In this document: positions 1 to 45,125 of the stretch, in pieces | How the letters are laid out: each line of letters begins with the position of its first letter | Position numbering within the stretch: position 1 is the first letter of the stretch | Source: a bacterium | GTDB taxonomy: Bacteria > Vulcanimicrobiota > Xenobia > Xenobiales > Xenobiaceae | Reading direction: 5' to 3' | NCBI GenBank assembly: GCA_017444165.1 | Contig: JAFSXH010000154.1 | Span: 1-45,125, forward strand | Length of the DNA stretch: 45,125 bases | Notes under the pieces: generated by a model | What the model was told of the DNA's origin: nothing | Database searches by the model: none | Seen by the model: the letters and a program-made list of their open reading frames with translations, nothing else | Program-made: the position numbers and the translations under genes

Positions 1-459
1 AGATTACTACCAATAAGCGTATTGTTCTTTGTCGTCTCAATTATCTTCTTCTGCGGAGGTTGTCAGCAGAGGGGCTTGCACGTTGGTACGGTCAACGCTG
101 AAAAGATTATTAGTGAAGATCCTAAGTATATGGAATTGCGTGTGGTTCTTTCCGATGAGCGTCAAAAGTTGTACTCTCAAATTCCTAAGAATGTAAATTC
201 TATGTCGAACACGCAGAAGAAAGCTCTGCAGGAAAAATTAGCTAAAGATGCTGCCGAGCGTTCCGATAAATTTAATAAGCTTTATCGTGAGAGCATGGCA
301 AAATTACAGGAAGATATAAAATCTCATGCTAGTGAAGTGGCTAAGGATAAGGGTTTAGATATAGTAGTCGTCAACACGATGATGAATTATCCTGTAGTTC
401 TTTACAGCAGTGGAGATAATATAACTTTAGATATTTTGTTAAAGATGGGAAATAATTGA
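1..459 (+). CDS. skp: Skp/OmpH-like periplasmic chaperone; 5' end probably lies outside the window
   Basis: The listed ORF 22..459 starts at TTG, but the frame is open back to nt 1. The sequence ..RLLPISVLFFVVSIIFFCGGC.. looks like the end of a signal or lipobox segment. The product is a ~140-aa Lys/Glu/Gln-rich helical protein. It ends 4 nt before an lpxD-type gene, which is the classic skp-lpxD arrangement. Confidence 0.6.
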   Translation, partial: RLLPISVLFFVVSIIFFCGGCQQRGLHVGTVNAEKIISEDPKYMELRVVLSDERQKLYSQIPKNVNSMSNTQKKALQEKLAKDAAERSDKFNKLYRESMAKLQEDIKSHASEVAKDKGLDIVVVNTMMNYPVVLYSSGDNITLDILLKMGNN

Positions 460-463
460 TCCT

Positions 464-1168
464 ATGGCTAAAAATATTCATGCTACGGCTGTTGTCAGCG
501 ATGATGTTGTTTTGGCGGATGATGTCGTTATTGGAGCTTGCTCTGTCATAGAATCAGGAGTTGAGATTGGCGCAAAGACTGATATTGGGGCTAGAGTGTA
601 CATCGGTCCCAATGTTAAGATTGGTGAAGGTGTAGTTATTTATCCTGGTGCGGTCATTTTAGAGGGAACTGAGATCGGCGATAAAGCCGTTATCCATTCA
701 GAAGTTGTCTTGGGTATGGATGGTTTTGGTTACGTCTTCGATGGTCAGGAACATCGCAAGATTCCTCAAGTAGGCAACGTGGTTATCGGAGCAGGGGCTA
801 CTATTGGAGCTGGTTCTTGTATCGACAGAGCGACTACGGCTTCTACGGTTGTGGGTCAAGGTTCACAGATCGGCAAGATGGTGATGATCGGTCACAATAG
901 TCGTGTAGGCGAAAATACGCTAGTGGGTGATCAAACTGGTATGACTGGCTCTTCCATAGTTGGTAATGATTGTCAAATAGGTTATCAATGCGGAGTCGGT
1001 GTGCGTGTAGAGATGGGAGATGGTTGTGTCCTTCTAGATAGAGGGGCGGCCATGCGTAAGTATCCTGCGGGCCAAGTCTTAGCTGGTTTCCCTGCTCGTC
1101 CAGTAGAAGAAGTGCGTAAGGTTGAAGCGGCTTTGAATCTTCTGCCTAAACTTTTAGAAAAACATTGA
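464..1168 (+). CDS. lpxD: UDP-3-O-acylglucosamine N-acyltransferase (LpxD-type) lacking the N-terminal uridine-binding domain
   Basis: Hexapeptide-repeat beta-helix from residue 1. LpxD-specific GMDGFGY loop, KIPQVGNVVIG, IDRATT, catalytic-His context MIGHNSRVGENTLVG, and a C-terminal helix. Only 234 aa, versus about 340 for canonical LpxD. Confidence 0.75.
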   Translation: MAKNIHATAVVSDDVVLADDVVIGACSVIESGVEIGAKTDIGARVYIGPNVKIGEGVVIYPGAVILEGTEIGDKAVIHSEVVLGMDGFGYVFDGQEHRKIPQVGNVVIGAGATIGAGSCIDRATTASTVVGQGSQIGKMVMIGHNSRVGENTLVGDQTGMTGSSIVGNDCQIGYQCGVGVRVEMGDGCVLLDRGAAMRKYPAGQVLAGFPARPVEEVRKVEAALNLLPKLLEKH

Positions 1169-1188
1169 ACAATGTAGATAATAAATTT

Positions 1189-1223
1189 AACTGGTCGTTG
1201 ATTAGCGGTCAGTTGTTTTTTTT
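1189..1223 (+). terminator. Rho-independent terminator after the short lpxD
   Basis: A 9-bp stem (aactggtcg / cggtcagtt, two G-U pairs) with an 8-nt loop, followed by gtttttttt. Confidence 0.6.
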
Positions 1224-1229
1224 GTAGAT

Positions 1230-3032
1230 GTGTTTATGAAAAGATTATCTTTATTTATTTTTATACTTTGTCTTTTTATAGTCGGTCAGTTTTCTCTAGC
1301 GGCTGAAGTTGTTATGGGTGGAAGGGTTATCTTCGAGATAAAAAATGAGGAGCAAGCTCAGAGGATATCTCAAAGGATAGAATCGCTTTTGCAGAGTGGA
1401 GCTTCACCAGAAAAGATAAAGGTCGTACGTAAAGAGGTCGTCTTAAAAAAATCTGGCGATAAGGACAAAGGCAAGAAGAGTACGGTTTTTAGCATCTATT
1501 GGGGCAAAGATTTAATAGTTGATGTCACTCACGATATGGCTGTCAAAGCGGGTGGTACGGCTGAATCTGTGGCCCATAAGTGGGCAGATACCCTGCGTAG
1601 CGTAGCCGAGATCGGTCTATTTAATATCGACACTGAGAGGATCGTCTGTCCTATAGAAGCTGACAAAGTTATTAACATCAGTGGTCTGAGTACAGCTCCC
1701 TTAAAAGTAGAAGATCCTTCAGGGTTAGTGGAAATAGAGATCAGTGATGACTGTCAGAAAGTATATTTGAAGGCTAAGAGAGTCGGCAAGACTACGCTCA
1801 AGCTGACTCGTGGTATGCTCTCGCGTACCGTCTTTATTTGGGTTAAAGATTGGGCGGGCAAGTTGCCTAAGGTGGTTAATGCTGAAGTTACAGGCGATCC
1901 CGCTATGGCGGGGGCTGTTTCCCAAGCGGTTATGCTCTCTATTATCTCTAATACAGATGTCAAACCTGGCTGTAGTGTCTATTTAGGTGAATTTGATTTT
2001 GCCCCAGTGGCTGTACCTAGTGGTGACAGTATGCGTCTGATGGTTCCCATGGGCATTAATGCTACTGAAGATTACTTCCCTGTAAAGGGTACGGTCAACG
2101 TCTTAATCAATAACGTGCCTATAGAGAAGGTTGAACACAATCTTTTGCTAGTGAGCAATCGCCCCGAAAGGGTAGATAAAGATGGGATTTTGCTCCGCTA
2201 CAGTTTCAAAAAGAATGAACCGACCAGGCTCATGTATTCTCACTTAAATGCTTCTGAAGGTAAGCGGCGCAATTTGTGGGTAAATCTCATTAATTACGAT
2301 GAAGAACCCGTCAAGATTGCTATTGGCAGTACGTACGCTGGTCCTGAACGCAGTGAAATATATGTAGGCCAGACTTCGGCCAAACGTTTTTTAGAAAACT
2401 TATCGGCTAATTCAGGATACATTATAACTTTGGGGGCCAATTCGGCTATTGAGCTGGCTTGTCATGATATGCGCCCTGAAGATTTAGTGAGCGGTTTTAT
2501 CAATTTTCAGATTCTTGAAGGTGTAGGGGCTACGGTTGAAGTGCGCACCGCTCTAGCTCCGTCTAATAACGATGGCAGAGTTATGCCCGATATAGGAGCT
2601 CCCTTTAATCCTTTCAAAATTCATCCTCATGGAGTTTTTGCCCAGCCTTATTTTGAAAATGATGGCGAATTTACTGTAGGCGATGAACCTTTAACTTTCA
2701 TTTATGGAGAGAGTCCTTGGCTGATCGATTTTGAAACTGGTCTGCCCAATACTGGTAATTTTGGAGTTTTGTATAAGTCGCTGGTGGAATTGAAAAATCC
2801 CACGCGTTCAACTCGAGTTGTAGGATTATACTTCACCCCCTTATCTGGCCCTGGTGGAGCTAACTTTTTGATCGGCAATAAGGTTTATCAGGCTGTCTTT
2901 CGCAAAAAAGGCGATGAGGTCTTAGTTGCCAAGATTGAGTTGCCCCCTGAGTCGAGTAATGTTATTGAGATTATTACTTTGCCAGAAGCGACCTCTTGTT
3001 ATCCCGCGCAATATCAATTGAGAGAGTTGTGA
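1230..3032 (+). CDS. Secreted protein of unknown function (about 600 aa), possibly with an Ig-like (Big_2-type) segment
   Basis: Long ORF with a GTG at 1230 and an ATG at 1236. Signal peptide MKRLSLFIFILCLFIVGQFSLAAE. The stretch VEIEISDDCQKVYLKAKRVGKTTLKLTRG resembles bacterial Ig-like domains. The stop lies 1 nt before the lpxC start. I recognise no family for the rest of the protein. Confidence 0.8.
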   Translation: MFMKRLSLFIFILCLFIVGQFSLAAEVVMGGRVIFEIKNEEQAQRISQRIESLLQSGASPEKIKVVRKEVVLKKSGDKDKGKKSTVFSIYWGKDLIVDVTHDMAVKAGGTAESVAHKWADTLRSVAEIGLFNIDTERIVCPIEADKVINISGLSTAPLKVEDPSGLVEIEISDDCQKVYLKAKRVGKTTLKLTRGMLSRTVFIWVKDWAGKLPKVVNAEVTGDPAMAGAVSQAVMLSIISNTDVKPGCSVYLGEFDFAPVAVPSGDSMRLMVPMGINATEDYFPVKGTVNVLINNVPIEKVEHNLLLVSNRPERVDKDGILLRYSFKKNEPTRLMYSHLNASEGKRRNLWVNLINYDEEPVKIAIGSTYAGPERSEIYVGQTSAKRFLENLSANSGYIITLGANSAIELACHDMRPEDLVSGFINFQILEGVGATVEVRTALAPSNNDGRVMPDIGAPFNPFKIHPHGVFAQPYFENDGEFTVGDEPLTFIYGESPWLIDFETGLPNTGNFGVLYKSLVELKNPTRSTRVVGLYFTPLSGPGGANFLIGNKVYQAVFRKKGDEVLVAKIELPPESSNVIEIITLPEATSCYPAQYQLREL

Positions 3033-3033
3033 T

Positions 3034-3864
3034 ATGTGCAGAAAACAGAATACTTTAAATAATAAGATAACCTTTATAGGTGTAGGCATCCACAGTGGCT
3101 GCAGAGCTGAAATGGTTGTTAAACCAGCTTCTGTTGATCACGGTATAGTATTTAAAAGTGCTGGGGAGTTGATCGAGGCATCCTATAAAAATGTCGTCTC
3201 TACCAAAAGATCGACAGTTTTGGGTAAAAATGGAATCCAAGTTTCGACTGTTGAACATTTTATGGCTGCTCTGTGGGCTTGTGAGATCGACAATGCTTTA
3301 ATTGAAATTGATGGGCCTGAGGTTCCTATTTTGGATGGTTCAGCTCTGCCATTTTGTCAAGAATTAAAAAAAGTTGGAGTCGTTTCACAAGATAAAGTCG
3401 CTACTGAAAGTTTTTGTCTGCAAGAACCTATCTTCGTCTCTGAAGGTGAGAGTTTGATCTTGGCTAGACCCGCCTCTAAATTAATTTTGGAGAGCGATGT
3501 AACTTATAAAAGTCCTCAAGTTGGCCACCAAATTTTCTCTTTCTGTGGTACGGGGGAAGAGTTTTGTACAGCTGTTGCTCCAGCCCGCACTTTTGGATTT
3601 TGGGCTGAAGTTAAAGATTTATTGGCTAATAATTTGGGTAAAGGCGGCAATTTAGATAACGCTCTGATCTTTGATCGTCCAGGTTTTAATCCTCAAAGTA
3701 TCTTGCGTTATGACAATGAGCCAGTGCGCCATAAAATGTTGGATCTTGCTGGTGATCTCAATCTTTTGGGAGTTCCAGTTAAGGCTCACATTTTAGCTAT
3801 AAGGGCTGGCCATAAATTGCACGTTGAATTTGTACGCAAAGTTGCCGAGGTGATAAACAGATGA
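3034..3864 (+). CDS. lpxC: UDP-3-O-acyl-N-acetylglucosamine deacetylase
   Basis: Motifs GVGIHSG, TVEHFMAAL, EIDGPEVPILDGSALPF, HKMLDLAGDL and GHKLH. Length 276 aa. Located within the lpx cluster. Confidence 0.95.
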   Translation: MCRKQNTLNNKITFIGVGIHSGCRAEMVVKPASVDHGIVFKSAGELIEASYKNVVSTKRSTVLGKNGIQVSTVEHFMAALWACEIDNALIEIDGPEVPILDGSALPFCQELKKVGVVSQDKVATESFCLQEPIFVSEGESLILARPASKLILESDVTYKSPQVGHQIFSFCGTGEEFCTAVAPARTFGFWAEVKDLLANNLGKGGNLDNALIFDRPGFNPQSILRYDNEPVRHKMLDLAGDLNLLGVPVKAHILAIRAGHKLHVEFVRKVAEVINR

Positions 3865-4229
3865 TCGATATTAAAGAGACTGCCTTTGTTGATAAAGTGG
3901 AAAATTTGGCTTTTCCTGTTGCTGAAGGGTACAAAAATATTACTGTAAATGAGCCGTATTTTGTGGGCCATTTTCCTGGTAATCCCATTATGCCAGGTGT
4001 TTTGCAGTTAGAGGCCTTGGTGGAGTTGGCCTGGTTCTTGTATGATTCTAAAGTGGAAATGGTTAAGGTAGTGCGTTTGAAATTTAGAAGGCCTGTGCGT
4101 CCTGGGGATCGCCTCGATCTCCATGTGGAAGAGACTGAACGTCAGGAAGATGTGGTTAGTGTAGCTGTGCGAGCTTCTGTGGATGGCGAGACTTCTTGTG
4201 AAGGTCTTGTACAATTTAAGCTAATGTAG
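3861..4229 (+). CDS. fabZ: 3-hydroxyacyl-ACP dehydratase FabZ (short N-terminus)
   Basis: NEPYFVGHFPGNPIMPGVLQLEAL hot-dog active-site motif. The ATGA overlap with the lpxC stop indicates translational coupling. Confidence 0.9.
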   Translation: MIDIKETAFVDKVENLAFPVAEGYKNITVNEPYFVGHFPGNPIMPGVLQLEALVELAWFLYDSKVEMVKVVRLKFRRPVRPGDRLDLHVEETERQEDVVSVAVRASVDGETSCEGLVQFKLM

Positions 4230-4281
4230 GAAAAAGAATCCTAGCTACGAAAAATGCGGAATCAATTGAGAGGAGTAGAGT

Positions 4282-5223
4282 ATGGAGCCAGTACGGGTTG
4301 GGGTTATAGGTGTTGGAAGTATGGGCAAAAACCATGCGCGTGTGTGTGCATCTTTGCCTCAAATGGAACTAGTAGGCCTAGTTGATGTAGATGAGGCTAG
4401 AGTTCGTCCGATAGCGGAAGGTTACAATACCAATTATTATAGTGATTATCGAGAACTTTACGACAAAGTTGATGCCGTAGTGATCGTTTCACCTACCCCG
4501 CTCCATTATGAGATAGCTGCCGATTTTCTCCAACGCGATATACACGTCTTAGTAGAGAAGCCAATAACTGTCGATGTCGACCAGGCAAAAGGTCTGGTGG
4601 AGTTAGCTAAAGATCATCATTTGATCCTACAAGTAGGCCATTTAGAGAGATTTAATCCTGCCGTCATTAAGATGAAGAAGATCTTAGAAGAGCCGATGTT
4701 GATCGAATGTCATCGTCTCTCTGGTCCTACGACTCGAAATTTGGATGTAGGTATAATTTGGGATCTGATGATCCACGATTTTGATATACTTTTGAGCCTT
4801 TTAAAGTCGCCTGTGGCTTACGTACATGCTTTAGGAACGAGTGTTTACTCTCCCTTTGAGGATATTGCTCATGTGCAGATGCGCTTTAAAAACGGAGCCA
4901 TGGCTAGTTTAGTAGCCAGTCGCAATTCAGGTGAACGCAAGCGCAGTTTAAAGATTACCGAAAAGACGGGGCGCGTCTTGATGTTAGATTTTATTGAACA
5001 AAGTTTGACTATTTCTAGTCCTGGCCCCGATGGTCGTCCTTTGGATCCTGTGTCGGTACATATTGATAAAGAAGAACCTTTAGTTTTAGAACTGAAAAAT
5101 TTTGCTGAGTGTGTAGCTTTGCATAAGAAGCCATTAGTTTCTGGAGAAGATGGCAAGAGAGCTTTGGAATTAGCTATGCACGTTTTGAAAAATATGGACA
5201 TGAGAGAGGAGAAGCAGAGATGA
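4282..5223 (+). CDS. Gfo/Idh/MocA-family NAD(P)-dependent oxidoreductase (GnnA-like candidate)
   Basis: N-terminal Rossmann motif VGVIGVGSMGKNHA and the EKP motif (LVEKPITV). Length 313 aa. The stop overlaps the lpxA start (ATGA). Confidence 0.85.
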   Translation: MEPVRVGVIGVGSMGKNHARVCASLPQMELVGLVDVDEARVRPIAEGYNTNYYSDYRELYDKVDAVVIVSPTPLHYEIAADFLQRDIHVLVEKPITVDVDQAKGLVELAKDHHLILQVGHLERFNPAVIKMKKILEEPMLIECHRLSGPTTRNLDVGIIWDLMIHDFDILLSLLKSPVAYVHALGTSVYSPFEDIAHVQMRFKNGAMASLVASRNSGERKRSLKITEKTGRVLMLDFIEQSLTISSPGPDGRPLDPVSVHIDKEEPLVLELKNFAECVALHKKPLVSGEDGKRALELAMHVLKNMDMREEKQR

Positions 5224-6029
5224 TTCATCCTACTGCGGTTGTACATCCTAAGGCTAATATAGGTGAAGGTGTCAATATAGGTCCATTTTCAGTTATAGGT
5301 GAAAACGTAACCATAGGTGAGGGTACTGAGGTTATGTCCTCGGTGATTATTGATGGTTGGACTACTATTGGCAAAAACAACAGGATTTATCATGGGGCGA
5401 GTATAGGTTTAGCTCCTCAGGATTTCAGTTACAAGGGACAGCGGGCCTTTGTGGAGATCGGCGATAACAACGATATTCGTGAATATGTCACTATTCACCG
5501 AGCTGCCAATGAAGATGGTTTAACATATGTTGGCAGTGATAATCTCTTGATGGCTTATGTCCATGTAGCCCACAATTGCCACGTGGGCAATCAGGTCACT
5601 ATCGCCAATTACGCTGGTATGGCTGGACATACTGTAGTGGAAGATCAGGCTGTTTTGGGTGGTTTGGTCGGTATACATCAGCATACGCGCATAGGTAGGT
5701 TATGTATGATTGGTGGCTGTTCTAAGATAAATAAGGACATACCGCCTTTTAGTATAGTTGATGGCAATCCTTGTAGAATCTTCGGTATGAACTTCCGCGG
5801 TATGCGCCGACGCGGTATCGATCAGAAGAGTCGTTTGGCGGTGCAGACTGCTATTACCATTTTGGGCAGTCGCGGCTTGAACATTGATGAAGCCGTAGAG
5901 ACTATTTTGCGCGAGGTGGAGCAGACTCCAGAGGTTGTTCATTTGGTAGAGTTTATTAAAGGTTCTTCGCGTATGGGTATTCTCAATAAGGGCTGTGGTG
6001 TTGGTATTAGGGCTGGAGAGAACAATTAA
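5220..6029 (+). CDS. lpxA: Acyl-ACP--UDP-N-acetylglucosamine O-acyltransferase
   Basis: Aligns by eye along its full length with E. coli LpxA: IHPTAVVHP, VEIGDNN.IRE.VTIHR, VGSDNLLMAY.HVAHNC.VGN, GG...HQ and RRRG. Confidence 0.95.
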   Translation: MIHPTAVVHPKANIGEGVNIGPFSVIGENVTIGEGTEVMSSVIIDGWTTIGKNNRIYHGASIGLAPQDFSYKGQRAFVEIGDNNDIREYVTIHRAANEDGLTYVGSDNLLMAYVHVAHNCHVGNQVTIANYAGMAGHTVVEDQAVLGGLVGIHQHTRIGRLCMIGGCSKINKDIPPFSIVDGNPCRIFGMNFRGMRRRGIDQKSRLAVQTAITILGSRGLNIDEAVETILREVEQTPEVVHLVEFIKGSSRMGILNKGCGVGIRAGENN

Positions 6030-6065
6030 GGGTTAGATATCTAGGATTTAGATAGAGAAGGGGAG

Positions 6066-6099
6066 CCCCTCTGATATTTTTAGAGGGGTTCAATTTTTT
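6066..6099 (+). terminator. Rho-independent terminator after lpxA
   Basis: Stem cccctct / agagggg (7 bp) with a 9-nt loop, followed by ttcaatttttt. Confidence 0.6.
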
Positions 6100-6120
6100 G
6101 GACGATTAAGGCTAGTTTAG

Positions 6121-8544
6121 ATGGCGGAAGATAAAAAAAAGTTTTTAGTGGCTTTGACGGCTATCGATCCTTCTGCGGATATGCAGGGAGCGGTTTTAGT
6201 TAAGGCGTTGCGCGAGATAAATCCGAATATCGAGTTTGTCGGAATTGGTGGGCCGCAGATGGCCTCGGCAGGGGTAGATTTATGGCTTAAAACGATAAAT
6301 TCTGCTGTCATTGGGCCTGGTGAAGTTATTGTTCATTTGCCCGTTTATATACTCAATTATTGGAAGATCCGCAATAAACTTTTAGAAGTTCGTCCTGATC
6401 TTACGATCCTCATAGATTCACCTGCTGTCAATATGCGCTTTGCGGGTGTCTTGCGCCGCCATGGTTTAAATAGTGTTTATTATTTCCCACCATCAGCCTG
6501 GAGTAAGAGTGAAAAGCGGTTGCGCGACATCTTTGGACGCACAGATCGCGTTATCTGTGTTTTTGAGAGAAATGCTGAGAGTTATCGATGTTTAGGGATG
6601 GATGTTGATTATTGGGGCCACCCTATGAACGATATGCCTGAATTAAATTATACCCCTGAAGAGGCAAGAAAGAGGCTAGGGGTTGAGGGAGAGATTTTGG
6701 CTCTGCTTCCTGGCAGTCGTCAAGCGGAGATCGATAATTTGTTGCCTGTATTTTTGAAGACTGTGGAAATTTTGCACGCCGAGAGGCCGTCTTTGCAAGT
6801 TTTGATCCCTTGTGCTACTGAAGATCTGTCGGAAAAGATCCGCAGTTTAGTTCCTCAAAGTTGTGATTATATACGTTTAGTGGCGGGACAATCACATTGG
6901 GTGATGTTAGCTAGTCGAGCCGCACTTATGAGTTCGGGGACGGCTAGTTTAGAAGCTATGATGTTCAATTTGCCTATGGTTTTGTGTTATCGTTTTGGTT
7001 TGTTTAACGCCATTTTAGGAAAGTTTCTTTTGGCTACAGGTATATTAAAGGTCGATCATATTGGAGCTCCCAGTTTAATCTTAGATCGTCGCATTACTCC
7101 AGAATTTATTCAGGAGGAAGTTACACCAGAAAATCTAGTTCCCGCTGTACGCCAATATTTAGATGACACACCAGAGAGAAAGCAGATTTTGCAAGATCTG
7201 ACTTGGGCGCGTCAGAGTATGGGAGAGCCTGGAACGGTCAAAAAGATCGCCGCTTCTGTTTATAAACTTGTAGAGAAGTTTCATCAAGAACGTGAAAGTA
7301 AAAATATCGATGTGGTAATTACCTCCAATTCTCCAGGTGAAGTTTCTACTTGGGTAAAGCATACAGTTACAGCTTTAAAAGAGAGGTGTACTTCTGACCG
7401 TCTGCGTGTAGTTGTGGCTTTAGTTCCTTGTCCCTATGCTTCGGGGGCTGAGGAAGATGTGGCCAAGAGTATATCTGGAGTCGATATAGTTTTGACTCCC
7501 AGAGAGACGGTAAAGTTGGCTTTTCTGGGAAAATTGGAAAAGTATACACCTAACCATTTTGGGGTAGTTGTCTTTTTGGGCGGTGATCTTGCTCATGCGG
7601 CCATTCTGTCGTGTCGCTTGCATTACAAATCTATTGCTTATGCAGAACGCCACAATATATTGTTGCCGTTCTTTACACGCCTCTGTTCTGGTAACTTAGA
7701 TCTGCAGAACAGTTTAGTAAAAGATGGATATAAAAATGTAGACTACGTGGGCAACCTCTGTGTAGATGGTGTCAACGAGTGTGTCAAAACTTTTAAACAT
7801 GAGAGATCTGGCAAATGTGTTGGTATCTTTCCAGGATCGCGTTTTTTGCACGTTAAGGTATCTTTAGGTGTATTTTTGCGAGTAGCGGCCAGAATTAAGA
7901 GCTTAATGCCCCAGACGCGTTTTCTTATCTCTGTCTCTCCTTTTGTCTCTCAATTTAAGTTGAAGTCTGCGCTTTTGCGTCCCTTCTCGATGGGGTTGCC
8001 GACAGCAAAAGGTTATATAAAGGATAAAGATACTTTGCAAGTTGAGTGTGAAGATGAGCTCGAAGGATCGGCAGGTCGCTCCTTTGAGGTTGAGATATTT
8101 TGGGGTGAACCTTACAGAGCTATGGCTGAGATAGATATGGCTCTGACTATACCAGGTACGAATACAGGCGAGTTAGCTTGTTGTGGTAAGCCGATGGTGG
8201 TGGGGCTATCTAGTGCCGCTCCCTATCCACGCGGTGGTTTAGGTGGTTTGTTGGATAAGTTGCCAATAATGGAGAGCATTAAAAAATACCTGCGTCACAA
8301 GTCATACTTGCGTCAGGGATTTGCCGCTCAACCGAATCGAGTAGCTCAAAAGATGGTTATACCAGAAATTGTTGTCGGTCGGGATAGTTTAGTTTTGGCA
8401 GAACCAATTTTAGAATGGTTGAAAGATGAAGATAAGTGTCTGGCTAAAGGACGAGAGTTAAGTGAACTTATGGGCAATCTCAACGAGGCGGGGAGTAATA
8501 TTGCTAAAACGATATTGAATGTTTTGAATTTGAATGATGAGTAA
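6121..8544 (+). CDS. lpxB: Lipid-A-disaccharide synthase fused to a second LpxB-like (GT19-type) domain
   Basis: Residues 1 to ~385 look like canonical LpxB (SADMQGA.L...L, IDSPAVN, YYFPPSAW, LLPGSRQAEI, SGTASLEAM). Residues ~395-807 form a second domain with SNSPGEVSTW, IFPGSRFLHV and IPGTNTGELA, resembling LpxB-related proteins. Total length is 807 aa versus about 380 for LpxB. Confidence 0.85.
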   Translation: MAEDKKKFLVALTAIDPSADMQGAVLVKALREINPNIEFVGIGGPQMASAGVDLWLKTINSAVIGPGEVIVHLPVYILNYWKIRNKLLEVRPDLTILIDSPAVNMRFAGVLRRHGLNSVYYFPPSAWSKSEKRLRDIFGRTDRVICVFERNAESYRCLGMDVDYWGHPMNDMPELNYTPEEARKRLGVEGEILALLPGSRQAEIDNLLPVFLKTVEILHAERPSLQVLIPCATEDLSEKIRSLVPQSCDYIRLVAGQSHWVMLASRAALMSSGTASLEAMMFNLPMVLCYRFGLFNAILGKFLLATGILKVDHIGAPSLILDRRITPEFIQEEVTPENLVPAVRQYLDDTPERKQILQDLTWARQSMGEPGTVKKIAASVYKLVEKFHQERESKNIDVVITSNSPGEVSTWVKHTVTALKERCTSDRLRVVVALVPCPYASGAEEDVAKSISGVDIVLTPRETVKLAFLGKLEKYTPNHFGVVVFLGGDLAHAAILSCRLHYKSIAYAERHNILLPFFTRLCSGNLDLQNSLVKDGYKNVDYVGNLCVDGVNECVKTFKHERSGKCVGIFPGSRFLHVKVSLGVFLRVAARIKSLMPQTRFLISVSPFVSQFKLKSALLRPFSMGLPTAKGYIKDKDTLQVECEDELEGSAGRSFEVEIFWGEPYRAMAEIDMALTIPGTNTGELACCGKPMVVGLSSAAPYPRGGLGGLLDKLPIMESIKKYLRHKSYLRQGFAAQPNRVAQKMVIPEIVVGRDSLVLAEPILEWLKDEDKCLAKGRELSELMGNLNEAGSNIAKTILNVLNLNDE

Positions 8545-9121
8545 TAAACGAGAAATTTTTTTCCGCTACAGGGGAGCGATTATGGCTGTAGTGGCTTTAG
8601 TCGTCTTAATAGTGGCTTCTCCCAGCTTAAAGTCTTACTTAGCAGGTTTAATGTTGGGAATATTGGGCGAGTTGATCCGCGTTTGGGCCATTGGTTGGAC
8701 GGGCGAACACACTCGTGCTCAATCTCTGCGCGCACCGTTTTTAGTTACACAAGGTCCTTACAGTTTGGTACGCAACCCTCTGTATTTGGGCAATATTTTA
8801 AATTATTGCGGAGTGTTGCTGGCCGCAATTGGTTCTATGTCTGCGCTGGGAGCTGCTCTGCTTACTTTAAGCAGTGGTTTAATTATTTATGTGGTTTATT
8901 CTGGTTGTATCGCAGTGGAGGAGCAGTTTTTGCAAGAGCATTTTGGCGAGGCTTTCACGGCTTACAAAGATTCTGTGCCTCGTTTATGGCCCCATTGGCG
9001 AGATGTTATCAGCGGCGGGCAGTATGAATTTGCCTGGGAGCGAGTTAAATTTGAAGTCACGACCATATTTTGGTGGTTAGTGAGTTGGTCTGTTTTGCTT
9101 TACAAACTTTTGATGATCTGA
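8534..9121 (+). CDS. ICMT/PEMT-family membrane methyltransferase (LmtA-like candidate)
   Basis: Multi-TM protein of 195 aa. Motifs GPYSLVRNPLYLGNIL (the RHPxYxG-type motif) and VEEQFLQEHFGEAFTAYKDSVPR (the EE..L...FG..Y..Y motif). The start overlaps the end of lpxB. Confidence 0.75.
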   Translation: MMSNKREIFFRYRGAIMAVVALVVLIVASPSLKSYLAGLMLGILGELIRVWAIGWTGEHTRAQSLRAPFLVTQGPYSLVRNPLYLGNILNYCGVLLAAIGSMSALGAALLTLSSGLIIYVVYSGCIAVEEQFLQEHFGEAFTAYKDSVPRLWPHWRDVISGGQYEFAWERVKFEVTTIFWWLVSWSVLLYKLLMI

Positions 9122-10224
9122 GCCATACGTTCGGCTCCACCTGGAGGCCCCAGACGTTCCTTGCCAATATTAGCGCGGCGCAATCTATCTTCAGGATTGT
9201 TTATTAAGTTTGCTAAGGCTTCGATTATCTTTTCATCGTTATCTGGAGTAACAATGAGGGCTTCGCCTAAGAGTCCTTTTTGGCGGGTGCGATACCAGCG
9301 GAGATTTTGCGGATCTGCATCGTAGGCTATTACGGGTATACCCCAACCTGCCGCCTGCTCGTGAGCTGTGCCTGCCAAACCCAAAGCGACTTGGCTGTAT
9401 TTGAATACGTCAGCAATATGGCCTTTGATGAAGAATATACGCAGATTATCTTTAGTGTTATTTAATTGGAACCAGTCAGGATAATTCAGAGGTTTTAAAT
9501 TATCTGATCCCACTAATTTTTCTATTTCTATTGAGTGAGCTACGGCTACTAGGGCGCAGATCGGTCGTTCTAACTTTTGGGCAAATTTTTCGGAAAGCTG
9601 GAGAAGGCGGGGCATAACTTCATAAGTAGCTTGACGACTGCCTGGAAAGAGAGCTAGACCGATCTCGCCTGTTTTGAGCGTGAAGTTAATGTTTTGAGGT
9701 ATGAGGCCATCCATCATGGCGTTACCTACCCAAAGGGCTTTTACACCTTTTTGGCGCAAATCCTGAGCTGTGAGCTCATCACGAACTAGAGAGCGTACTT
9801 TTCCAAAACGCAAAATTAGTGATTCTAGATAAGAATAGGCGTGGTGATAATTAGATTTAGCCGTACCAATAAAAATGATAGGTCTAATTCCTGAAATAAT
9901 GCTGAGTACAACTGGCCAAAGATCGCCCACCGCCACAATTTTTGTATATTCATTTCTATTAGAACGCAACCAAAAGATCTGTTTTAAAATTAGTCCCAAG
10001 AGTCCATTTTGTAAATCTTGCCAAAAATTATTTAAGTTCTCTTTTATGAGACCACCACTAGGCATAACTTGACGGGGGCCGCAAAGTGGGGCTAGATCTC
10101 TGTAGGCCTCACCTTGGCCTACTAGTGGCATAACTTCGAGATCTACATCTTGTAAGTTACGAATTATCTGAGCGGCGATGGCATCTTCTCCCGCACCATT
10201 AGAAATAAATAAAATTTTGGACAT
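9100..10224 (-). CDS. LpxB-related glycosyltransferase (lipid-A-disaccharide synthase-related protein)
   Basis: ILFISNGAGEDAIA N-terminus and LFPGSRQATYEV (the same PGSR motif as LpxB). Length 374 aa. It resembles the stand-alone LpxB-related family I know from cyanobacteria. Confidence 0.7.
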   Translation of the reverse strand: MSKILFISNGAGEDAIAAQIIRNLQDVDLEVMPLVGQGEAYRDLAPLCGPRQVMPSGGLIKENLNNFWQDLQNGLLGLILKQIFWLRSNRNEYTKIVAVGDLWPVVLSIISGIRPIIFIGTAKSNYHHAYSYLESLILRFGKVRSLVRDELTAQDLRQKGVKALWVGNAMMDGLIPQNINFTLKTGEIGLALFPGSRQATYEVMPRLLQLSEKFAQKLERPICALVAVAHSIEIEKLVGSDNLKPLNYPDWFQLNNTKDNLRIFFIKGHIADVFKYSQVALGLAGTAHEQAAGWGIPVIAYDADPQNLRWYRTRQKGLLGEALIVTPDNDEKIIEALANLINNPEDRLRRANIGKERLGPPGGAERMAQIIKSL

Positions 10225-10230
10225 AATTTT

Positions 10231-10983
10231 CTAAACCTTAATTAATCGATGGGTGCTCCTCTCTGGATTATCAAAATCATAATCTAAAAGACCCACATAC
10301 TGACCATAACAACCAGTTTGTGTGATATATACCCCTTCTTTTTGGATAGGTTCTGATAAAGCTGTGTGGCTGTGTCCCCCTAAGATCCAAGTTCCTTTAG
10401 GCAGGCGAGGGGCTAACTCTAGATCTCGCTCTAAACCTAAATGGCTTAGGATCAGTATATTTTTGTTTTGGATAAATATCTTTTGTGCTAGTTTAGCTGT
10501 AGTTTCTATTGGATCGAAAAAACGAAATTTAAATATTTTCTCCCAAAAACAGTTATGACGATACTGTACGGGAGTAACTCCGATCAGCGTTAAATTTTCC
10601 ACGTTGATCGCCGCTGTCCAGCGTTTACGGATCTTGTTCTCTCGCCAATCTTGATAAGCGCGATCCACCAAGTTGGTACTGTCATCATTAGGGCATTCAT
10701 TCAGATCTGAGAGATTGCTACAGAGGAGGGGAAAATTTCTCTCTTCTGAGCGTATGTCCAGGACGCGTCGTTGGTAATTAAATTCGCGATTGCCCATAGC
10801 CATAGCTCGGCAACGGAGCTTATTCATTTTGTGTAAAATTGGCTCAGAACGGCGATAAATTGTGTTAGATCCTGCTAGAGCATCTCCACTGTCAACATAA
10901 ATATCTTTATCGGTTATGCTCCTAGTTAGCCAGAGAAGAGCCTCGTTGCAATTGTGCATATCATTAGTGTGATAGATCTGCAT
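10231..10983 (-). CDS. Calcineurin-like metallophosphoesterase, LpxH-sized, with a GNRE motif (candidate UDP-2,3-diacylglucosamine hydrolase)
   Basis: Motifs D8-x-H10 (HTNDMHN), G33-D34 (DSGDALAG), G64-N65-R66-E67 (MGNREFNY), LSH and GGHSH. Length 250 aa. It lies 6 nt upstream of the LpxB-related gene. Confidence 0.75.
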   Translation of the reverse strand: MQIYHTNDMHNCNEALLWLTRSITDKDIYVDSGDALAGSNTIYRRSEPILHKMNKLRCRAMAMGNREFNYQRRVLDIRSEERNFPLLCSNLSDLNECPNDDSTNLVDRAYQDWRENKIRKRWTAAINVENLTLIGVTPVQYRHNCFWEKIFKFRFFDPIETTAKLAQKIFIQNKNILILSHLGLERDLELAPRLPKGTWILGGHSHTALSEPIQKEGVYITQTGCYGQYVGLLDYDFDNPERSTHRLIKV

Positions 10984-10985
10984 AT

Positions 10986-11495
10986 TTATTTTGATTTAAC
11001 CGTCTGGGGAAGATCTTTAGCGATGGAGGGGAAGACGACTGAGGCGTAACCGATTAGCCAGAAAATACCAGCTACTAAAGGTGAACCTATCATGCAACCG
11101 ACTATTAAACCGATAATGCCTATACCCAAACTGGAGAGCATGATGCGCGGTTCTAAGAATATGGAGTAACCGAAAGAACCACCCAATATAGCTCCCACAA
11201 AACCGAAGGCCAACCCTTTGTTAAAGTCGGCAGTGTTAGTCGCCAGAGCCATACTAACTTTGGCTGCCTGCACTAAAGGTGAAGTGGAGTGACCAACATC
11301 AATGACGGAGTTAGCTCCCCACAAAAAACTCATAACCAAACCTAAAAAGGCAAAACCCATTATGGCCAGACGCTTTTGAGCTCCATCATCTTCAGGAGTT
11401 TCTGCGGAATTGTTAGCTACGTCGGTCGCCTCTTTTTGAGGAGCGGGATTGGCCTTTGCTAAACTCTTTTTTTTCTTATTACTGTTATTTGACAT
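10986..11495 (-). CDS. Small integral membrane protein with Gly-zipper-rich TM segments; function unknown
   Basis: Lys-rich cytoplasmic N-terminus followed by about four hydrophobic, Gly-rich segments (GFVGAILGGSFGY, GIGIIGLIVGCMIG). It sits between its operon neighbours with gaps of only 1-2 nt. Confidence 0.65.
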   Translation of the reverse strand: MSNNSNKKKKSLAKANPAPQKEATDVANNSAETPEDDGAQKRLAIMGFAFLGLVMSFLWGANSVIDVGHSTSPLVQAAKVSMALATNTADFNKGLAFGFVGAILGGSFGYSIFLEPRIMLSSLGIGIIGLIVGCMIGSPLVAGIFWLIGYASVVFPSIAKDLPQTVKSK

Positions 11496-11496
11496 A

Positions 11497-12456
11497 CTAT
11501 TCAGCCTTTTTTCTTATCTTTTGCCAATACTTTAAGGGAAGAGAACGCTGGGCAATCTTGCGCATATAAGCTTTGTGCATGATCGCGGGTTCCCCCGACC
11601 AGGTATTTTGACCAGCGGGAATATCCCCTTCCACAAGACTGCGGGCCGCTACTGTCGCAAAATCGCCAACTTTGGCCTCAGGTTGGAGCAAATTCTGTCC
11701 TGCCACTATGGATAGATTACCTGTTTGCGAATTCTCCCGCAGACAGGCTTGAGAGATCACTATAGCCAGAGGAGCAATATTTACGCCCTCTTTTATATTT
11801 ATGAGGTTATCTAAACGAGCTCCCGTACCTATTTGACAAGTATCGATCTGACAGCGTGCCCCGATCTCTACGTTGTCTCCTATTGTTGTCTTCGGTCCTA
11901 TATTAGTTAGAGCTCCTATTAAACATTTACGTCCTATTTGACAATCTTTTTTGATGTGTGCTCCAGCCAGAAGGCGGGTCTCCGCTCCTATGTGGCTGTT
12001 AGAGCCTACTTGAGCGTGGGCGTGTATTTCACAATGATCGCCAATATGAGCATCCTTCTCTATAATGGCATAAGGGCCGATGTAAGCGGTAGGTGAGATT
12101 GCAGCTGTAGGATCGACTATCGCCCGAGGATGAATCTGGGCTTCATAACGACGGCGGGGATAGAAGAGATCTAACAGTTGAGCAAAGGCCACGCGGGGAT
12201 TATCAACTGAGATCGTGGGAAATGTTTGTTCTATCTCTGTCAATTTATTAGAGATGACTATGGCAACAAAACCCAATTCTTTAGCTTTTTGATAAACTTC
12301 CAAATTGTCGGCAAAGGTTATAGTGTTGCTCAAATTGTGTCCGCAATTGACGGCATCTATACCAGTAATATCAGAGATCTCTAAATCATTAAACTCTTCG
12401 TTGAGGAGTTTACCAGAGATGTATTTGGCTAAGTCTTGTAATCTTTTTACCACCAT
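11497..12456 (-). CDS. LpxD paralog with the LpxD N-terminal domain and hexapeptide helix but a non-canonical active site
   Basis: The N-terminus aligns by eye with the E. coli LpxD uridine-binding domain (RLQDLAKYI, ITGID, ITFA, VDNPRVAFAQLLDLF). Hexapeptide repeats follow. There is no GFGY loop, and NIKEGVNIA sits where LpxD has QIAHNVVIG. Confidence 0.7.
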   Translation of the reverse strand: MVVKRLQDLAKYISGKLLNEEFNDLEISDITGIDAVNCGHNLSNTITFADNLEVYQKAKELGFVAIVISNKLTEIEQTFPTISVDNPRVAFAQLLDLFYPRRRYEAQIHPRAIVDPTAAISPTAYIGPYAIIEKDAHIGDHCEIHAHAQVGSNSHIGAETRLLAGAHIKKDCQIGRKCLIGALTNIGPKTTIGDNVEIGARCQIDTCQIGTGARLDNLINIKEGVNIAPLAIVISQACLRENSQTGNLSIVAGQNLLQPEAKVGDFATVAARSLVEGDIPAGQNTWSGEPAIMHKAYMRKIAQRSLPLKYWQKIRKKAE

Positions 12457-13769
12457 AATTGAGGATAATCACTCCAATTTTCTGTTGAATCGATAGTAGC
12501 TTCTTCAAAAATTAAATTTTTGGCCGCTAGAGGTACGGTTAAGGTACGTCCGTGCAAAAGCTGGTTGCGTCCTAAGCCGATAAGATCTTTACCTAATATG
12601 TCTTCGTATTTACCTCTGACTATGAACTGGGGAATACGACATATTGGCCGGCCATTTTTAAGAATAAAAGCTGTCTCAGCGCGACGGGCAAACTCACCTT
12701 TGTGCTTTAAATGAGGAGGCAGAGGGGTCAAGCGATCTAAGAAAACTCCGTAACCGACCTTTTCGCAGAGATCTCCAATTGAATATGGGCCTGCTTTGAG
12801 AGAAAGATTTGAGTAGCCAGGGTGAGGAGGAGCCCCCCAAGGACGAACAGCCAGACAAGAAGGGGGTAAATTGTTTAACTTGGCTGCACTCAAGTCGTAA
12901 AAACGATTTGATAATCTTCCATCTTCAATAATTGTCACTGGAACTTTGTTAAGTCCTTCGCCATCGAAAGGAACAGTTCCAAAACCTCCTGGTATTGTGC
13001 CATTGTCTTTGATAGTTATCTCTGGTGAGAGCCACTGTAATCCTTGAAGAGCTTCAGGTGGACAGGCAGAGTTTATGCGGAGTACGTCCATGGCGAAATC
13101 TTCTAAAAGTGAACCGCAAGCGTAATTGCTAAAAACTACGGGCAAAATGTAATTTTCTGGCCAGGCGATCTCTTCAGAAAGTATCGATCTCCAGGCTAAC
13201 AGGCAGAGCAACTCTGAGGGTGAGTGGTTGAGTGATGTTGAGTAGATATTAGCTCCCACAGGTATATCGTCACGAGAATTTAAAGAGAGCAGATGCAAAA
13301 CACGGTTGGCCGATCTCTGGCCCGCCCTGATCGTCAACTTCATTGTGTGTTGCAAGATACGGGCACTTATAGAGAAGCGTTTTTTAGGCAACATTGAAGG
13401 CAACATGAAATCTAACTCTTGCACGAAAGATTGCATTTTGTTTATAGATTCTTCTAATTGGCGGTTCATCTCTTCGCGTGTGCTGGTGTAAGGAGAAGAT
13501 ATGAAGCCTTTTTGTGAAAAAGAACCACTGGGGCCGGAACTTGCACTTTTTATGGCTAAAGTGAGGATCTCATCCTCAGACATTTCACCTTCAGACCAAG
13601 CGTACCCCAACTTGCCATCGATGTTGACTCTCAGACCAATACCCGAACGAAATCTCTGCTCTTCTGGTTTGGCTAAGTTTACCTCAGTATAAACTTCCTC
13701 ATCTATTTCCGCATCTCTGCATATGCCCAGAGTGCGCACGAGCAATTTACTAGCGTAACTGACCATCAC
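12447..13769 (-). CDS. TldD/PmbA-family protein (PmbA/TldE-like; no HExxxH)
   Basis: Motifs GKLGYAWSEG, FDGEGLNKVPVTIIEDGRL, GYGVFLDRL and GEFARRAETAFILKNG are typical of the family. Length 440 aa. No HExxxH motif is present. It overlaps both neighbouring genes. Confidence 0.7.
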   Translation of the reverse strand: MMVSYASKLLVRTLGICRDAEIDEEVYTEVNLAKPEEQRFRSGIGLRVNIDGKLGYAWSEGEMSEDEILTLAIKSASSGPSGSFSQKGFISSPYTSTREEMNRQLEESINKMQSFVQELDFMLPSMLPKKRFSISARILQHTMKLTIRAGQRSANRVLHLLSLNSRDDIPVGANIYSTSLNHSPSELLCLLAWRSILSEEIAWPENYILPVVFSNYACGSLLEDFAMDVLRINSACPPEALQGLQWLSPEITIKDNGTIPGGFGTVPFDGEGLNKVPVTIIEDGRLSNRFYDLSAAKLNNLPPSCLAVRPWGAPPHPGYSNLSLKAGPYSIGDLCEKVGYGVFLDRLTPLPPHLKHKGEFARRAETAFILKNGRPICRIPQFIVRGKYEDILGKDLIGLGRNQLLHGRTLTVPLAAKNLIFEEATIDSTENWSDYPQLWW

Positions 13770-14428
13770 TTTTCCTCAGGAGGAGAGATAACTAAAATTT
13801 GCAGAGGTATAAAATCGAACTTTCCTGCAGGGCAACAAGTATTTACATCATGTTCTGCTAAAGAAAACCCGTCTTGTAAATGGACTATCCAAGTATCTTC
13901 TAAATGGATATGCTTATGATAGACAAAGCCATTAATAGAGGCCCATTGTCTAAAAACTTTACGAGCAAATTCGCTGGAAGCTTTGACGGCTATAGTATCT
14001 AATCCCTGGCTTTCAGCTATACTTTGTAAACTCTCCAGTGCCAGAGAAGCTTCTCCTTTTTTAGCCTCAGAGAGATCCAAACCTGGATAGTTATTAAATT
14101 TGATCCTACTCCTAGTTTTTTTATAAACTCCTTGTAAAATAGCCTTTTGTAACTTTGGGTTAGATTGAGAATCGGCTTCTCTAGCTGATGGTAACACTTT
14201 ATAATCTTGCAAAATAACCGTAGATTCTGAATCTAGGTAGCGGCGCAAAGTTCCCTGCAGACCTTTAACCATAAAAGCCACAGGTATACCAGGTGCAAAT
14301 CTTTCCAGAGATACGTTCAACTGGCGACTATTTTTATCATAATCATGAGCCACAAAACGCAACCCTTCACCTGCAAAAGTATTTTGCAGTTTGTCTATGA
14401 TCTCTGTAACAGTGTATACGGGATTCAT
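13766..14428 (-). CDS. Hypothetical cytoplasmic protein
   Basis: A 220-aa ORF overlapping the downstream PmbA-like gene by 4 nt. It has no signal peptide, and I recognise no family. Confidence 0.55.
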   Translation of the reverse strand: MNPVYTVTEIIDKLQNTFAGEGLRFVAHDYDKNSRQLNVSLERFAPGIPVAFMVKGLQGTLRRYLDSESTVILQDYKVLPSAREADSQSNPKLQKAILQGVYKKTRSRIKFNNYPGLDLSEAKKGEASLALESLQSIAESQGLDTIAVKASSEFARKVFRQWASINGFVYHKHIHLEDTWIVHLQDGFSLAEHDVNTCCPAGKFDFIPLQILVISPPEEK

Positions 14429-14435
14429 TTACAGT

Positions 14436-15503
14436 TTACTTGTACTCTTCTTTTACAAAAGCTGTACCAGGATCAACCCTAGCAATTTTGTAAAATTCAT
14501 TCCACTCGTTTTCAAGTTTTTTAACTTTCTCTTTAGATACTTCTTTTTTCTTAAATTCTTCTTGAGCCTGTTTTTGGGCTTCGCTCAACAATTTTCCTCT
14601 AGCTGGATTCCAGAACTTAGCTCTAGCTACAGGATCATAGATGTTTTCTGAGTTGCGCAATCTTCCTAATTTCCTGTAAACGGTGTAACCTTTATCCAAA
14701 TAGAAGAGCGATTTGCTGGAAAGTGGATTCCACTTATATGATTGCCAAAGATAAGTTTCTGCGTAATCGAAATAATGTTCTGCAGAGTAATTGTTATCCG
14801 CCTGTCTTCCCAATGATATCTGATTGTAATAATATATACCAACCTGTAATTGAGCTTTTCCACTGGAGAAAAGATATTCAGAATAGATATATACACAACT
14901 CAACGTAATTAAAGTTAAAGGCAGAATGATGAAAACAAATATATTGAAGATACGCATGGGCCAAGTGGCGTTGGTCCAAAGCTTCTCTTTTCTGCTCTTA
15001 CCTACAGATATTCTCTCTTTGGCTGTGTAGTAATCTTGTTTAATAGTGGCCGCAGTTTTAGAAGCTAGAGCGCGAATTTTGGGAGTAAATTTGCCAGAAG
15101 AGGAAATTTTGTAACATATGTCTATGGCGACTTCTGCAAAACCTGCATGACCCAATTCCTCCGCCGTCATAAGCCAATCTTCCGGGTCTGTTTCCTCCAC
15201 ACTTCTGACGCAATTGCCGAAGCGAATGCTGTCATCAACCTCTAGAGCCTTGACAAATTGTATGGCCGCTTTCTCAGGTTCCCCCATAGCTACCGCACAT
15301 ATTCCTAAACCGAAAAGAGCATTAATATCATTGGGAAATCTCTTTAGACTATTTAAGAGATCAAAATTCAATTCGTTAAAACGTTGCTCTTTAAATAACT
15401 GTAACTGTTCATCTGTAAATATCTCTGACAAAGACGCAGTTGTTTTGTCAACTACGGGAGGTTGTACCTGTATAGTATTTTGGGGAGGAAGGTTGAGGCT
15501 CAA
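14436..15503 (-). CDS. Membrane protein with a TPR-like N-terminal region and a Lys/Glu-rich C-terminus
   Basis: A 355-aa ORF and the first gene of the minus-strand operon. TPR-like helices (ALFGLGICAVAMGEPEKAAIQFVKALEVD) and one clear TM segment (IFNIFVFIILPLTLITLSCVYIY). Confidence 0.55.
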   Translation of the reverse strand: MSLNLPPQNTIQVQPPVVDKTTASLSEIFTDEQLQLFKEQRFNELNFDLLNSLKRFPNDINALFGLGICAVAMGEPEKAAIQFVKALEVDDSIRFGNCVRSVEETDPEDWLMTAEELGHAGFAEVAIDICYKISSSGKFTPKIRALASKTAATIKQDYYTAKERISVGKSRKEKLWTNATWPMRIFNIFVFIILPLTLITLSCVYIYSEYLFSSGKAQLQVGIYYYNQISLGRQADNNYSAEHYFDYAETYLWQSYKWNPLSSKSLFYLDKGYTVYRKLGRLRNSENIYDPVARAKFWNPARGKLLSEAQKQAQEEFKKKEVSKEKVKKLENEWNEFYKIARVDPGTAFVKEEYK

Positions 15504-15611
15504 TTTTTATTCGCTCCAGGTAAAATGGAAAGCACCCGCTTTGACATTAGATAGTTATACCCTTCTTAGCTGAAATAGAGGAAAACTAAGCACTCTTAAA
15601 AATAAAAAATC

Positions 15612-16286
15612 ATGTGCGTATCGTTCAGAAAATGTTGGGAATTGTCAAAAATTTTAGGATTAATATTTATCTTTTTGTCCTTAGAAGGATGTCCCCAGAT
15701 AAAAGATGACAAGACAAAAATGGAAGAGCAAGAGAGGGCAGAAAAAGAGAGAGTTTCTGTAGAGAGTGATTCCACTAGAGTGGAAGATAAGATTAATGAT
15801 GTTGTCACTAAAGTTGAAGAAGTTAAAGACTCTCTTCAAAGCAATTACGGAAAACAGGAAGTAAATTCTCTTTCTCTCAGTGCCAAAGGGGACACTCCCT
15901 GGGACTTAAAAGCGGACAAAATTGATTATGATGACAATTCTAAACGAGCCAGGGCTTCAAAAATAGTTTGGAATTTATTGGATAAAGATGGTAATTCGCT
16001 TTTAGAACTTAGCGGCGATGCAGCTGTAGTCAACGTGCCTACCCAGGGAATAGCTTTCGAAGGGCCAGTGCAGGCAAAGGGAGCGCACGGAGAGGAAATT
16101 ACCTGTCAAAAACTAGTTTGGGATAGTAAAAATCGCCAATTGCATGGCTCTAACGGTGTAAGAGTCGTCAGAGAAGGCTCAATTATGACAGGAAGAGAGA
16201 TGATCGCCTCTCCAGATCTCAAACGCGTGGAAGTCAAGGGGGATGTGCGTGTTTCTTTTACGGCTAATCCTCTGAAAAGTGAGTAA
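15612..16286 (+). CDS. LptC/LptA-like (OstA-fold) LPS transport protein
   Basis: N-terminal hydrophobic anchor or lipobox-like LSLEGC. Beta-rich C-terminal part (LKADKIDYD, LSGDAAVV, VWDSKNRQLHGSNGVRV, VEVKGDVRV). Located immediately upstream of lptB. Confidence 0.55.
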   Translation: MCVSFRKCWELSKILGLIFIFLSLEGCPQIKDDKTKMEEQERAEKERVSVESDSTRVEDKINDVVTKVEEVKDSLQSNYGKQEVNSLSLSAKGDTPWDLKADKIDYDDNSKRARASKIVWNLLDKDGNSLLELSGDAAVVNVPTQGIAFEGPVQAKGAHGEEITCQKLVWDSKNRQLHGSNGVRVVREGSIMTGREMIASPDLKRVEVKGDVRVSFTANPLKSE

Positions 16287-16291
16287 TATTT

Positions 16292-17026
16292 GTGTCTATT
16301 GAAATTGACAGTTTAGTTAAAAGTTTCAAAGACCGTCGCGTCGTCGATGGCGTTAGCTTGAAGGTTGAACCTGGTGAAGTGGTTGGCCTTTTAGGATCGA
16401 ACGGGGCTGGTAAAACCACTACTTTTTACATGGTTGTAGGTTTGATAAAACCGAACAGTGGCCGTATTATTCTCAATGGGCAGGATGTGACTAATTTCCC
16501 CATGCATCAGAGAGCGCGTTTAGGGATAGGTTACTTACCTCAAGAATCTTCGGCTTTTCGTAAATTGAGCGTTGAAGATAACTTGCGTTTACTTTGGGAA
16601 GTTAATGGTGTGAGCAAGGTCGAACAGAAGGAGCGATTGGAGTCTCTTTTGGAGGAGTATCAGCTCTTTAAGGTACGCAAGAGTAAAGCTATTGAGCTTT
16701 CTGGTGGAGAGCGCAGACGTTTGGAAATAGCCCGTTCTTTAGCTATCAAACCCCAATTTTTGCTCTTGGATGAACCCTTTTCTGGTGTCGATCCTATAGC
16801 TGTGGCCTCCATACAAAATATAATTCGCAAGTTGAAGAAGAGCGGTTTGGGAATATTGATAACCGATCATAATGTTCGCGAGACTCTGGCTATAACTGAT
16901 AGAGCTTATATAATTCGGGAAGGGCATATCTTGGTCTCTGGCAGTGCCGTCGAGATTGCCAATAATCCAGATGCTCGCAAGTATTACTTAGGTGAGTCTT
17001 ACCAGACAGGATTTGAGAACTCATGA
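16292..17026 (+). CDS. lptB: LPS export ABC transporter ATPase
   Basis: GTG start. Walker A GSNGAGKTTTFY, Q-loop YLPQE, signature LSGGERRRLEIARSLA, Walker B LLLDEP, H-loop ITDHN. LptB-type C-terminus ARKYYLGE. Confidence 0.9.
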   Translation: MSIEIDSLVKSFKDRRVVDGVSLKVEPGEVVGLLGSNGAGKTTTFYMVVGLIKPNSGRIILNGQDVTNFPMHQRARLGIGYLPQESSAFRKLSVEDNLRLLWEVNGVSKVEQKERLESLLEEYQLFKVRKSKAIELSGGERRRLEIARSLAIKPQFLLLDEPFSGVDPIAVASIQNIIRKLKKSGLGILITDHNVRETLAITDRAYIIREGHILVSGSAVEIANNPDARKYYLGESYQTGFENS

Positions 17027-18153
17027 AGATTATTGATCGTTACATCATGCTGGAAATGGCTGGTCCCTTTCTCTTTGGGGTCTGTGCCTTCACCCTTTTG
17101 TTCTTTTCGGCAGAGACTTTAATGGGCGTAGCCAAGATGATCTTAGAGTCTCAAGCGGGGGCGGGAATGGTCGTCAAGTACCTCTTTAATCGTCTGCCTT
17201 ATGTCTTAATTATGACCTTTCCCATGTCTACACTTTTGGGAGCCTTGATGGCCTACGGAAGGTTATCTGGAGATAGTGAAATTGTGGCCCTAAAAGCTGG
17301 TGGAGTTGGCTTTTTGCGTATATTTATGCCTGGATTTATCTTCTGTTTGGTGATCTCTATGATCTCATTGGCTATAAATCAATATTGGGTTCCTCCAGCC
17401 ACTAAGCAGGCGTACAGTATGGTTTTAGAATTACGAGCTCCCGATCAGATCGAGAGGGCTTTGATAACTTCTCCGCGTCTGTTATCTAACGGTGAAGAGC
17501 AGATGATTTACGCTCACGTTCTCAATGTCAAAGAGCAGACGATGAAAGGTGTCTATGTTCATTTTTTCTTAAACAATAAGCGCGTGCGTGAGTTGTACAC
17601 TCAAGAAGCGCGTTGGAATAAGGAAAAGCATGTCTGGGAGGTTCTCAATTTGGAGGCGCGGGAGTTTGACAAAGATAGCGGCCAACTGCGTTATGATGTT
17701 AAAGGCAGTGATGGTTGGAGTCCTATGACTAAAACAGATTCCCCTGCCAGTCCCGATCAATTAGCCCAACGCAAATTGCGTCGCGAAGAGATGACTAGTC
17801 AAGAGCTGGCTAATTATCTGAATTCTTTGCCTCCTATAGGTAAGACTAATCCAGACGAGTACCGCAAGCGCAACAAATATATTGTTATGTACTATCAAAA
17901 GGTTTCTTTGCCTATGACCTGTTTAGTATTTGGTGCTTTCGCCGTGCCTTTAGGACTCAGGCCTCAGCGCACTAGTACTTCTATAGGTTTTGGTCTTTCG
18001 TTATTCTTCATTTTGCTCTATTATGTACTCATGACTATCGGAATGATGTTGGGTGAGAATGGCACGGTGGCCGCTTGGTTTGCTGCTTGGCTCCCTAATA
18101 TTGTCTTTGCGATAGTAGGAACATTTTTAGTTATAGACGCTTCACGCAAATAG
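17023..18153 (+). CDS. LptF/LptG-family LPS export permease
   Basis: YjgP/YjgQ-type N-terminus (IIDRYIMLEMAGPFLFG), six TM segments with a large periplasmic insert, and an ATGA overlap with lptB. Confidence 0.85.
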   Translation: MKIIDRYIMLEMAGPFLFGVCAFTLLFFSAETLMGVAKMILESQAGAGMVVKYLFNRLPYVLIMTFPMSTLLGALMAYGRLSGDSEIVALKAGGVGFLRIFMPGFIFCLVISMISLAINQYWVPPATKQAYSMVLELRAPDQIERALITSPRLLSNGEEQMIYAHVLNVKEQTMKGVYVHFFLNNKRVRELYTQEARWNKEKHVWEVLNLEAREFDKDSGQLRYDVKGSDGWSPMTKTDSPASPDQLAQRKLRREEMTSQELANYLNSLPPIGKTNPDEYRKRNKYIVMYYQKVSLPMTCLVFGAFAVPLGLRPQRTSTSIGFGLSLFFILLYYVLMTIGMMLGENGTVAAWFAAWLPNIVFAIVGTFLVIDASRK

Positions 18154-18157
18154 AATA

Positions 18158-19117
18158 GTGTTTACGTTTTCTTGGTCGGTAATTGTAAGAGGTTTTTTGG
18201 TCTACGTCTCCGTGGCTGTAGTGGCAGCTTGTATTGCCTATTTAGCCAATCAATTAGGGCGTCTGATCGGCAAGCGCAAGATGAGTGTTCTTCACTTGCG
18301 TCCGCGTCACACTTCTATTTTGATAACCACTTTCACAGGTGTTACTATAGCCTTAATTACCCTGACCGTCTTTGCCGCGCTGTCTGAACCTGTGCGCGTC
18401 TTTATCGTAGGTATGGATAAGCTGCGTACAGAAGAGGGTCAGTTGCGCCAGAAAGTTGAAGTTTTACGGCGCACTTTGGCCGAAGGTACGTTTATTTGGA
18501 GGATCGATGAACCTATAGTCCATATGACCATTCCTGGTGGTTTGGGGTACGATAGAACTAGGGCGGCCATAACTAGTCTTTTGACTGAAGCCAATGCGAG
18601 GGCTATTTTACGTACCAATAAGATAGCCTCTAGTAAGGGAGATCCTTTGCTTTCAACTGATGAAATTATAATAGATTATGATGCCGAGCAGTTGGAAGAG
18701 TTGATAAATTCCATAAATTCCAGTCCAAATATCATGGGATTGAGAGTTTTGGCTAGTCAGAATTGTCTCTATCGGGAGAAAGCTCCTGTGCGCTTTGAGT
18801 CTTGGCAAGTTCGCAAAGTCTTCTCTGCGGGTGAGATAGTTGCGCAAATGGAGATAAAGACAAAACAATCTGTAATGTTGGAGCTTATGAAATTTATTGA
18901 AGAGACCAGAAAAAAGGCTATAGATAAAGGAATTCGTCCGATTGATGGTGAGTTAGGCGGAGAGTTGGACAGCGACGATTTCGGACGTTTACAAGAGGAG
19001 ATCGGTAGACAAAAAAGTAAATTTGAGATAGTCGCTATTGCTAATAGAGATTTATATGAAACTAGCAGTTTGGATGTAAGATTTGAAATTCGCAGTTCAG
19101 GGGAGGTGAAAAATTGA
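18158..19117 (+). CDS. DUF3084-like membrane-anchored coiled-coil protein
   Basis: GTG start. The N-terminal TM, then LGRLIGKRKMSVLHLRPRHTSILITTFTG and a second TM, match my recollection of the DUF3084 family. A coiled coil follows. Confidence 0.5.
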   Translation: MFTFSWSVIVRGFLVYVSVAVVAACIAYLANQLGRLIGKRKMSVLHLRPRHTSILITTFTGVTIALITLTVFAALSEPVRVFIVGMDKLRTEEGQLRQKVEVLRRTLAEGTFIWRIDEPIVHMTIPGGLGYDRTRAAITSLLTEANARAILRTNKIASSKGDPLLSTDEIIIDYDAEQLEELINSINSSPNIMGLRVLASQNCLYREKAPVRFESWQVRKVFSAGEIVAQMEIKTKQSVMLELMKFIEETRKKAIDKGIRPIDGELGGELDSDDFGRLQEEIGRQKSKFEIVAIANRDLYETSSLDVRFEIRSSGEVKN

Positions 19118-19509
19118 TAGTTCTTTCTATTGATCCTGGACGTAAAAAATGCGGTTTGGCAGTAGTCTCTTCTGAAAAAGGAGTTCTTAGACATAAAGTT
19201 GTTCCTATAGATGGGTTGATTGGTTGCTGTCAAGAAGCATTAAATGATTTCTCCATAGATTTTATAATTTTAGGAGGAAGTACAGGATCTGATAATGTGC
19301 GTAAGATGTTGGAAAGTATCGGATTGAAAGTTGTAATTGTCGATGAGTCACATTCTACAGAGCGAGCTAAAGATAGATTCTTTGCCGATCATCCTCCTTC
19401 AGGTTGGAAGAGGATTCTTCCTATAGGCTTGCAGACTCCATCTCAATCTTATGACGATTATGCCGCTGTAATTATGGCTGAAGACTTTATTTTGAGAGGT
19501 AAACAATGA
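19114..19509 (+). CDS. YqgF/RuvX-like RNase H-fold nuclease
   Basis: TTG start overlapping the upstream stop, preceded by GGGGAGGTGA. Motifs LSIDPGRKKCGLAVV, VDESHSTERAK and DDYAAVIMAEDFI parallel the RuvX motifs. Confidence 0.6.
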   Translation: MIVLSIDPGRKKCGLAVVSSEKGVLRHKVVPIDGLIGCCQEALNDFSIDFIILGGSTGSDNVRKMLESIGLKVVIVDESHSTERAKDRFFADHPPSGWKRILPIGLQTPSQSYDDYAAVIMAEDFILRGKQ

Positions 19510-21452
19510 AGAATATTTATAAATATGCGGCTGTATCTATCGCCTTAGCAGTTCTAAGTTCTCAACCTAATTCTCAGATCAGTTTGGCAGATGATCTTCC
19601 CAAGAGCAACTTGGACAACGGCGTGATTTTGTTAGCGGTAGAAGATTCTCCAGAGTATAATTACAAATTAGGGGCGAATTACCTGAAGGATAAGGTTTAC
19701 AGTAAGGCTATAAAGTTTTTAAGCAAAGCGGCTAACGATGGAAATGTCGATGCTCAAAGTCTCTTAGGACGTTGCTATTACGATGGCAACGGTGTTGATG
19801 TAGACTATACTCAGGCGGTTGAGCTGTTAGAAAAGGCCTCTTCAGCCGATGATCCGCAAGCTCAGTATTATTTGGCTAAATGTTATGAAAATGGTCACGG
19901 TACATCTCAAGATTTCTCCGAAGCGGCTCGTCTCTATGAGGGAGCGGCCTTTAAGGGGGTGGCCGAGGCACAGAATTGTTTAGGACGCTATTATTACTTT
20001 GGTCGAGGTGTCGAGCGCGATTACTCTCAGGCAGCAACTTGGTTTTTGCGGGCATCCAATCAAAGATTGCCTAACGCTATGTACAATTTGGGGGTTTGTT
20101 ACGATCTGGGTCATGGTGTGGAGAAGAATCCAGAAGAGGCCGTGCGTATGTATCTTCGAGCGGCCAATTTGAACGAGCCTAGTGCACAGTGCAATTTAGG
20201 AATGTGTTACAGTACAGGATCTGGAGTCGAGAAAGATCTCAATAAAGCCTTCATGTGGTATCAGCGAGCTGCCAATAACGGTAATGCTAAGGCTCAAAAT
20301 AATTTGGGTGTCTGTTACAAAAATGGCGATGGAGTGCAGAGAAATCCTCGTGAGGCCACTAATCTGTTCGTTCAGGCGGCAGAAAAAGGTTTAGCTGGGG
20401 CTCAGTACAACGCTGGCTGGTCTTATTTAAATGCTTTTGGAGTAAACAAGGATTATAAAAAAGCCTTTGATTACTTCCATAAGGCCTCTTTGCAAGATTA
20501 CCCTAAGGCTCAATTGCAATTGGGTAATCTTTATGAACAGGGGTTGGGAACTCAGGTTAATTACAGCGAGGCCGCTCACTGGTATAGCGTGGCCGCTCAA
20601 CACGGTTTACCTTCAGCTAAATACCATCTAGGTTATTGTTACGCTAATGGTTTAGGAGTAGAATCTGACATAGATAGAGCAGTGGAACTTTACAGTGAAA
20701 GTGCAGAAAGTGGAGAACATGAAGCTCAAAGTGCGCTTGGTCTCTGTTACCGACGCGGCATTGGTGTGGTTCAAGATTACAATTTAGCTAGTAAATGGCT
20801 CTCTTTGGCCGCAGAACAGGGTAATACCGAGGCTCAAGCTTACATGGGTGTAGCTTACACGTTAGGTCAAGGTGTAGAGGTCGATCACGGTAAGGCTCAT
20901 AAATTGTTCCGTCAAGCTGCTGATAAGGACAACGCTTTGGCTCAATATGCTTTGGGATGCCAGTTCTACGAGGGAGTAGGGACGCGCAAAAATTACAGTC
21001 AGTGTATAACTTACTGGACGGCGGTGGCCAATAAAGGGTATGCCGTAGCTCAAAATTGTTTAGGCTATTGTTATTATTATGGTCGAGCCAATGAACAAAA
21101 TTACAGTAAGGCTGTAAAGTGGTGGCGCAGGGCCACAGGTCAGGACTTTGCCAATTCAGCTAACGCTTTAGGCACAATGTACTTTACTGGCAACATAGTA
21201 AATAGTAATCTGTTGAAAGCTAAGGAATTATTCCAAAAAGCTGCTGATGGCGGGGATGAGTGCGGAAGTGAAAATCTCCTCATTGCTGAGGAGGCTAATT
21301 CCGAAAATTATAAGAGTCTTGCCGACAAATTGAAGTTGCGCTTCGAGTATATAACGACCGAACAACTCAATGATTTTGTCAGTATTTATGAAAATAAACA
21401 AATGAAGAATAAGTCAGAGGATGGCGTTACAGAGGAGCTTTCTGTAGAGTAA
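19506..21452 (+). CDS. Secreted Sel1-like repeat (SLR) protein
   Basis: Signal peptide, then about 14 tandem ~36-aa repeats of the type A..WY.KAA.QG...AQ..LG.CY..G.GV..D. Confidence 0.9.
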   Translation: MKNIYKYAAVSIALAVLSSQPNSQISLADDLPKSNLDNGVILLAVEDSPEYNYKLGANYLKDKVYSKAIKFLSKAANDGNVDAQSLLGRCYYDGNGVDVDYTQAVELLEKASSADDPQAQYYLAKCYENGHGTSQDFSEAARLYEGAAFKGVAEAQNCLGRYYYFGRGVERDYSQAATWFLRASNQRLPNAMYNLGVCYDLGHGVEKNPEEAVRMYLRAANLNEPSAQCNLGMCYSTGSGVEKDLNKAFMWYQRAANNGNAKAQNNLGVCYKNGDGVQRNPREATNLFVQAAEKGLAGAQYNAGWSYLNAFGVNKDYKKAFDYFHKASLQDYPKAQLQLGNLYEQGLGTQVNYSEAAHWYSVAAQHGLPSAKYHLGYCYANGLGVESDIDRAVELYSESAESGEHEAQSALGLCYRRGIGVVQDYNLASKWLSLAAEQGNTEAQAYMGVAYTLGQGVEVDHGKAHKLFRQAADKDNALAQYALGCQFYEGVGTRKNYSQCITYWTAVANKGYAVAQNCLGYCYYYGRANEQNYSKAVKWWRRATGQDFANSANALGTMYFTGNIVNSNLLKAKELFQKAADGGDECGSENLLIAEEANSENYKSLADKLKLRFEYITTEQLNDFVSIYENKQMKNKSEDGVTEELSVE

Positions 21453-21497
21453 ATTATAAGTTGTAAAAAACTCCTTCCTCTTTTTTTTCTTTTTCTG

Positions 21498-21526
21498 TTG
21501 ACATATTACTTTACTGTAGTGATAAT
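21498..21526 (+). promoter_or_regulatory. Near-consensus sigma70 promoter
   Basis: TTGACA (21498-21503), a 17-nt spacer, then GATAAT (21521-21526). It lies 39 nt upstream of the ATG at 21565. Confidence 0.6.
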
Positions 21527-21564
21527 GTCCGTAAAGTAGTAATAGGGCAGGTTGTAAGGTTTAG

Positions 21565-22734
21565 ATGATTTCACAACAGATAAATAATTTTAATGTTCAG
21601 GCCATGGACGCTTCCAGAGTGTCTTTCACAGGGACTACCAATTCGGTCGTATCACTGTCTAATGTTGGGCAGGGGCTTTTGGGTGGTAATTCTGTCGGAG
21701 CTAGTGGGAGCAACAATGGCGGTGAGGTCGCTGAAGCTAATGTAGCGGGAACGGTTTCTAATGTTTTAGGCGGTGAAACTGAGGAGACTAAGGATAAAGA
21801 TAAGACTTCCAACGTGGGCAATCAAAATCTCACAGATGGTGTAAACAGTGAACTTTTCGATCCTGAAAAGGCGGCTGGTCACCTGGTCTCTGGTGAAGCT
21901 AAACCTACCGAGTTGGCGGAGTATGCTGAAAAATGGGTCGGTCAGTTTACTGATTACGGAGCCAACGATGAGGCTTTGAGACAGTTTTCCAATTTGGGTA
22001 TTACTCCCAACGATACTAATATGGCTAGCTTCGACAATTTCTATAAAGATTTTACAGGGGCTAATCCCAATTCTCCTATGGGTAATAACAGTATCGTTTT
22101 GCAAGCTGGTTATCAGAACGTCTTATCTATAAATTACAGCAATGGTACGGTTGCTTATCCTAATTTAACTGCTGGTTCTGCTAATTCTATGAAGAATGGT
22201 GCTAGTGCAGTAGCTAACGCCATCAGGCAATCTAATCAATACTCTTCCACTGCACGCAACAATATCACGACTGCTTATACGCAGACTATGGGCCAGGCTC
22301 AACAAGATCTCAACGATATTAACAGCACTTATTCACGGGTTTATTCTGATCATTCTTTAGCATATCAGAATTTTAATAATTTGTATCAGTATGATGCTAC
22401 TACGCAATCAATTACAGATATAGATTATCAAGTTTCTGAGTTTGACTTCTCTCCATATATGGAACAATTAAATTCTGTAAATTCCATGGGATATTCTACT
22501 CAGGCTAGTGATTTGGAGAGTCTGTACACCAGTTACTCTCTGGCTAATAACAATTTGATCGGTTCCATGAGTAACTACGAACAGTCTGTGGCCATGTCGA
22601 CTAATGATCTTATCAACAAATATAATGCTCAGGTTACCGATGGTATTATGTCTGGTGAAGAGATTCAGGCCGCTTACGATAAAGGATTTACTAATGGAGA
22701 AGTAGCCAGTAAGGTAGCTCGGTTTTTCGTATAG
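21565..22734 (+). CDS. Asn/Ser/Thr/Gln/Tyr-rich protein of unknown function; no signal peptide
   Basis: A 389-aa ORF with its own promoter and terminator. It has no Cys, one Trp and no N-terminal hydrophobic segment. Confidence 0.7.
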   Translation: MISQQINNFNVQAMDASRVSFTGTTNSVVSLSNVGQGLLGGNSVGASGSNNGGEVAEANVAGTVSNVLGGETEETKDKDKTSNVGNQNLTDGVNSELFDPEKAAGHLVSGEAKPTELAEYAEKWVGQFTDYGANDEALRQFSNLGITPNDTNMASFDNFYKDFTGANPNSPMGNNSIVLQAGYQNVLSINYSNGTVAYPNLTAGSANSMKNGASAVANAIRQSNQYSSTARNNITTAYTQTMGQAQQDLNDINSTYSRVYSDHSLAYQNFNNLYQYDATTQSITDIDYQVSEFDFSPYMEQLNSVNSMGYSTQASDLESLYTSYSLANNNLIGSMSNYEQSVAMSTNDLINKYNAQVTDGIMSGEEIQAAYDKGFTNGEVASKVARFFV

Positions 22735-22758
22735 TTAAATAAATTAGTACGAAGATAA

Positions 22759-22794
22759 GCGCAGAACTAAAAATTTTTTCTGCGCTTTATTTTT
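22759..22794. terminator. Hairpin terminator between convergent genes
   Basis: Perfect 8-bp stem gcgcagaa / ttctgcgc with an 11-nt loop, followed by tttattttt on the plus strand. Confidence 0.65.
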
Positions 22795-23033
22795 CACTTA
22801 TAGGCATCTATGTAAGCACTGCAAGCTCTATTTAGTAGTTCATTTTGGATCTGATCTTGGCTCATTTTTATACAATAGCAAAATTCCAGTTGGGGATCAT
22901 CCACTAATCCTGCGTCTTTGGCGTCTTGACACTCTTTCATAATTTGTTTTACTACGGTTGTCTCTTCTTTACTTAGTTTTTTTAACGCTTTCTGTAGGAG
23001 TTCCATAGCGTTCTTTTTCTTTTCTTCGTTCAT
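22794..23033 (-). CDS. Small helical protein with four Cys; unknown function
   Basis: A 79-aa ORF lying 42 nt downstream of the PSP1/RicT gene on the same strand. An AGGTGA-type RBS lies upstream. Confidence 0.5.
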   Translation of the reverse strand: MNEEKKKNAMELLQKALKKLSKEETTVVKQIMKECQDAKDAGLVDDPQLEFCYCIKMSQDQIQNELLNRACSAYIDAYK

Positions 23034-23075
23034 TATTCACCTCAATTAAATTTTCTCTACCCCCCCTTTTCTAGG

Positions 23076-23774
23076 CTACTGTTCATTTTGATTATTGTCA
23101 AGTTCTTCTCTTTCAAATTTTAGGCAACACATCAAACAACCACAAGCACCGTAACTTTTATTGGGCGTAAGGGATAATCCTTGAGAGCGAGCTACTTTAC
23201 TAGTGACGGAGGAAAAATCACGCAACCAATTTTTACAACACAGTCCTCTTCCACATACTCCACAATCACCCAGGAGTATAGCTCGATCGCGTGGTCCTAT
23301 TTGGTACAACTCGATCTTCATACTCAGTTTGCTACTGAGATCTTTCACCAATTGACGAAAATCGACACGACCAGGTGAATAAAAATTTATAATTATGTGA
23401 GTACCTTCTAAATTTATAGATACAGCTTGAATGCTCATATCTAAATTATAAAATTCTATCCTTTGTTTAATTAATTTTTTGGCTTCTTGAGCTTGTATCT
23501 CCCTTTGCTTGGCCTTTTTTACATCGTCTGCTTTAGCCAATTTTAAAATCATATTTTTTGTATTTTTATTGGGATTTGAAGTACTAATCTTTATTTTCGT
23601 CGGCGAGCTTTCAGCGAATATCGGTGGCAAATTGCTTATTCTGCCCAACTCTTTTCCACGTGATGTTTCTACGATAACAAGGGTATTGGGGGCGTATTCG
23701 TCTGTATTTTTGGGTGTTGCAAAATATATGGGCCTCTTAGTCATAGGCAAAATTACTTCATAATATTTATTCAT
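23076..23774 (-). CDS. ricT: PSP1 domain protein (RicT/YaaT-like)
   Basis: VIVETSRGKELGRI N-terminal part. FRQLVKDLSSKLSMKIELYQIGPRDRA plus the Cys-rich tail GDCGVCGRGLCC...GACGCLMCCLKFE. Confidence 0.8.
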   Translation of the reverse strand: MNKYYEVILPMTKRPIYFATPKNTDEYAPNTLVIVETSRGKELGRISNLPPIFAESSPTKIKISTSNPNKNTKNMILKLAKADDVKKAKQREIQAQEAKKLIKQRIEFYNLDMSIQAVSINLEGTHIIINFYSPGRVDFRQLVKDLSSKLSMKIELYQIGPRDRAILLGDCGVCGRGLCCKNWLRDFSSVTSKVARSQGLSLTPNKSYGACGCLMCCLKFEREELDNNQNEQ

Positions 23775-23866
23775 TTTTTCTCAATCTCGATAAGCGGAAA
23801 GTGGATTTACGAGTTGAAAATATAATAGTTATCTCCTGCAAATTTAAAGATGAGGTGGGTATTTTC

Positions 23867-25798
23867 GTGAAAAAATATATCGCTTATGCGGCTATTGCTT
23901 TTGCTCTAGCTCTCTCTGCTCCCAGTATGGCTGAACCTACCCAAAATGGTGAGCATTTTAAGCCCGATGCGAATATCGCTCGTGAGAAGATTCCTGATAT
24001 TTATAAATGGGATATATCTCCGCTGTTCAAAAGTGAAGCTGAATTTAATGAAGCCATAAAAAATGTCGCTTTAGGGATTGAAGAGATAAAAAAATATCAG
24101 GGTCAATTAAATGATCCTAAAAATCTCTATGAGTGTTTGCAAAAATATTTTGCTACGCGACTGATTGCAAATCGCGCTACTTTGTACACCAATTTATCTT
24201 TAACGACCGATCTGCGCAATGCTAAACTTCAGGCTCTCGACGATCAAGCTCAAGCGAGTATGCGCTCCTTTATGGCTAATACAGCCTTTATTCGTGACGA
24301 ACTTTTGAAAGTGGATGGCGAAGTTATCGACCAGGCAGCTAAGAGTTATAAAGATATGCAGAGTTTCTTGCCCTGGATCGAGGAGGCCCGTCGGCGCAAG
24401 GATCATATCCTTTCTGCCCAGGAAGAGCACATATTGTCTTTGGCTGGCGACAATCAATTTGCCGAGATCGATCTCAATGAGATGCCCTCTGACTTTGAAA
24501 AGGCTTTCCAGGCTTTCTATTCTGAGATTAAGTTGCCGACGATTATCGATGAAAATGGTCAAGAGGTACAATTAAACTTTTCTAATTACGGCAAGTACCG
24601 CGCCTCTAAGGATCGCCGCGTGCGCCGCGACACAGTGACAAAATTCTTCAAGACGTTAAACGATTATCGCAATACATTTTCGGCTATGATGGCTGGCCAA
24701 GTCCACCTCTCTTCATTCTTAGCCCAATCGCGCGGTTATGATTCTGCCATTCAAGCCTATTTAGATCGCGACAATATTCCTGAATCTGTCTATGTAAATA
24801 TTGTGAATAGCGTCAGAAATAATACCGCTCCCCTGCATAGATATATCAGATTGCGCAAAAAGTTGATGGGTTTGGAGGATATACACCTTTACGATCTTTA
24901 CACACCTATGGTTCCCACTGTAGAGAGGGAGATCAATTATGAAGATGCTTGTAAGACCGTTATTAAAGCCTTACATCCGTTGGGTAAAGATTATATTCAA
25001 AGGATTAGCCAAGGTTTAGATCTCAAAAATAAGTGGGCCGATGTCTATCCTCATGCTGACAAAGAGAGCGGAGCCAGCTGTGCTAGTATATATGGCTGTC
25101 ATCCATTTATTAAGCTAAATTATTTGGACAGTTTCAACGATATGTCTACTGTTGCTCACGAGTACGGCCACGCCATGCACAGTATGTTGAGTTACGCTAA
25201 CCAACCTTATCCTAGTGCTAGTTACGTGCCTTTTGTGGCGGAAGTGGCCTCAACTTGCAATGAGAAGTTCTTGTCCGATTATCTGATCGCCAATGCTAAG
25301 AGCGACGAAGAGAAGTTGTATCTCATTAACGAGATGTTGGACGGTATCAGGGCGACTATTTATCGTCAGGCTCTCTTTGCCGACTTTGAGATGCAGATCC
25401 ACGCTGCCAGTGAAAAGGGTGTCTCTCTCAATGCTGATTTCCTCAATAAAACTTACGCTGATCTGATCCGCCAATACTACGGGCCCGATTTTACTATTGA
25501 CGAAAATGATGGTATTGAATGGGCTTACATACCTCATCTTTACTACAAGTTCTACGTCTTCAGTTACGCCGCTGGTATGTCTTCGGGTATTGCTATTTCA
25601 GAGAATGTGGCTAAGAATGGTCAACCTGCTCGCGATGCTTATCTCAAGATGCTTTCCAGTGGCAATTCTAAATCTCCCGTTGAGCTTTTGAAGATGGCGG
25701 GAGTAGACTTGACTAAACCTGACGCTATGAAGGCGGCCGCCGATCTTATGGATCACCTTTTAGATCAGATGGAAGAGATCTTAGCTAGGCAAAAATAA
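23867..25798 (+). CDS. pepF: Oligoendopeptidase F (M3B family), secreted
   Basis: HEYGHAMH zinc motif and full-length M3B-like sequence. I prefer the GTG at 23867, which is preceded by GAGGTG and gives the signal peptide VKKYIAYAAIAFALALSAPSMAEP, over the listed ATG at 23801. Confidence 0.85.
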   Translation: MKKYIAYAAIAFALALSAPSMAEPTQNGEHFKPDANIAREKIPDIYKWDISPLFKSEAEFNEAIKNVALGIEEIKKYQGQLNDPKNLYECLQKYFATRLIANRATLYTNLSLTTDLRNAKLQALDDQAQASMRSFMANTAFIRDELLKVDGEVIDQAAKSYKDMQSFLPWIEEARRRKDHILSAQEEHILSLAGDNQFAEIDLNEMPSDFEKAFQAFYSEIKLPTIIDENGQEVQLNFSNYGKYRASKDRRVRRDTVTKFFKTLNDYRNTFSAMMAGQVHLSSFLAQSRGYDSAIQAYLDRDNIPESVYVNIVNSVRNNTAPLHRYIRLRKKLMGLEDIHLYDLYTPMVPTVEREINYEDACKTVIKALHPLGKDYIQRISQGLDLKNKWADVYPHADKESGASCASIYGCHPFIKLNYLDSFNDMSTVAHEYGHAMHSMLSYANQPYPSASYVPFVAEVASTCNEKFLSDYLIANAKSDEEKLYLINEMLDGIRATIYRQALFADFEMQIHAASEKGVSLNADFLNKTYADLIRQYYGPDFTIDENDGIEWAYIPHLYYKFYVFSYAAGMSSGIAISENVAKNGQPARDAYLKMLSSGNSKSPVELLKMAGVDLTKPDAMKAAADLMDHLLDQMEEILARQK

Positions 25799-25833
25799 TT
25801 CATATAGAGGAAAAAGTTAAAGTTCCGTGAAGC

Positions 25834-25876
25834 GGAGGCACGATTCAGACTGCGGCTGTAAGTGTCTCCCTTTTTT
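25834..25876 (+). terminator. Probable terminator after pepF
   Basis: Stem ggaggcac / gtgtctcc (8 bp, one G-U pair) with a 20-nt loop, followed by cttttttgg. A further T10 run lies at 25890-25899. Confidence 0.45.
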
Positions 25877-25956
25877 GGAACACTGACGGTTTTTTTTTAG
25901 TAGTTAATTATTTTGAAATTAGTTTTGTCGTTTTCGAAAGGAGCCTTCATTACGAG

Positions 25957-28900
25957 ATGAGTAATGTGAACGCTACCAAAGCGATCATGGATGCCAACGA
26001 AGCTACTGCTGATGTCGCTTTTAGATGCAGTGAAGTCTGTGCTATTTATCCTATTACCCCCTCTTCTCCAATGGGTGAGTTTGCTGATCAGTGGAGTGCT
26101 GAAAAGCGTGTAAATTTGTGGGGTGCTATTCCTCACATTCAGGAGATGGAATCTGAAGGTGGAGCCGCTGGTGCTGTTCACGGTTCTTTGCAGAGTGGTG
26201 CTTTAACCTCAACTTTCACCGCCAGCCAAGGCTTATTGTTGATGATCCCCAATATGTATAAGATCGCTGGTGAGTTGACTAGCACCGTCTTCCATATTGC
26301 CGCTCGTTCCTTAGCCGCTCAGGGCCTTTCTATTTTTGGCGACCACGCTGACGTGATGGCTTGTCGTCAAACTGGTTTTGCTATGCTCTTCTCTAATTCC
26401 GTTCAGGAAGCTACAGATATGGCCTGCATAGCTCACGCCGCTACTTTAGAGAGTCGTGTACCCTTTATCCACGCTTTTGATGGTTTCCGTACTTCCCACG
26501 AAGTCAACACTATCGTGAAGATCCCCGATGAAGTGTTGCGTGAGATGATCTCTGATGATCTGGTACGTGAACACCGCAAACGCGCTCTCAACCCCAATCA
26601 TCCTTTCATTCGCGGTACTGCTCAGAATGCAGACATTTACTTCCAGGGTCGTGAGGCTTCTAATCCTTACTATCAGAAGACCCCTGGCATCGTAGCCAAA
26701 TTGATGAAGAAGTTTGCTGATCTTACAGGCCGCACTTACAACCTCTTCGAGTACCACGGTGCTCCCGATGCTACTGAAGTTGTAGTATTGATGGGTTCTG
26801 GTGTCTCTGTTGTACGCGGAACTTTGGATAAGTTGTTAGCTGAAGGTAAGAAGGTCGGTGTCGTCACTGCCCGTCTGTATCGTCCCTTCGATATCGACTC
26901 CTTCATTGAGGCTATTCCCGCTACCGTCAGAACTATCGGCGTTTTGGATCGCACCAAAGAGCCCGGCAGTGCTGGTGAGCCTTTATATCAAGATGTCGTT
27001 ACCGCCATTATGCGCAATATGGAGAACGGCGAAGGCAAGTTTGCTAAGTTGCCTAGAGTTATTGGTGGACGTTACGGTCTCTCTTCCAAAGATTTCACTC
27101 CCGCTATGGTTTACGGTGTCTTTGAAGAGTTAGCTAAAGAGAAACCCATTCACGGTTTCACCGTCGGTATTAACGATGATGTCAACCACACTAGTATCGC
27201 TTACGATGCCAATTGGATCAGTGAGCCCGCTGGTACGGTCAGAGCTATGTTCTACGGTTTGGGTTCCGATGGTACGGTCGGTGCTAACAAGAACTCCATC
27301 AAGATTATCGGTGCTGATACTGACAACTACGCTCAAGGTTACTTCGTTTACGACTCTAAGAAGTCTGGCGGCTTGACCGTTTCCCACTTGCGTTTCGGTC
27401 CTAAGCCCATTGACGCTCCCTTCTTGATCCAGAGTGCCAGTTTCATCGCCTGCCACGTATTCGAGTATTTGCAGCGTTACGATGTTCTTAAGAACGCCGA
27501 AGAGGGCGGAGTCTTCTTGCTCAACAGTCCTTTCTCCAAGGAAGAAGTTTGGGATCAGATGCCATGTGAAGTGCAGAAAGAGATCCTCGACAAGAAGCTC
27601 AAGTTCTACGTTATCGATGCTTTAACAGTGGCTCGTGAAGCTGGTATGGGCAACCGTATCAACACGGTTATGCAGACCGCTTTCTTTGCTATCAGTGGTG
27701 TGTTGCCTCGTGAAGAAGCTATTGGTTACATTAAGGCTAGTATTAAGAAGAGTTATCTCAAGAAAGGCATGGCCGTCGTTGAAAAGAACTGGGCCGCCGT
27801 TGATAACAGTTTAGCCGCTCTCTATCAGGTTGAGACTGAAGGACTCAAGATTACGGGCCAACCTCGCAAGCCTATCGTGTCTCCCGAAGCTCCTGAATTT
27901 GTTCAGAAAGTTACCGCCGTTATGTTGGCCGAGCGTGGCGACAGTCTGCCAGTCAGTGCCATTCCTGTTGATGGTACTTGGCCCTCTGGTACGACCCAGT
28001 GGGAGAAGCGCAATATCGCTTCCGAAGTACCTGTTTGGGATCCCGCTAAGTGCATTCAGTGCGGTAAGTGCATTTCCGTTTGCCCTCACGCGGCTATTCG
28101 CTCTCGTTTGGTCAGCAACGAAGATATTGCCAAAGCTCCCGAAGGCTTCAAGTATGCTGATGCTAAGGGCTTTGTCGGTTACAAGGAGCATAAGTTCACC
28201 ATTCAGGTAGCTGTTGAAGATTGTACTGGTTGTACGCTCTGCACTGGTGTCTGCCCCGCTAAGGAGAAGGCTTTGACTATGGCTCCTCAGCGTCCTCAGC
28301 GTGAGACGGGCCGCGCCAATTGGAAGTTCTTCCTCGAGCTTCCTGAACTCGGTAAGGATCTCAAGCGCAACATGATCAAGAACGTTCAGTTGTTGCCTCC
28401 TACCTTCGAGTTCTCTGGTGCTTGTGCTGGTTGTGGTGAGACTCCTTATGTGAAGATGGTCAGCCAGCTCTTCGGTGACAGGGCTATGATTGCCAACGCC
28501 ACTGGTTGTTCTTCCATCTATGGTGGTAACTTGCCGACGACTCCTTGGGCTGTCAACAAAGAAGGTCGCGGTCCCGCTTGGGCCAACTCCCTCTTCGAGG
28601 ATAACGCTCAGTTCGGTTTAGGTATGCGTGTAGCTATCGATCAGAAGGAAGAGTACGCTCGCCAGTTGCTCGAGAAAGCTAAGGATCAGCTCGATCCCGA
28701 AGTTTACGAAGGCTTGATGAGTAAAGAGCCAGCCACTCCAGAGAATATCGCTAAGAAACGCGCTCTCTTGGAGAAGTTGGCTGAGAAGGTCAAGAGCTGT
28801 GACTGCGAGTGCGCCAAAGAGATGGCCTCCGTCATGGACGCTTTGATTCCTCGCTCAGTGTGGATCATCGGCGGTGATGGTTGGGCTTATGACATCGGTT

Positions 28901-29517
28901 ACGGCGGATTAGACCACGTTTTGGCTCAGGGCAAGAACGTCAACGTTTTGGTTCTCGACACTGAGGTTTACTCCAATACTGGTGGTCAGGCTTCCAAGGC
29001 TACTCCTTTGGGTGCTGTGGCTCGCTTTGCCGTTGCTGGTAAGAGCTTGCCCAAGAAGGATCTGGGTATGATCGCTATGTCTTATGGCAATATTTACGTA
29101 GCTCAGATCGCTTTAGGTGCTAACGATGCTCAGGCTCTCAAGGCTATTGAAGAGGCCGAGTCTTACGATGGACCTTCCTTGATTATTGCTTACGCTCACT
29201 GTATTAACCACGGTATCAATATGGCCGAAGGTTTACAGCATCAGAAGCACGCTGTTGAGTGCGGTCAGTGGCCTTTGTACCGCTTCGATCCCAGACTCAA
29301 AGCTCAGGGTAAGAGTTGCTTACAGGTCGACTATAAGGGGCCTGATGCTGAGAAGAAGCCCGTGGCTGAGTATTTAGCCAGTGAGAACCGCTTCCGTCAG
29401 TTGCAGAAGCTCAATCCCGAAGCTGCTGAGTACTTCACTAAAGAAGCTCAGAGGATCGCTAAAGAGCGTTATGAAAAATATGTGTATATGGCTAACTTGA
29501 AGCCCACTGAGGAATAG
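25957..29517 (+). CDS. nifJ: Pyruvate:ferredoxin (flavodoxin) oxidoreductase, single-polypeptide type
   Basis: Length 1186 aa. Two ferredoxin-type motifs (CIQCGKCISVCP, CTGCTLCTGVCP) and the TPP-binding motif GGDGWAYDIGYGG. PFOR-like along its full length. Confidence 0.97.
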   Translation: MSNVNATKAIMDANEATADVAFRCSEVCAIYPITPSSPMGEFADQWSAEKRVNLWGAIPHIQEMESEGGAAGAVHGSLQSGALTSTFTASQGLLLMIPNMYKIAGELTSTVFHIAARSLAAQGLSIFGDHADVMACRQTGFAMLFSNSVQEATDMACIAHAATLESRVPFIHAFDGFRTSHEVNTIVKIPDEVLREMISDDLVREHRKRALNPNHPFIRGTAQNADIYFQGREASNPYYQKTPGIVAKLMKKFADLTGRTYNLFEYHGAPDATEVVVLMGSGVSVVRGTLDKLLAEGKKVGVVTARLYRPFDIDSFIEAIPATVRTIGVLDRTKEPGSAGEPLYQDVVTAIMRNMENGEGKFAKLPRVIGGRYGLSSKDFTPAMVYGVFEELAKEKPIHGFTVGINDDVNHTSIAYDANWISEPAGTVRAMFYGLGSDGTVGANKNSIKIIGADTDNYAQGYFVYDSKKSGGLTVSHLRFGPKPIDAPFLIQSASFIACHVFEYLQRYDVLKNAEEGGVFLLNSPFSKEEVWDQMPCEVQKEILDKKLKFYVIDALTVAREAGMGNRINTVMQTAFFAISGVLPREEAIGYIKASIKKSYLKKGMAVVEKNWAAVDNSLAALYQVETEGLKITGQPRKPIVSPEAPEFVQKVTAVMLAERGDSLPVSAIPVDGTWPSGTTQWEKRNIASEVPVWDPAKCIQCGKCISVCPHAAIRSRLVSNEDIAKAPEGFKYADAKGFVGYKEHKFTIQVAVEDCTGCTLCTGVCPAKEKALTMAPQRPQRETGRANWKFFLELPELGKDLKRNMIKNVQLLPPTFEFSGACAGCGETPYVKMVSQLFGDRAMIANATGCSSIYGGNLPTTPWAVNKEGRGPAWANSLFEDNAQFGLGMRVAIDQKEEYARQLLEKAKDQLDPEVYEGLMSKEPATPENIAKKRALLEKLAEKVKSCDCECAKEMASVMDALIPRSVWIIGGDGWAYDIGYGGLDHVLAQGKNVNVLVLDTEVYSNTGGQASKATPLGAVARFAVAGKSLPKKDLGMIAMSYGNIYVAQIALGANDAQALKAIEEAESYDGPSLIIAYAHCINHGINMAEGLQHQKHAVECGQWPLYRFDPRLKAQGKSCLQVDYKGPDAEKKPVAEYLASENRFRQLQKLNPEAAEYFTKEAQRIAKERYEKYVYMANLKPTEE

Positions 29518-29537
29518 AGTTTAGTTAATTAAATAAG

Positions 29538-29572
29538 GCCCCGTTGTTGTGACAACAGCGGGGCTTTTTTTT
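29538..29572 (+). terminator. Rho-independent terminator after PFOR
   Basis: A 12-bp stem gccccgttgttg / caacagcggggc followed by T8. Confidence 0.8.
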
Positions 29573-29606
29573 GTCTTGTGTGTTGTGGCAGAACAGGCTT
29601 ACAACA

Positions 29607-32600
29607 TTACTCTTTTATAAAACTCTCCAAAGTTTCAAAGAGTGCTTCTGGTTGCACAGGCTTTGAAAGGTGAGCGTTGAGTCCAGCTTGCAAACTGCGT
29701 TGTACATCCTCATCGAAAGCGTTGGCAGTCAGGGCGATAATAGGAATATCTTGAGCATCGGCTCTATCCATGGCACGAATGGTGCGAGTGGCCTCTAAAC
29801 CGTCCATTTCAGGCATGCGCATATCCATTAAAATGGCATCGTAATAGTGTTCGGGGTGATTGGCAAACTTGTCAACGGCAATTTTGCCATTCTCGGCCAA
29901 ATCTACCTCCATTTGACGCATTTGCAGAACCATAATCATTATTTCTGCGTTCACTTGCATGTCTTCCGCTAAAAGGATCTTGCGCCCTTTAAGATCTGCT
30001 TTGTTCTCTTTTTGTTTAGCAAATAACTTTTTGCGTTGGGAGGCGGATTTAAATTCCTCCAATACAGATACAGCAAAGAGCGGTTTGGCAATAAAACTAT
30101 CCACTCCAGCTTGTACGGCTTGATCCAGTATATCATCCCATTTATAAGCAGTCAGGATAATTATAGCCGATTCATCCCCAACAATAGCTCTTATTTGGCG
30201 TGTCGTCTCTACTCCATCCATATTTGGCATTTGCCAATCCACGAGAATAAGATTGTATGGTTCTCTGCGGGCGTGGCGCAATTTAGTCATTTCTATAGCT
30301 TCTTGTCCAGAGGTGGCAATTTCCGCAGCTATTCCAGCTTTTTCTAAGACCAGCTTGGCGTGTTCACAATCTATAGGATCGTCATCCACTACAAGAACTA
30401 CCATTTCGTTAGGGTGGATCTCTGTGGAATTATCCAATGAATCGTCTCGTGTGGCATTGGCTAAGGTTACAGTTACTGAGAAAGTGGAACCTTTACCCTT
30501 GACACTTTTTACTTGAATATTGCCGTTCATAAGTTCAACTATATTTTTAGTTATAGCCATACCTAGACCAGAACTGCCATATTTGTTTGTAGTGGAGGAA
30601 TCTTCTTGACTGAAGGCGTCAAAAATATAGGGTATAAAGTCTTCACTCATACCGATGCCTGTGTCGGAGATAGTGAATTGCAGAGTAGATTGTCCATCGT
30701 ATTTAGCTTTACGTTCAACTTGTAATTCTACTTTGCCACCTGTAGAAGAGAATTTAACAGCATTGCTGAGGATGTTTATTAATACTTGGCGCAGTTTCAT
30801 ATTGTCGCCTATGTAATAATCATCGACCTCTCCGTTTATATGACACTGGTAATCTAAGCCTTTATCATTACATTGACTACTGAATATTGTGTTAATCGTC
30901 TGTAAGAGGTTGGAGAAAGAGAATTCCTCTTTGCGCAATATCAGACGGCCAGATTCGATACGAGCCATATCTAAAATATCGTTAATTAAATTGAGTAGGT
31001 GTTCAGCTGAAGTGCCTATCTTCTCTAAATATTCCTTTGTTTTGGGAGGAGTTTCGGGATCGTTAAGAGCGATATTGTCCAGGCCTATAATGGCATTCAT
31101 TGGAGTGCGAATTTCGTGGCTCATGTTAGACAAGAAAGCTGTCTTAGCCTTATTAGCCTCTTTAACCACTTTTAGAGCTTCACCGAGTACTTGACTCTGA
31201 GCCATAGCTTTGCGTGTTTCGGCATCTGTGTCGGCAAAACAGGCTCCTACGCTGTGGACGATGTGATCGTCGCGATCTTCAGGATGGCGCACGCCAGCAA
31301 AACGGACAGTTTCATAGTACTCTTTACCATGACGAAAAACAGTATAAGTGTAAGATATTATGCGCGTATTCTTCAGATTTTTACGCACAGTATCGGGATG
31401 AACAAAACGCAAAAATTCTTCACGATAAGGTTCTGTTACATACGTATTGGCATAAGCAGTTACTGATTCTAGATACTTAAAACGTTTACCAATCTTTAAT
31501 CCTTTATTGTCCAGATCGCCGTGCTCTTGGTAACAGATACCCTCATCTTTGTCTAACTCTACGTAGTAAACGCTCCAGTAATCCGAAGATAGAGCGGTAA
31601 TCATCTTGTTTTGTTGATCTCTGCGTTGTTCTTCTCTCAATAATTTTTCTTGTAAGGCGAGACGCTGTTCAAGCTCTATCTGTTTTATGCGGTTTGCTGT
31701 TTCAGTAGTCTCCTTTTCGAGGAGGAGATGATTATTTTTCTTGATCTGAGTTATGATGAAGAAAAATAATACTAACATAACCGCAATCGTCAAAATTGAT
31801 TGAATTATGCTTTTATGTATAATGTCAACGTATACTGAACTTACCCGGTCACTAATTACACTTTCACGAATTAAGTAAGTTAATTGCCAGTCTGTGCCAT
31901 TGACGGGTATGTATGCTAAAGTTTCTCTGATATTATTGTAAGTAAATGAGACTACGCCGCGTTTTCCATGCTGAAACTCTCGTATAAAATTTTCATAAGA
32001 ATAAGGAGCTTCAAATTGAGCATTTTTCATGGCTAACAAAAGATTATCTTCTTCAGCTAGTCCACCTAAAACGGCATTAGTCAGAGCTGTACCATTCTGT
32101 GCATAGATATTACAAAATGTGGCTTCCGCATCGTTAGTTGTTATAGAGACTACCGATAACATCTCTTCCATATCGATCTGTATGAAGCAGACACAGAAAC
32201 TTTTTTCATTAAATTTAACGTCTACTGGTAAAGCGATGATAACTTTTTTATTGGCACTTCCCAAATTGAGGATGTAAATCTGTGGTGTGGATAATTTTTT
32301 ATAATCAATATTGAAATCGTTGGTGTATTTTTTTATCTCTTCAGAAGTATAGACAAGTCCTTCTGTATCGACGAAAGCAAATTTCTCGAGGCCATAGGTA
32401 TATTTCATTCTGGATTGATAATCTTTTAGATGTGACTCATCATTCAAAATATGATCTTTTATGAGAGTGATGGCCGTTTGGGCTTCGCGAATGCGTCTCT
32501 GAAAATAGGTCTCAACAACCTTTTCTCGCCGTCCAGCTAGCTCACTCAAATAGAGGAGACTTACTGCACGCACTGCTTTTTCTGTATTTTTCTTTGCGCT

Positions 32601-32699
32601 GTGCCCCATCCAAATTGTTTCAGCTACCAGTATAATAGCTAGAATTATACAGCACACAATAGTTATTGTAGCTATATGGTTCTTCTCAACGGCCTTCAC
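29607..32699 (-). CDS. Hybrid sensor histidine kinase with an extracytoplasmic sensor domain and two receiver domains
   Basis: Two TM segments flank a ~270-aa periplasmic, Cache-like region. H-box SHEIRTPMNAIIG and an HATPase_c domain (GLGMAITKNIVELMNG). Two REC domains (LVDWQMPNMDG and LMDMRMPEMDG). Confidence 0.9.
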   Translation of the reverse strand: MKAVEKNHIATITIVCCIILAIILVAETIWMGHSAKKNTEKAVRAVSLLYLSELAGRREKVVETYFQRRIREAQTAITLIKDHILNDESHLKDYQSRMKYTYGLEKFAFVDTEGLVYTSEEIKKYTNDFNIDYKKLSTPQIYILNLGSANKKVIIALPVDVKFNEKSFCVCFIQIDMEEMLSVVSITTNDAEATFCNIYAQNGTALTNAVLGGLAEEDNLLLAMKNAQFEAPYSYENFIREFQHGKRGVVSFTYNNIRETLAYIPVNGTDWQLTYLIRESVISDRVSSVYVDIIHKSIIQSILTIAVMLVLFFFIITQIKKNNHLLLEKETTETANRIKQIELEQRLALQEKLLREEQRRDQQNKMITALSSDYWSVYYVELDKDEGICYQEHGDLDNKGLKIGKRFKYLESVTAYANTYVTEPYREEFLRFVHPDTVRKNLKNTRIISYTYTVFRHGKEYYETVRFAGVRHPEDRDDHIVHSVGACFADTDAETRKAMAQSQVLGEALKVVKEANKAKTAFLSNMSHEIRTPMNAIIGLDNIALNDPETPPKTKEYLEKIGTSAEHLLNLINDILDMARIESGRLILRKEEFSFSNLLQTINTIFSSQCNDKGLDYQCHINGEVDDYYIGDNMKLRQVLINILSNAVKFSSTGGKVELQVERKAKYDGQSTLQFTISDTGIGMSEDFIPYIFDAFSQEDSSTTNKYGSSGLGMAITKNIVELMNGNIQVKSVKGKGSTFSVTVTLANATRDDSLDNSTEIHPNEMVVLVVDDDPIDCEHAKLVLEKAGIAAEIATSGQEAIEMTKLRHARREPYNLILVDWQMPNMDGVETTRQIRAIVGDESAIIILTAYKWDDILDQAVQAGVDSFIAKPLFAVSVLEEFKSASQRKKLFAKQKENKADLKGRKILLAEDMQVNAEIMIMVLQMRQMEVDLAENGKIAVDKFANHPEHYYDAILMDMRMPEMDGLEATRTIRAMDRADAQDIPIIALTANAFDEDVQRSLQAGLNAHLSKPVQPEALFETLESFIKE

Positions 32700-32827
32700 T
32701 ATAGCTTGCCTCCTACCAATCCCTTTAATTACGCTTCGTTATCTTATTATTATTACCTAGAAAGGGTGTTTAAATCGATGTCACAAACTTTACTTCGAAT
32801 TCTTGGGGCTAATGGCCAGGTGAATAT

Positions 32828-33478
32828 TTGGAGAAGAGAAACAATAAAGACGTGTTAGGATTAGAAGGCAAAAGTGGATACGATGGCAGTAGAGATGCTG
32901 AACTCTTAGAGCGTTTTCAATCTGGCGATCAGAGTGCTTTTGAAGAGTTGATGTCTCTTTACTATAAGTCAGTTCTTAATTTAATTTACAGATTTAAGGG
33001 CTGTTCAGCCAGAGAAGCGGAGGATACCGCTCAGGAGGTATTTTTGCGGCTCTATAGAGCTTTACCGCGCTTTGAGTTGAGAGCCAAATTATTCACCTAT
33101 ATTTATAAAGTAACTATGAACCAGTGTTTTAAGGAGAGAAAACATAGAGCCAAAGATATACCTGTGAAGTTGAGCATAGATGAACCTTTGGAGAATGCCT
33201 CTGATAGTCCCATAAGACGCGACATTGTTGATCCTGGTGATCTGCCCTTGCAGTCTGTAGAGTATGGTGAAACGTATGCGGAGGTTGTCAAGGCTTTACA
33301 AAAGATCGATGCAGAGATGCGTGCTCCTTTGATCCTCAACCGTTTCTATGATATGACCTATGAGGAGATAGCTGAAGTGATGGAGCTTACACCTGCGGCT
33401 GTGCGTTCCCGCGTTCATAGGGCCAGGCAAAATATACTGAAGCACTTGAGAAAGGCGTTCGGTGGAAAGGAGTTTTAG
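32828..33478 (+). CDS. ECF-type RNA polymerase sigma factor
   Basis: TTG start preceded by AGGTGA. Region 2 (FEELMSLYYKSVLNLIYRF, AEDTAQEVFLRLYRAL, TYIYKVTMNQCFKERK) and region 4 HTH (TYEEIAEVMELTPAAVRSRVHRARQ). Confidence 0.85.
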   Translation: MEKRNNKDVLGLEGKSGYDGSRDAELLERFQSGDQSAFEELMSLYYKSVLNLIYRFKGCSAREAEDTAQEVFLRLYRALPRFELRAKLFTYIYKVTMNQCFKERKHRAKDIPVKLSIDEPLENASDSPIRRDIVDPGDLPLQSVEYGETYAEVVKALQKIDAEMRAPLILNRFYDMTYEEIAEVMELTPAAVRSRVHRARQNILKHLRKAFGGKEF

Positions 33479-33481
33479 ATT

Positions 33482-34018
33482 ATGACTGTAGAGTCAAATT
33501 GCGAAAAAATTCAAGAACTTTTATTAGATTATGATGAAGGTTTTTTAGAAGGAGAGAGCCGTCAAGAAGTAGCTTCCCATTTAGAGACGTGTCAAAATTG
33601 TGCCAATTATTACCGAGAATTAAAAGATTCGTGGCAAAATTTAGCAAAAATAAAACTTCCAGAGATCGACCCCGTTCCTGATTATAAAGAGCGTTTTTGG
33701 AGAAAGACTGAAGAAGAGGGGGCAAGAGTTACTTCTAAAAAACACAATTTGTTTCCGCTCTTTTTGGCGTTGGCCGCTTCTTTGGCCTGTGTCTTCGGGT
33801 TGGCCGTTATGTATATCTTTGCCAATCCAGATATGCCTAGTGGATCTTCGGCAGGTGTAGCTTTAGAAGACAAGGTTGTACCAGTAAATGAAATTAGCGA
33901 GGATGCTGGAGATTATTACCAGGGGGATTTTGTCTACGCTGAATATACAGAACCAATGGATGATGATCTTTTATCTCAAGATCTTTTAGATTCGGCTATG
34001 AGGGAAATTTATTTTTAG
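33482..34018 (+). CDS. Anti-sigma factor (zf-HC2 / ZAS type), single-pass membrane protein
   Basis: H-x3-C-x2-C motif (HLETCQNC) near the N-terminus and a TM segment LFPLFLALAASLACVFGLAVMYIF. Located directly downstream of the ECF sigma gene. Confidence 0.75.
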   Translation: MTVESNCEKIQELLLDYDEGFLEGESRQEVASHLETCQNCANYYRELKDSWQNLAKIKLPEIDPVPDYKERFWRKTEEEGARVTSKKHNLFPLFLALAASLACVFGLAVMYIFANPDMPSGSSAGVALEDKVVPVNEISEDAGDYYQGDFVYAEYTEPMDDDLLSQDLLDSAMREIYF

Positions 34019-34034
34019 GCTAGGAGGCGTAACT

Positions 34035-34457
34035 TTGCGTAAATACTTATCTTTTTTAGTAATAGGTGCGTTGCTTTTGAGCATAAATTTTATAGCTCTA
34101 GCAGATAACGGAGAAGAATTTTTTAACACTCCTGAAGCCAAAGCTGTAAGGGCGAAGTACCAAAATAAATTAGGTGCATTGCGCAATGAAATAAATGATG
34201 TCCGTTTAAATGTGTCCAAAGAGTTAGCTTCCCCTCATCCTGATAAAGCTAAAGTAAAAAAGGCTGTCAAAAAGATCTCTGACTTACGCTGTGAACAACA
34301 ACTTCTTCTAACCGATCAACTTTTTGAATTGAGGGAGACTATTCCTGAAGAGAAGAGAGCTGAGTTTATGCGTCCTATTGTGGAACACTATTCGCGTGAA
34401 CAGCGTGGAAAGCATGATAAATTTATGCTCAAGGGTCGTGAGAATAAGAACAAATAA
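34035..34457 (+). CDS. Spy/CpxP-like periplasmic helical protein
   Basis: TTG start preceded by AGGAGG. It has a signal peptide and a Lys/Glu-rich helical body with a degenerate LTxxQ-type region (SDLRCEQQLLLTDQLFELRETIPEEKRAEF). It is the third gene of the ECF module. Confidence 0.5.
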   Translation: MRKYLSFLVIGALLLSINFIALADNGEEFFNTPEAKAVRAKYQNKLGALRNEINDVRLNVSKELASPHPDKAKVKKAVKKISDLRCEQQLLLTDQLFELRETIPEEKRAEFMRPIVEHYSREQRGKHDKFMLKGRENKNK

Positions 34458-34491
34458 ACATTGAATTATCCTCGTCAGTCTGTTGTGTTGA

Positions 34492-34521
34492 GCAGTTAGT
34501 ATTTTTTTTGTTACTAACTGC
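34492..34521. terminator. Perfect hairpin between convergent genes
   Basis: A 10-bp stem gcagttagta / tactaactgc with a T-rich 10-nt loop. There is no flanking T-tract on either strand. Confidence 0.45.
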
Positions 34522-34541
34522 CCTGTGCAGACAAAACAGCC

Positions 34542-35303
34542 TTACATACCGATAATAAAATTCTCGTTACTAAAAGTTTGTGTGTCTTCAGTTTTAGAAG
34601 GCACTACCTCTTGAAGCTCGACTTTGTTGAGTACCTCAACAGTGGAGACAACCTCATCTTCAACGCTGATAACCGTTTTGGTGTTGACGCGCGATGACAC
34701 CATGCGTCCCGCTTCATAGGCGAATACAGTTGTTCCTGAGGCTGTCAATGTTTGGAATATCTTTTGTCCCTGCTCTTCTAATAACAGTGTTTTTGTTTCT
34801 GGAGCGGTAACTTCAATTACAGCCACGTTACAGCCCTGTTCGTAGGCTAATCTCGTTAGTGTGTAGGTGTAGTCGAGGACTAATTGTTTGGTCTGGTTGT
34901 CCCCTATGGGAATGTCTATGGCATTCTTCTCTTGCCAACTGTCACCGATTTTTAAACGTCTGTGGGGGAAGGTCGGCTGTTTGGTATCAGATGGCAAACT
35001 GGTGTGGAGTATGTTGCCGTCTCTATTCATCGTCATGGTTATGGTCTGACCGATCACGGGCAACTCTTGGTGTTGTCCATCTCTAGCTACAAAACCAGAA
35101 GAGAAGTACATCTCGATATCCATCTGCTCATCTTTAACATTGGTAGCCCTTTGGTCCATGAGCATTTCAACATAACTTTCAGTATCCTGAGGCCCATCAT
35201 CAGTAACTGTGTTTTGTTTGGTAGTAATGATGGTCTTGTACTTTAAAACTTCGCCAGGGACCATCTTGTACTCTAAAGTGATGCTGTCGCTATTTAATAA
35301 CAT
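34542..35303 (-). CDS. Hypothetical beta-rich protein without a signal peptide
   Basis: A 253-aa ORF lying 16 nt downstream of the M48 peptidase gene on the same strand. I recognise no family. Confidence 0.6.
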   Translation of the reverse strand: MLLNSDSITLEYKMVPGEVLKYKTIITTKQNTVTDDGPQDTESYVEMLMDQRATNVKDEQMDIEMYFSSGFVARDGQHQELPVIGQTITMTMNRDGNILHTSLPSDTKQPTFPHRRLKIGDSWQEKNAIDIPIGDNQTKQLVLDYTYTLTRLAYEQGCNVAVIEVTAPETKTLLLEEQGQKIFQTLTASGTTVFAYEAGRMVSSRVNTKTVISVEDEVVSTVEVLNKVELQEVVPSKTEDTQTFSNENFIIGM

Positions 35304-35319
35304 TTGCCTAAACTCTCTT

Positions 35320-36798
35320 TCAATATAATTGGTAATCAGAAGGGGAATTTTCCGTGCTAGGTATATCTTCCCTCTCTATTAATTTCTTGTAGATTTTGAA
35401 AAATGTATCTACGCGCTCTGAAGATTTTGCATACTCCTTGGCCTGACTTCTCAATTTTTTAGCCAGTTGAGGATCCTGATGTTCTTGAGCGTAACGACTG
35501 GCTTCATCCAAATTTTGCAATTGTTGGCAAAGTTTCTTGACCCTCTTAATGCGCTGATCTGAACTAGGATGAGTACTGAACCAAGTTATGGCTGTTCCCT
35601 TACCCGTCTGTCTTTGATATATTTCTAACTTTTCTAGGGTATTGCTAAAGTCCAGAGGGGAGTAGTCGGCCGCCATACTCAAATATACTGCGTATTCATC
35701 GGCCTCGTATTCTTGTTCACGTGAAAAACCTTTGTTAATTAAATTAATAGCCTGGCGCGATCCAAAATAGCCCCAATAATTTTTATAACTATATCTCAGG
35801 GTCGCTCCCAAGATGTCGCCAATGGTGTTGCGTGTGCCGCTTTTTTGGCTGTGATTGAGAATAATGTGAGCGAATTCGTGGGAGAGAACGGCGGCAAGTT
35901 CATCTTCAGTTTCCAGAAGATTGAGGAGGCCCGAGGTGATAAATATAGGACCTGTACGTACAGACAAGGCTTGAGCTTCATCTGAATCGAGCAGAATAAA
36001 ACTGCAATAGTTAGGAGCGTAACCATTAGCTTTTAAAATATTAGCTCCAACTCTTTGCACTTTTTTTATATTTTCTTCATCCTGACTTATGCGATAACGC
36101 TGTTGGATAGCCTGAGTTGCTTGTTCGGAAATTTTGCGCTCGTAATCATTTCCACTTAGATAAGCACTGTCTTGAGGAAAACACAGTGTACATGATTCAT
36201 ATCCATCTCTTTGAGCTGCTTTAGCACTGGGGTAATGTTTTATGGTGTCGTTGCGTTTTAAATGATTCGCTCCAGGACGATGGTACTTTTTACTCTCAGT
36301 GTTGACTACCACGGGATCAGAATTAAAAGCGCGGGGAGATTTAGCTAGATCGCAGAGCAATTTCAGACTCTCTTTTTCTCCAACTGGTGCTTTCAATTCT
36401 CTGTTCTCTAAAAGTTTAAAATCATACAATTGGCCAATTAAATATTTCTTATCTCTTTTTGTCACTAATATTCGCTGAGGTTGAAATACTTTCGAAGCTA
36501 ATCTCGATTCTGCAAATATGGACAAATTATCGATAAGGAATGCCTTCTCTTCTAGGCTTAAGGCATTTTGATAAGGTTGTTTGAATACATCTTTATAATC
36601 ACTGTCAGAATCAATTACAGATAGTGTTATATCTTGTGGGGGCTGTGTGGGGATCTCTTGCTGAGGAACAGCGGTTGTTTCTACGGGGATGGAATCCTTA
36701 ACATCTCCAGGCAGATCTTCAGGCAATTGAAGTTCTGCTCTGACGGTGGAGGATAATAAGAGGATTATAGACACAAAAAATATACTTTGTTTAAACAT
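35320..36798 (-). CDS. Secreted M48-family zinc metallopeptidase
   Basis: Signal peptide MFKQSIFFVSIILLLSSTVRA. HEFAHIILNH (HExxH) in an M48-like context, with a downstream EYEADEYA-type Glu. Confidence 0.8.
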   Translation of the reverse strand: MFKQSIFFVSIILLLSSTVRAELQLPEDLPGDVKDSIPVETTAVPQQEIPTQPPQDITLSVIDSDSDYKDVFKQPYQNALSLEEKAFLIDNLSIFAESRLASKVFQPQRILVTKRDKKYLIGQLYDFKLLENRELKAPVGEKESLKLLCDLAKSPRAFNSDPVVVNTESKKYHRPGANHLKRNDTIKHYPSAKAAQRDGYESCTLCFPQDSAYLSGNDYERKISEQATQAIQQRYRISQDEENIKKVQRVGANILKANGYAPNYCSFILLDSDEAQALSVRTGPIFITSGLLNLLETEDELAAVLSHEFAHIILNHSQKSGTRNTIGDILGATLRYSYKNYWGYFGSRQAINLINKGFSREQEYEADEYAVYLSMAADYSPLDFSNTLEKLEIYQRQTGKGTAITWFSTHPSSDQRIKRVKKLCQQLQNLDEASRYAQEHQDPQLAKKLRSQAKEYAKSSERVDTFFKIYKKLIEREDIPSTENSPSDYQLY

Positions 36799-36875
36799 AA
36801 CTTGTATTCTAAAAAGTTACTAGCATAAGTCAAATTTTAATAAGCAAGATTTTATAAAATAGCAGAGAAAAAAGA

Positions 36876-37727
36876 ATGGGTTTTGTTGACATGTATGAGT
36901 TAGATGAATTGATAAAAAGTGCCTTAGAGGGGCAGAGGGATGCTCAGATTAGGGTAATCGAATTGTTGAAAAGTGAAGATCCCGATTGTACAAAAGAGAT
37001 CTTAACTCTCTTTCGTGAAGGGAATAAAGAGGCTGCTGAAATCATTGTGCGCACTTTTTACCCTTACGCTGAAAATCTTTTGGTTATGTTGGAAAAGAAG
37101 AACCTTCACCACAAGATCTACTCTTATAATGGTGTCGCCCCTTCGCTGACTACTAATGGCAGTAACAGGGTTAATTTTCTCAACAATTTTTTTCTCAGAT
37201 TTGTCTCTGGTGCTGCGAATTTAAATCTCGATGAAGGTATAAAGATTTATATCTTTCGTTCACTGATGAGTAATTATGACGATAAGAGTCGCAGTAATGC
37301 AGCTTTTAGTATTCCTAAAGAAGTTGAAAAACCGAGATTAACAGGCATATCTTTGGCTACAAAAGGACCAGTTAAAGAAGGACGTATTAAAGAGGAGAAG
37401 ACTAGAGATTTATCTAGACCAGGCAGTGGTCTTTCTAGGTATGGTGGGGTGACTTCTTCTGTTGCGAGAGCTAAGGTTACTCCCAATACCAACGAGAGAG
37501 ATAATAAAGATGTTAAAATGGTAACTAGTAAGAGGGTGCGCAGTGTCGTCAGTGCGCTCTCCGATCTGGCCCAAAAAGATCTTTACGCTTATCGTGTGTT
37601 GTCCTTGCGTTATTTTGTCGGTCGTACTTTCTCTCAACTTTGTAATGATTTTGGTGTAGAACATTCTTCCGAGATTGGTTTAAAATTGTTAGATGGTCTA
37701 CTTTTCATAGATAAAAATTCTGTTTAA
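36876..37727 (+). CDS. Highly divergent sigma-70/ECF-like protein (tentative)
   Basis: The N-terminus LIKSALEGQRDAQIRVIELL resembles the start of ECF region 2. The C-terminus LAQKDLYAYRVLSLRYFVGRTFSQLCNDFGVEHSSEIGLKLLDGL resembles a region 4 HTH. A long Lys/Ser-rich linker separates them. A ZAS-type anti-sigma-like gene follows. Confidence 0.35.
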   Translation: MGFVDMYELDELIKSALEGQRDAQIRVIELLKSEDPDCTKEILTLFREGNKEAAEIIVRTFYPYAENLLVMLEKKNLHHKIYSYNGVAPSLTTNGSNRVNFLNNFFLRFVSGAANLNLDEGIKIYIFRSLMSNYDDKSRSNAAFSIPKEVEKPRLTGISLATKGPVKEGRIKEEKTRDLSRPGSGLSRYGGVTSSVARAKVTPNTNERDNKDVKMVTSKRVRSVVSALSDLAQKDLYAYRVLSLRYFVGRTFSQLCNDFGVEHSSEIGLKLLDGLLFIDKNSV

Positions 37728-37740
37728 CTCAGAGGACGGG

Positions 37741-39300
37741 ATGAATCATATGATTGTTAGGACTAAGGTTAAAGCTCCCGATTGTTGTAGCAATGATTAT
37801 ATCAGAGCTATGTTGGTTCCTTATGCTGAGAGGACTTTGTCTAGAGCCAATAGAGCTGAAGTTGATGAACACTTACAAGAGTGTCCTTACTGTAAAGAAG
37901 ATGTTAAGCGCATTTTGGGTGTGCTTTACCCTTTGGCAGAAATATCTAAAGAAAAGTCCAAACCTGTGTTTGAGGATCATCCTTCTCACAGTGATCTCTA
38001 TCTGTATATTATTAATCCTGAACAGCTCAGTGAAGATAATAGGCGTGATGTTTATCTGCACTCGTTATTGTGCGCCGCCTGTCGTGAAGAGTTAGGTTTT
38101 ATAAAACAGATAGATAAAGATTTTCTCAATTTACCTCCTGCTGATAGTGTGGCTTGGACTTTACCCAAAGAGTTGAATAAAGCTATCTATCCTCCAGTTG
38201 CCTCTCATGTTTCTGATCTTGAGGAAACTTCAGTTGAAGAGACTGAGGGAGAAGTTTATTGGTTGGATCGTTTACTTGCTTTGTTACAAAAGATAAATTT
38301 GCGTTTGGGGATCATTGTGGGAGTTTCTCTTTTAATTGTCTTTTGTGGCTTGTATTTTGTAATGTGCAATTCTGACAATTCCGATGAAGTTGAAAAGGGA
38401 GAATTGCCAGTTAATAGTCCGCTCAATTATACTGCTGATGATAAGGATTGGTCTAAATTAAAACTTGATAATATTAATTTGGAAAAGGCAAAGACAACTT
38501 TAGATAGAGCTAAGATAATTTCACGTGTCTCTGGCAATACTTTGGTAGTTAAACATGCTGATTACAACAAGGCTTCGCGGATAATTGAAAAGCTCGTCGC
38601 TACAGAGAGAACTCGTGCCAAAGAGATAGTCGTTGTCAAAGATGAAGCTGACAAACTGCCTAGCGGTACTGAAAACAATGAGGTTGCGCATAGTGAAGTG
38701 GAGGAACTTGAGACAGAAACTGTTGCAAAGACAGAAGAGCAAGTGGAAGTTTTCAGTGCAGAAAAGTCTAATGGTTATCAATCAGAGCCAGAAACTAAAA
38801 AAGTTGAGGAAGAGAATTCTATATTAAAACCTGTCTATAGGGCTAAACCTGTTAAAGCTAGACCTAAAGCTAAAGCTGTAGCAGTGAATGCTAAATCTAA
38901 TGTCTCTCCTGCACCGAAGGTTGAAGCTAGAAAGACTGATCATATTACAAGTAGTGTAAAAGAACAAACAACAAAAGAGAAGAGAGAAGAATCTATTGTT
39001 GTGGAGACACCAGCAGTGGAGAGCGTAGTTACTTCCAATAATCCCGAGGGAGTACCAGTACCTGTATCTGTTCCTACGGTTGTGACTGATTCGAGTGTTG
39101 CCTCTAAGGTACAACCTGAACCAGAGGTCATCCATCTCAATGAAGATGTTAATGTTCAATCAGAGCGCAAGCCAGTTATAAATGCTGATGAACATGTAGA
39201 AATTAACACTGCGCCAACAAAGGCTCCTCAAGAATTTACTACTGGTGGTAATAAGTACGATTCTTCCGATAATATTATCAATAAAGAGATAATAGAGTGA
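37741..39300 (+). CDS. Anti-sigma-like membrane protein with two tandem zf-HC2 (HxxxCxxC) motifs and a long low-complexity exodomain
   Basis: HLQECPYC (aa 44-51) and HSLLCAAC (aa 107-114). TM segment LRLGIIVGVSLLIVFCGLYFVMC. The C-terminal ~300 aa are Glu/Lys/Val/Pro-rich. Confidence 0.6.
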   Translation: MNHMIVRTKVKAPDCCSNDYIRAMLVPYAERTLSRANRAEVDEHLQECPYCKEDVKRILGVLYPLAEISKEKSKPVFEDHPSHSDLYLYIINPEQLSEDNRRDVYLHSLLCAACREELGFIKQIDKDFLNLPPADSVAWTLPKELNKAIYPPVASHVSDLEETSVEETEGEVYWLDRLLALLQKINLRLGIIVGVSLLIVFCGLYFVMCNSDNSDEVEKGELPVNSPLNYTADDKDWSKLKLDNINLEKAKTTLDRAKIISRVSGNTLVVKHADYNKASRIIEKLVATERTRAKEIVVVKDEADKLPSGTENNEVAHSEVEELETETVAKTEEQVEVFSAEKSNGYQSEPETKKVEEENSILKPVYRAKPVKARPKAKAVAVNAKSNVSPAPKVEARKTDHITSSVKEQTTKEKREESIVVETPAVESVVTSNNPEGVPVPVSVPTVVTDSSVASKVQPEPEVIHLNEDVNVQSERKPVINADEHVEINTAPTKAPQEFTTGGNKYDSSDNIINKEIIE

Positions 39301-40211
39301 TCGCAAAAATAGAAGATCTGCAAGCTAGTTCAGATCATTTGAATATCGAATCTCCTTTTTCTTTAGATCTCCATTTGGGTGATGTTGTCACAATACTTTC
39401 TCAAGATACTTTAAGCGTCAATGATTTTATGACTGTTTTAAGGGGGCGGGGAGTTAATTTCTCTGGAAAAATTGAGATAAAAGGCCACGATATAAGCGAA
39501 AAAGATACATATCTATATTACAATTGGGTTCCTACTGTGTCAGAAGACAATTTAATTAGTTTGACCGTTGAGCAATATCTAAATTTTTCTGCGGAACTTT
39601 ACGGTATAGATCTCCATTATCGTCCTTATTTGATTAATGAAAGTTTAATTTTAACTAATACTCAAGAGTACAGAGATTCTGTCATAGGTGCGGTTAAGGA
39701 TGTTTTTATTCTAAAAAAGATAGAATTAGCCAGGGCTTTGGTTTCCAATCCTTACGTTATATTTATAGAAGATCTCTTTCAGGGAGCCTATGAAGATAAA
39801 CGCAAGTCTGATATTGTGCAGATTTTGCAGAATATTCGCAATACTGGGTGTAGCTTGGTAGTTGGAGTTGATAGTTTAGAATTTATCAAAAATATTACTA
39901 GTAAGATTATTTTTTTTGTGGATAACAATATCTTTCTCTCTGGTGAATTTAAAGATCTTCAACAGGAGTTAGATAAATACAAATTAGTGCAAATCCAGCT
40001 TTTAGAAGATAGTCTGAATAATATGTTAGACATTTTAGAAGCTAAAGATAATATTTGGGAGATTTGGCAGCACGAGGATGATCCTGGTGTTTTGAAATTC
40101 ATTTTTAGGGGAGAAGATAAGGATTTGACAGATCTTTTACAAGAAGCTGTCAATAAAAAATGTGGCATTGTTTCTTGTTACAGTTTGGATAAGTTCTGGG
40201 GGCGTTATTGA
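39297..40211 (+). CDS. ABC-ATPase-like protein with all catalytic motifs degenerate (pseudo-ATPase)
   Basis: GTG start overlapping the upstream TGA (GTGA). ABC-fold landmarks are recognisable (LHLGDVVTIL, KIEIKGHDIS, LTVEQYLNFSAELYG, IELARALVSNPYVIFIED). The Walker A position reads SQDTLSVND, and the signature, Walker B and H-loop are non-consensus. Confidence 0.55.
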   Translation: MIAKIEDLQASSDHLNIESPFSLDLHLGDVVTILSQDTLSVNDFMTVLRGRGVNFSGKIEIKGHDISEKDTYLYYNWVPTVSEDNLISLTVEQYLNFSAELYGIDLHYRPYLINESLILTNTQEYRDSVIGAVKDVFILKKIELARALVSNPYVIFIEDLFQGAYEDKRKSDIVQILQNIRNTGCSLVVGVDSLEFIKNITSKIIFFVDNNIFLSGEFKDLQQELDKYKLVQIQLLEDSLNNMLDILEAKDNIWEIWQHEDDPGVLKFIFRGEDKDLTDLLQEAVNKKCGIVSCYSLDKFWGRY

Positions 40212-40242
40212 AAATGTTCTAAAGAGAAGGAGAAGCAGGGAT

Positions 40243-40260
40243 CCCGTGGAAGCCCGTGGA
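40243..40260 (+). repeat. Tandem direct repeat CCCGTGGA with 10-bp period in a 183-nt leader
   Basis: cccgtgga at 40243-40250 and again at 40253-40260. Confidence 0.4.
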
Positions 40261-40394
40261 GTTCTAAGTGTAGTGATTTTAGTTGTACACGTAATGTTGG
40301 AAAGTGTGCAGTTGAGTTCACTTCGGGGGCTATTGTAGGTCCCAACCATTTTAGATGGCCCTTGAGGGTCGAGAAAGCGAGTGGAGTAGGCTAA

Positions 40395-40919
40395 ATGAAT
40401 AAGTTCTCAGCCAAACTCTTCCTGCTGGCTACTTTGTCGCTAGGTTGCCTGGCGGTAGGTACGCCAGCTATGGCGGAAAAAACTGTAAATGTGAATACTG
40501 ACAATGGCCCTTATGTTTACAGTGTCTATCAGTATCCTTCATACAATACGAGCTTCTTCTTCTATCAGAATAGCTACGTAGAGTTTGATGTTAAGAATGG
40601 TAAGTTCTGGATGATTGAGGCTCCTAAGTTCAACCTCAGCAATGACCGCACCAGTAGCAGGCCCAATTTGTGGAACTTTGGTGGTAATCCTTATCACAGC
40701 GTAGATGATTTCACCGTCACCTTCTATTCTCCAGAAGGCAAGGTTATTGGTTCTAGGAGCAATGCTAAGTCTGGTGACACGTATAGTTTCCCACGTTGTG
40801 GTGAAAATTATGACAAGGTTCGTGTTCGCATTGAGTCCAGAGCTGATCGTAACATCGATGCCAAGTTTATCATTTGGGAAGCTGTGAATCCAGTTATGGC
40901 CAAACCCTTGGAGAAGTAA
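40395..40919 (+). CDS. Small secreted protein of unknown function
   Basis: Signal peptide MNKFSAKLFLLATLSLGCLAVGTPAMAEK. The mature part is aromatic- and Asn-rich and probably beta-rich. Length 174 aa. Confidence 0.7.
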   Translation: MNKFSAKLFLLATLSLGCLAVGTPAMAEKTVNVNTDNGPYVYSVYQYPSYNTSFFFYQNSYVEFDVKNGKFWMIEAPKFNLSNDRTSSRPNLWNFGGNPYHSVDDFTVTFYSPEGKVIGSRSNAKSGDTYSFPRCGENYDKVRVRIESRADRNIDAKFIIWEAVNPVMAKPLEK

Positions 40920-40950
40920 TTCTTTCGCTTTTTTTCTTCTTTGATTTTAG

Positions 40951-40991
40951 CGGGTTGAGCTAGTTTGTTGGCTAGTGAACCCGTTTTTTTT
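40951..40991 (+). terminator. Rho-independent terminator
   Basis: Stem cgggtt..ctag / ctag..aacccg with an internal loop, followed by T8. Confidence 0.7.
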
Positions 40992-41075
40992 ATTGTTTGC
41001 TAAGTTAATTCTAACGTAATTAAAATATTTATTATGTATAATACGAGCAGATTTTTTCTGAATGGGGTTTTATTT

Positions 41076-43010
41076 ATGTCTGCTCAGACTTATGAATTTC
41101 AAGCTCAAGCAAAACAATTATTGAACTTAGTTATCAATTCTATTTACTCTAACAAAGAGATCTTTTTGCGTGAATTGCTCTCTAACGCTTCAGATGCTTT
41201 GGACAAGTTGCGGTTAGCTTCGGTACAAGATTCTGAACTTAATGTTGATACTTCTGATCTTCATATTGAAATTGAACGTGATGAGAAAGAGCGCGTTTTG
41301 AAGGTAATCGACAATGGTATCGGTATGAATTCTGAAGAGTTACAGGGATTGATCGGTACTATTGCTCGCTCTGGGACGGCGGAGTTCTTGGCTAAGGCTA
41401 GTGAGAGTAAGACGGCTACTTCAGAACTTATTGGTCAGTTTGGTGTCGGTTTCTATTCTGTCTTTATGGTAGCTAAGAAGGCCGTAATTGAAACACGTAA
41501 AGCTGGTGAAGAGGAAGGGTATCGTTGGGAATCTACTGGTGACGGCACTTACTCTATTGAAGAGGCGGGTAGTTTGCCACAGGGTACAGCGATCACTCTT
41601 TACTTGAAGGATGTCGATGAAGAGAATGAGGTCGCCGATTACACTCAAGAATGGACTATTCGCGATCTCGTCAAGAGGTATTCCGATTTTATCTCTTATC
41701 CGATCAGGATGTTGGTTACTAAACATGAAGAGATCCCCGCTGATAAAGAGGGTGAAGAACCTCAACATGTGGACAAAGAGGTTATGGAAACTATCAACTC
41801 TATGAAAGCTCTGTGGGCTCGTTCAGAGAGTGAGGTAGATAAGAAGGAATATAACGAATTTTATCGCCGCATATCTTATGATTGGCAAGATCCTCTTAAG
41901 ACTATCGTTTACAAAGGAGAGGGAACCTTTGAATTTCAGTCGATCCTTTTCATACCCGCTAAAGCTCCTTTCGATCTTTACATGCCTGAACGGCACAAGA
42001 GCGGCATTCAACTTTACGTCAAGCGTGTCTTTATTATGGATGATTGTGAGGATCTCGTTCCGCCCTATCTTCGTTTCTTGCGCGGCGTAGTCGATGCTAG
42101 TGATCTCTCTTTGAATATCTCCCGTGAGATTTTGCAGAAGAATCGACAGATTCACGCCATAAATAAGGGTATAGTGCGCAAAGTTTTAGATACTTTGAAG
42201 AGCATGCTCAAAGATGAACCTGAAGAGTATCGCAAATTCTGGAACGAGTTCGGCAGAGTTATTAAAGAGGGACTTTACAACGATCCCGCCCAAAAGGATA
42301 GAATATTAGATATACTCTTGGTGAATTCTACCCACTCCAGCGATTTGACAACCCTTGAGGATTATATTTCTCGCATGCCAGAAGGGCAGAAGGATATTTA
42401 CTACATCGTTGGTGAGAATAGGGCCGTTTTAGAAAAAGCTCCGCAGATGGAGATGTTCCGCGCTAAAGGTATTGAGGTCTTAATTTTGAGCGATCCTATA
42501 GATAGTATATGGGTTGAGACTGTCTCTGAGTATAAAGATAAGAAGTTTAAGTCTGTATTGCGCGGAGAGATCGATCTTGGTGATGAAGCTGAAAAGAAAG
42601 CTAAGGAAGAGAAACTCTCTGAACAGAAGAAGGATTTGGCCGATCTTTTAACTTCTATGACCGATAATTTGAAAGACAGAGTGAAGGAGGTTCGCCTCTC
42701 CAGCAGGTTGACAGATTCACCCGCCTGTTTGGTCTCTGACGAGAATGATCCTAGTCCATCAGTGGAGAGAATCATGAAGGCTATGGGGCAAGATATGCCT
42801 TCCATTAAGAGGATCTTGGAACTTAACCCTGAGCATCCCATCATTAAGCGCATGCACGAGCTTTTCAAAGAAGAGAGTAGGCGCGAGGAGGTACAAGATG
42901 TGGCTTCTCTGCTTTACGATCAAGCTGTGTTAGCTGAAGGTGGAGAGATAACCGATCCCAATAGCTTCGCGGATAGGTTGAGCAAGGTTTTGATTAAGGC
43001 CTTAGGTTAA
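41076..43010 (+). CDS. htpG: Molecular chaperone HtpG (Hsp90)
   Basis: YEFQAQAKQLLNLVINSIYSNKEIFLRELLSNASDALDKLR, GQFGVGFYS, and Hsp90-like sequence along the full length. I prefer the ATG at 41076 (MSAQTYEF). The listed ATG at 41034 lies directly next to a TATAAT at 41037-41042. Confidence 0.95.
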   Translation: MSAQTYEFQAQAKQLLNLVINSIYSNKEIFLRELLSNASDALDKLRLASVQDSELNVDTSDLHIEIERDEKERVLKVIDNGIGMNSEELQGLIGTIARSGTAEFLAKASESKTATSELIGQFGVGFYSVFMVAKKAVIETRKAGEEEGYRWESTGDGTYSIEEAGSLPQGTAITLYLKDVDEENEVADYTQEWTIRDLVKRYSDFISYPIRMLVTKHEEIPADKEGEEPQHVDKEVMETINSMKALWARSESEVDKKEYNEFYRRISYDWQDPLKTIVYKGEGTFEFQSILFIPAKAPFDLYMPERHKSGIQLYVKRVFIMDDCEDLVPPYLRFLRGVVDASDLSLNISREILQKNRQIHAINKGIVRKVLDTLKSMLKDEPEEYRKFWNEFGRVIKEGLYNDPAQKDRILDILLVNSTHSSDLTTLEDYISRMPEGQKDIYYIVGENRAVLEKAPQMEMFRAKGIEVLILSDPIDSIWVETVSEYKDKKFKSVLRGEIDLGDEAEKKAKEEKLSEQKKDLADLLTSMTDNLKDRVKEVRLSSRLTDSPACLVSDENDPSPSVERIMKAMGQDMPSIKRILELNPEHPIIKRMHELFKEESRREEVQDVASLLYDQAVLAEGGEITDPNSFADRLSKVLIKALG

Positions 43011-43025
43011 GGGCTTGCAGGTTGT

Positions 43026-43068
43026 GAGGCTGTGTAGAAAGTTTTGTTGTTTTACTCTACACAGTCTC
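43026..43068 (+). terminator. Long hairpin after htpG without a T-tract
   Basis: A 13-bp stem gaggctgtgtaga / tctacacagtctc (one G-U pair) with a 17-nt T-rich loop. No U-run follows. Confidence 0.35.
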
Positions 43069-43186
43069 ATCTGCCAATACTAAGGACAGTACCACTTAGT
43101 TCCGTTCTTTTGTTTGAAAGAGGAGGGGAGGAGGGGAGTTGAAAGAAAAAACGCCCCCTGCATATATCTAGAGGAGCTTCCTTTCA

Positions 43187-43684
43187 ATGTTTTGTGTCAA
43201 GTGCGGTTTTGCTAATAAAGATGAAGATAGGATCTGTCAAAAGTGTGGAGCTACTCTACCCCGTTTTATTTCTGAAACAAAAGAAGAACCTAAAGAGGTC
43301 GTCAATATAAACGAGCGTTTGCAGTTGTTTGAAGATGCAGTGAGCAAGTTGAAGGGCGGGCAACTCACTATAGATGGTTTTGCAGAATTTTTAGACAAAA
43401 TCTCTGCAGTTTTAGCTGAAAAGGAAGCTGGCATACGCTCTATCGAGATCCCTGAGGAAGCTATAGATGATTTTAAAGAAGAATTAGATACTGGCTTTGA
43501 AGGGATTGCACTTTACAACAGTGGTATAGCTAGCATGTATGCTTATATAGAAGATTTAGATGAGACTCTTTTGGATGAGGGACTAGATAAGGTTCGTTTG
43601 GGCAACGAGCGCATCAATGAGGCTATGCGCATAAATAGGGAAAACAGAGAAAAGCTTGAGGGTAACGAGCGCAATATGCTCTAG
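43187..43684 (+). CDS. Zinc-ribbon protein with an acidic helical C-terminal domain
   Basis: N-terminal C-x2-C...C-x2-C (CVKCGFANKDEDRICQKCG). Length 165 aa. Confidence 0.6.
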   Translation: MFCVKCGFANKDEDRICQKCGATLPRFISETKEEPKEVVNINERLQLFEDAVSKLKGGQLTIDGFAEFLDKISAVLAEKEAGIRSIEIPEEAIDDFKEELDTGFEGIALYNSGIASMYAYIEDLDETLLDEGLDKVRLGNERINEAMRINRENREKLEGNERNML

Positions 43685-43708
43685 CTCGTCCCCTCAGTGT
43701 AATCAAAT

Positions 43709-44506
43709 TTAAGGATTTACGAAACCTTGCATCTGGTTAAACATACTGTCATCTAAACCGCAATTCATCTGTACAGCTTTGATATTGCGGATCTTTTTGT
43801 GAACATCATTTTCAAAGATATCTATCTGGCAAGGGAAGTAACGTCCATCGGGAAGCTTTTGTATGTTGCTGTATTGGGCTCTGACTAAGATCTTCTCTTT
43901 GTCACTGATTCTGGTGAGATCGAGGCGCAGAGGAACATTTCGTTTCGTGTCTATGTAGACACTCTTGGTGTCGTTCTCGTCTTGAGGATTCTCGATGAGG
44001 ATCTCTATTGTTTCAACATCATTTATAACTTTTTTGCCTTTAATCGAGTACTTTTTACTGGCGTCGATAGAATATTTTTGAATACCAAAAGGCAGATTTA
44101 ATGTGCCACTCGGTTGATCTAGGGCCTTTTTGACGGGATATTGTCCCATGCTTATGTAGTGCCAGACATTGATTCCATCGCGAATTATAATAGCTTCCTT
44201 CTTGTCCATAGGTCCGCCTGGATCGTTGATTATAGCATCTATGCGCAATTTGTTGGGATATTTGTAGTAAACCTTATCATTGGAAAGAAGTTGAAATGCG
44301 TTGCTCTCTGTTGAAAAATCATGACATTCAATTTCAGCTATTAAATCGCGTATGGGCATAACTCCAGCAGGTGCGTATAATTGCTCAATGAGTTGACGCG
44401 CCTTTAAATTAGCTTCTTCTGATCTTCTGTCAGCTAGAGCGATATTCATATTTATAAAATAGCAAACAGTAACAATTAGCAAAACAGATATTAAAGATCT
44501 TTTCAC
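43709..44506 (-). CDS. Secreted LolA-fold / outer-membrane lipoprotein-sorting-like protein (tentative)
   Basis: Signal peptide. Size and beta-rich pattern (YYKYPNKLRID, IIRDGINVWHY, ETIEILIENPQD, VYIDTKRNVPLRLDL) are reminiscent of LolA-like domains. Confidence 0.4.
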   Translation of the reverse strand: MKRSLISVLLIVTVCYFINMNIALADRRSEEANLKARQLIEQLYAPAGVMPIRDLIAEIECHDFSTESNAFQLLSNDKVYYKYPNKLRIDAIINDPGGPMDKKEAIIIRDGINVWHYISMGQYPVKKALDQPSGTLNLPFGIQKYSIDASKKYSIKGKKVINDVETIEILIENPQDENDTKSVYIDTKRNVPLRLDLTRISDKEKILVRAQYSNIQKLPDGRYFPCQIDIFENDVHKKIRNIKAVQMNCGLDDSMFNQMQGFVNP

Positions 44507-44551
44507 TTAATTTTTACCTCCATTATTGTTTTTTATCCATAAATACAAACA

Positions 44552-44573
44552 CCCATCGTCTATAGACAATGGG
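44552..44573 (-). terminator. Hairpin between two minus-strand genes
   Basis: Read on the plus strand, the 9-bp stem is cccatcgtc / gacaatggg (one wobble pair) with a tata loop. Only a weak T-rich tail follows on the minus strand. Confidence 0.3.
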
Positions 44574-44608
44574 AGTTCGTCTACAAGAATTTGTTTCTCA
44601 AAAATTAA

Positions 44609-45125
44609 CTAACGTCCACCACCAGTGAGGTACATATGCCAGCCTTTGAAGCAACGATCCTGAGATTGAGCGCGATACTGCATAGACTGTTGCATCATCT
44701 CGAGACAAGTAGATTGAGTATCCATCATAAGCTGGAACATTTTAGTCATAGTCTCTTGACGCTTAGCTATGATATTCTGCATGGCCTCATCCCAGGCATT
44801 TCTTATGGCTTCATTTTGCTGATATTCCTGGATGAACCTATTCCAGTCAATCTCTTCCTGCTGAGTTTGCTGAGTACCATTGTCTTTGTTTACGTTACTA
44901 GGATCATCAGGGCCATCGCCGCCGCCATTGACTGGAGGAGTATCAGGGCCATCACCGTTGACGGGAGCGGCATCGCCGTCGCTGGGTTCTACATCTCCTG
45001 TGGAAGGAGTAGCTCCGCCATTTATAGGAGAGGTCTCTCCTTCAGCGGGCTCTGCACCGTTCTGTATAGGGGCACCGTCATCACCCAAAGGACTCGTATT
45101 GCCACCTACGCCAGCTTCTTGAGAG
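44609..45125 (-). CDS. Hypothetical protein with a Gly/Pro/Asp-rich PxNGG repeat region and a Gln/Met-rich helical C-terminus; 5' end outside the window
   Basis: The frame is open from the stop at 44609 to the window edge. The listed start at 45088 is only a TTG. Repeats: SPINGGATP, APVNGDGPD, PPVNGGGDGPD. Confidence 0.55.
   Translation of the reverse strand, partial: SQEAGVGGNTSPLGDDGAPIQNGAEPAEGETSPINGGATPSTGDVEPSDGDAAPVNGDGPDTPPVNGGGDGPDDPSNVNKDNGTQQTQQEEIDWNRFIQEYQQNEAIRNAWDEAMQNIIAKRQETMTKMFQLMMDTQSTCLEMMQQSMQYRAQSQDRCFKGWHMYLTGGGR

Follow-up and report, generated by a model that had tools for sequence, protein, structure and literature searches.

The gene that follows skp in the analysed stretch of DNA (45,125 nucleotides, hereafter the window) encodes an LpxD homolog of only 234 residues, S, and the question it raises is how an enzyme of this length could recognize the UDP moiety of its acceptor. 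Most likely, recognition would take place in trans, via the uridine-binding domain (UBD) of a second LpxD paralog, L, encoded on the opposite strand of the window.

Extent and family of the short gene

The following features define the S locus.

22..459, plus strand: skp/OmpH-like chaperone gene (Pfam OmpH PF03938, E 5e-8), its frame open to the window start
464..1168, plus strand: S subunit, short LpxD of 234 aa, with a left-handed beta-helix and a C-terminal helix and without a UBD
1188..1225, plus strand: terminator-like hairpin with a 12-pair stem followed by T8, just past the S stop (consensus scan only)

The skp/OmpH gene ends with TGA at 457-459 and is followed by a TCCT spacer (460-463) and the S ATG at 464. 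These coordinates confirm the claim of a sequence-only reading of this DNA that a 234-aa open reading frame starts 4 nt after the skp stop. The S N terminus, MAKNIHATAVV, cannot be extended upstream because an in-frame TAA (440-442) lies only 7 codons before the ATG; the open frame comprises 241 aa. Terminator-like sites in the region numbered 3, versus 2.7 expected from shuffles.

No match to PF04613, the UBD family, was found in the S protein. For the phylum, a UBD HMM was built from 30 canonical LpxDs, and the LpxD N-terminal domain was absent from all six frames at S and 20 orthologous loci (0/21 at E<=1).

By both sequence and fold, LpxD was the family closest to S. The protein scored 217.9 bits against NF002060 (LpxD; cut-off, 207) over profile positions 101-331 of 345, and 211.6 bits against the TIGR01853 equivalog, which is under the 242.5 cut-off and covers profile positions 93-324 of 325 only. 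The next-best family was LpxA, at 89.7 bits (model NF003657), and Pfam Hexapep matched with an E value of 1e-27. The alignment of S to E. coli LpxD (3eh0; E 5e-34) covered residues 97-319 and needed only one gap, of 1 residue; the identity of S to full-length LpxDs was 41-45%. In a Foldseek search of the PDB with S, the best 23 matches were all LpxD; LpxA structures ranked lower, as they did with L. The alignment to LpxD structures proposed in the sequence-only reading thus places S with LpxD and not with another hexapeptide acyltransferase. The AF2 monomer of S reached a pLDDT of 74.9 overall (moderate confidence), with values below 50 at residues 131-140, and its C-terminal helix spans residues 214-233. 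The Leu-Pro motif of the C-terminal extension (E. coli 322-323) is partly retained among S proteins (Leu in 32/39, Pro in 23/39).

Because the window comes from a fragmented MAG in 309 contigs (87% complete), the short gene could be suspected to be a normal lpxD that was broken in assembly, frameshifted, or given the wrong start. This explanation is refuted. The S gene is internal to a 45-kb contig, the in-frame stop and the end of skp lie only 7 codons and 4 nt before its ATG, and its dN/dS values are 0.12-0.24. The short form also recurs in relatives. Among 121 genomes of the phylum, 44 from the window's class (Ca. Xenobia, by the names of the matches) and 77 from other classes, a canonical LpxD above the TIGR01853 cut-off was found in 0/44 class genomes versus 77/77 genomes of the other classes. 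The S form was the best LpxD match in 43/44 class genomes, a count that, like the other fractions given here, reflects one or a few ancestral events because related genomes are not independent. Some of the database relatives are located on contigs of 0.23-1.4 Mb. A comparison with orthologs, also proposed earlier, therefore shows relatives without a full-length gene at the skp-lpxD position, and the claim that the N-terminal domain is absent by architecture and not through a frameshift holds. These results support the view that S is an LpxD-type catalytic core shortened by architecture, not by assembly error.

The two sides of the active site

S and L both lie within an LPS gene cluster, 10.3 kb apart, with L in a different transcription unit. 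The cluster contains the following genes besides S and L.

3034-3864, plus strand: lpxC
3861-4229, plus strand: fabZ-like gene
4282-5223, plus strand: GnnA-like UDP-GlcNAc 3-dehydrogenase gene
5220-6029, plus strand: lpxA, canonical (342.7 bits)
6121-8544, plus strand: lpxB, 807 aa
9100-10224, minus strand: LpxB-related protein of family TIGR03492, downstream of L in the same direction
10231-10983, minus strand: metallophosphoesterase, downstream of L in the same direction
10986-11495, minus strand: membrane protein of 169 aa, downstream of L in the same direction

The genes for the 169-aa protein and the metallophosphoesterase are also found downstream of L in 10 other L loci (L041-L050).

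LpxD is an antibiotic target and is regarded as a homotrimer with three identical sites. Each canonical site lies between two subunits, one providing the UBD and Asp232 and its neighbor providing the loops, His239, Gly257, and His276. From the neighboring subunit, Asp232 holds the donor acyl chain by its 3-OH. The chain assignments used for the S/L reading come from a review of structures of other organisms. In C. trachomatis LpxD (PMC6286764), chain B holds the uridine through its UBD (F43, Y49, E32, E34, and N46) and also supplies D240 (E. coli D232), and H247 (E. coli H239), Q248, and H284 (E. coli H276) come from chain A. The same source reports that the loop of helix repeat 5 reaches across from the neighboring subunit and that, in E. 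coli LpxD, the acceptor Km is 29-fold higher in the F41A mutant and kcat almost 1000-fold lower in the H239A mutant (PMC6286764).

The corresponding positions in the window are as follows.

722..769, plus strand: S residues 87-102, the long helix loop GFGY...KIPQ (GFGY at nt 722-733), kept in S and deleted in L
872..877, plus strand: S Gly137-Lys138, which stand in place of the Asp-Asn pair of E. coli (D232-N233)
893..898, plus strand: S His144-Asn145, equivalent to E. coli H239 (catalytic base) and N240
947..949, plus strand: S Gly162, equivalent to E. coli G257 (oxyanion-hole amide)
11497..12456, minus strand: L subunit, LpxD paralog of 319 aa, with a UBD, a loop-less beta-helix, and a C-terminal helix
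11788..11790, minus strand: L Glu223 at the position of the catalytic His
11806..11811, minus strand: L Asp216-Asn217, equivalent to E. coli D232-N233
12157..12456, minus strand: L residues 1-100, the UBD (phylum UBD HMM, E 4e-17; PF04613, 25.8 bits, under the 30.8 cut-off)
12313-12315, minus strand: L Phe48, equivalent to E. coli F41

Residues were compared among 39 S proteins, 40 L proteins, and 30 canonical LpxDs of the same phylum. Each of H239, G257, G182, Q197, D232, and N233 occurs in at least 29/30 of the canonical proteins, and D232 and N233 occur in all 30. For S, the His of H239 and the Gly of G257 were found in 39/39 proteins, and the loop positions were likewise retained (G182 in 39/39, F183 in 35/39, Q197 in 39/39). 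The D232 position had lost its Asp in every S protein (0/39; Gly in 38, Ala in 1), and Asn at the N233 position was also found in 0/39. The sequence-only reading had described the catalytic region as intact. That description stands for the loop, the His, and the oxyanion Gly and fails for the Asp-Asn pair.

For L, the losses are reciprocal. The Asp and Asn of D232-N233 are present in 40/40 proteins each, and H239 and G257 are present in none of the 40. The residue at the His position varies (P12 E9 A4 D3 R3 K3 S3 and others), both long loops are deleted in 39-40 of the 40, and H276 is missing as well. The phylum UBD HMM matched all 40 L loci, with E values from 4e-27 to 5e-6, and a PF04613 search of the window's genome found no UBD besides that of L. 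An acidic residue stands at the position of C. trachomatis E34 in 37/40 (Asp34 in the window's L), and the F41 position is Phe in 33/40. The AF2 model of L (pLDDT 96.5) has all three LpxD domains. In the Foldseek search of the PDB with L, the best 25 matches were all LpxD, with a TMq of about 0.8 and an rmsd of 3.6 Å to 2iu8_A. The reciprocal paralog to which the earlier reading had pointed, with no strand given, is thus present on the minus strand, and L appears to be an LpxD-like protein that is catalytically dead by its residue pattern.

Some positions do not follow the pattern and count against a composite site. Met or Leu replaces the Phe of F41 in 7/40 L proteins, and the Tyr of Y47 is gone from all 40. 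At the H276 position, only 19/39 S proteins have His, and the window's S has Arg. Among 150 representatives, three full-length LpxDs with a UBD (P0257, P0358, and P0359) lack D232 and have Gly-Asn at D232/N233.

The split extends along the whole beta-helix, which was cut into 29 six-residue units and scored for the difference in information content (S minus L) per unit. The difference in conservation has a period of 3 and alternates by face. On the Asp face, the mean was -0.50 and L was better conserved in 9/10 units; on the His face, the mean was +0.92 and S was better conserved in 9/10 units; the mean of the third face was +0.16. None of 100000 shuffles of the face labels matched the S/L contrast. 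When S and L were taken from the same 19 genomes, the face means were -0.53 (Asp), +0.77 (His), and +0.08 (third), and 1/100000 shuffles matched. S keeps the His face of the beta-helix, and L keeps the Asp face; the two are paralogs with complementary degeneration of both sides of an inter-subunit site.

This pattern suggests that S and L would form a mixed trimer with one composite active site, a reading to which a probability of roughly two in three is given. In such a trimer, S would contribute the His side only and L the UBD/Asp side only. The S-L interface would rebuild one full site because S keeps the His side and L keeps the UBD/Asp side. The chemistry would fall to S, and L would hold the acceptor by its UDP and the incoming acyl chain by its 3-OH. 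An S2L and an SL2 trimer would each have one active site because the S-S, L-L, and reverse L-S interfaces would be dead. We infer the assembly, stoichiometry, and activity of this trimer from the anatomy of the two proteins, their residue pattern, their co-occurrence, and their purifying selection, which are observed.

A different possibility is that S forms a self-sufficient homotrimer in which the nucleotide is bound by the beta-helix and the C-terminal helix. L would then be a separate pseudoenzyme homotrimer without catalytic function, a regulator or scaffold that binds a UDP-sugar or a lipid A precursor. LpxA has no UBD either, and S might work alone because LpxA binds UDP-GlcNAc without one. 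The catalytic base and oxyanion hole are still present in S together with both loops, and the S proteins of most genera have also kept the ACP-side helix; L belongs to another transcription unit; and the three exceptional full-length proteins do without D232. However, D232/N233 are gone from every S, the whole Asp-side face of S is relaxed, and L keeps exactly that face and little else. In a stand-alone L trimer, moreover, the conserved face would meet the protein's own unconstrained face. A self-sufficient S is unlikely for these reasons.

Far less probable is a third explanation, in which L is the real LpxD, working with non-canonical chemistry, and S is another hexapeptide acyltransferase whose target might be, for example, a different sugar nucleotide or the 3-amino group of a precursor of the GlcN3N type. 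L does have the full three-domain architecture, and the substrates may be unusual because a GnnA-like dehydrogenase is encoded in the cluster. Against this explanation, L has no His, oxyanion Gly, or loops, and its base position is variable. The profile scores of S, its identity to LpxDs, and its structural matches all favor LpxD over LpxA, and a canonical lpxA is already present in the cluster.

Distribution and lineage of S and L

L was found in 41/44 class genomes (E<=1e-28), and the three genomes without it are 61-65% complete. In complete genomes, S and L were never found apart, which speaks against an S that works alone and is consistent with a composite enzyme. The dN/dS values of L are 0.04-0.35, and both S and L are under purifying selection.

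In the phylogenetic tree, S and L each form a single clade with a support of 100, and the backbone is unresolved. A tree that groups S with L was not rejected (p-AU 0.58; lnL 2.27 higher). Such a tree is compatible with a duplication in the ancestor of the class and is no proof of it, as long branches may attract each other.

Intermediate forms were found on the S side. The S-like proteins P0236 and P0241 still have a UBD-like domain, with Leu at the F41 position; S-like proteins of family f2 have a UBD vestige of about 35 aa only; and nothing is left in the window's S. The apparent decay of the UBD in the S lineage is thus graded. A search of genome contigs for the locus of P0241, as a way to a possible L partner, found only canonical LpxDs of other phyla, with at most 41% identity. 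In genus g7, the C-terminal helix is also gone from S, and the L tail is shorter in the same 5 genomes. The S of this genus has neither a UBD nor a C-terminal helix, which weighs further against a self-sufficient S. Across 19 genomes, the tail lengths of S and L were correlated (Spearman 0.55, p 0.014), a correlation that carries little weight because it is essentially one event in genus g7.

Two other candidates were rejected. P0090, P0287, P0297, and P0340 had been considered as further UBD-less LpxDs; they are probably fragments of canonical genes, because the Asp-Asn pair is kept and three of the four (P0090, P0297, and P0340) begin with Val. Loss of LpxK was considered as a correlate of the LpxD split, and LpxK is missing phylum-wide (1 marginal match in 121 genomes).

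It is reasonably probable that Ca. Xenobia make lipid A via an obligate heterotrimeric LpxD, born of a duplicated lpxD whose copies degenerated complementarily across the inter-subunit site. One paralog would have been reduced stepwise to a bare catalytic beta-helix, with the uracil-stacking Phe disappearing before the UBD and, in a single genus, the ACP-side helix going as well. The second paralog would have become a substrate-holding pseudoenzyme, giving a trimer with exactly one active site.

Relation to known enzymes and significance

The canonical homotrimeric LpxDs of E. coli (3EH0/4IHF-H) and C. trachomatis (2IU8) share with S the loops, H239, N240, and G257 and with L the three domains, and S occupies the skp-lpxD position of the lpx cluster. 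Unlike in these enzymes, no single polypeptide here has the full site: S is without the UBD and D232/N233, and L is without the loops, H239, G257, and H276. To work, an S/L enzyme would have to assemble as a heterotrimer, and it would have a single site where the canonical enzyme has three. LpxA resembles S in being a beta-helix acyltransferase of the same pathway with no N-terminal UBD. The C-terminal helical domain of LpxA (Pfam Acetyltransf_11) is larger and of another kind, and S does not have it. Francisella and Leptospira also have two lpxD-family genes per genome. There, LpxD1 and LpxD2 are each active, full-length proteins, distinguished by acyl-chain preference or by temperature regulation, whereas neither S nor L is complete.

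A comparable assembly is the gamma-CA/CAL heterotrimer of plant mitochondrial complex I, for which PMC7447434 describes a beta-helix heterotrimer whose degenerate subunits leave one potentially active inter-subunit site. Like it, the S/L assembly would be a left-handed beta-helix trimer built from paralogs. The gamma-CA/CAL complex differs in being a eukaryotic zinc carbonic anhydrase bound to complex I, and its losses do not divide the two halves of one site, together with an accessory domain, cleanly and reciprocally between paralogs.

A literature search, for which subscription journals were mostly out of reach, turned up neither a heteromeric nor a UBD-less LpxD, and no paper was found that joins LpxD and Eremiobacterota. 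In PMC13595139, "heterotrimer" refers to the SUF iron-sulfur cluster system and not to LpxD, and in PMC13721041, LpxD is mentioned only as a pathway step.

In one Ca. Bruticola MAG, both S and L are labelled "DapH/DapD/GlmU-related". Because both proteins fall short of the LpxD equivalog cut-off, the class could be recorded as having no LpxD when its pathways are reconstructed. A split LpxD would correct the annotation of both genes. If true, the Raetz pathway would gain its first heteromeric enzyme, and the residues that act in trans across the interface could be read off directly. Each copy would have specialized in half an active site, a textbook case of subfunctionalization whose intermediate stages survive in related lineages. 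As a natural experiment, it would present duplicated oligomeric enzymes that became obligate heteromers by complementary loss, with graded intermediates for comparison. For the organisms themselves, it would be a further sign that this little-known diderm phylum builds its envelope by a non-standard lipid A pathway.

The short LpxD gene and its spread in Ca. Xenobia

The short LpxD gene (S) and its landmarks in the window are as follows.

457-459, + strand: TGA stop of a skp/OmpH homolog (Pfam PF03938) directly upstream of S
464..1168, + strand: S, 234 aa, N-terminus MAKNIHATAVV
722-733, + strand: GFGY of S
893-895, + strand: His144 of S, equivalent to H239 of E. coli LpxD

The ATG of S at 464 follows the skp stop after 4 nt (TCCT). 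An in-frame TAA at 440-442 leaves at most seven further open codons upstream, with no start codon among them, in an open frame of 241 aa in total. The N-terminal uridine-binding domain (UBD) is therefore missing by architecture, as the sequence-only reading had proposed; the gene length, the 4-nt spacing, the presence of GFGY and the place of His144 also agreed with that reading. Its identification of S as an LpxD was borne out by alignment to solved structures, where S matched residues 97-319 of E. coli LpxD (E 5e-34) with one 1-residue gap. By this alignment the E. coli number is the S number plus 95, and His144 is H239. Among NCBIfam models, S scored 217.9 bits against NF002060 (LpxD; cut-off, 207), over model positions 101-331 of 345, and 211.6 bits against TIGR01853, under the cut-off of 242.5, over positions 93-324 of 325; the second-best family, LpxA, was far behind at 89.7 bits. 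The AF2 model of S had a pLDDT of 74.9 and was weak over residues 85-210; its first 23 Foldseek matches were all LpxD chains.

The nearest database relatives of S were 18 clusters of 237-253 aa with 47-64% identity, and some lay on contigs 0.23 to 1.4 Mb long. Their source names included bacterium UBP9_UBA11836, Ca. Bruticola and Ca. Xenobium, the last two belonging to the class Ca. Xenobia, phylum Vulcanimicrobiota (NCBI taxonomy). After these short clusters, the matches were full-length LpxDs of ~340-350 aa with at most 45% identity. When TIGR01853 was searched against 121 genomes of the phylum (44 in the class and 77 outside), full-length LpxD above the cut-off was detected in 77 of 77 genomes outside the class and in none of the 44 within it. 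Most matches outside the class spanned positions 1-324, and a few were cut by contig ends or stops. The short form (positions roughly 90-324) was the best LpxD match in 43 of the 44 class genomes, being partial in genome G106; genome G046 (90% complete) had no S-level match in this search. When 21 S loci were searched in six frames with an N-terminal-domain HMM made from 30 canonical LpxDs in the phylum, no UBD was detected at E<=1. The truncation first noticed in the window thus recurs in related genomes, and the short gene is a trait of the whole class, not an artefact.

Active-site residues and helix sides of S and L

11497..12456, - strand: L, LpxD paralog, 319 aa

L was found (E<=1e-28) in 41 of the 44 class genomes, the three misses being genomes 61-65% complete, and mostly lay on one contig with S, 12-32 kb apart. 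Its match to the Pfam LpxD N-terminal domain was weak (25.8 bits; cut-off, 30.8), and on the LpxD profile it fell into two pieces, positions 6-174 and 197-314. The AF2 model of L was very confident (pLDDT 96.5), with an alpha/beta N-terminal domain, a perfectly regular loop-less beta-helix and a long C-terminal helix, and its first 25 Foldseek matches were all LpxD (TMq ~0.8). By sequence and fold, both S and L belong to the LpxD family. Compared with C. trachomatis and E. coli LpxD, L is missing two loops, the long GFGY...KIPQ one and a shorter one following the Asp-Arg motif (E. coli D216-R217), and in the window it has Glu at the position of the catalytic His. The UBD was present in all 40 L loci examined (E 4e-27 to 5e-6, phylum UBD HMM), and a PF04613 search found no further UBD in the window's genome. 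The reciprocal paralog noted from the sequence was confirmed.

According to the review PMC6286764, chain B of C. trachomatis LpxD holds the uridine with its N-terminal domain (F43, Y49, E32, E34 and N46), and chain B likewise provides D240 (E. coli D232), the residue binding the 3-OH of the donor acyl chain. Chain A contributes the base H247 (H239), Q248 and H284 (H276), the adjacent subunit supplies the extended loop of repeat 5, and the oxyanion hole is formed by G257 (PMC6286764).

Residue counts at E. coli LpxD positions in a MAFFT alignment of 39 S, 40 L and 30 canonical LpxDs of the phylum
Position; canonical; S; L
H239; 30/30; 39/39; 0/40
G257; 30/30; 39/39; 0/40
G182; 30/30; 39/39; 0/40
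Q197; 29/30; 39/39; 0/40
D216; 30/30; 39/39; 11/40
R217; 30/30; 39/39; 7/40
D232; 30/30; 0/39; 40/40
N233; 30/30; 0/39; 40/40
G228; 28/30; 5/39; 39/40

At the H276 position, S has His (19/39) or Arg (15/39), and L has lost the residue. The UBD of L kept the uracil-stacking Phe in 33 of 40 and the ribose-binding acidic residue in 37 of 40; the Tyr at Y47, which could be mutated in E. coli with little effect (PMC6286764), was gone from all 40. Judged from the alignment, the losses of S and L are reciprocal and run along the subunit boundary of the LpxD active site.

The beta-helix was also cut into 29 six-residue sides, following the evenly spaced strands of the L model rather than picking residue by residue, and mean information content was compared per side. 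The difference in conservation between S and L had a period of 3 along the helix. L had the higher conservation in 9 of the 10 units on the D232 side (mean, -0.50), and S had it in 9 of the 10 on the side with the loops, H239 and G257 (mean, +0.92); the third side was near even (+0.16). In canonical LpxDs, conservation extends to both of the active-site sides. None of 100,000 side-label shuffles reached the S/L contrast. With S and L both drawn from one set of 19 genomes, the means were -0.53 (D232 side), +0.77 (H239 side) and +0.08 (third side), and 1 of 100,000 shuffles attained the contrast.

S might be self-sufficient without a UBD, in the way that LpxA works without one, with L acting as a ligand-binding pseudoenzyme. 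This main alternative seems unlikely, as it leaves unaccounted for both the loss of D232/N233 and a whole helix side by S and the guarding of just that side by L.

A probable mixed trimer and the history of the two genes

The simplest account of the observed anatomy, complementarity, co-occurrence and selection of S and L is a mixed S/L trimer, whose assembly, stoichiometry and activity we infer with a probability of roughly 0.7. Within it, the His side of S would face the Asp side of L. At this interface L would give the UBD, D232 and N233, and S would give the loops, H239, N240, G257 and H276 (or Arg), an orientation that would hold every canonical site element. All other interfaces would each miss something essential, so that an S2L or SL2 trimer would have one site.

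In the known LpxD pairs of Francisella and Leptospira, each member is a complete enzyme, whereas here neither protein has all LpxD features: the UBD and D232 are missing from S, and L is without the catalytic residues and the loops. The closest parallel in principle is the gamma-carbonic-anhydrase heterotrimer of plant complex I, described as degenerate paralogs with one potentially active interface left (PMC7447434). No heteromeric or UBD-less LpxD was found in the literature searched, subscription literature lying largely outside it.

Pairwise dN/dS (Nei-Gojobori) of L was 0.04-0.14 in genus g2 (18 of 21 pairs computable) and 0.17-0.35 in genera g4/g5; in the same five g8 genomes it was 0.11-0.35 for L and 0.12-0.24 for S, all rough ratios because many dS values exceeded 1. 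By these estimates, both genes are maintained. S and L each formed one clade (support, 100 each). A tree joining them was not rejected (p-AU 0.58), which is compatible with, and no proof of, one duplication in the class ancestor.

An S profile was searched against 1.84 billion representative proteins, and the best 150 were classified. Asp-Asn at 232/233 was present in 133 of these 150; 10 were S-type (Gly at 232, without the N-terminal domain), and three were otherwise ordinary full-length LpxDs with Gly-Asn. Proteins P0236 and P0241 were S-like, with Gly at 232, the N-terminal domain still there and Leu at the Phe position. In family f2 of the class, the UBD is reduced to a ~35-residue vestige. 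These UBD-bearing S-like proteins and the f2 vestige look like intermediate stages. The S-like or vestigial-UBD forms listed are proteins P0236/P0382, P0241 and P0235 and locus L084.

The S of genus g7 (loci L089, L093, L094, L095 and L097) ends 6-10 residues past the conserved Pro (E. coli P305), just beyond the conserved Pro-Ala-Arg motif (S 210-212), and thus has neither the C-terminal helix nor the UBD. In these five genomes L also has a shorter tail, with a shortened helix kept; as one event, this joint shortening is weak evidence.

Lipid A genes around S and L

The LPS cluster occupies the first 18 kb of the window. The plus strand carries skp, S, a 600-aa conserved hypothetical, lpxC, a fabZ-like gene, a GnnA-like dehydrogenase, lpxA, lpxB and a PEMT/ICMT-like gene. 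The minus strand carries a TPR protein, an uncharacterised 220-aa protein, PmbA/TldD, L, a 169-aa membrane protein, a metallophosphoesterase and an LpxB-related gene; lptC, lptB and lptF/G are next, on the plus strand.

1188..1225, + strand: terminator-like hairpin (12-pair stem and T8 run; consensus scan), directly past the S stop
1230..3032, + strand: 600-aa protein with a signal-peptide-like N-terminus, between S and lpxC
4282..5223, + strand: GFO/IDH/MocA oxidoreductase, between fabZ and lpxA
6121..8544, + strand: lpxB, 807 aa, Pfam LpxB domain at residues 11-355
within 9100..10983, - strand: second LpxB-related gene (TIGR03492, 272 bits), downstream of L
within 9100..10983, - strand: calcineurin-like metallophosphoesterase, 250 aa, downstream of L
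10986..11495, - strand: 169-aa predicted membrane protein of no family, starting 1 nt past the L stop

If the hairpin is real, the skp-S transcript would be separate from lpxC-fabZ-lpxA-lpxB. The 600-aa protein has no family and matched solely 'hypothetical protein' clusters in the ESM Atlas, mostly labelled Armatimonadota or Vulcanimicrobiota. The C-terminal ~450 aa of lpxB were assigned to no family. The 169-aa protein and the metallophosphoesterase are conserved downstream of L in 10 other L loci (L041-L050), and this phosphoesterase may be a UDP-2,3-diacylglucosamine hydrolase of the LpxG/LpxH type.

In the window's S, residue 195 (nt 1046-1048) is Ala; it occupies the 'hydrocarbon ruler' position (E. 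coli M290, C. trachomatis G298), where all 39 S have Gly, Ala or Thr. If C. trachomatis LpxD is a guide, the pocket may be deep and the N-linked acyl chain long.

The oxidoreductase best matched an archaeal UDP-GlcNAc 3-dehydrogenase model (267.6 bits, under the cut-off of 450); as it is GnnA-like, the lipid A backbone may contain a 2,3-diamino sugar. LpxK (PF02606) was found in none of the 44 class genomes, and the whole phylum sample of 121 gave one marginal match. In the window's genome, which is 87% complete, no WaaA N-terminal domain (PF04413) was detected, and Synechococcus, a control genome, was likewise without a match. These results point to a cyanobacteria-like lipid A without 4'-phosphate or Kdo.

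What the first reader, a model, noticed from the sequence alone, without database searches (positions are those of the whole stretch)
9100..15503. Minus-strand 7-gene operon resembling a divergent shadow copy of Raetz-pathway steps 3-5 with unrelated partners
Seven ORFs are packed with spacings of -10 to +7 nt. In transcription order they are:
- a TPR/TM protein
- a 220-aa unknown
- a PmbA/TldE-like protein
- an LpxD paralog
- a Gly-rich 4-TM protein
- an LpxH-sized metallophosphoesterase
- an LpxB-related glycosyltransferase

The three enzyme families, in this gene order, match consecutive lipid A steps: N-acylation, UDP-diacylglucosamine hydrolysis and disaccharide formation. The operon converges on, and overlaps, the canonical lpx operon. 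It could supply missing or split steps of lipid A synthesis. Alternatively it could build a separate glucosamine-based glycolipid. I do not know of a described pathway with this composition, especially one with a TldE-like protein embedded in it.
Basis: partly seen in the sequence, partly recalled or inferred. Interest (0 to 1): 0.78.

Follow-up and report, generated by a model that had tools for sequence, protein, structure and literature searches.

The report
Lipid A accessory operon with LpxH-like candidate
The seven genes are real and belong to the bacterium's lipopolysaccharide gene cluster; rather than a spare copy of the pathway, they seem to supply its missing fourth enzyme in a previously unrecognised form, together with a catalytically dead partner for a truncated third enzyme.

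Summary
The seven minus-strand ORFs (9100-15503) exist as described and are conserved in 9-11 related gut genomes of the class Xenobia (phylum Vulcanimicrobiota/Eremiobacterota). They are not a shadow pathway. The operon joins two modules.

**3' module (4-TM protein, metallophosphoesterase, TIGR03492 glycosyltransferase).** This module is ancient. In most of the 88 related loci it lies co-directionally just after lpxB, in the order lpxD-lpxC-fabZ-lpxA-lpxB-MPE-GT-(O-antigen ligase)-lptCBFG.
- The MPE is a UshA/5'-nucleotidase-type domain.
- Its catalytic His is invariably Arg (GNRE), a substitution otherwise described only in LpxH.
- It is mutually exclusive with LpxI (50 loci versus 4, none with both).
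- It is fused to the GT in two lineages.
- I therefore read it as a candidate fourth class of UDP-2,3-diacylglucosamine pyrophosphatase.
- The GT keeps LpxB's PGSR/Thr/Glu donor site. Its acceptor is unknown.

**5' module (TPR/TM protein, 220-aa unknown, TldE-fold protein, "LpxD2").** This module is lineage-specific.
- LpxD2 has lost the catalytic His and the substrate loop but keeps the uridine-binding N-domain.
- It occurs only where the canonical LpxD lacks that domain.
- This suggests a split LpxD.

All functions are inferred from sequence and gene context. Nothing has been tested biochemically.

The parts
14436..15503 (-). First gene: 355-aa protein with an N-terminal TPR-like region, one TM helix (aa 188-206) and a Lys/Glu-rich tail. 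Function unknown.
   Evidence: Sub-threshold TPR_17/TPR_2 hits. TM scan. Conserved at 39-44% identity in only 9 loci of the close clade.
13766..14428 (-). 220-aa soluble protein with no recognisable family.
   Evidence: No hit in Pfam, NCBIfam or PDB sequences. Homologs at 32-42% identity in 10 loci only.
12447..13769 (-). Orphan TldE/PmbA-fold protein of 440 aa. It has no HExxxH zinc motif, an invariant FDGEG motif and a C-terminal WW.
   Evidence: PF19289 E 3e-27. AF2 model pLDDT 91. Foldseek best matches are TldD/TldE, TMq 0.70-0.77. Only 17 close homologs among 5.8 billion proteins. Invariant residues listed. In L089 it sits directly before LpxD2, away from the lpx cluster.
11497..12456 (-). 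'LpxD2': full-length LpxD-like protein that keeps the N-terminal uridine-binding domain and the beta-helix but has lost the catalytic apparatus. Probable pseudo-enzyme.
   Evidence: NF002060 180.6 bits (cut-off 207) and TIGR01853 164.9 bits (cut-off 242.5). The E. coli H239 position is E/A/K/D and so on in 24/24 members. The loop at Ec 182-197 is deleted in 24/24. D216, R217, T223, N240 and H276 are not conserved. F41 is kept in 22/24.
10986..11495 (-). 169-aa small membrane protein with 4 predicted TM helices, rich in Ala, Gly and Ser. It lies immediately upstream of the MPE and may be its membrane partner.
   Evidence: TM scan. Homolog upstream of the MPE in 20 loci. A 166-aa equivalent is present in L082.
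10231..10983 (-). 250-aa single-domain metallophosphoesterase of the UshA/5'-nucleotidase type with an invariant GNRE motif. Candidate UDP-2,3-diacylglucosamine pyrophosphatase, that is, a functional analog of LpxH/LpxI/LpxG.
   Evidence: All metal ligands are invariant. The model has pLDDT 97. The protein is mutually exclusive with LpxI. It is adjacent to the GT in 65/68 loci.
9100..10224 (-). 374-aa TIGR03492 glycosyltransferase, an LpxB-family (GT19-like) paralog with an intact UDP-donor site. Its acceptor is unknown.
   Evidence: TIGR03492 272 bits against a cut-off of 219. The PGSR loop, Thr and Glu are conserved in 87-88 members. Fused to the MPE in P0048 and P0288. 304 loci found in GTDB species genomes.
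464..1168 (+). Context: canonical but N-terminally truncated LpxD (234 aa). It is the beta-helix plus C-terminal part and retains the catalytic His. Proposed partner of LpxD2.
   Evidence: Aligns to E. coli LpxD residues 97-319 and includes 'IGHN'. NF002060 model positions 101-331. The ORF starts 5 nt after the skp stop.
3034..9121 (+). Context: lpxC, fabZ, a GnnA-like dehydrogenase, lpxA, an LpxB-LpxB2 fusion (6121-8544) and a PEMT/LmtA-like methyltransferase (8534-9121). This operon converges on the minus-strand operon.
15612..18153 (+). Context: lptC, lptB and lptF/G, transcribed divergently from the operon's 5' end.

Best explanation
The operon is an accessory arm of the lipid A/LPS super-cluster. 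It was assembled in one gut lineage of Xenobia from two modules.

**Module A (10986-9100): 4-TM protein, MPE, TIGR03492 GT.** This is an old, widely distributed unit that normally follows lpxB.
- The MPE most likely performs Raetz step 4. It would hydrolyse UDP-2,3-diacylglucosamine to lipid X and UMP at a dinuclear metal centre. Arg66 of GNRE would neutralise the beta-phosphate, as Arg80 does in LpxH. (Inferred.)
- The GT is a catalytically intact LpxB paralog. It most likely transfers a sugar from a UDP-sugar onto a lipid A precursor, either lipid X or the tetra-acyl disaccharide, before O-antigen ligation and Lpt export. The acceptor and the sugar are inferred and unknown.

**Module B (15503-11497): TPR/TM protein, unknown 220-aa protein, TldE-fold protein, LpxD2.** This module is lineage-specific.
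- LpxD2 is a dead LpxD that still carries the uridine-binding N-domain.
- It most likely assembles with, or docks onto, the truncated catalytic LpxD (464-1168) and restores UDP-substrate binding. (Inferred, lower confidence.)
- The TldE-fold protein is its conserved companion and is non-proteolytic by motif. Its role is unknown.

**Shown here:** gene content, conservation, motifs, folds and co-occurrence. **Not shown:** any activity.
For: **Position**
- In L091 and L092 the order is bamA-skp-lpxD-lpxC-fabZ-lpxA-lpxB-MPE-GT-Wzy_C-lptC-lptB-lptFG, with overlapping stops and starts.
- The MPE is co-directional with the GT, and its tblastn match ends less than 400 bp upstream of the GT match, in 65/68 loci.

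**Complementarity with LpxI**
- Of 56 loci holding both lpxA and the GT, 50 have the MPE without LpxI and 4 have LpxI without the MPE. Two have neither, and none has both.
- E. coli LpxH finds nothing in any locus or in the window.

**Chemistry**
- The MPE is homologous in sequence and fold to the UshA/5'-nucleotidase catalytic domain. UshA is a UDP-sugar hydrolase.
- All metal ligands are invariant: D8, H10, D34, N65, H181, H204, H206.
- The motif III His is Arg in 67/67 locus homologs.
- In the exhaustive profile search it is Arg in 72/72 short representatives, against His in 68/71 long 5'-nucleotidases.
- This His-to-Arg change is reported as unique to LpxH, where the Arg binds the lipid X phosphate (PMC5016852, PMC3087551). 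E. coli LpxH has GNRD.

**Fusions**
- Two independent MPE-GT fusion proteins exist, P0048 and P0288.

**GT**
- It keeps LpxB's PGSR, Thr277 and Glu281 equivalents (residue roles from PMC5785501).

**LpxD2**
- It has lost the catalytic residues but keeps F41.
- In the GT-anchored loci it occurs only where the skp-adjacent LpxD is short: 12 loci have both, and the 18 or so loci with a full-length LpxD have none.

**TldE-like and LpxD2**
- They are adjacent in the window's clade and in the distant locus L089.
Against: - There is no biochemical or genetic test of any of these proteins.
- I could not scan whole genomes. A canonical lpxH, lpxI or lpxG elsewhere in these genomes is not excluded.
- The MPE's structural neighbours are soluble nucleotidases. 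No LpxH-like lipid-binding cap was identified, and LpxH itself is not among the top 50 fold matches.
- The most distant MPE homolog (L090, 30% identity) lies with HAD, ArnT-like and GT2 genes, not lpx genes.
- Halanaerobiales carry the GT and, per the literature, also LpxK and WaaA (PMC2626281, PMC5007114). The GT is therefore not simply a WaaA substitute, and its step is undefined.
- Four loci (L028, L030, L032, L044) have a short LpxD with no LpxD2 or N-domain gene within 10 kb.
- L088 has the TldE-like gene alone.
- Co-transcription of the seven genes is inferred from spacing only.
Confidence: 0.55

Rival explanations
1. The LpxD paralog, the phosphoesterase and the LpxB-like GT form a parallel 'shadow' pathway. 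It would make a second glucosamine-based glycolipid distinct from lipid A.
For: The three families appear in the Raetz order within one operon. A complete-looking canonical set, lpxA/C/D/B, lies next door.
Against: - LpxD2 lacks the catalytic His, the substrate loop and other invariant LpxD residues in all 24 members, so there is no step-3 enzyme in the set.
- The three genes are contiguous only in the close clade. Elsewhere LpxD2 is convergent to MPE-GT or absent.
- MPE-GT are embedded between lpxB and the O-antigen ligase/lptC.
- No other step-4 enzyme is present in the clusters.
Confidence: 0.08
2. The MPE is not the step-4 enzyme. Instead it would be a helper of the LpxB-family GTs. It could be a UDP or UDP-sugar hydrolase that relieves product inhibition or edits donors. 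Alternatively it could be a lipid A phosphatase or pyrophosphatase that remodels the 1 or 4' position.
For: - Closest relatives are nucleotidases and UDP-sugar hydrolases.
- It is fused to a GT rather than to LpxB proper.
- The distant homolog L090 sits in an ArnT-like lipid A modification context.
Against: - Strict mutual exclusivity with LpxI (50 versus 4, none with both) is what a functional replacement predicts, not a helper.
- The LpxH-type His-to-Arg change points to diphosphate substrate binding (PMC5016852).
- A PEMT/LmtA-like methyltransferase in the same clusters implies that the 1-phosphate is retained. This last point is an inference.
Confidence: 0.2
3. The 5' module (TPR/TM protein, 220-aa protein, TldE-like protein, LpxD2) has no direct role in LpxD catalysis. 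It would be a regulatory or quality-control unit for envelope synthesis, loosely comparable to TPR-protein/protease control of LpxC in E. coli, or an unrelated function that happens to be co-transcribed.
For: - TldE-like/LpxD2 also occur together far from lpx genes, next to flagellar genes in L089.
- The TldE-like gene is alone in L088.
- Four loci have a short LpxD with no LpxD2 nearby.
- The TPR and 220-aa genes are confined to 9-10 loci.
- The comparison with LapB/FtsH rests on my own recollection only.
Against: - In the GT-anchored loci LpxD2 is found only with a truncated LpxD and never with a full-length one.
- It keeps exactly the part the truncated enzyme lacks, including the uridine-stacking Phe.
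- The TldE-like protein has no protease motif.
Confidence: 0.25

Closest known systems
LpxH (UDP-2,3-diacylglucosamine diphosphatase, calcineurin-like phosphoesterase)
   Same: Metallophosphoesterase superfamily. About 240-250 aa and single-domain. All five metal-binding blocks are present. Motif III has Arg in place of the catalytic His (GNRD in E. coli, GNRE here). Encoded with lpx genes.
   Different: No sequence match to E. coli LpxH or to any NCBIfam LpxH model at E<=0.01. The fold neighbours are UshA and CD73, not LpxH. No LpxH-type lipid-binding cap was recognised. The Arg is therefore convergent.
LpxI and LpxG (the other two known step-4 enzymes)
   Same: Same inferred reaction. Like lpxI, the gene sits inside the lpxA-lpxB neighbourhood and is mutually exclusive with it. 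Like LpxG, it is a non-LpxH metallophosphoesterase.
   Different: LpxI has an unrelated fold (LpxI_N/LpxI_C). LpxG has GNHD and its own N-terminal TM helix (PMC4807358). Here the motif is GNRE, there is no TM helix, and a separate 4-TM protein is encoded upstream.
UshA / 5'-nucleotidase (UDP-sugar hydrolase)
   Same: Closest relative by sequence (2z1a, E 1e-11) and by fold (TMq about 0.71). Same dinuclear site and same diphosphate-cleaving chemistry.
   Different: It lacks the C-terminal substrate-binding domain and the signal peptide. The catalytic His is replaced by Arg. The context is lipid A genes.
LpxB (lipid A disaccharide synthase, GT19)
   Same: The GT shares the N-terminal Gly-Glu motif, the PGSR pyrophosphate loop and the Thr/Glu ribose-phosphate ligands. 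It is a GT-B type enzyme and is encoded next to lpxB.
   Different: It is a separate family (TIGR03492). It gives no Pfam LpxB hit and no PDB sequence hit. It coexists with a true LpxB and with a further paralog, 'LpxB2'. Its substrate is unknown.
LpxD and the LpxD1/LpxD2 pairs of Francisella and Leptospira
   Same: Same three-part architecture: N-domain, left-handed beta-helix, C-terminal helix. Two paralogs in one genome.
   Different: In the known pairs both copies are active enzymes with different chain-length preference (PMC10248169). Here one copy is catalytically dead and the other lacks the N-domain.
TldE/PmbA (non-catalytic subunit of the TldD/E protease)
   Same: Whole-chain fold match (6j6a TMq 0.77; 5njf). 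FDGEG motif present. No HExxxH.
   Different: No TldD partner is nearby. Identity to canonical members is below 30%. The family is tiny (17 members). It is linked to a dead LpxD.

Membership tests
LpxH | Metallophosphoesterase fold with complete dinuclear metal ligands | tested here: met
   PF00149 over 1-207. D8, H10, D34, N65, H181, H204 and H206 are invariant. Model pLDDT 97.
LpxH | Arg replacing His in the GNH(D/E) block | tested here: met
   GNRE in 67/67 locus homologs and 72/72 short representatives. E. coli LpxH has GNRD. The role of the Arg is described in PMC5016852.
LpxH | Sequence membership: a match to LpxH family models or to E. coli LpxH | tested here: not met
   No LpxH model among NCBIfam hits at E<=0.01. 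tblastn with E. coli LpxH finds nothing. LpxH is not in the top 50 fold matches.
LpxH | UDP-2,3-diacylglucosamine hydrolase activity, or complementation of lpxH | not testable with these tools
   Requires an enzyme assay or genetics.
UshA/5'-nucleotidase | N-terminal catalytic domain homology | tested here: met
UshA/5'-nucleotidase | C-terminal 5'-nucleotidase substrate-binding domain | tested here: not met
   The protein is 250 aa, and the family is 232-290 aa.
UshA/5'-nucleotidase | Catalytic His of GNHE | tested here: not met
   Arg is invariant.
LpxB (GT19) | Score above the LpxB family thresholds (TIGR00215, PF02684) | tested here: not met
   The only match is TIGR03492, at 272 bits. There is no Pfam hit.
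LpxB (GT19) | PGSR loop, Thr277 and Glu281 UDP-binding residues | tested here: met
   P194-G195-S196-R197, T286 and E289 are invariant. The Glu is offset by one residue relative to LpxB.
TIGR03492 (lipid-A-disaccharide synthase-related) | Score above the curated cut-off | tested here: met
   272.3 bits against 219.2.
LpxD | N-terminal uridine-binding domain plus left-handed beta-helix | tested here: met
   PF04613 at 25.8 bits, which is below threshold, plus Hexapep. The F41 equivalent is conserved.
LpxD | Catalytic His239 and associated residues (D216, R217, T223, H276, loop 182-197) | tested here: not met
LpxD | Score above the family cut-off | tested here: not met
   180.6 bits against 207, and 164.9 against 242.5.
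TldD/TldE | TldD/E fold over the whole chain | tested here: met
   Foldseek E 1e-27, TMq 0.70-0.77.
TldD/TldE | HExxxH zinc site (TldD type) | tested here: not met
   No such motif is present, and no invariant His appears among 18 members.
TldD/TldE | Adjacent TldD partner gene | tested here: not met
   None is found in the window or in related loci.

The most novel reading that the evidence does not exclude
Two linked claims.

1. A fourth, UshA-derived class of UDP-2,3-diacylglucosamine pyrophosphatase exists. It convergently acquired LpxH's His-to-Arg substitution. It fills the 'missing LpxH' gap in Vulcanimicrobiota/Eremiobacterota, in loci labelled Armatimonadota, and in other loci, and it works physically coupled to an uncharacterised LpxB-family glycosyltransferase.

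2. In Xenobia, LpxD has been split into two proteins. One is a catalytic beta-helix subunit. The other is a dead paralog that supplies the uridine-binding domain in trans, accompanied by an orphan TldE-fold protein.
Probability: 0.2. Interest if true: 0.8.

Novelty: new variant of a known kind. Interest (0 to 1): 0.64.

Why it matters
Step 4 of lipid A synthesis is currently assigned to only three unrelated enzymes: LpxH, LpxI and LpxG (PMC12444477). Some LPS-bearing lineages have no recognised step-4 enzyme (PMC3087551).

- **A testable fourth solution.** This candidate comes from a different branch of the metallophosphoesterases and carries the same unusual Arg. It would be a clean case of convergent active-site evolution. 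It would also improve LPS pathway annotation in uncultured phyla, including gut Xenobia.
- **Antibiotic relevance.** LpxH is an antibiotic target, so knowing which bacteria use other enzymes helps define inhibitor spectrum.
- **A split LpxD.** The pairing of a dead LpxD with a truncated LpxD would be a new example of a pseudo-enzyme completing an essential enzyme.
- **Extra LpxB paralogs.** The two additional LpxB-family glycosyltransferases (TIGR03492 and 'LpxB2') mark uncharacterised glycosylation steps on lipid A precursors.

Tried and rejected
**Interpretations rejected**
- The 'shadow pathway' and 'separate glycolipid' readings, for the reasons given under the rival explanations.
- The GT as a WaaA replacement. 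Halanaerobiales have the GT (L061, L064) and, per PMC2626281 and PMC5007114, also LpxK and WaaA.

**Searches that found nothing**
- E. coli LpxH, LpxK and WaaA by tblastn at E 1e-3 against the window and 83 loci gave no hits. This covers only about 10 kb either side of the GT, not whole genomes.
- Literature searches for TIGR03492, for Eremiobacterota lipid A and for any fourth step-4 enzyme found nothing relevant.
- PDB sequence searches with the GT and the 220-aa protein gave no hits.
- No separate LpxD N-domain gene was found in the four loci with only a short LpxD.
- Rfam, tRNA and promoter/terminator scans of the window were uninformative.

**Limits of the tools**
- The genes between LpxD2 and the TldE-like gene in the L014-type loci gave no useful Pfam hits.
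- Only two structure jobs were allowed, so the 220-aa protein, the GT and LpxD2 were not modelled.
- No multimer prediction was available to test an LpxD/LpxD2 heterotrimer.

Full report
**Observation**

The window carries seven tightly packed minus-strand ORFs at the stated coordinates. From those coordinates the spacings are +7, -4, -10, +1, +2 and +6 nt. The last gene overlaps the convergent PEMT-like gene by 22 nt.

- Weak TPR hits plus one TM helix.
- A 220-aa protein with no match.
- A PmbA_TldD C-terminal domain (E 3e-27).
- An LpxD-like hexapeptide protein that scores below the LpxD cut-offs.
- A 4-TM small protein.
- A Metallophos domain whose best NCBIfam hits are UshA and 5'-nucleotidases.
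- A TIGR03492 'lipid-A-disaccharide synthase-related protein', above its cut-off.

The flanks are LPS genes:
- Upstream on the plus strand: skp, a 234-aa LpxD, a 600-aa secreted protein, lpxC, fabZ, a GnnA-like dehydrogenase, lpxA, an 807-aa LpxB fusion and a PEMT/LmtA-like methyltransferase.
- Downstream on the plus strand: lptC, lptB and lptF/G.

The closest relatives are gut and rumen MAGs labelled UBP9, Candidatus Bruticola and Xenobia, in the phylum Vulcanimicrobiota/Eremiobacterota.

**Conservation and anatomy of the neighbourhood**

I aligned diverse homologs of the GT and scanned one genome per GTDB species. This gave 304 loci, of which 80 were retrieved. tblastn of all window proteins against them shows the following.
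- The complete seven-gene operon, in the same convergent layout, occurs only in the close clade (L001-L011; 32-63% identity per protein).
- In other Xenobia (L012-L022, L041, L082) the order is lpxB, LpxB2, PEMT, 4-TM, MPE, GT, all co-directional. LpxD2 lies convergent just beyond.
- In the remaining Vulcanimicrobiota/Eremiobacterota loci, and in loci whose records are labelled Armatimonadota, Dormibacterota or Synergistia, only MPE-GT persist, directly after lpxB.
- The clearest cases are L091 and L092: bamA, three skp genes, lpxD, lpxC, fabZ, lpxA, lpxB, MPE, GT, a Wzy_C O-antigen ligase, lptC, lptB (not called in L092), lptFG, DUF3084 and RuvX in L091 (two unannotated genes in L092). Stops and starts overlap.

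The window's operon is therefore a lineage-specific fusion, by inversion, of a widespread module (4-TM, MPE, GT) and a narrow one (TPR, 220-aa protein, TldE-like, LpxD2).

**The metallophosphoesterase**

- It is a single 250-aa domain.
- By sequence, its nearest solved relatives are 5'-nucleotidase and UshA N-terminal domains (2z1a, E 1e-11).
- A very confident model (pLDDT 97.4) matches the same proteins (TMq about 0.71). LpxH is not among the top 50.
- All metal ligands are invariant.
- The His of the GNHE block is Arg in every homolog from the loci, 67 of 67.
- I ran an exhaustive profile search of 1.84 billion representatives. Among 143 of its top 150 hits, all 72 short proteins have GNR[DE]. 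Of the 71 long multi-domain nucleotidases, 68 have GNH[DE].
[quoted passage not shown] E. coli LpxH reads GNRD.

The genomic evidence points the same way:
- The MPE is co-directional with the GT, and its tblastn match ends less than 400 bp upstream of the GT match, in 65 of 68 loci.
- Two divergent lineages encode MPE-GT fusion proteins (P0048, P0288).
- Among 56 loci that hold both lpxA and the GT, 50 have the MPE and no LpxI. Four Firmicutes-type loci have LpxI between lpxA and lpxB and no MPE. None has both.

A 2025 review still lists only LpxH, LpxI and LpxG for this step (PMC12444477). My literature searches found no description of this family. I conclude that the MPE is the best candidate for step 4 and is a functional analog of LpxH, not a member of the LpxH family. 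The caveats are that whole genomes could not be scanned, there is no biochemistry, and the most distant homolog sits in an ArnT-like context.

**The glycosyltransferase**

- TIGR03492 members have no Pfam or PDB sequence match.
- Even so, they keep the residues that bind UDP in LpxB: the PGSR loop, Thr277 and Glu281, plus the N-terminal Gly-Glu motif and a candidate base Asp. This holds across 87-88 sequences (residue roles from PMC5785501).
- A third paralog, 'LpxB2', is the C-terminal half of the window's 807-aa protein. It is a separate gene in most other loci and is present in 53 loci. It keeps the same residues.
- The GT lies between lipid A assembly and the O-antigen ligase/Lpt genes.
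- I infer that it glycosylates a lipid A precursor from a UDP-sugar.
- It is not a simple WaaA substitute. Halanaerobiales carry it (L061, L064) and are reported to have LpxK and WaaA as well (PMC2626281, PMC5007114).

**The LpxD paralog**

- The skp-adjacent LpxD (464-1168) aligns to E. coli LpxD residues 97-319. It keeps the catalytic His and the substrate loop but has no N-terminal uridine-binding domain.
- LpxD2 is the reverse. It keeps the N-domain, including the Phe41 equivalent, in 22 of 24 members.
- The catalytic His position in LpxD2 is occupied by variable residues in 24 of 24 members.
- The loop equivalent to E. coli 182-197 is deleted in all 24. D216, R217, T223, N240 and H276 are not conserved.
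- In the GT-anchored loci LpxD2 is seen only where LpxD is short: 12 loci have both. It is never seen with a full-length LpxD (about 18 loci). Four loci with a short LpxD have no LpxD2 within 10 kb.
- The simplest reading is a split LpxD, in which the dead paralog supplies UDP binding, perhaps in mixed trimers. This is inference only.

**The TldE-like protein and the two 5' genes**

- The model (pLDDT 91) has the complete TldD/E fold (TMq up to 0.77 to TldE).
- It has no HExxxH motif and no invariant His.
- The family has only 17 members among 5.8 billion proteins.
- It is adjacent to LpxD2 in the window's clade and in a distant relative away from lpx genes (L089). It is within about 3 kb of LpxD2 in L012-L017 and alone in L088.
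- It is probably a non-proteolytic companion of LpxD2. The TPR/TM protein and the 220-aa protein are confined to the close clade. Their roles are unknown.

**Verdict**

It is wrong about a shadow pathway or a separate glycolipid.
- The most valuable product is a specific, testable prediction: a fourth type of step-4 enzyme with a convergent LpxH-like Arg.
- A second prediction is a pseudo-enzyme/truncated-enzyme LpxD pair.
- None of this has been shown biochemically.

Noticed in passing
window 464-1168 (+): The canonical LpxD next to skp is only 234 aa. It lacks the whole N-terminal uridine-binding domain but keeps the catalytic His. The same short form (225-238 aa) occurs in many Xenobia loci.
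   Followed up: yes
window 6121-8544 (+): An 807-aa protein is a fusion of a bona fide LpxB (TIGR00215, 262 bits) with a second LpxB-family paralog, 'LpxB2' (aa ~390-807). LpxB2 is a separate ~390-420-aa gene right after lpxB in most other loci and is present in 53 loci. E. coli LpxB is a C-terminally swapped homodimer, so the fusion hints at an LpxB/LpxB2 heterodimer.
   Followed up: partly
window 4282-5223 (+) and 8534-9121 (+): A GnnA-like UDP-GlcNAc 3-dehydrogenase lies between fabZ and lpxA. A PEMT/ICMT-type methyltransferase has Leptospira LmtA as its best NCBIfam hit, far below the cut-off. Together they suggest a 2,3-diamino-glucose backbone and a methylated 1-phosphate, as in Leptospira. 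No GnnB aminotransferase is present in the window.
   Followed up: no
window 1230-3032 (+): A 600-aa protein with a signal-peptide-like N-terminus lies between lpxD and lpxC. It is conserved at that position in 27 loci and has only a sub-threshold DUF3370 hit. It may be an unknown outer-membrane component.
   Followed up: no
window 10960-10983 (-): The public gene call for the phosphoesterase (P0121, 242 aa) starts at Met9. That removes Asp8, the invariant first metal ligand. The 250-aa ORF from the ATG at 10983 is the correct one.
   Followed up: yes
L057 10001-13880: A locus labelled Synergistia carries two tandem TIGR03492 paralogs, followed by a B12-binding radical SAM enzyme.
   Followed up: no
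L090 529-4382: The most distant MPE homolog (30% identity) lies between a HAD hydrolase and an ArnT-like PMT_2/DUF8201 protein plus a GT2. This is a lipid A or polyprenyl-sugar modification type of context rather than an lpx operon.
   Followed up: no
window 18158-19509 (+): DUF3084 and a RuvX-like gene follow lptF/G. DUF3084 recurs after lptF/G in 22 distant loci. The DUF3084-RuvX pair is also seen in L091. DUF3084 may therefore be an unrecognised part of the Lpt/LPS cluster.
   Followed up: no
L061 11270-12142; L082 16747-18391: Sugar-1-phosphate nucleotidyltransferase genes lie just downstream of the GT in some loci, with a GHMP kinase in L082. They are possible suppliers of its nucleotide-sugar donor.
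   Followed up: no

Follow-up and report, generated by a model that had tools for sequence, protein, structure and literature searches.

Which enzyme forms lipid X in this cluster?

The formation of lipid X is an essential step of lipid A biosynthesis, and three enzymes that are not orthologous to one another, LpxH, LpxI and LpxG, are known to carry it out; LpxH is an active antibiotic target, and both LpxI and LpxG were identified by complementing lpxH depletion in E. coli. When lpxH is lost in E. coli, UDP-2,3-diacylglucosamine accumulates. In the Raetz pathway LpxB requires lipid X, and 'multiple gene recruitments' have earlier been proposed for the step that forms it. The locus studied here, a stretch of 45,125 nucleotides that we refer to as the window, keeps a canonical LpxB and yet contains none of the three known hydrolases, which raises the question of which protein provides lipid X.

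Most of the lipid A genes of the window lie on the plus strand, namely, lpxD (464-1168), a conserved unknown gene of 600 aa (1230-3032), lpxC (3034-3864), fabZ (3861-4229), a gene for a GnnA-like UDP-GlcNAc 3-dehydrogenase (4282-5223) and lpxA (5220-6029). These are followed by a gene (6121..8544, plus strand; TIGR00215, 261.7 bits) in which canonical LpxB, as the N-terminal half, is fused to a degenerate LpxB-like domain, 'X', the two halves being separate ORFs in other genomes. Next comes a PEMT/ICMT-family methyltransferase (8534..9121, plus strand) that is weakly similar to the lipid A 1-phosphate methyltransferase LmtA (TIGR04571, 58.8 bits against a cutoff of 325). Genes for LPS export are found further along the same strand, as lptC (15612-16286), lptB (16292-17026) and lptF/G (17023-18153).

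The first-pass annotation had seen no other LpxH, LpxI or LpxG homolog in the locus, and indeed none was found within the 45-kb window, nor in about 1.4 Mb of related-locus neighbourhoods; likewise, no LpxH-like sequence was detected in 1.45 Mb comprising the window and the neighbourhoods, of about 20 kb, of related loci. Known lpxI genes lie within lpx clusters, between lpxA and lpxB, and lpxH genes outside such clusters. In 70 loci, lpxA and lpxB are separated by no more than 348 bp, and the canonical place of lpxI is thus not occupied by that gene. Neither LpxK nor WaaA was seen in the clusters, a situation shared with cyanobacteria, which have an LPS devoid of phosphate and Kdo. In the cultured member of the phylum the outer membrane contains LPS and 3-OH fatty acids are abundant, and the supplements of the Vulcanimicrobium alpinus paper make no mention of lpx genes.

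A conserved and intact metallophosphoesterase

On the minus strand, positions 10231..10983 encode, from an ATG start, a stand-alone metallophosphoesterase of 250 aa (hereafter MPE), a GNRE variant of the UshA/5'-nucleotidase N-domain type. It was the first-pass annotation that drew attention to this ORF, in which it read calcineurin-like phosphoesterase motifs. The ORF is present as described, and all motif residues could be recovered (MQIYHTNDMHN, VDSGDALAG, AMGNREFNY, L179-S180-H181 and G202-G203-H204-S205-H206), including the GNRE codons, ggc aat cgc gaa, at 10794-10783.

Five motifs make up the active site, all of them encoded on the minus strand. First, motif I (D8-M9-H10; 10954..10962) holds metal ligands equivalent to UshA D41 and H43, and is invariant in 34 sequences. 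Second, motif II (G33-D34; 10882..10887), also invariant, provides the bridging metal ligand, D84 in UshA. Third, in motif III (G64-N65-R66-E67; 10783..10794) N65 is a metal ligand and R66 takes the place of the catalytic His, H117 in UshA. Fourth, motif IV is the invariant H181 (10441..10443), a metal ligand equivalent to UshA H217. Fifth, motif V (G202-G203-H204-S205-H206; 10366..10380) contributes the metal ligands that are H252 and Q254 in UshA, and its residues G202, G203, H204 and H206 are invariant. All seven metal ligands, together with R66 and E67, are invariant in the 34 aligned homologues, at identities down to 29%. MPE is an intact binuclear metallophosphoesterase.

The best homologue of MPE was found at E=1e-122 (72% identity), and 192 proteins were retrieved at E<=1e-3. 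In public databases these homologues are labelled as 5'-nucleotidase, as 2',3'-cyclic-nucleotide phosphodiesterase or as hypothetical. The sole Pfam match of MPE is Metallophos (32.8 bits, cutoff 21.5). Judged from its sequence conservation, MPE is a genuine conserved gene and not a chance ORF. Motif I begins at residue 5-10, and an N-terminal hydrophobic segment is present in 0 of the 34 aligned homologues; MPE is thus taken to be cytoplasmic, since it has no signal peptide. Our searches of the literature on lpxH in Eremiobacterota, on TIGR03492 and on UshA with diacylglucosamine found no description of this family.

MPE belongs to the UshA/5'-nucleotidase family

The first-pass annotation had presented MPE as LpxH-type, and as a family assignment this does not hold. 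A profile of the MPE family matches E. coli UshA at E=2.7e-31 over profile positions 2-237; the alignment covers UshA residues 8-291, that is, its whole N-domain, and MPE ends where this domain ends. In agreement with this, the best 50 Foldseek matches of the predicted MPE model (pLDDT 97.2) are 5'-nucleotidase/UshA N-domains only, 2z1a being matched at E=1e-15 and TM 0.72. The NCBIfam matches are models of the UshA, SoxB and CpdB types, all scoring far under their cutoffs. The C-terminal nucleotide-binding domain of UshA is missing, in keeping with Metallophos as the only Pfam match. MPE is, therefore, the N-terminal domain of a 5'-nucleotidase/UshA enzyme occurring on its own. Its length, which had been taken to fit LpxH rather than 5'-nucleotidases, is LpxH-like because MPE consists of nothing more than this domain.

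We also considered whether MPE could be a divergent but true member of the LpxH family. Both have GNR[D/E] in motif III, both measure some 240-250 aa, and the positions of motifs I, II and V are similar; several results, however, speak against membership. No LpxH model was among the NCBIfam matches at E<=0.01, neither the single sequence nor the family profile of MPE matched any LpxH chain at E<=10, hhalign of the MPE family against E. coli LpxH gave a probability of 2.7% (E=0.017), and no LpxH appears among the best 50 Foldseek matches. Moreover, the helical insertion that LpxH carries between motifs IV and V, its cap, is missing, as the distance from H181 to H204 is 23 residues and accommodates a single helix; accordingly, the lipid-binding cap that had been suggested as a feature to look for has no counterpart in either model or alignment. 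The LpxH-like positions claimed for the motifs stand for I, II, III and V and fail for IV (H181 as against LpxH H114), which is offset because of the large insertion that MPE, like 5'-nucleotidases, has between motifs III and IV. For practical purposes, membership of the LpxH family is refuted.

Pfam detects no DUF1009 (LpxI) domain in MPE, Metallophos being the only match, and neither of the LpxG features, an N-terminal TM helix and GNHD, is present, MPE having GNRE and no TM helix. A helical insertion at approximately residues 94-120 (10624..10704, minus strand), with a helix at 102-114, was delimited from alignment gaps and from the secondary structure of the model. It is longer in relatives from gut Xenobia and absent in class Eremiobacteria, and as a lineage-specific element it was rejected as an LpxH-like lipid-binding cap.

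MPE thus scores best against nucleotidase families by HMM, profile and Foldseek alike, an outcome that the first-pass annotation had counted against a hydrolase role. This is a weak criterion, however, as UshA, the closest relative to have been characterised, is a UDP-sugar pyrophosphatase in its own right.

An LpxH-like arginine in motif III

Where the family assignment failed, the observation that had suggested it, the LpxH-like Arg of GNRE, proved sound. R66 is invariant in the 34 homologues, and hhalign places GNREF of MPE on GNRDF of LpxH, so that R66 aligns with LpxH Arg80; UshA has GNHEF at this position. Compared with UshA GNHEFD, the GNREFN of MPE converts the dyad H117/D120 into R66/N69, and this change is family-wide. 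The structure paper on PaLpxH, whose helical insertion spans residues 119-173, describes the His-to-Arg change in motif III as known 'only in LpxH', and the Arg as binding the phosphate of lipid X.

All short stand-alone homologues have GNRE, and all long multidomain relatives have GNH[DE]. The change in the MPE family is read as convergent with LpxH, since the long relatives keep GNH. A divergent GNRE[S/T]H subgroup adjoins GT-C and GT2 glycosyltransferases or DUF3866, not lpx genes, and GNRE was accordingly rejected as a marker by which lpx enzymes could be recognised.

Conserved linkage to lipid A genes and an obligate genomic partner

MPE shares a tightly packed minus-strand operon with a second LpxD-like acyltransferase gene (11497..12456; NF002060, 180.6 bits, under the cutoff of 207). 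Between the two lies a gene for a small membrane protein of 169 aa with hydrophobic segments (10986..11495, minus strand), 2 nt upstream of MPE. This protein has no Pfam match, its place is kept in Xenobia-type clusters (15 loci), and it is possibly a membrane tether. A scan for promoters and terminators over 8900-15700 was uninformative, as promoter-like sites were fewer than expected from shuffling and terminator-like sites exceeded that expectation only a little.

Relatives of MPE are encoded by about 309 species genomes, and the source titles of the 80 loci listed are mostly Eremiobacterota/Vulcanimicrobiota. The first-pass annotation had placed the gene in a lipid A cluster, and the linkage extends to other genomes, more strongly than claimed: in the 80 loci examined MPE lies within the lpx cluster, with lpxB within 5 kb in 55 of 57 loci and lpxA in 53 of 57. 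Class Eremiobacteria has the arrangement bamA-skp-lpxD-lpxC-fabZ-lpxA-lpxB-MPE-T03492-waaL-lptC-lptB-lptFG, in which stop codons overlap with start codons inside the MPE operon, and synteny is kept across classes of the phylum at protein identities of about 33-48%.

These data bear on the reading that MPE serves nucleotide and sugar-nucleotide housekeeping as an ordinary nucleotidase or UDP-sugar hydrolase of the cytoplasm, its lpx neighbourhood being incidental. Nucleotidases give its best matches by HMM, sequence and fold, and the public annotation as 5'-nucleotidase or 2',3'-cyclic-nucleotide phosphodiesterase concurs; but cross-class synteny at such identities, an operon with overlapping codons and the two independent gene fusions described below are difficult to reconcile with a chance neighbourhood. 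Furthermore, MPE has lost the features that mark bona fide 5'-nucleotidase/UshA enzymes, namely, the signal peptide, the catalytic dyad and the nucleotide-binding domain at the C-terminus. We consider a housekeeping role quite improbable.

The tightest association of MPE is with the gene directly downstream (9100..10224, minus strand; TIGR03492, 272 bits), hereafter T03492. The 6-nt gap reported between the two genes is correct, as the MPE stop ends at 10231 and the next ATG is at 10224. The description of this neighbour as an LpxB-type gene holds only in part: T03492 is an 'LpxB-related' GT-B UDP-sugar-binding protein, and canonical LpxB lies at 6121-8544 on the other strand. As LpxB itself the gene was rejected, since it is only loosely LpxB-like and the fold of its AF2 model is nearer to UDP-GlcNAc 2-epimerases (Foldseek). 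TIGR03492 proteins are also carried by cyanobacteria. T03492 is directly downstream of MPE in 68 of 68 loci, natural MPE::T03492 fusions occur in two very divergent proteins (P0168 and P0259), and in a reverse check starting from divergent T03492 homologues MPE was upstream or fused in five of five cases. T03492 is the obligate genomic partner of MPE.

Because MPE is coupled so tightly to T03492, the two could serve another step of LPS synthesis. MPE would then be a lipid A or LPS phosphoesterase that works together with T03492, either by removing the 1-phosphate from lipid X or from the disaccharide 1-phosphate, giving a phosphate-poor lipid A such as has been reported for 'four-enzyme' lineages, or by hydrolysing UDP or UMP from LpxB or T03492 and thereby pulling those reactions forward. 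The strictest linkage is indeed to T03492, in all 68 loci and in the fusions, and not to LpxB; T03492, which resembles a GT-B enzyme that binds UDP-sugars, would release UDP; UshA-family enzymes are, as the family names tell, also phosphomonoesterases; and the clusters, as in cyanobacteria, are without LpxK or WaaA. Such a role, however, would leave a pathway that keeps canonical LpxB still without a lipid X-forming enzyme, and it does not account for a replacement of the His-Asp dyad by Arg that mirrors the one metallophosphoesterase known to act on the pyrophosphate of UDP-diacylglucosamine (UDP-DAGn). In addition, hydrolysis of nucleotides in the UshA family normally needs the C-terminal domain, missing here, and the LmtA-like methyltransferase of Xenobia clusters hints that the 1-phosphate is retained. 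Action at a different step is, on balance, a real but minor possibility.

Proposed function

The reading that we favour, with a probability of roughly 0.6, is that MPE is the UDP-2,3-diacylglucosamine pyrophosphatase of the Eremiobacterota lipid A pathway, which arose in the UshA/5'-nucleotidase branch of the metallophosphoesterases by a separate recruitment and is functionally analogous to LpxH, LpxI and LpxG. Its substrate may instead be the UDP-2,3-diacyl-GlcN3N equivalent in this lineage, which carries GnnA. Since a UshA-related metallophosphoesterase with an LpxH-type Arg is fixed in the lipid A cluster across Eremiobacterota, MPE is the best candidate for an unrecognised fourth class at the 'LpxH step'.

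In the mechanism that we propose, a binuclear centre, probably of Mn2+, is held by D8, H10, D34, N65, H181, H204 and H206, as their invariance and the UshA alignment show. By analogy with the chemistry of UshA and LpxH, this centre would activate a water molecule to attack the alpha-phosphate of the UDP-lipid, giving UMP and lipid X. Arg66, being equivalent in position to LpxH Arg80, may replace the transition-state His and clamp the beta-phosphate, that is, the sugar 1-phosphate. The reaction would take place in the cytoplasm, with substrate recognition and membrane proximity probably provided via T03492, a dependence that we propose because MPE is without the nucleotide-binding C-domain of UshA; in Xenobia, the small membrane protein encoded upstream probably also helps membrane proximity. 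Lipid X would then be used by LpxB, encoded in the same cluster.

Further considerations weigh against this hydrolase function. A soluble N-domain has no counterpart of the LpxH cap to hold the acyl chains of a diacylated substrate, the default activities of the family are those of nucleotidases and UDP-sugar hydrolases, and GNRE also occurs in the subgroup that is not lpx-linked. It is tempting to speculate that MPE and T03492 form a composite, sometimes fused, UDP-diacylglucosamine hydrolase, a signature of a 'short' lipid A pathway in Eremiobacterota that is independent of Kdo and LpxK. T03492, standing in for the UshA C-domain, would bind the UDP-lipid and offer the pyrophosphate of this lipid to the metal centre that contains the Arg. 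We hold this composite enzyme to be rather unlikely; if real, it could hint at how 'four-enzyme' lineages, for example cyanobacteria, make the acceptor for LpxB.

Should MPE be the missing pyrophosphatase, the His-to-Arg grip on the sugar 1-phosphate of a UDP-lipid would have evolved twice, here from the UshA/5'-nucleotidase lineage. The pathway map would be completed for Eremiobacterota, a widespread soil and gut phylum that includes the gut-associated Xenobia, and a systematic misannotation ('5'-nucleotidase', 'cyclic-nucleotide phosphodiesterase', 'hypothetical') would be corrected. It would also open a way into the lipid A pathways of Terrabacteria that do without Kdo and LpxK and are as yet poorly understood.

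Comparison with known systems

By sequence and fold, MPE is closest to UshA/5'-nucleotidase enzymes (E. coli UshA and CD73; PDB 1USH, 1HP1 and 2Z1A). UshA cleaves the pyrophosphate of UDP-sugars into UMP and sugar-1-phosphate. It is periplasmic, with a C-domain and a signal peptide, whereas MPE is cytoplasmic and has neither. His117-Asp120 of UshA correspond to Arg66 and Asn/His69 in MPE, the UshA ligand Gln254 corresponds to His206, and the MPE gene differs further in being linked to lipid A genes.

LpxI (DUF1009; Caulobacter crescentus) catalyses the step proposed for MPE, and its gene also lies in the lpx cluster, near lpxB. It has, in contrast, an unrelated fold and mechanism, with attack on the beta-phosphate, and MPE has no DUF1009 match.

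LpxH, from beta- and gamma-proteobacteria (PDB 5B49 and 8QJZ), shares with MPE the metallophosphoesterase superfamily, a binuclear site, the Arg of GNR[D/E]F, a cytoplasmic location and a length of about 240-250 aa. The Arg of LpxH forms a salt bridge with the phosphate of lipid X, and by analogy MPE may catalyse the same reaction. The two enzymes belong, however, to different families: LpxH has its insertion, or cap, between motifs IV and V, where MPE has none, and MPE has a region of about 115 residues between motifs III and IV, typical of 5'-nucleotidases, that LpxH is without. Unlike lpxH, the MPE gene lies inside the lpx operon.

Finally, LpxG (Chlamydia trachomatis Ct461) is likewise a member of the metallophosphoesterase superfamily, recruited independently as a UDP-DAGn hydrolase in a lineage without LpxH or LpxI. 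Its description sets it apart from MPE, with GNHD and an N-terminal TM helix as against GNRE and no TM helix. As such, LpxG is a precedent for a further class derived from metallophosphoesterases.

The metallophosphoesterase gene and its reading frame

The 250-aa reading frame at 10231-10983 on the minus strand, together with the motifs that the first-pass annotation had listed for it, was recovered with the same residues and nucleotides, namely, D8-x-H10, G33-D34, G64-N65-R66-E67 (codons ggc aat cgc gaa, 10794-10783), S180-H181 and G202-G203-H204-S205-H206. This gene, encoding the metallophosphoesterase termed here MPE, is the sixth of seven in a tightly packed minus-strand operon (15503 to 9100), where the upstream stop codon lies 2 nt from its ATG and, as previously annotated, 6 nt separate its own stop from the ATG of the following gene. 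That it is a real gene follows from its homologues, which reach E=1e-122 and comprise 192 proteins at E<=1e-3. The public database call for this frame (P0001) is 242 aa long, eight residues shorter, implying a start at Met9 and the loss of 10960-10983 (-). With that start the invariant Asp8, a metal ligand, would be lost, and thus the 250-aa version is correct; the homologue alignment also favours the ATG at 10983. P0001 has no precomputed Pfam domain, and the public labels of its homologues are 'metallophosphoesterase', 'hypothetical protein', '5'-nucleotidase' and '2',3'-cyclic-nucleotide 2'-phosphodiesterase'.

MPE is a stand-alone UshA-type N-domain

MPE had initially been read as a candidate LpxH-type UDP-2,3-diacylglucosamine hydrolase, a family assignment that HMM, profile, hhalign and Foldseek comparisons overturned, placing it instead with UshA and the 5'-nucleotidases. 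First, Pfam gave generic Metallophos alone (32.8 bits), and the NCBIfam matches were all N-terminal domains of 5'-nucleotidase, UshA, CpdB or SoxB, far under their cutoffs, with no LpxH model among them. Second, a single-sequence PDB search returned 5'-nucleotidases, UshA and relatives only, and a profile built from 34 aligned homologues matched Escherichia coli UshA over its whole N-terminal domain (E=2.7e-31); many LpxH structures are part of the library searched, but none of their chains was matched at E<=10. Third, hhalign of the MPE family against E. coli LpxH, a query checked beforehand against PDB 8qjz, gave a probability of 2.7% (E=0.017), with superfamily motifs alone aligning. Fourth, the AlphaFold model (pLDDT 97.2, pTM 0.94) had as its top 50 Foldseek matches only N-domains of 5'-nucleotidase, UshA, CD73 or NadN, at TM of about 0.7. 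Therefore, MPE lies outside the LpxH family and belongs to the UshA/5'-nucleotidase family, of which it represents the N-domain alone.

UshA, the parent enzyme of this lineage, converts UDP-sugars into UMP and sugar-1-phosphate. In a residue-level alignment, D8/H10, D34, N65, H181 and H204 of MPE correspond to UshA D41/H43, D84, N116, H217 and H252; the binuclear metal site is intact. However, MPE has Arg66 and Asn69 (GNREFN) where UshA has its catalytic His117-Asp120 dyad (GNHEFD), and His206 in place of the Gln254 ligand. MPE also ends where the UshA N-domain ends, and lacks its C-terminal nucleotide-binding domain. Moreover, UshA-type enzymes are exported, whereas MPE is cytoplasmic: in nearly all aligned homologues motif I already starts by residue ten, leaving the family without a signal peptide. 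With identities down to 29%, this alignment keeps D8, H10, D31, G33, D34, E47, P48, G64, N65, R66, E67, P85, N90, H181, G183, D187, G202, G203, H204 and H206 invariant.

When 1.84 billion representatives were searched exhaustively by HMM, 1549 relatives were obtained at E<=1e-30, and among the best 150 of these all long multidomain proteins carry GNH[D/E] and all short stand-alone proteins GNRE. The P. aeruginosa LpxH structure paper describes Arg in place of His, among metallophosphoesterases, 'only in LpxH'. The GNREF of MPE aligns on the GNRDF of LpxH and yet belongs to another metallophosphoesterase lineage, so the substitution arose there independently of LpxH. A lipid-binding cap insertion, sought in both alignment and model, is not a conserved feature of MPE, whose sole insertion (residues about 94-120) is lineage-specific.

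GNRE as a marker limited to lpx-linked enzymes was ruled out, as a divergent subgroup of short proteins (AGNLG...GNRE[S/T/A]H) is not linked to lpx genes (L083 8001-8774, L084 1353-2126, L085 1101-1862 and L086 2673-3413). Its members adjoin a PMT_2/DUF8201 GT-C membrane glycosyltransferase plus a GT2, or DUF3866, and may act on another lipid-linked pyrophosphate substrate.

Lipid A genes around MPE

The window is a lipid A and outer-membrane locus. On the plus strand it encodes, in order, skp, lpxD, a 600-aa protein, lpxC, fabZ, a GnnA-like protein, lpxA, an LpxB fusion and a PEMT/ICMT methyltransferase; the minus strand encodes a TPR protein, an unknown protein, a PmbA/TldD-like protein, a second LpxD-like protein, a 169-aa membrane protein, MPE and a TIGR03492 'LpxB-related' protein termed here T03492 (9100-10224). 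The export genes lptC, lptB and lptF/G come next, on the plus strand. No window ORF matched LpxH, LpxI, LpxG, LpxK or WaaA, and to this extent the reported lack of the three known hydrolases in the lpx locus was borne out. LpxK and the Kdo transferase WaaA are also missing from the Eremiobacteria super-operon.

The 807-aa LpxB fusion (6121-8544 (+)) joins a canonical LpxB (residues about 10-380; TIGR00215 261.7 bits, cutoff 190) to a degenerate LpxB-like domain, 'X', recognised by Pfam LpxB at 27 bits over residues 271-305 of the C-terminal half. LpxB and 'X' are separate adjacent ORFs in five loci (L009, L020, L081, L082 and L087), and in L088 'X' is fused to the PEMT methyltransferase; with T03492 counted, Xenobia-type clusters have three GT19/LpxB-like paralogues. 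The GnnA-like UDP-GlcNAc 3-dehydrogenase (4282-5223 (+); NF040723 267.6 bits, under the cutoff of 450) and the methyltransferase weakly resembling Leptospira LmtA (8534-9121 (+); TIGR04571 58.8 bits, cutoff 325) together hint that lipid A here may be like that of Leptospira, built on GlcN3N and methylated at its 1-phosphate, a feature reportedly undescribed in other organisms (PMC10248169). The window showed no GnnB aminotransferase, and the GnnA-like and methyltransferase genes are both missing from class Eremiobacteria clusters.

The 600-aa protein (1230-3032 (+)) matches no family significantly (DUF3370 weakly, E=4e-4); in Xenobia-type clusters its gene keeps its place after lpxD and before lpxC (42-65% identity), and it is missing from class Eremiobacteria clusters. 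The second LpxD-like acyltransferase (319 aa, under curated LpxD cutoffs) and the PmbA/TldD-like protein (440 aa) occupy 11497-13769 (-), in one operon with MPE and with a mutual reading-frame overlap of 10 nt, and both are found again close to the cluster in further Xenobia loci. The 169-aa protein (10986-11495 (-)), which ends 2 nt ahead of the MPE start, contains multiple hydrophobic stretches and matched no known family. At least 15 Xenobia-type loci carry a homologue in this position, and L020, L081 and L087 have ORFs that resemble it but lack annotation; the protein may tether MPE to the membrane. DUF3084 (18158-19117 (+)), the weak DUF3370 match and TIGR03492 are all present in the window. 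These are presumably mainly cyanobacterial families, which fits an envelope-biogenesis gene set shared by Eremiobacterota and Cyanobacteria.

Conservation of the cluster

GTDB, scanned with one genome for each species, gave 309 genomes that encode an MPE relative. The titles of the 80 best loci are mostly from Vulcanimicrobiota/Eremiobacterota (classes Xenobia/UBP9 and Eremiobacteria), and a minority have other submitter labels. Closest to the window are loci from gut Xenobia such as Ca. Bruticola (44-48% identity). The proposed link with lipid A genes was supported by the presence of lpxB and lpxA within 5 kb of MPE in 55 and 53 of 57 loci, respectively. In L050, of class Eremiobacteria, the order is bamA, three skp, lpxD, lpxC, fabZ, lpxA, lpxB, MPE, T03492, a WaaL-like O-antigen ligase (Wzy_C; 11883-13091), lptC, lptB and lptFG, with overlapping stop/start codons at the lpxB/MPE, MPE/T03492 and T03492/waaL junctions. 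The adjacent lpxA and lpxB are separated by at most 348 bp in 70 loci, a gap too small for an lpxI in its canonical position, and tblastn with E. coli LpxH over 1.45 Mb of the window and loci found nothing under E=3.8.

The neighbouring T03492 and its fusions

The gene after MPE had been called LpxB-type. Its adjacency holds, as T03492 directly follows MPE, in the same orientation, in all 68 loci with enough downstream sequence, but its identity as LpxB does not, the sequence match to LpxB being weak (E=0.002). In the window its 3' end overlaps that of the convergent LmtA-like methyltransferase by 22 nt (9100-9121). Its model has a confident GT-B fold (pLDDT 92.7), nearest to UDP-GlcNAc 2-epimerases and UDP/TDP-sugar glycosyltransferases (TM 0.55-0.6), and T03492 is best described as a putative UDP-sugar-binding protein.

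Starting from divergent T03492 homologues, a GNRE-type MPE was found immediately upstream or fused in five out of five cases. In two natural fusions the MPE C-terminus runs straight into the 'LFxSNGxGED' N-terminus of T03492: P0168 (640 aa, GC-rich type; L081 5314-7236), within a conserved lpxA-lpxB-X-PEMT cluster, and P0259 (650 aa, AT-rich type). The two sequences are very different, so a single assembly artefact seems unlikely. The N-to-C order is that of the two UshA domains; given this, the invariable adjacency and the occasional fusion, it is conceivable, if doubtful, that T03492 supplies, perhaps in a complex, the substrate-binding function missing from the lone N-domain.

Proposed function and comparison with known systems

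A canonical LpxB in the cluster was counted as a reason why a hydrolase forming lipid X is needed. LPS synthesis is reported as encoded in WPS-2 genomes, and the phylum's cultured representative, Vulcanimicrobium alpinus, is a Gram-negative bacterium whose outer membrane is covered with LPS and in which iso-3-hydroxy fatty acids are abundant. We propose, with a probability of about 0.6 for the scheme as a whole, that at the cytoplasmic face of the inner membrane the binuclear centre of MPE would activate water for attack on the alpha-phosphate of UDP-2,3-diacyl-GlcN or, in the GnnA-bearing lineage, UDP-2,3-diacyl-GlcN3N. With this regiochemistry, Arg66 would neutralise and position the sugar-1-phosphate leaving group, like Arg80 of LpxH, and the products would be UMP and lipid X, the latter handed on to LpxB.

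For this step, Opiyo et al. argued 'multiple gene recruitments', and described 'four-enzyme' lineages, Cyanobacteria and Dictyoglomi, which share the lpxD-lpxC-fabZ-lpxA-lpxB cluster and lack LpxH, LpxK and WaaA. The window and the Eremiobacteria super-operon, both without LpxK and WaaA, resemble this Kdo-less lipid A pathway. Our literature search found no paper tying Eremiobacterota to lpxH, no mention of TIGR03492, and no paper joining UshA-type enzymes with UDP-diacylglucosamine. Reviews up to 2025-2026 give LpxH, LpxI and LpxG alone for UDP-diacylglucosamine hydrolysis, and MPE, with strong computational support, is a candidate fourth class for this known reaction.
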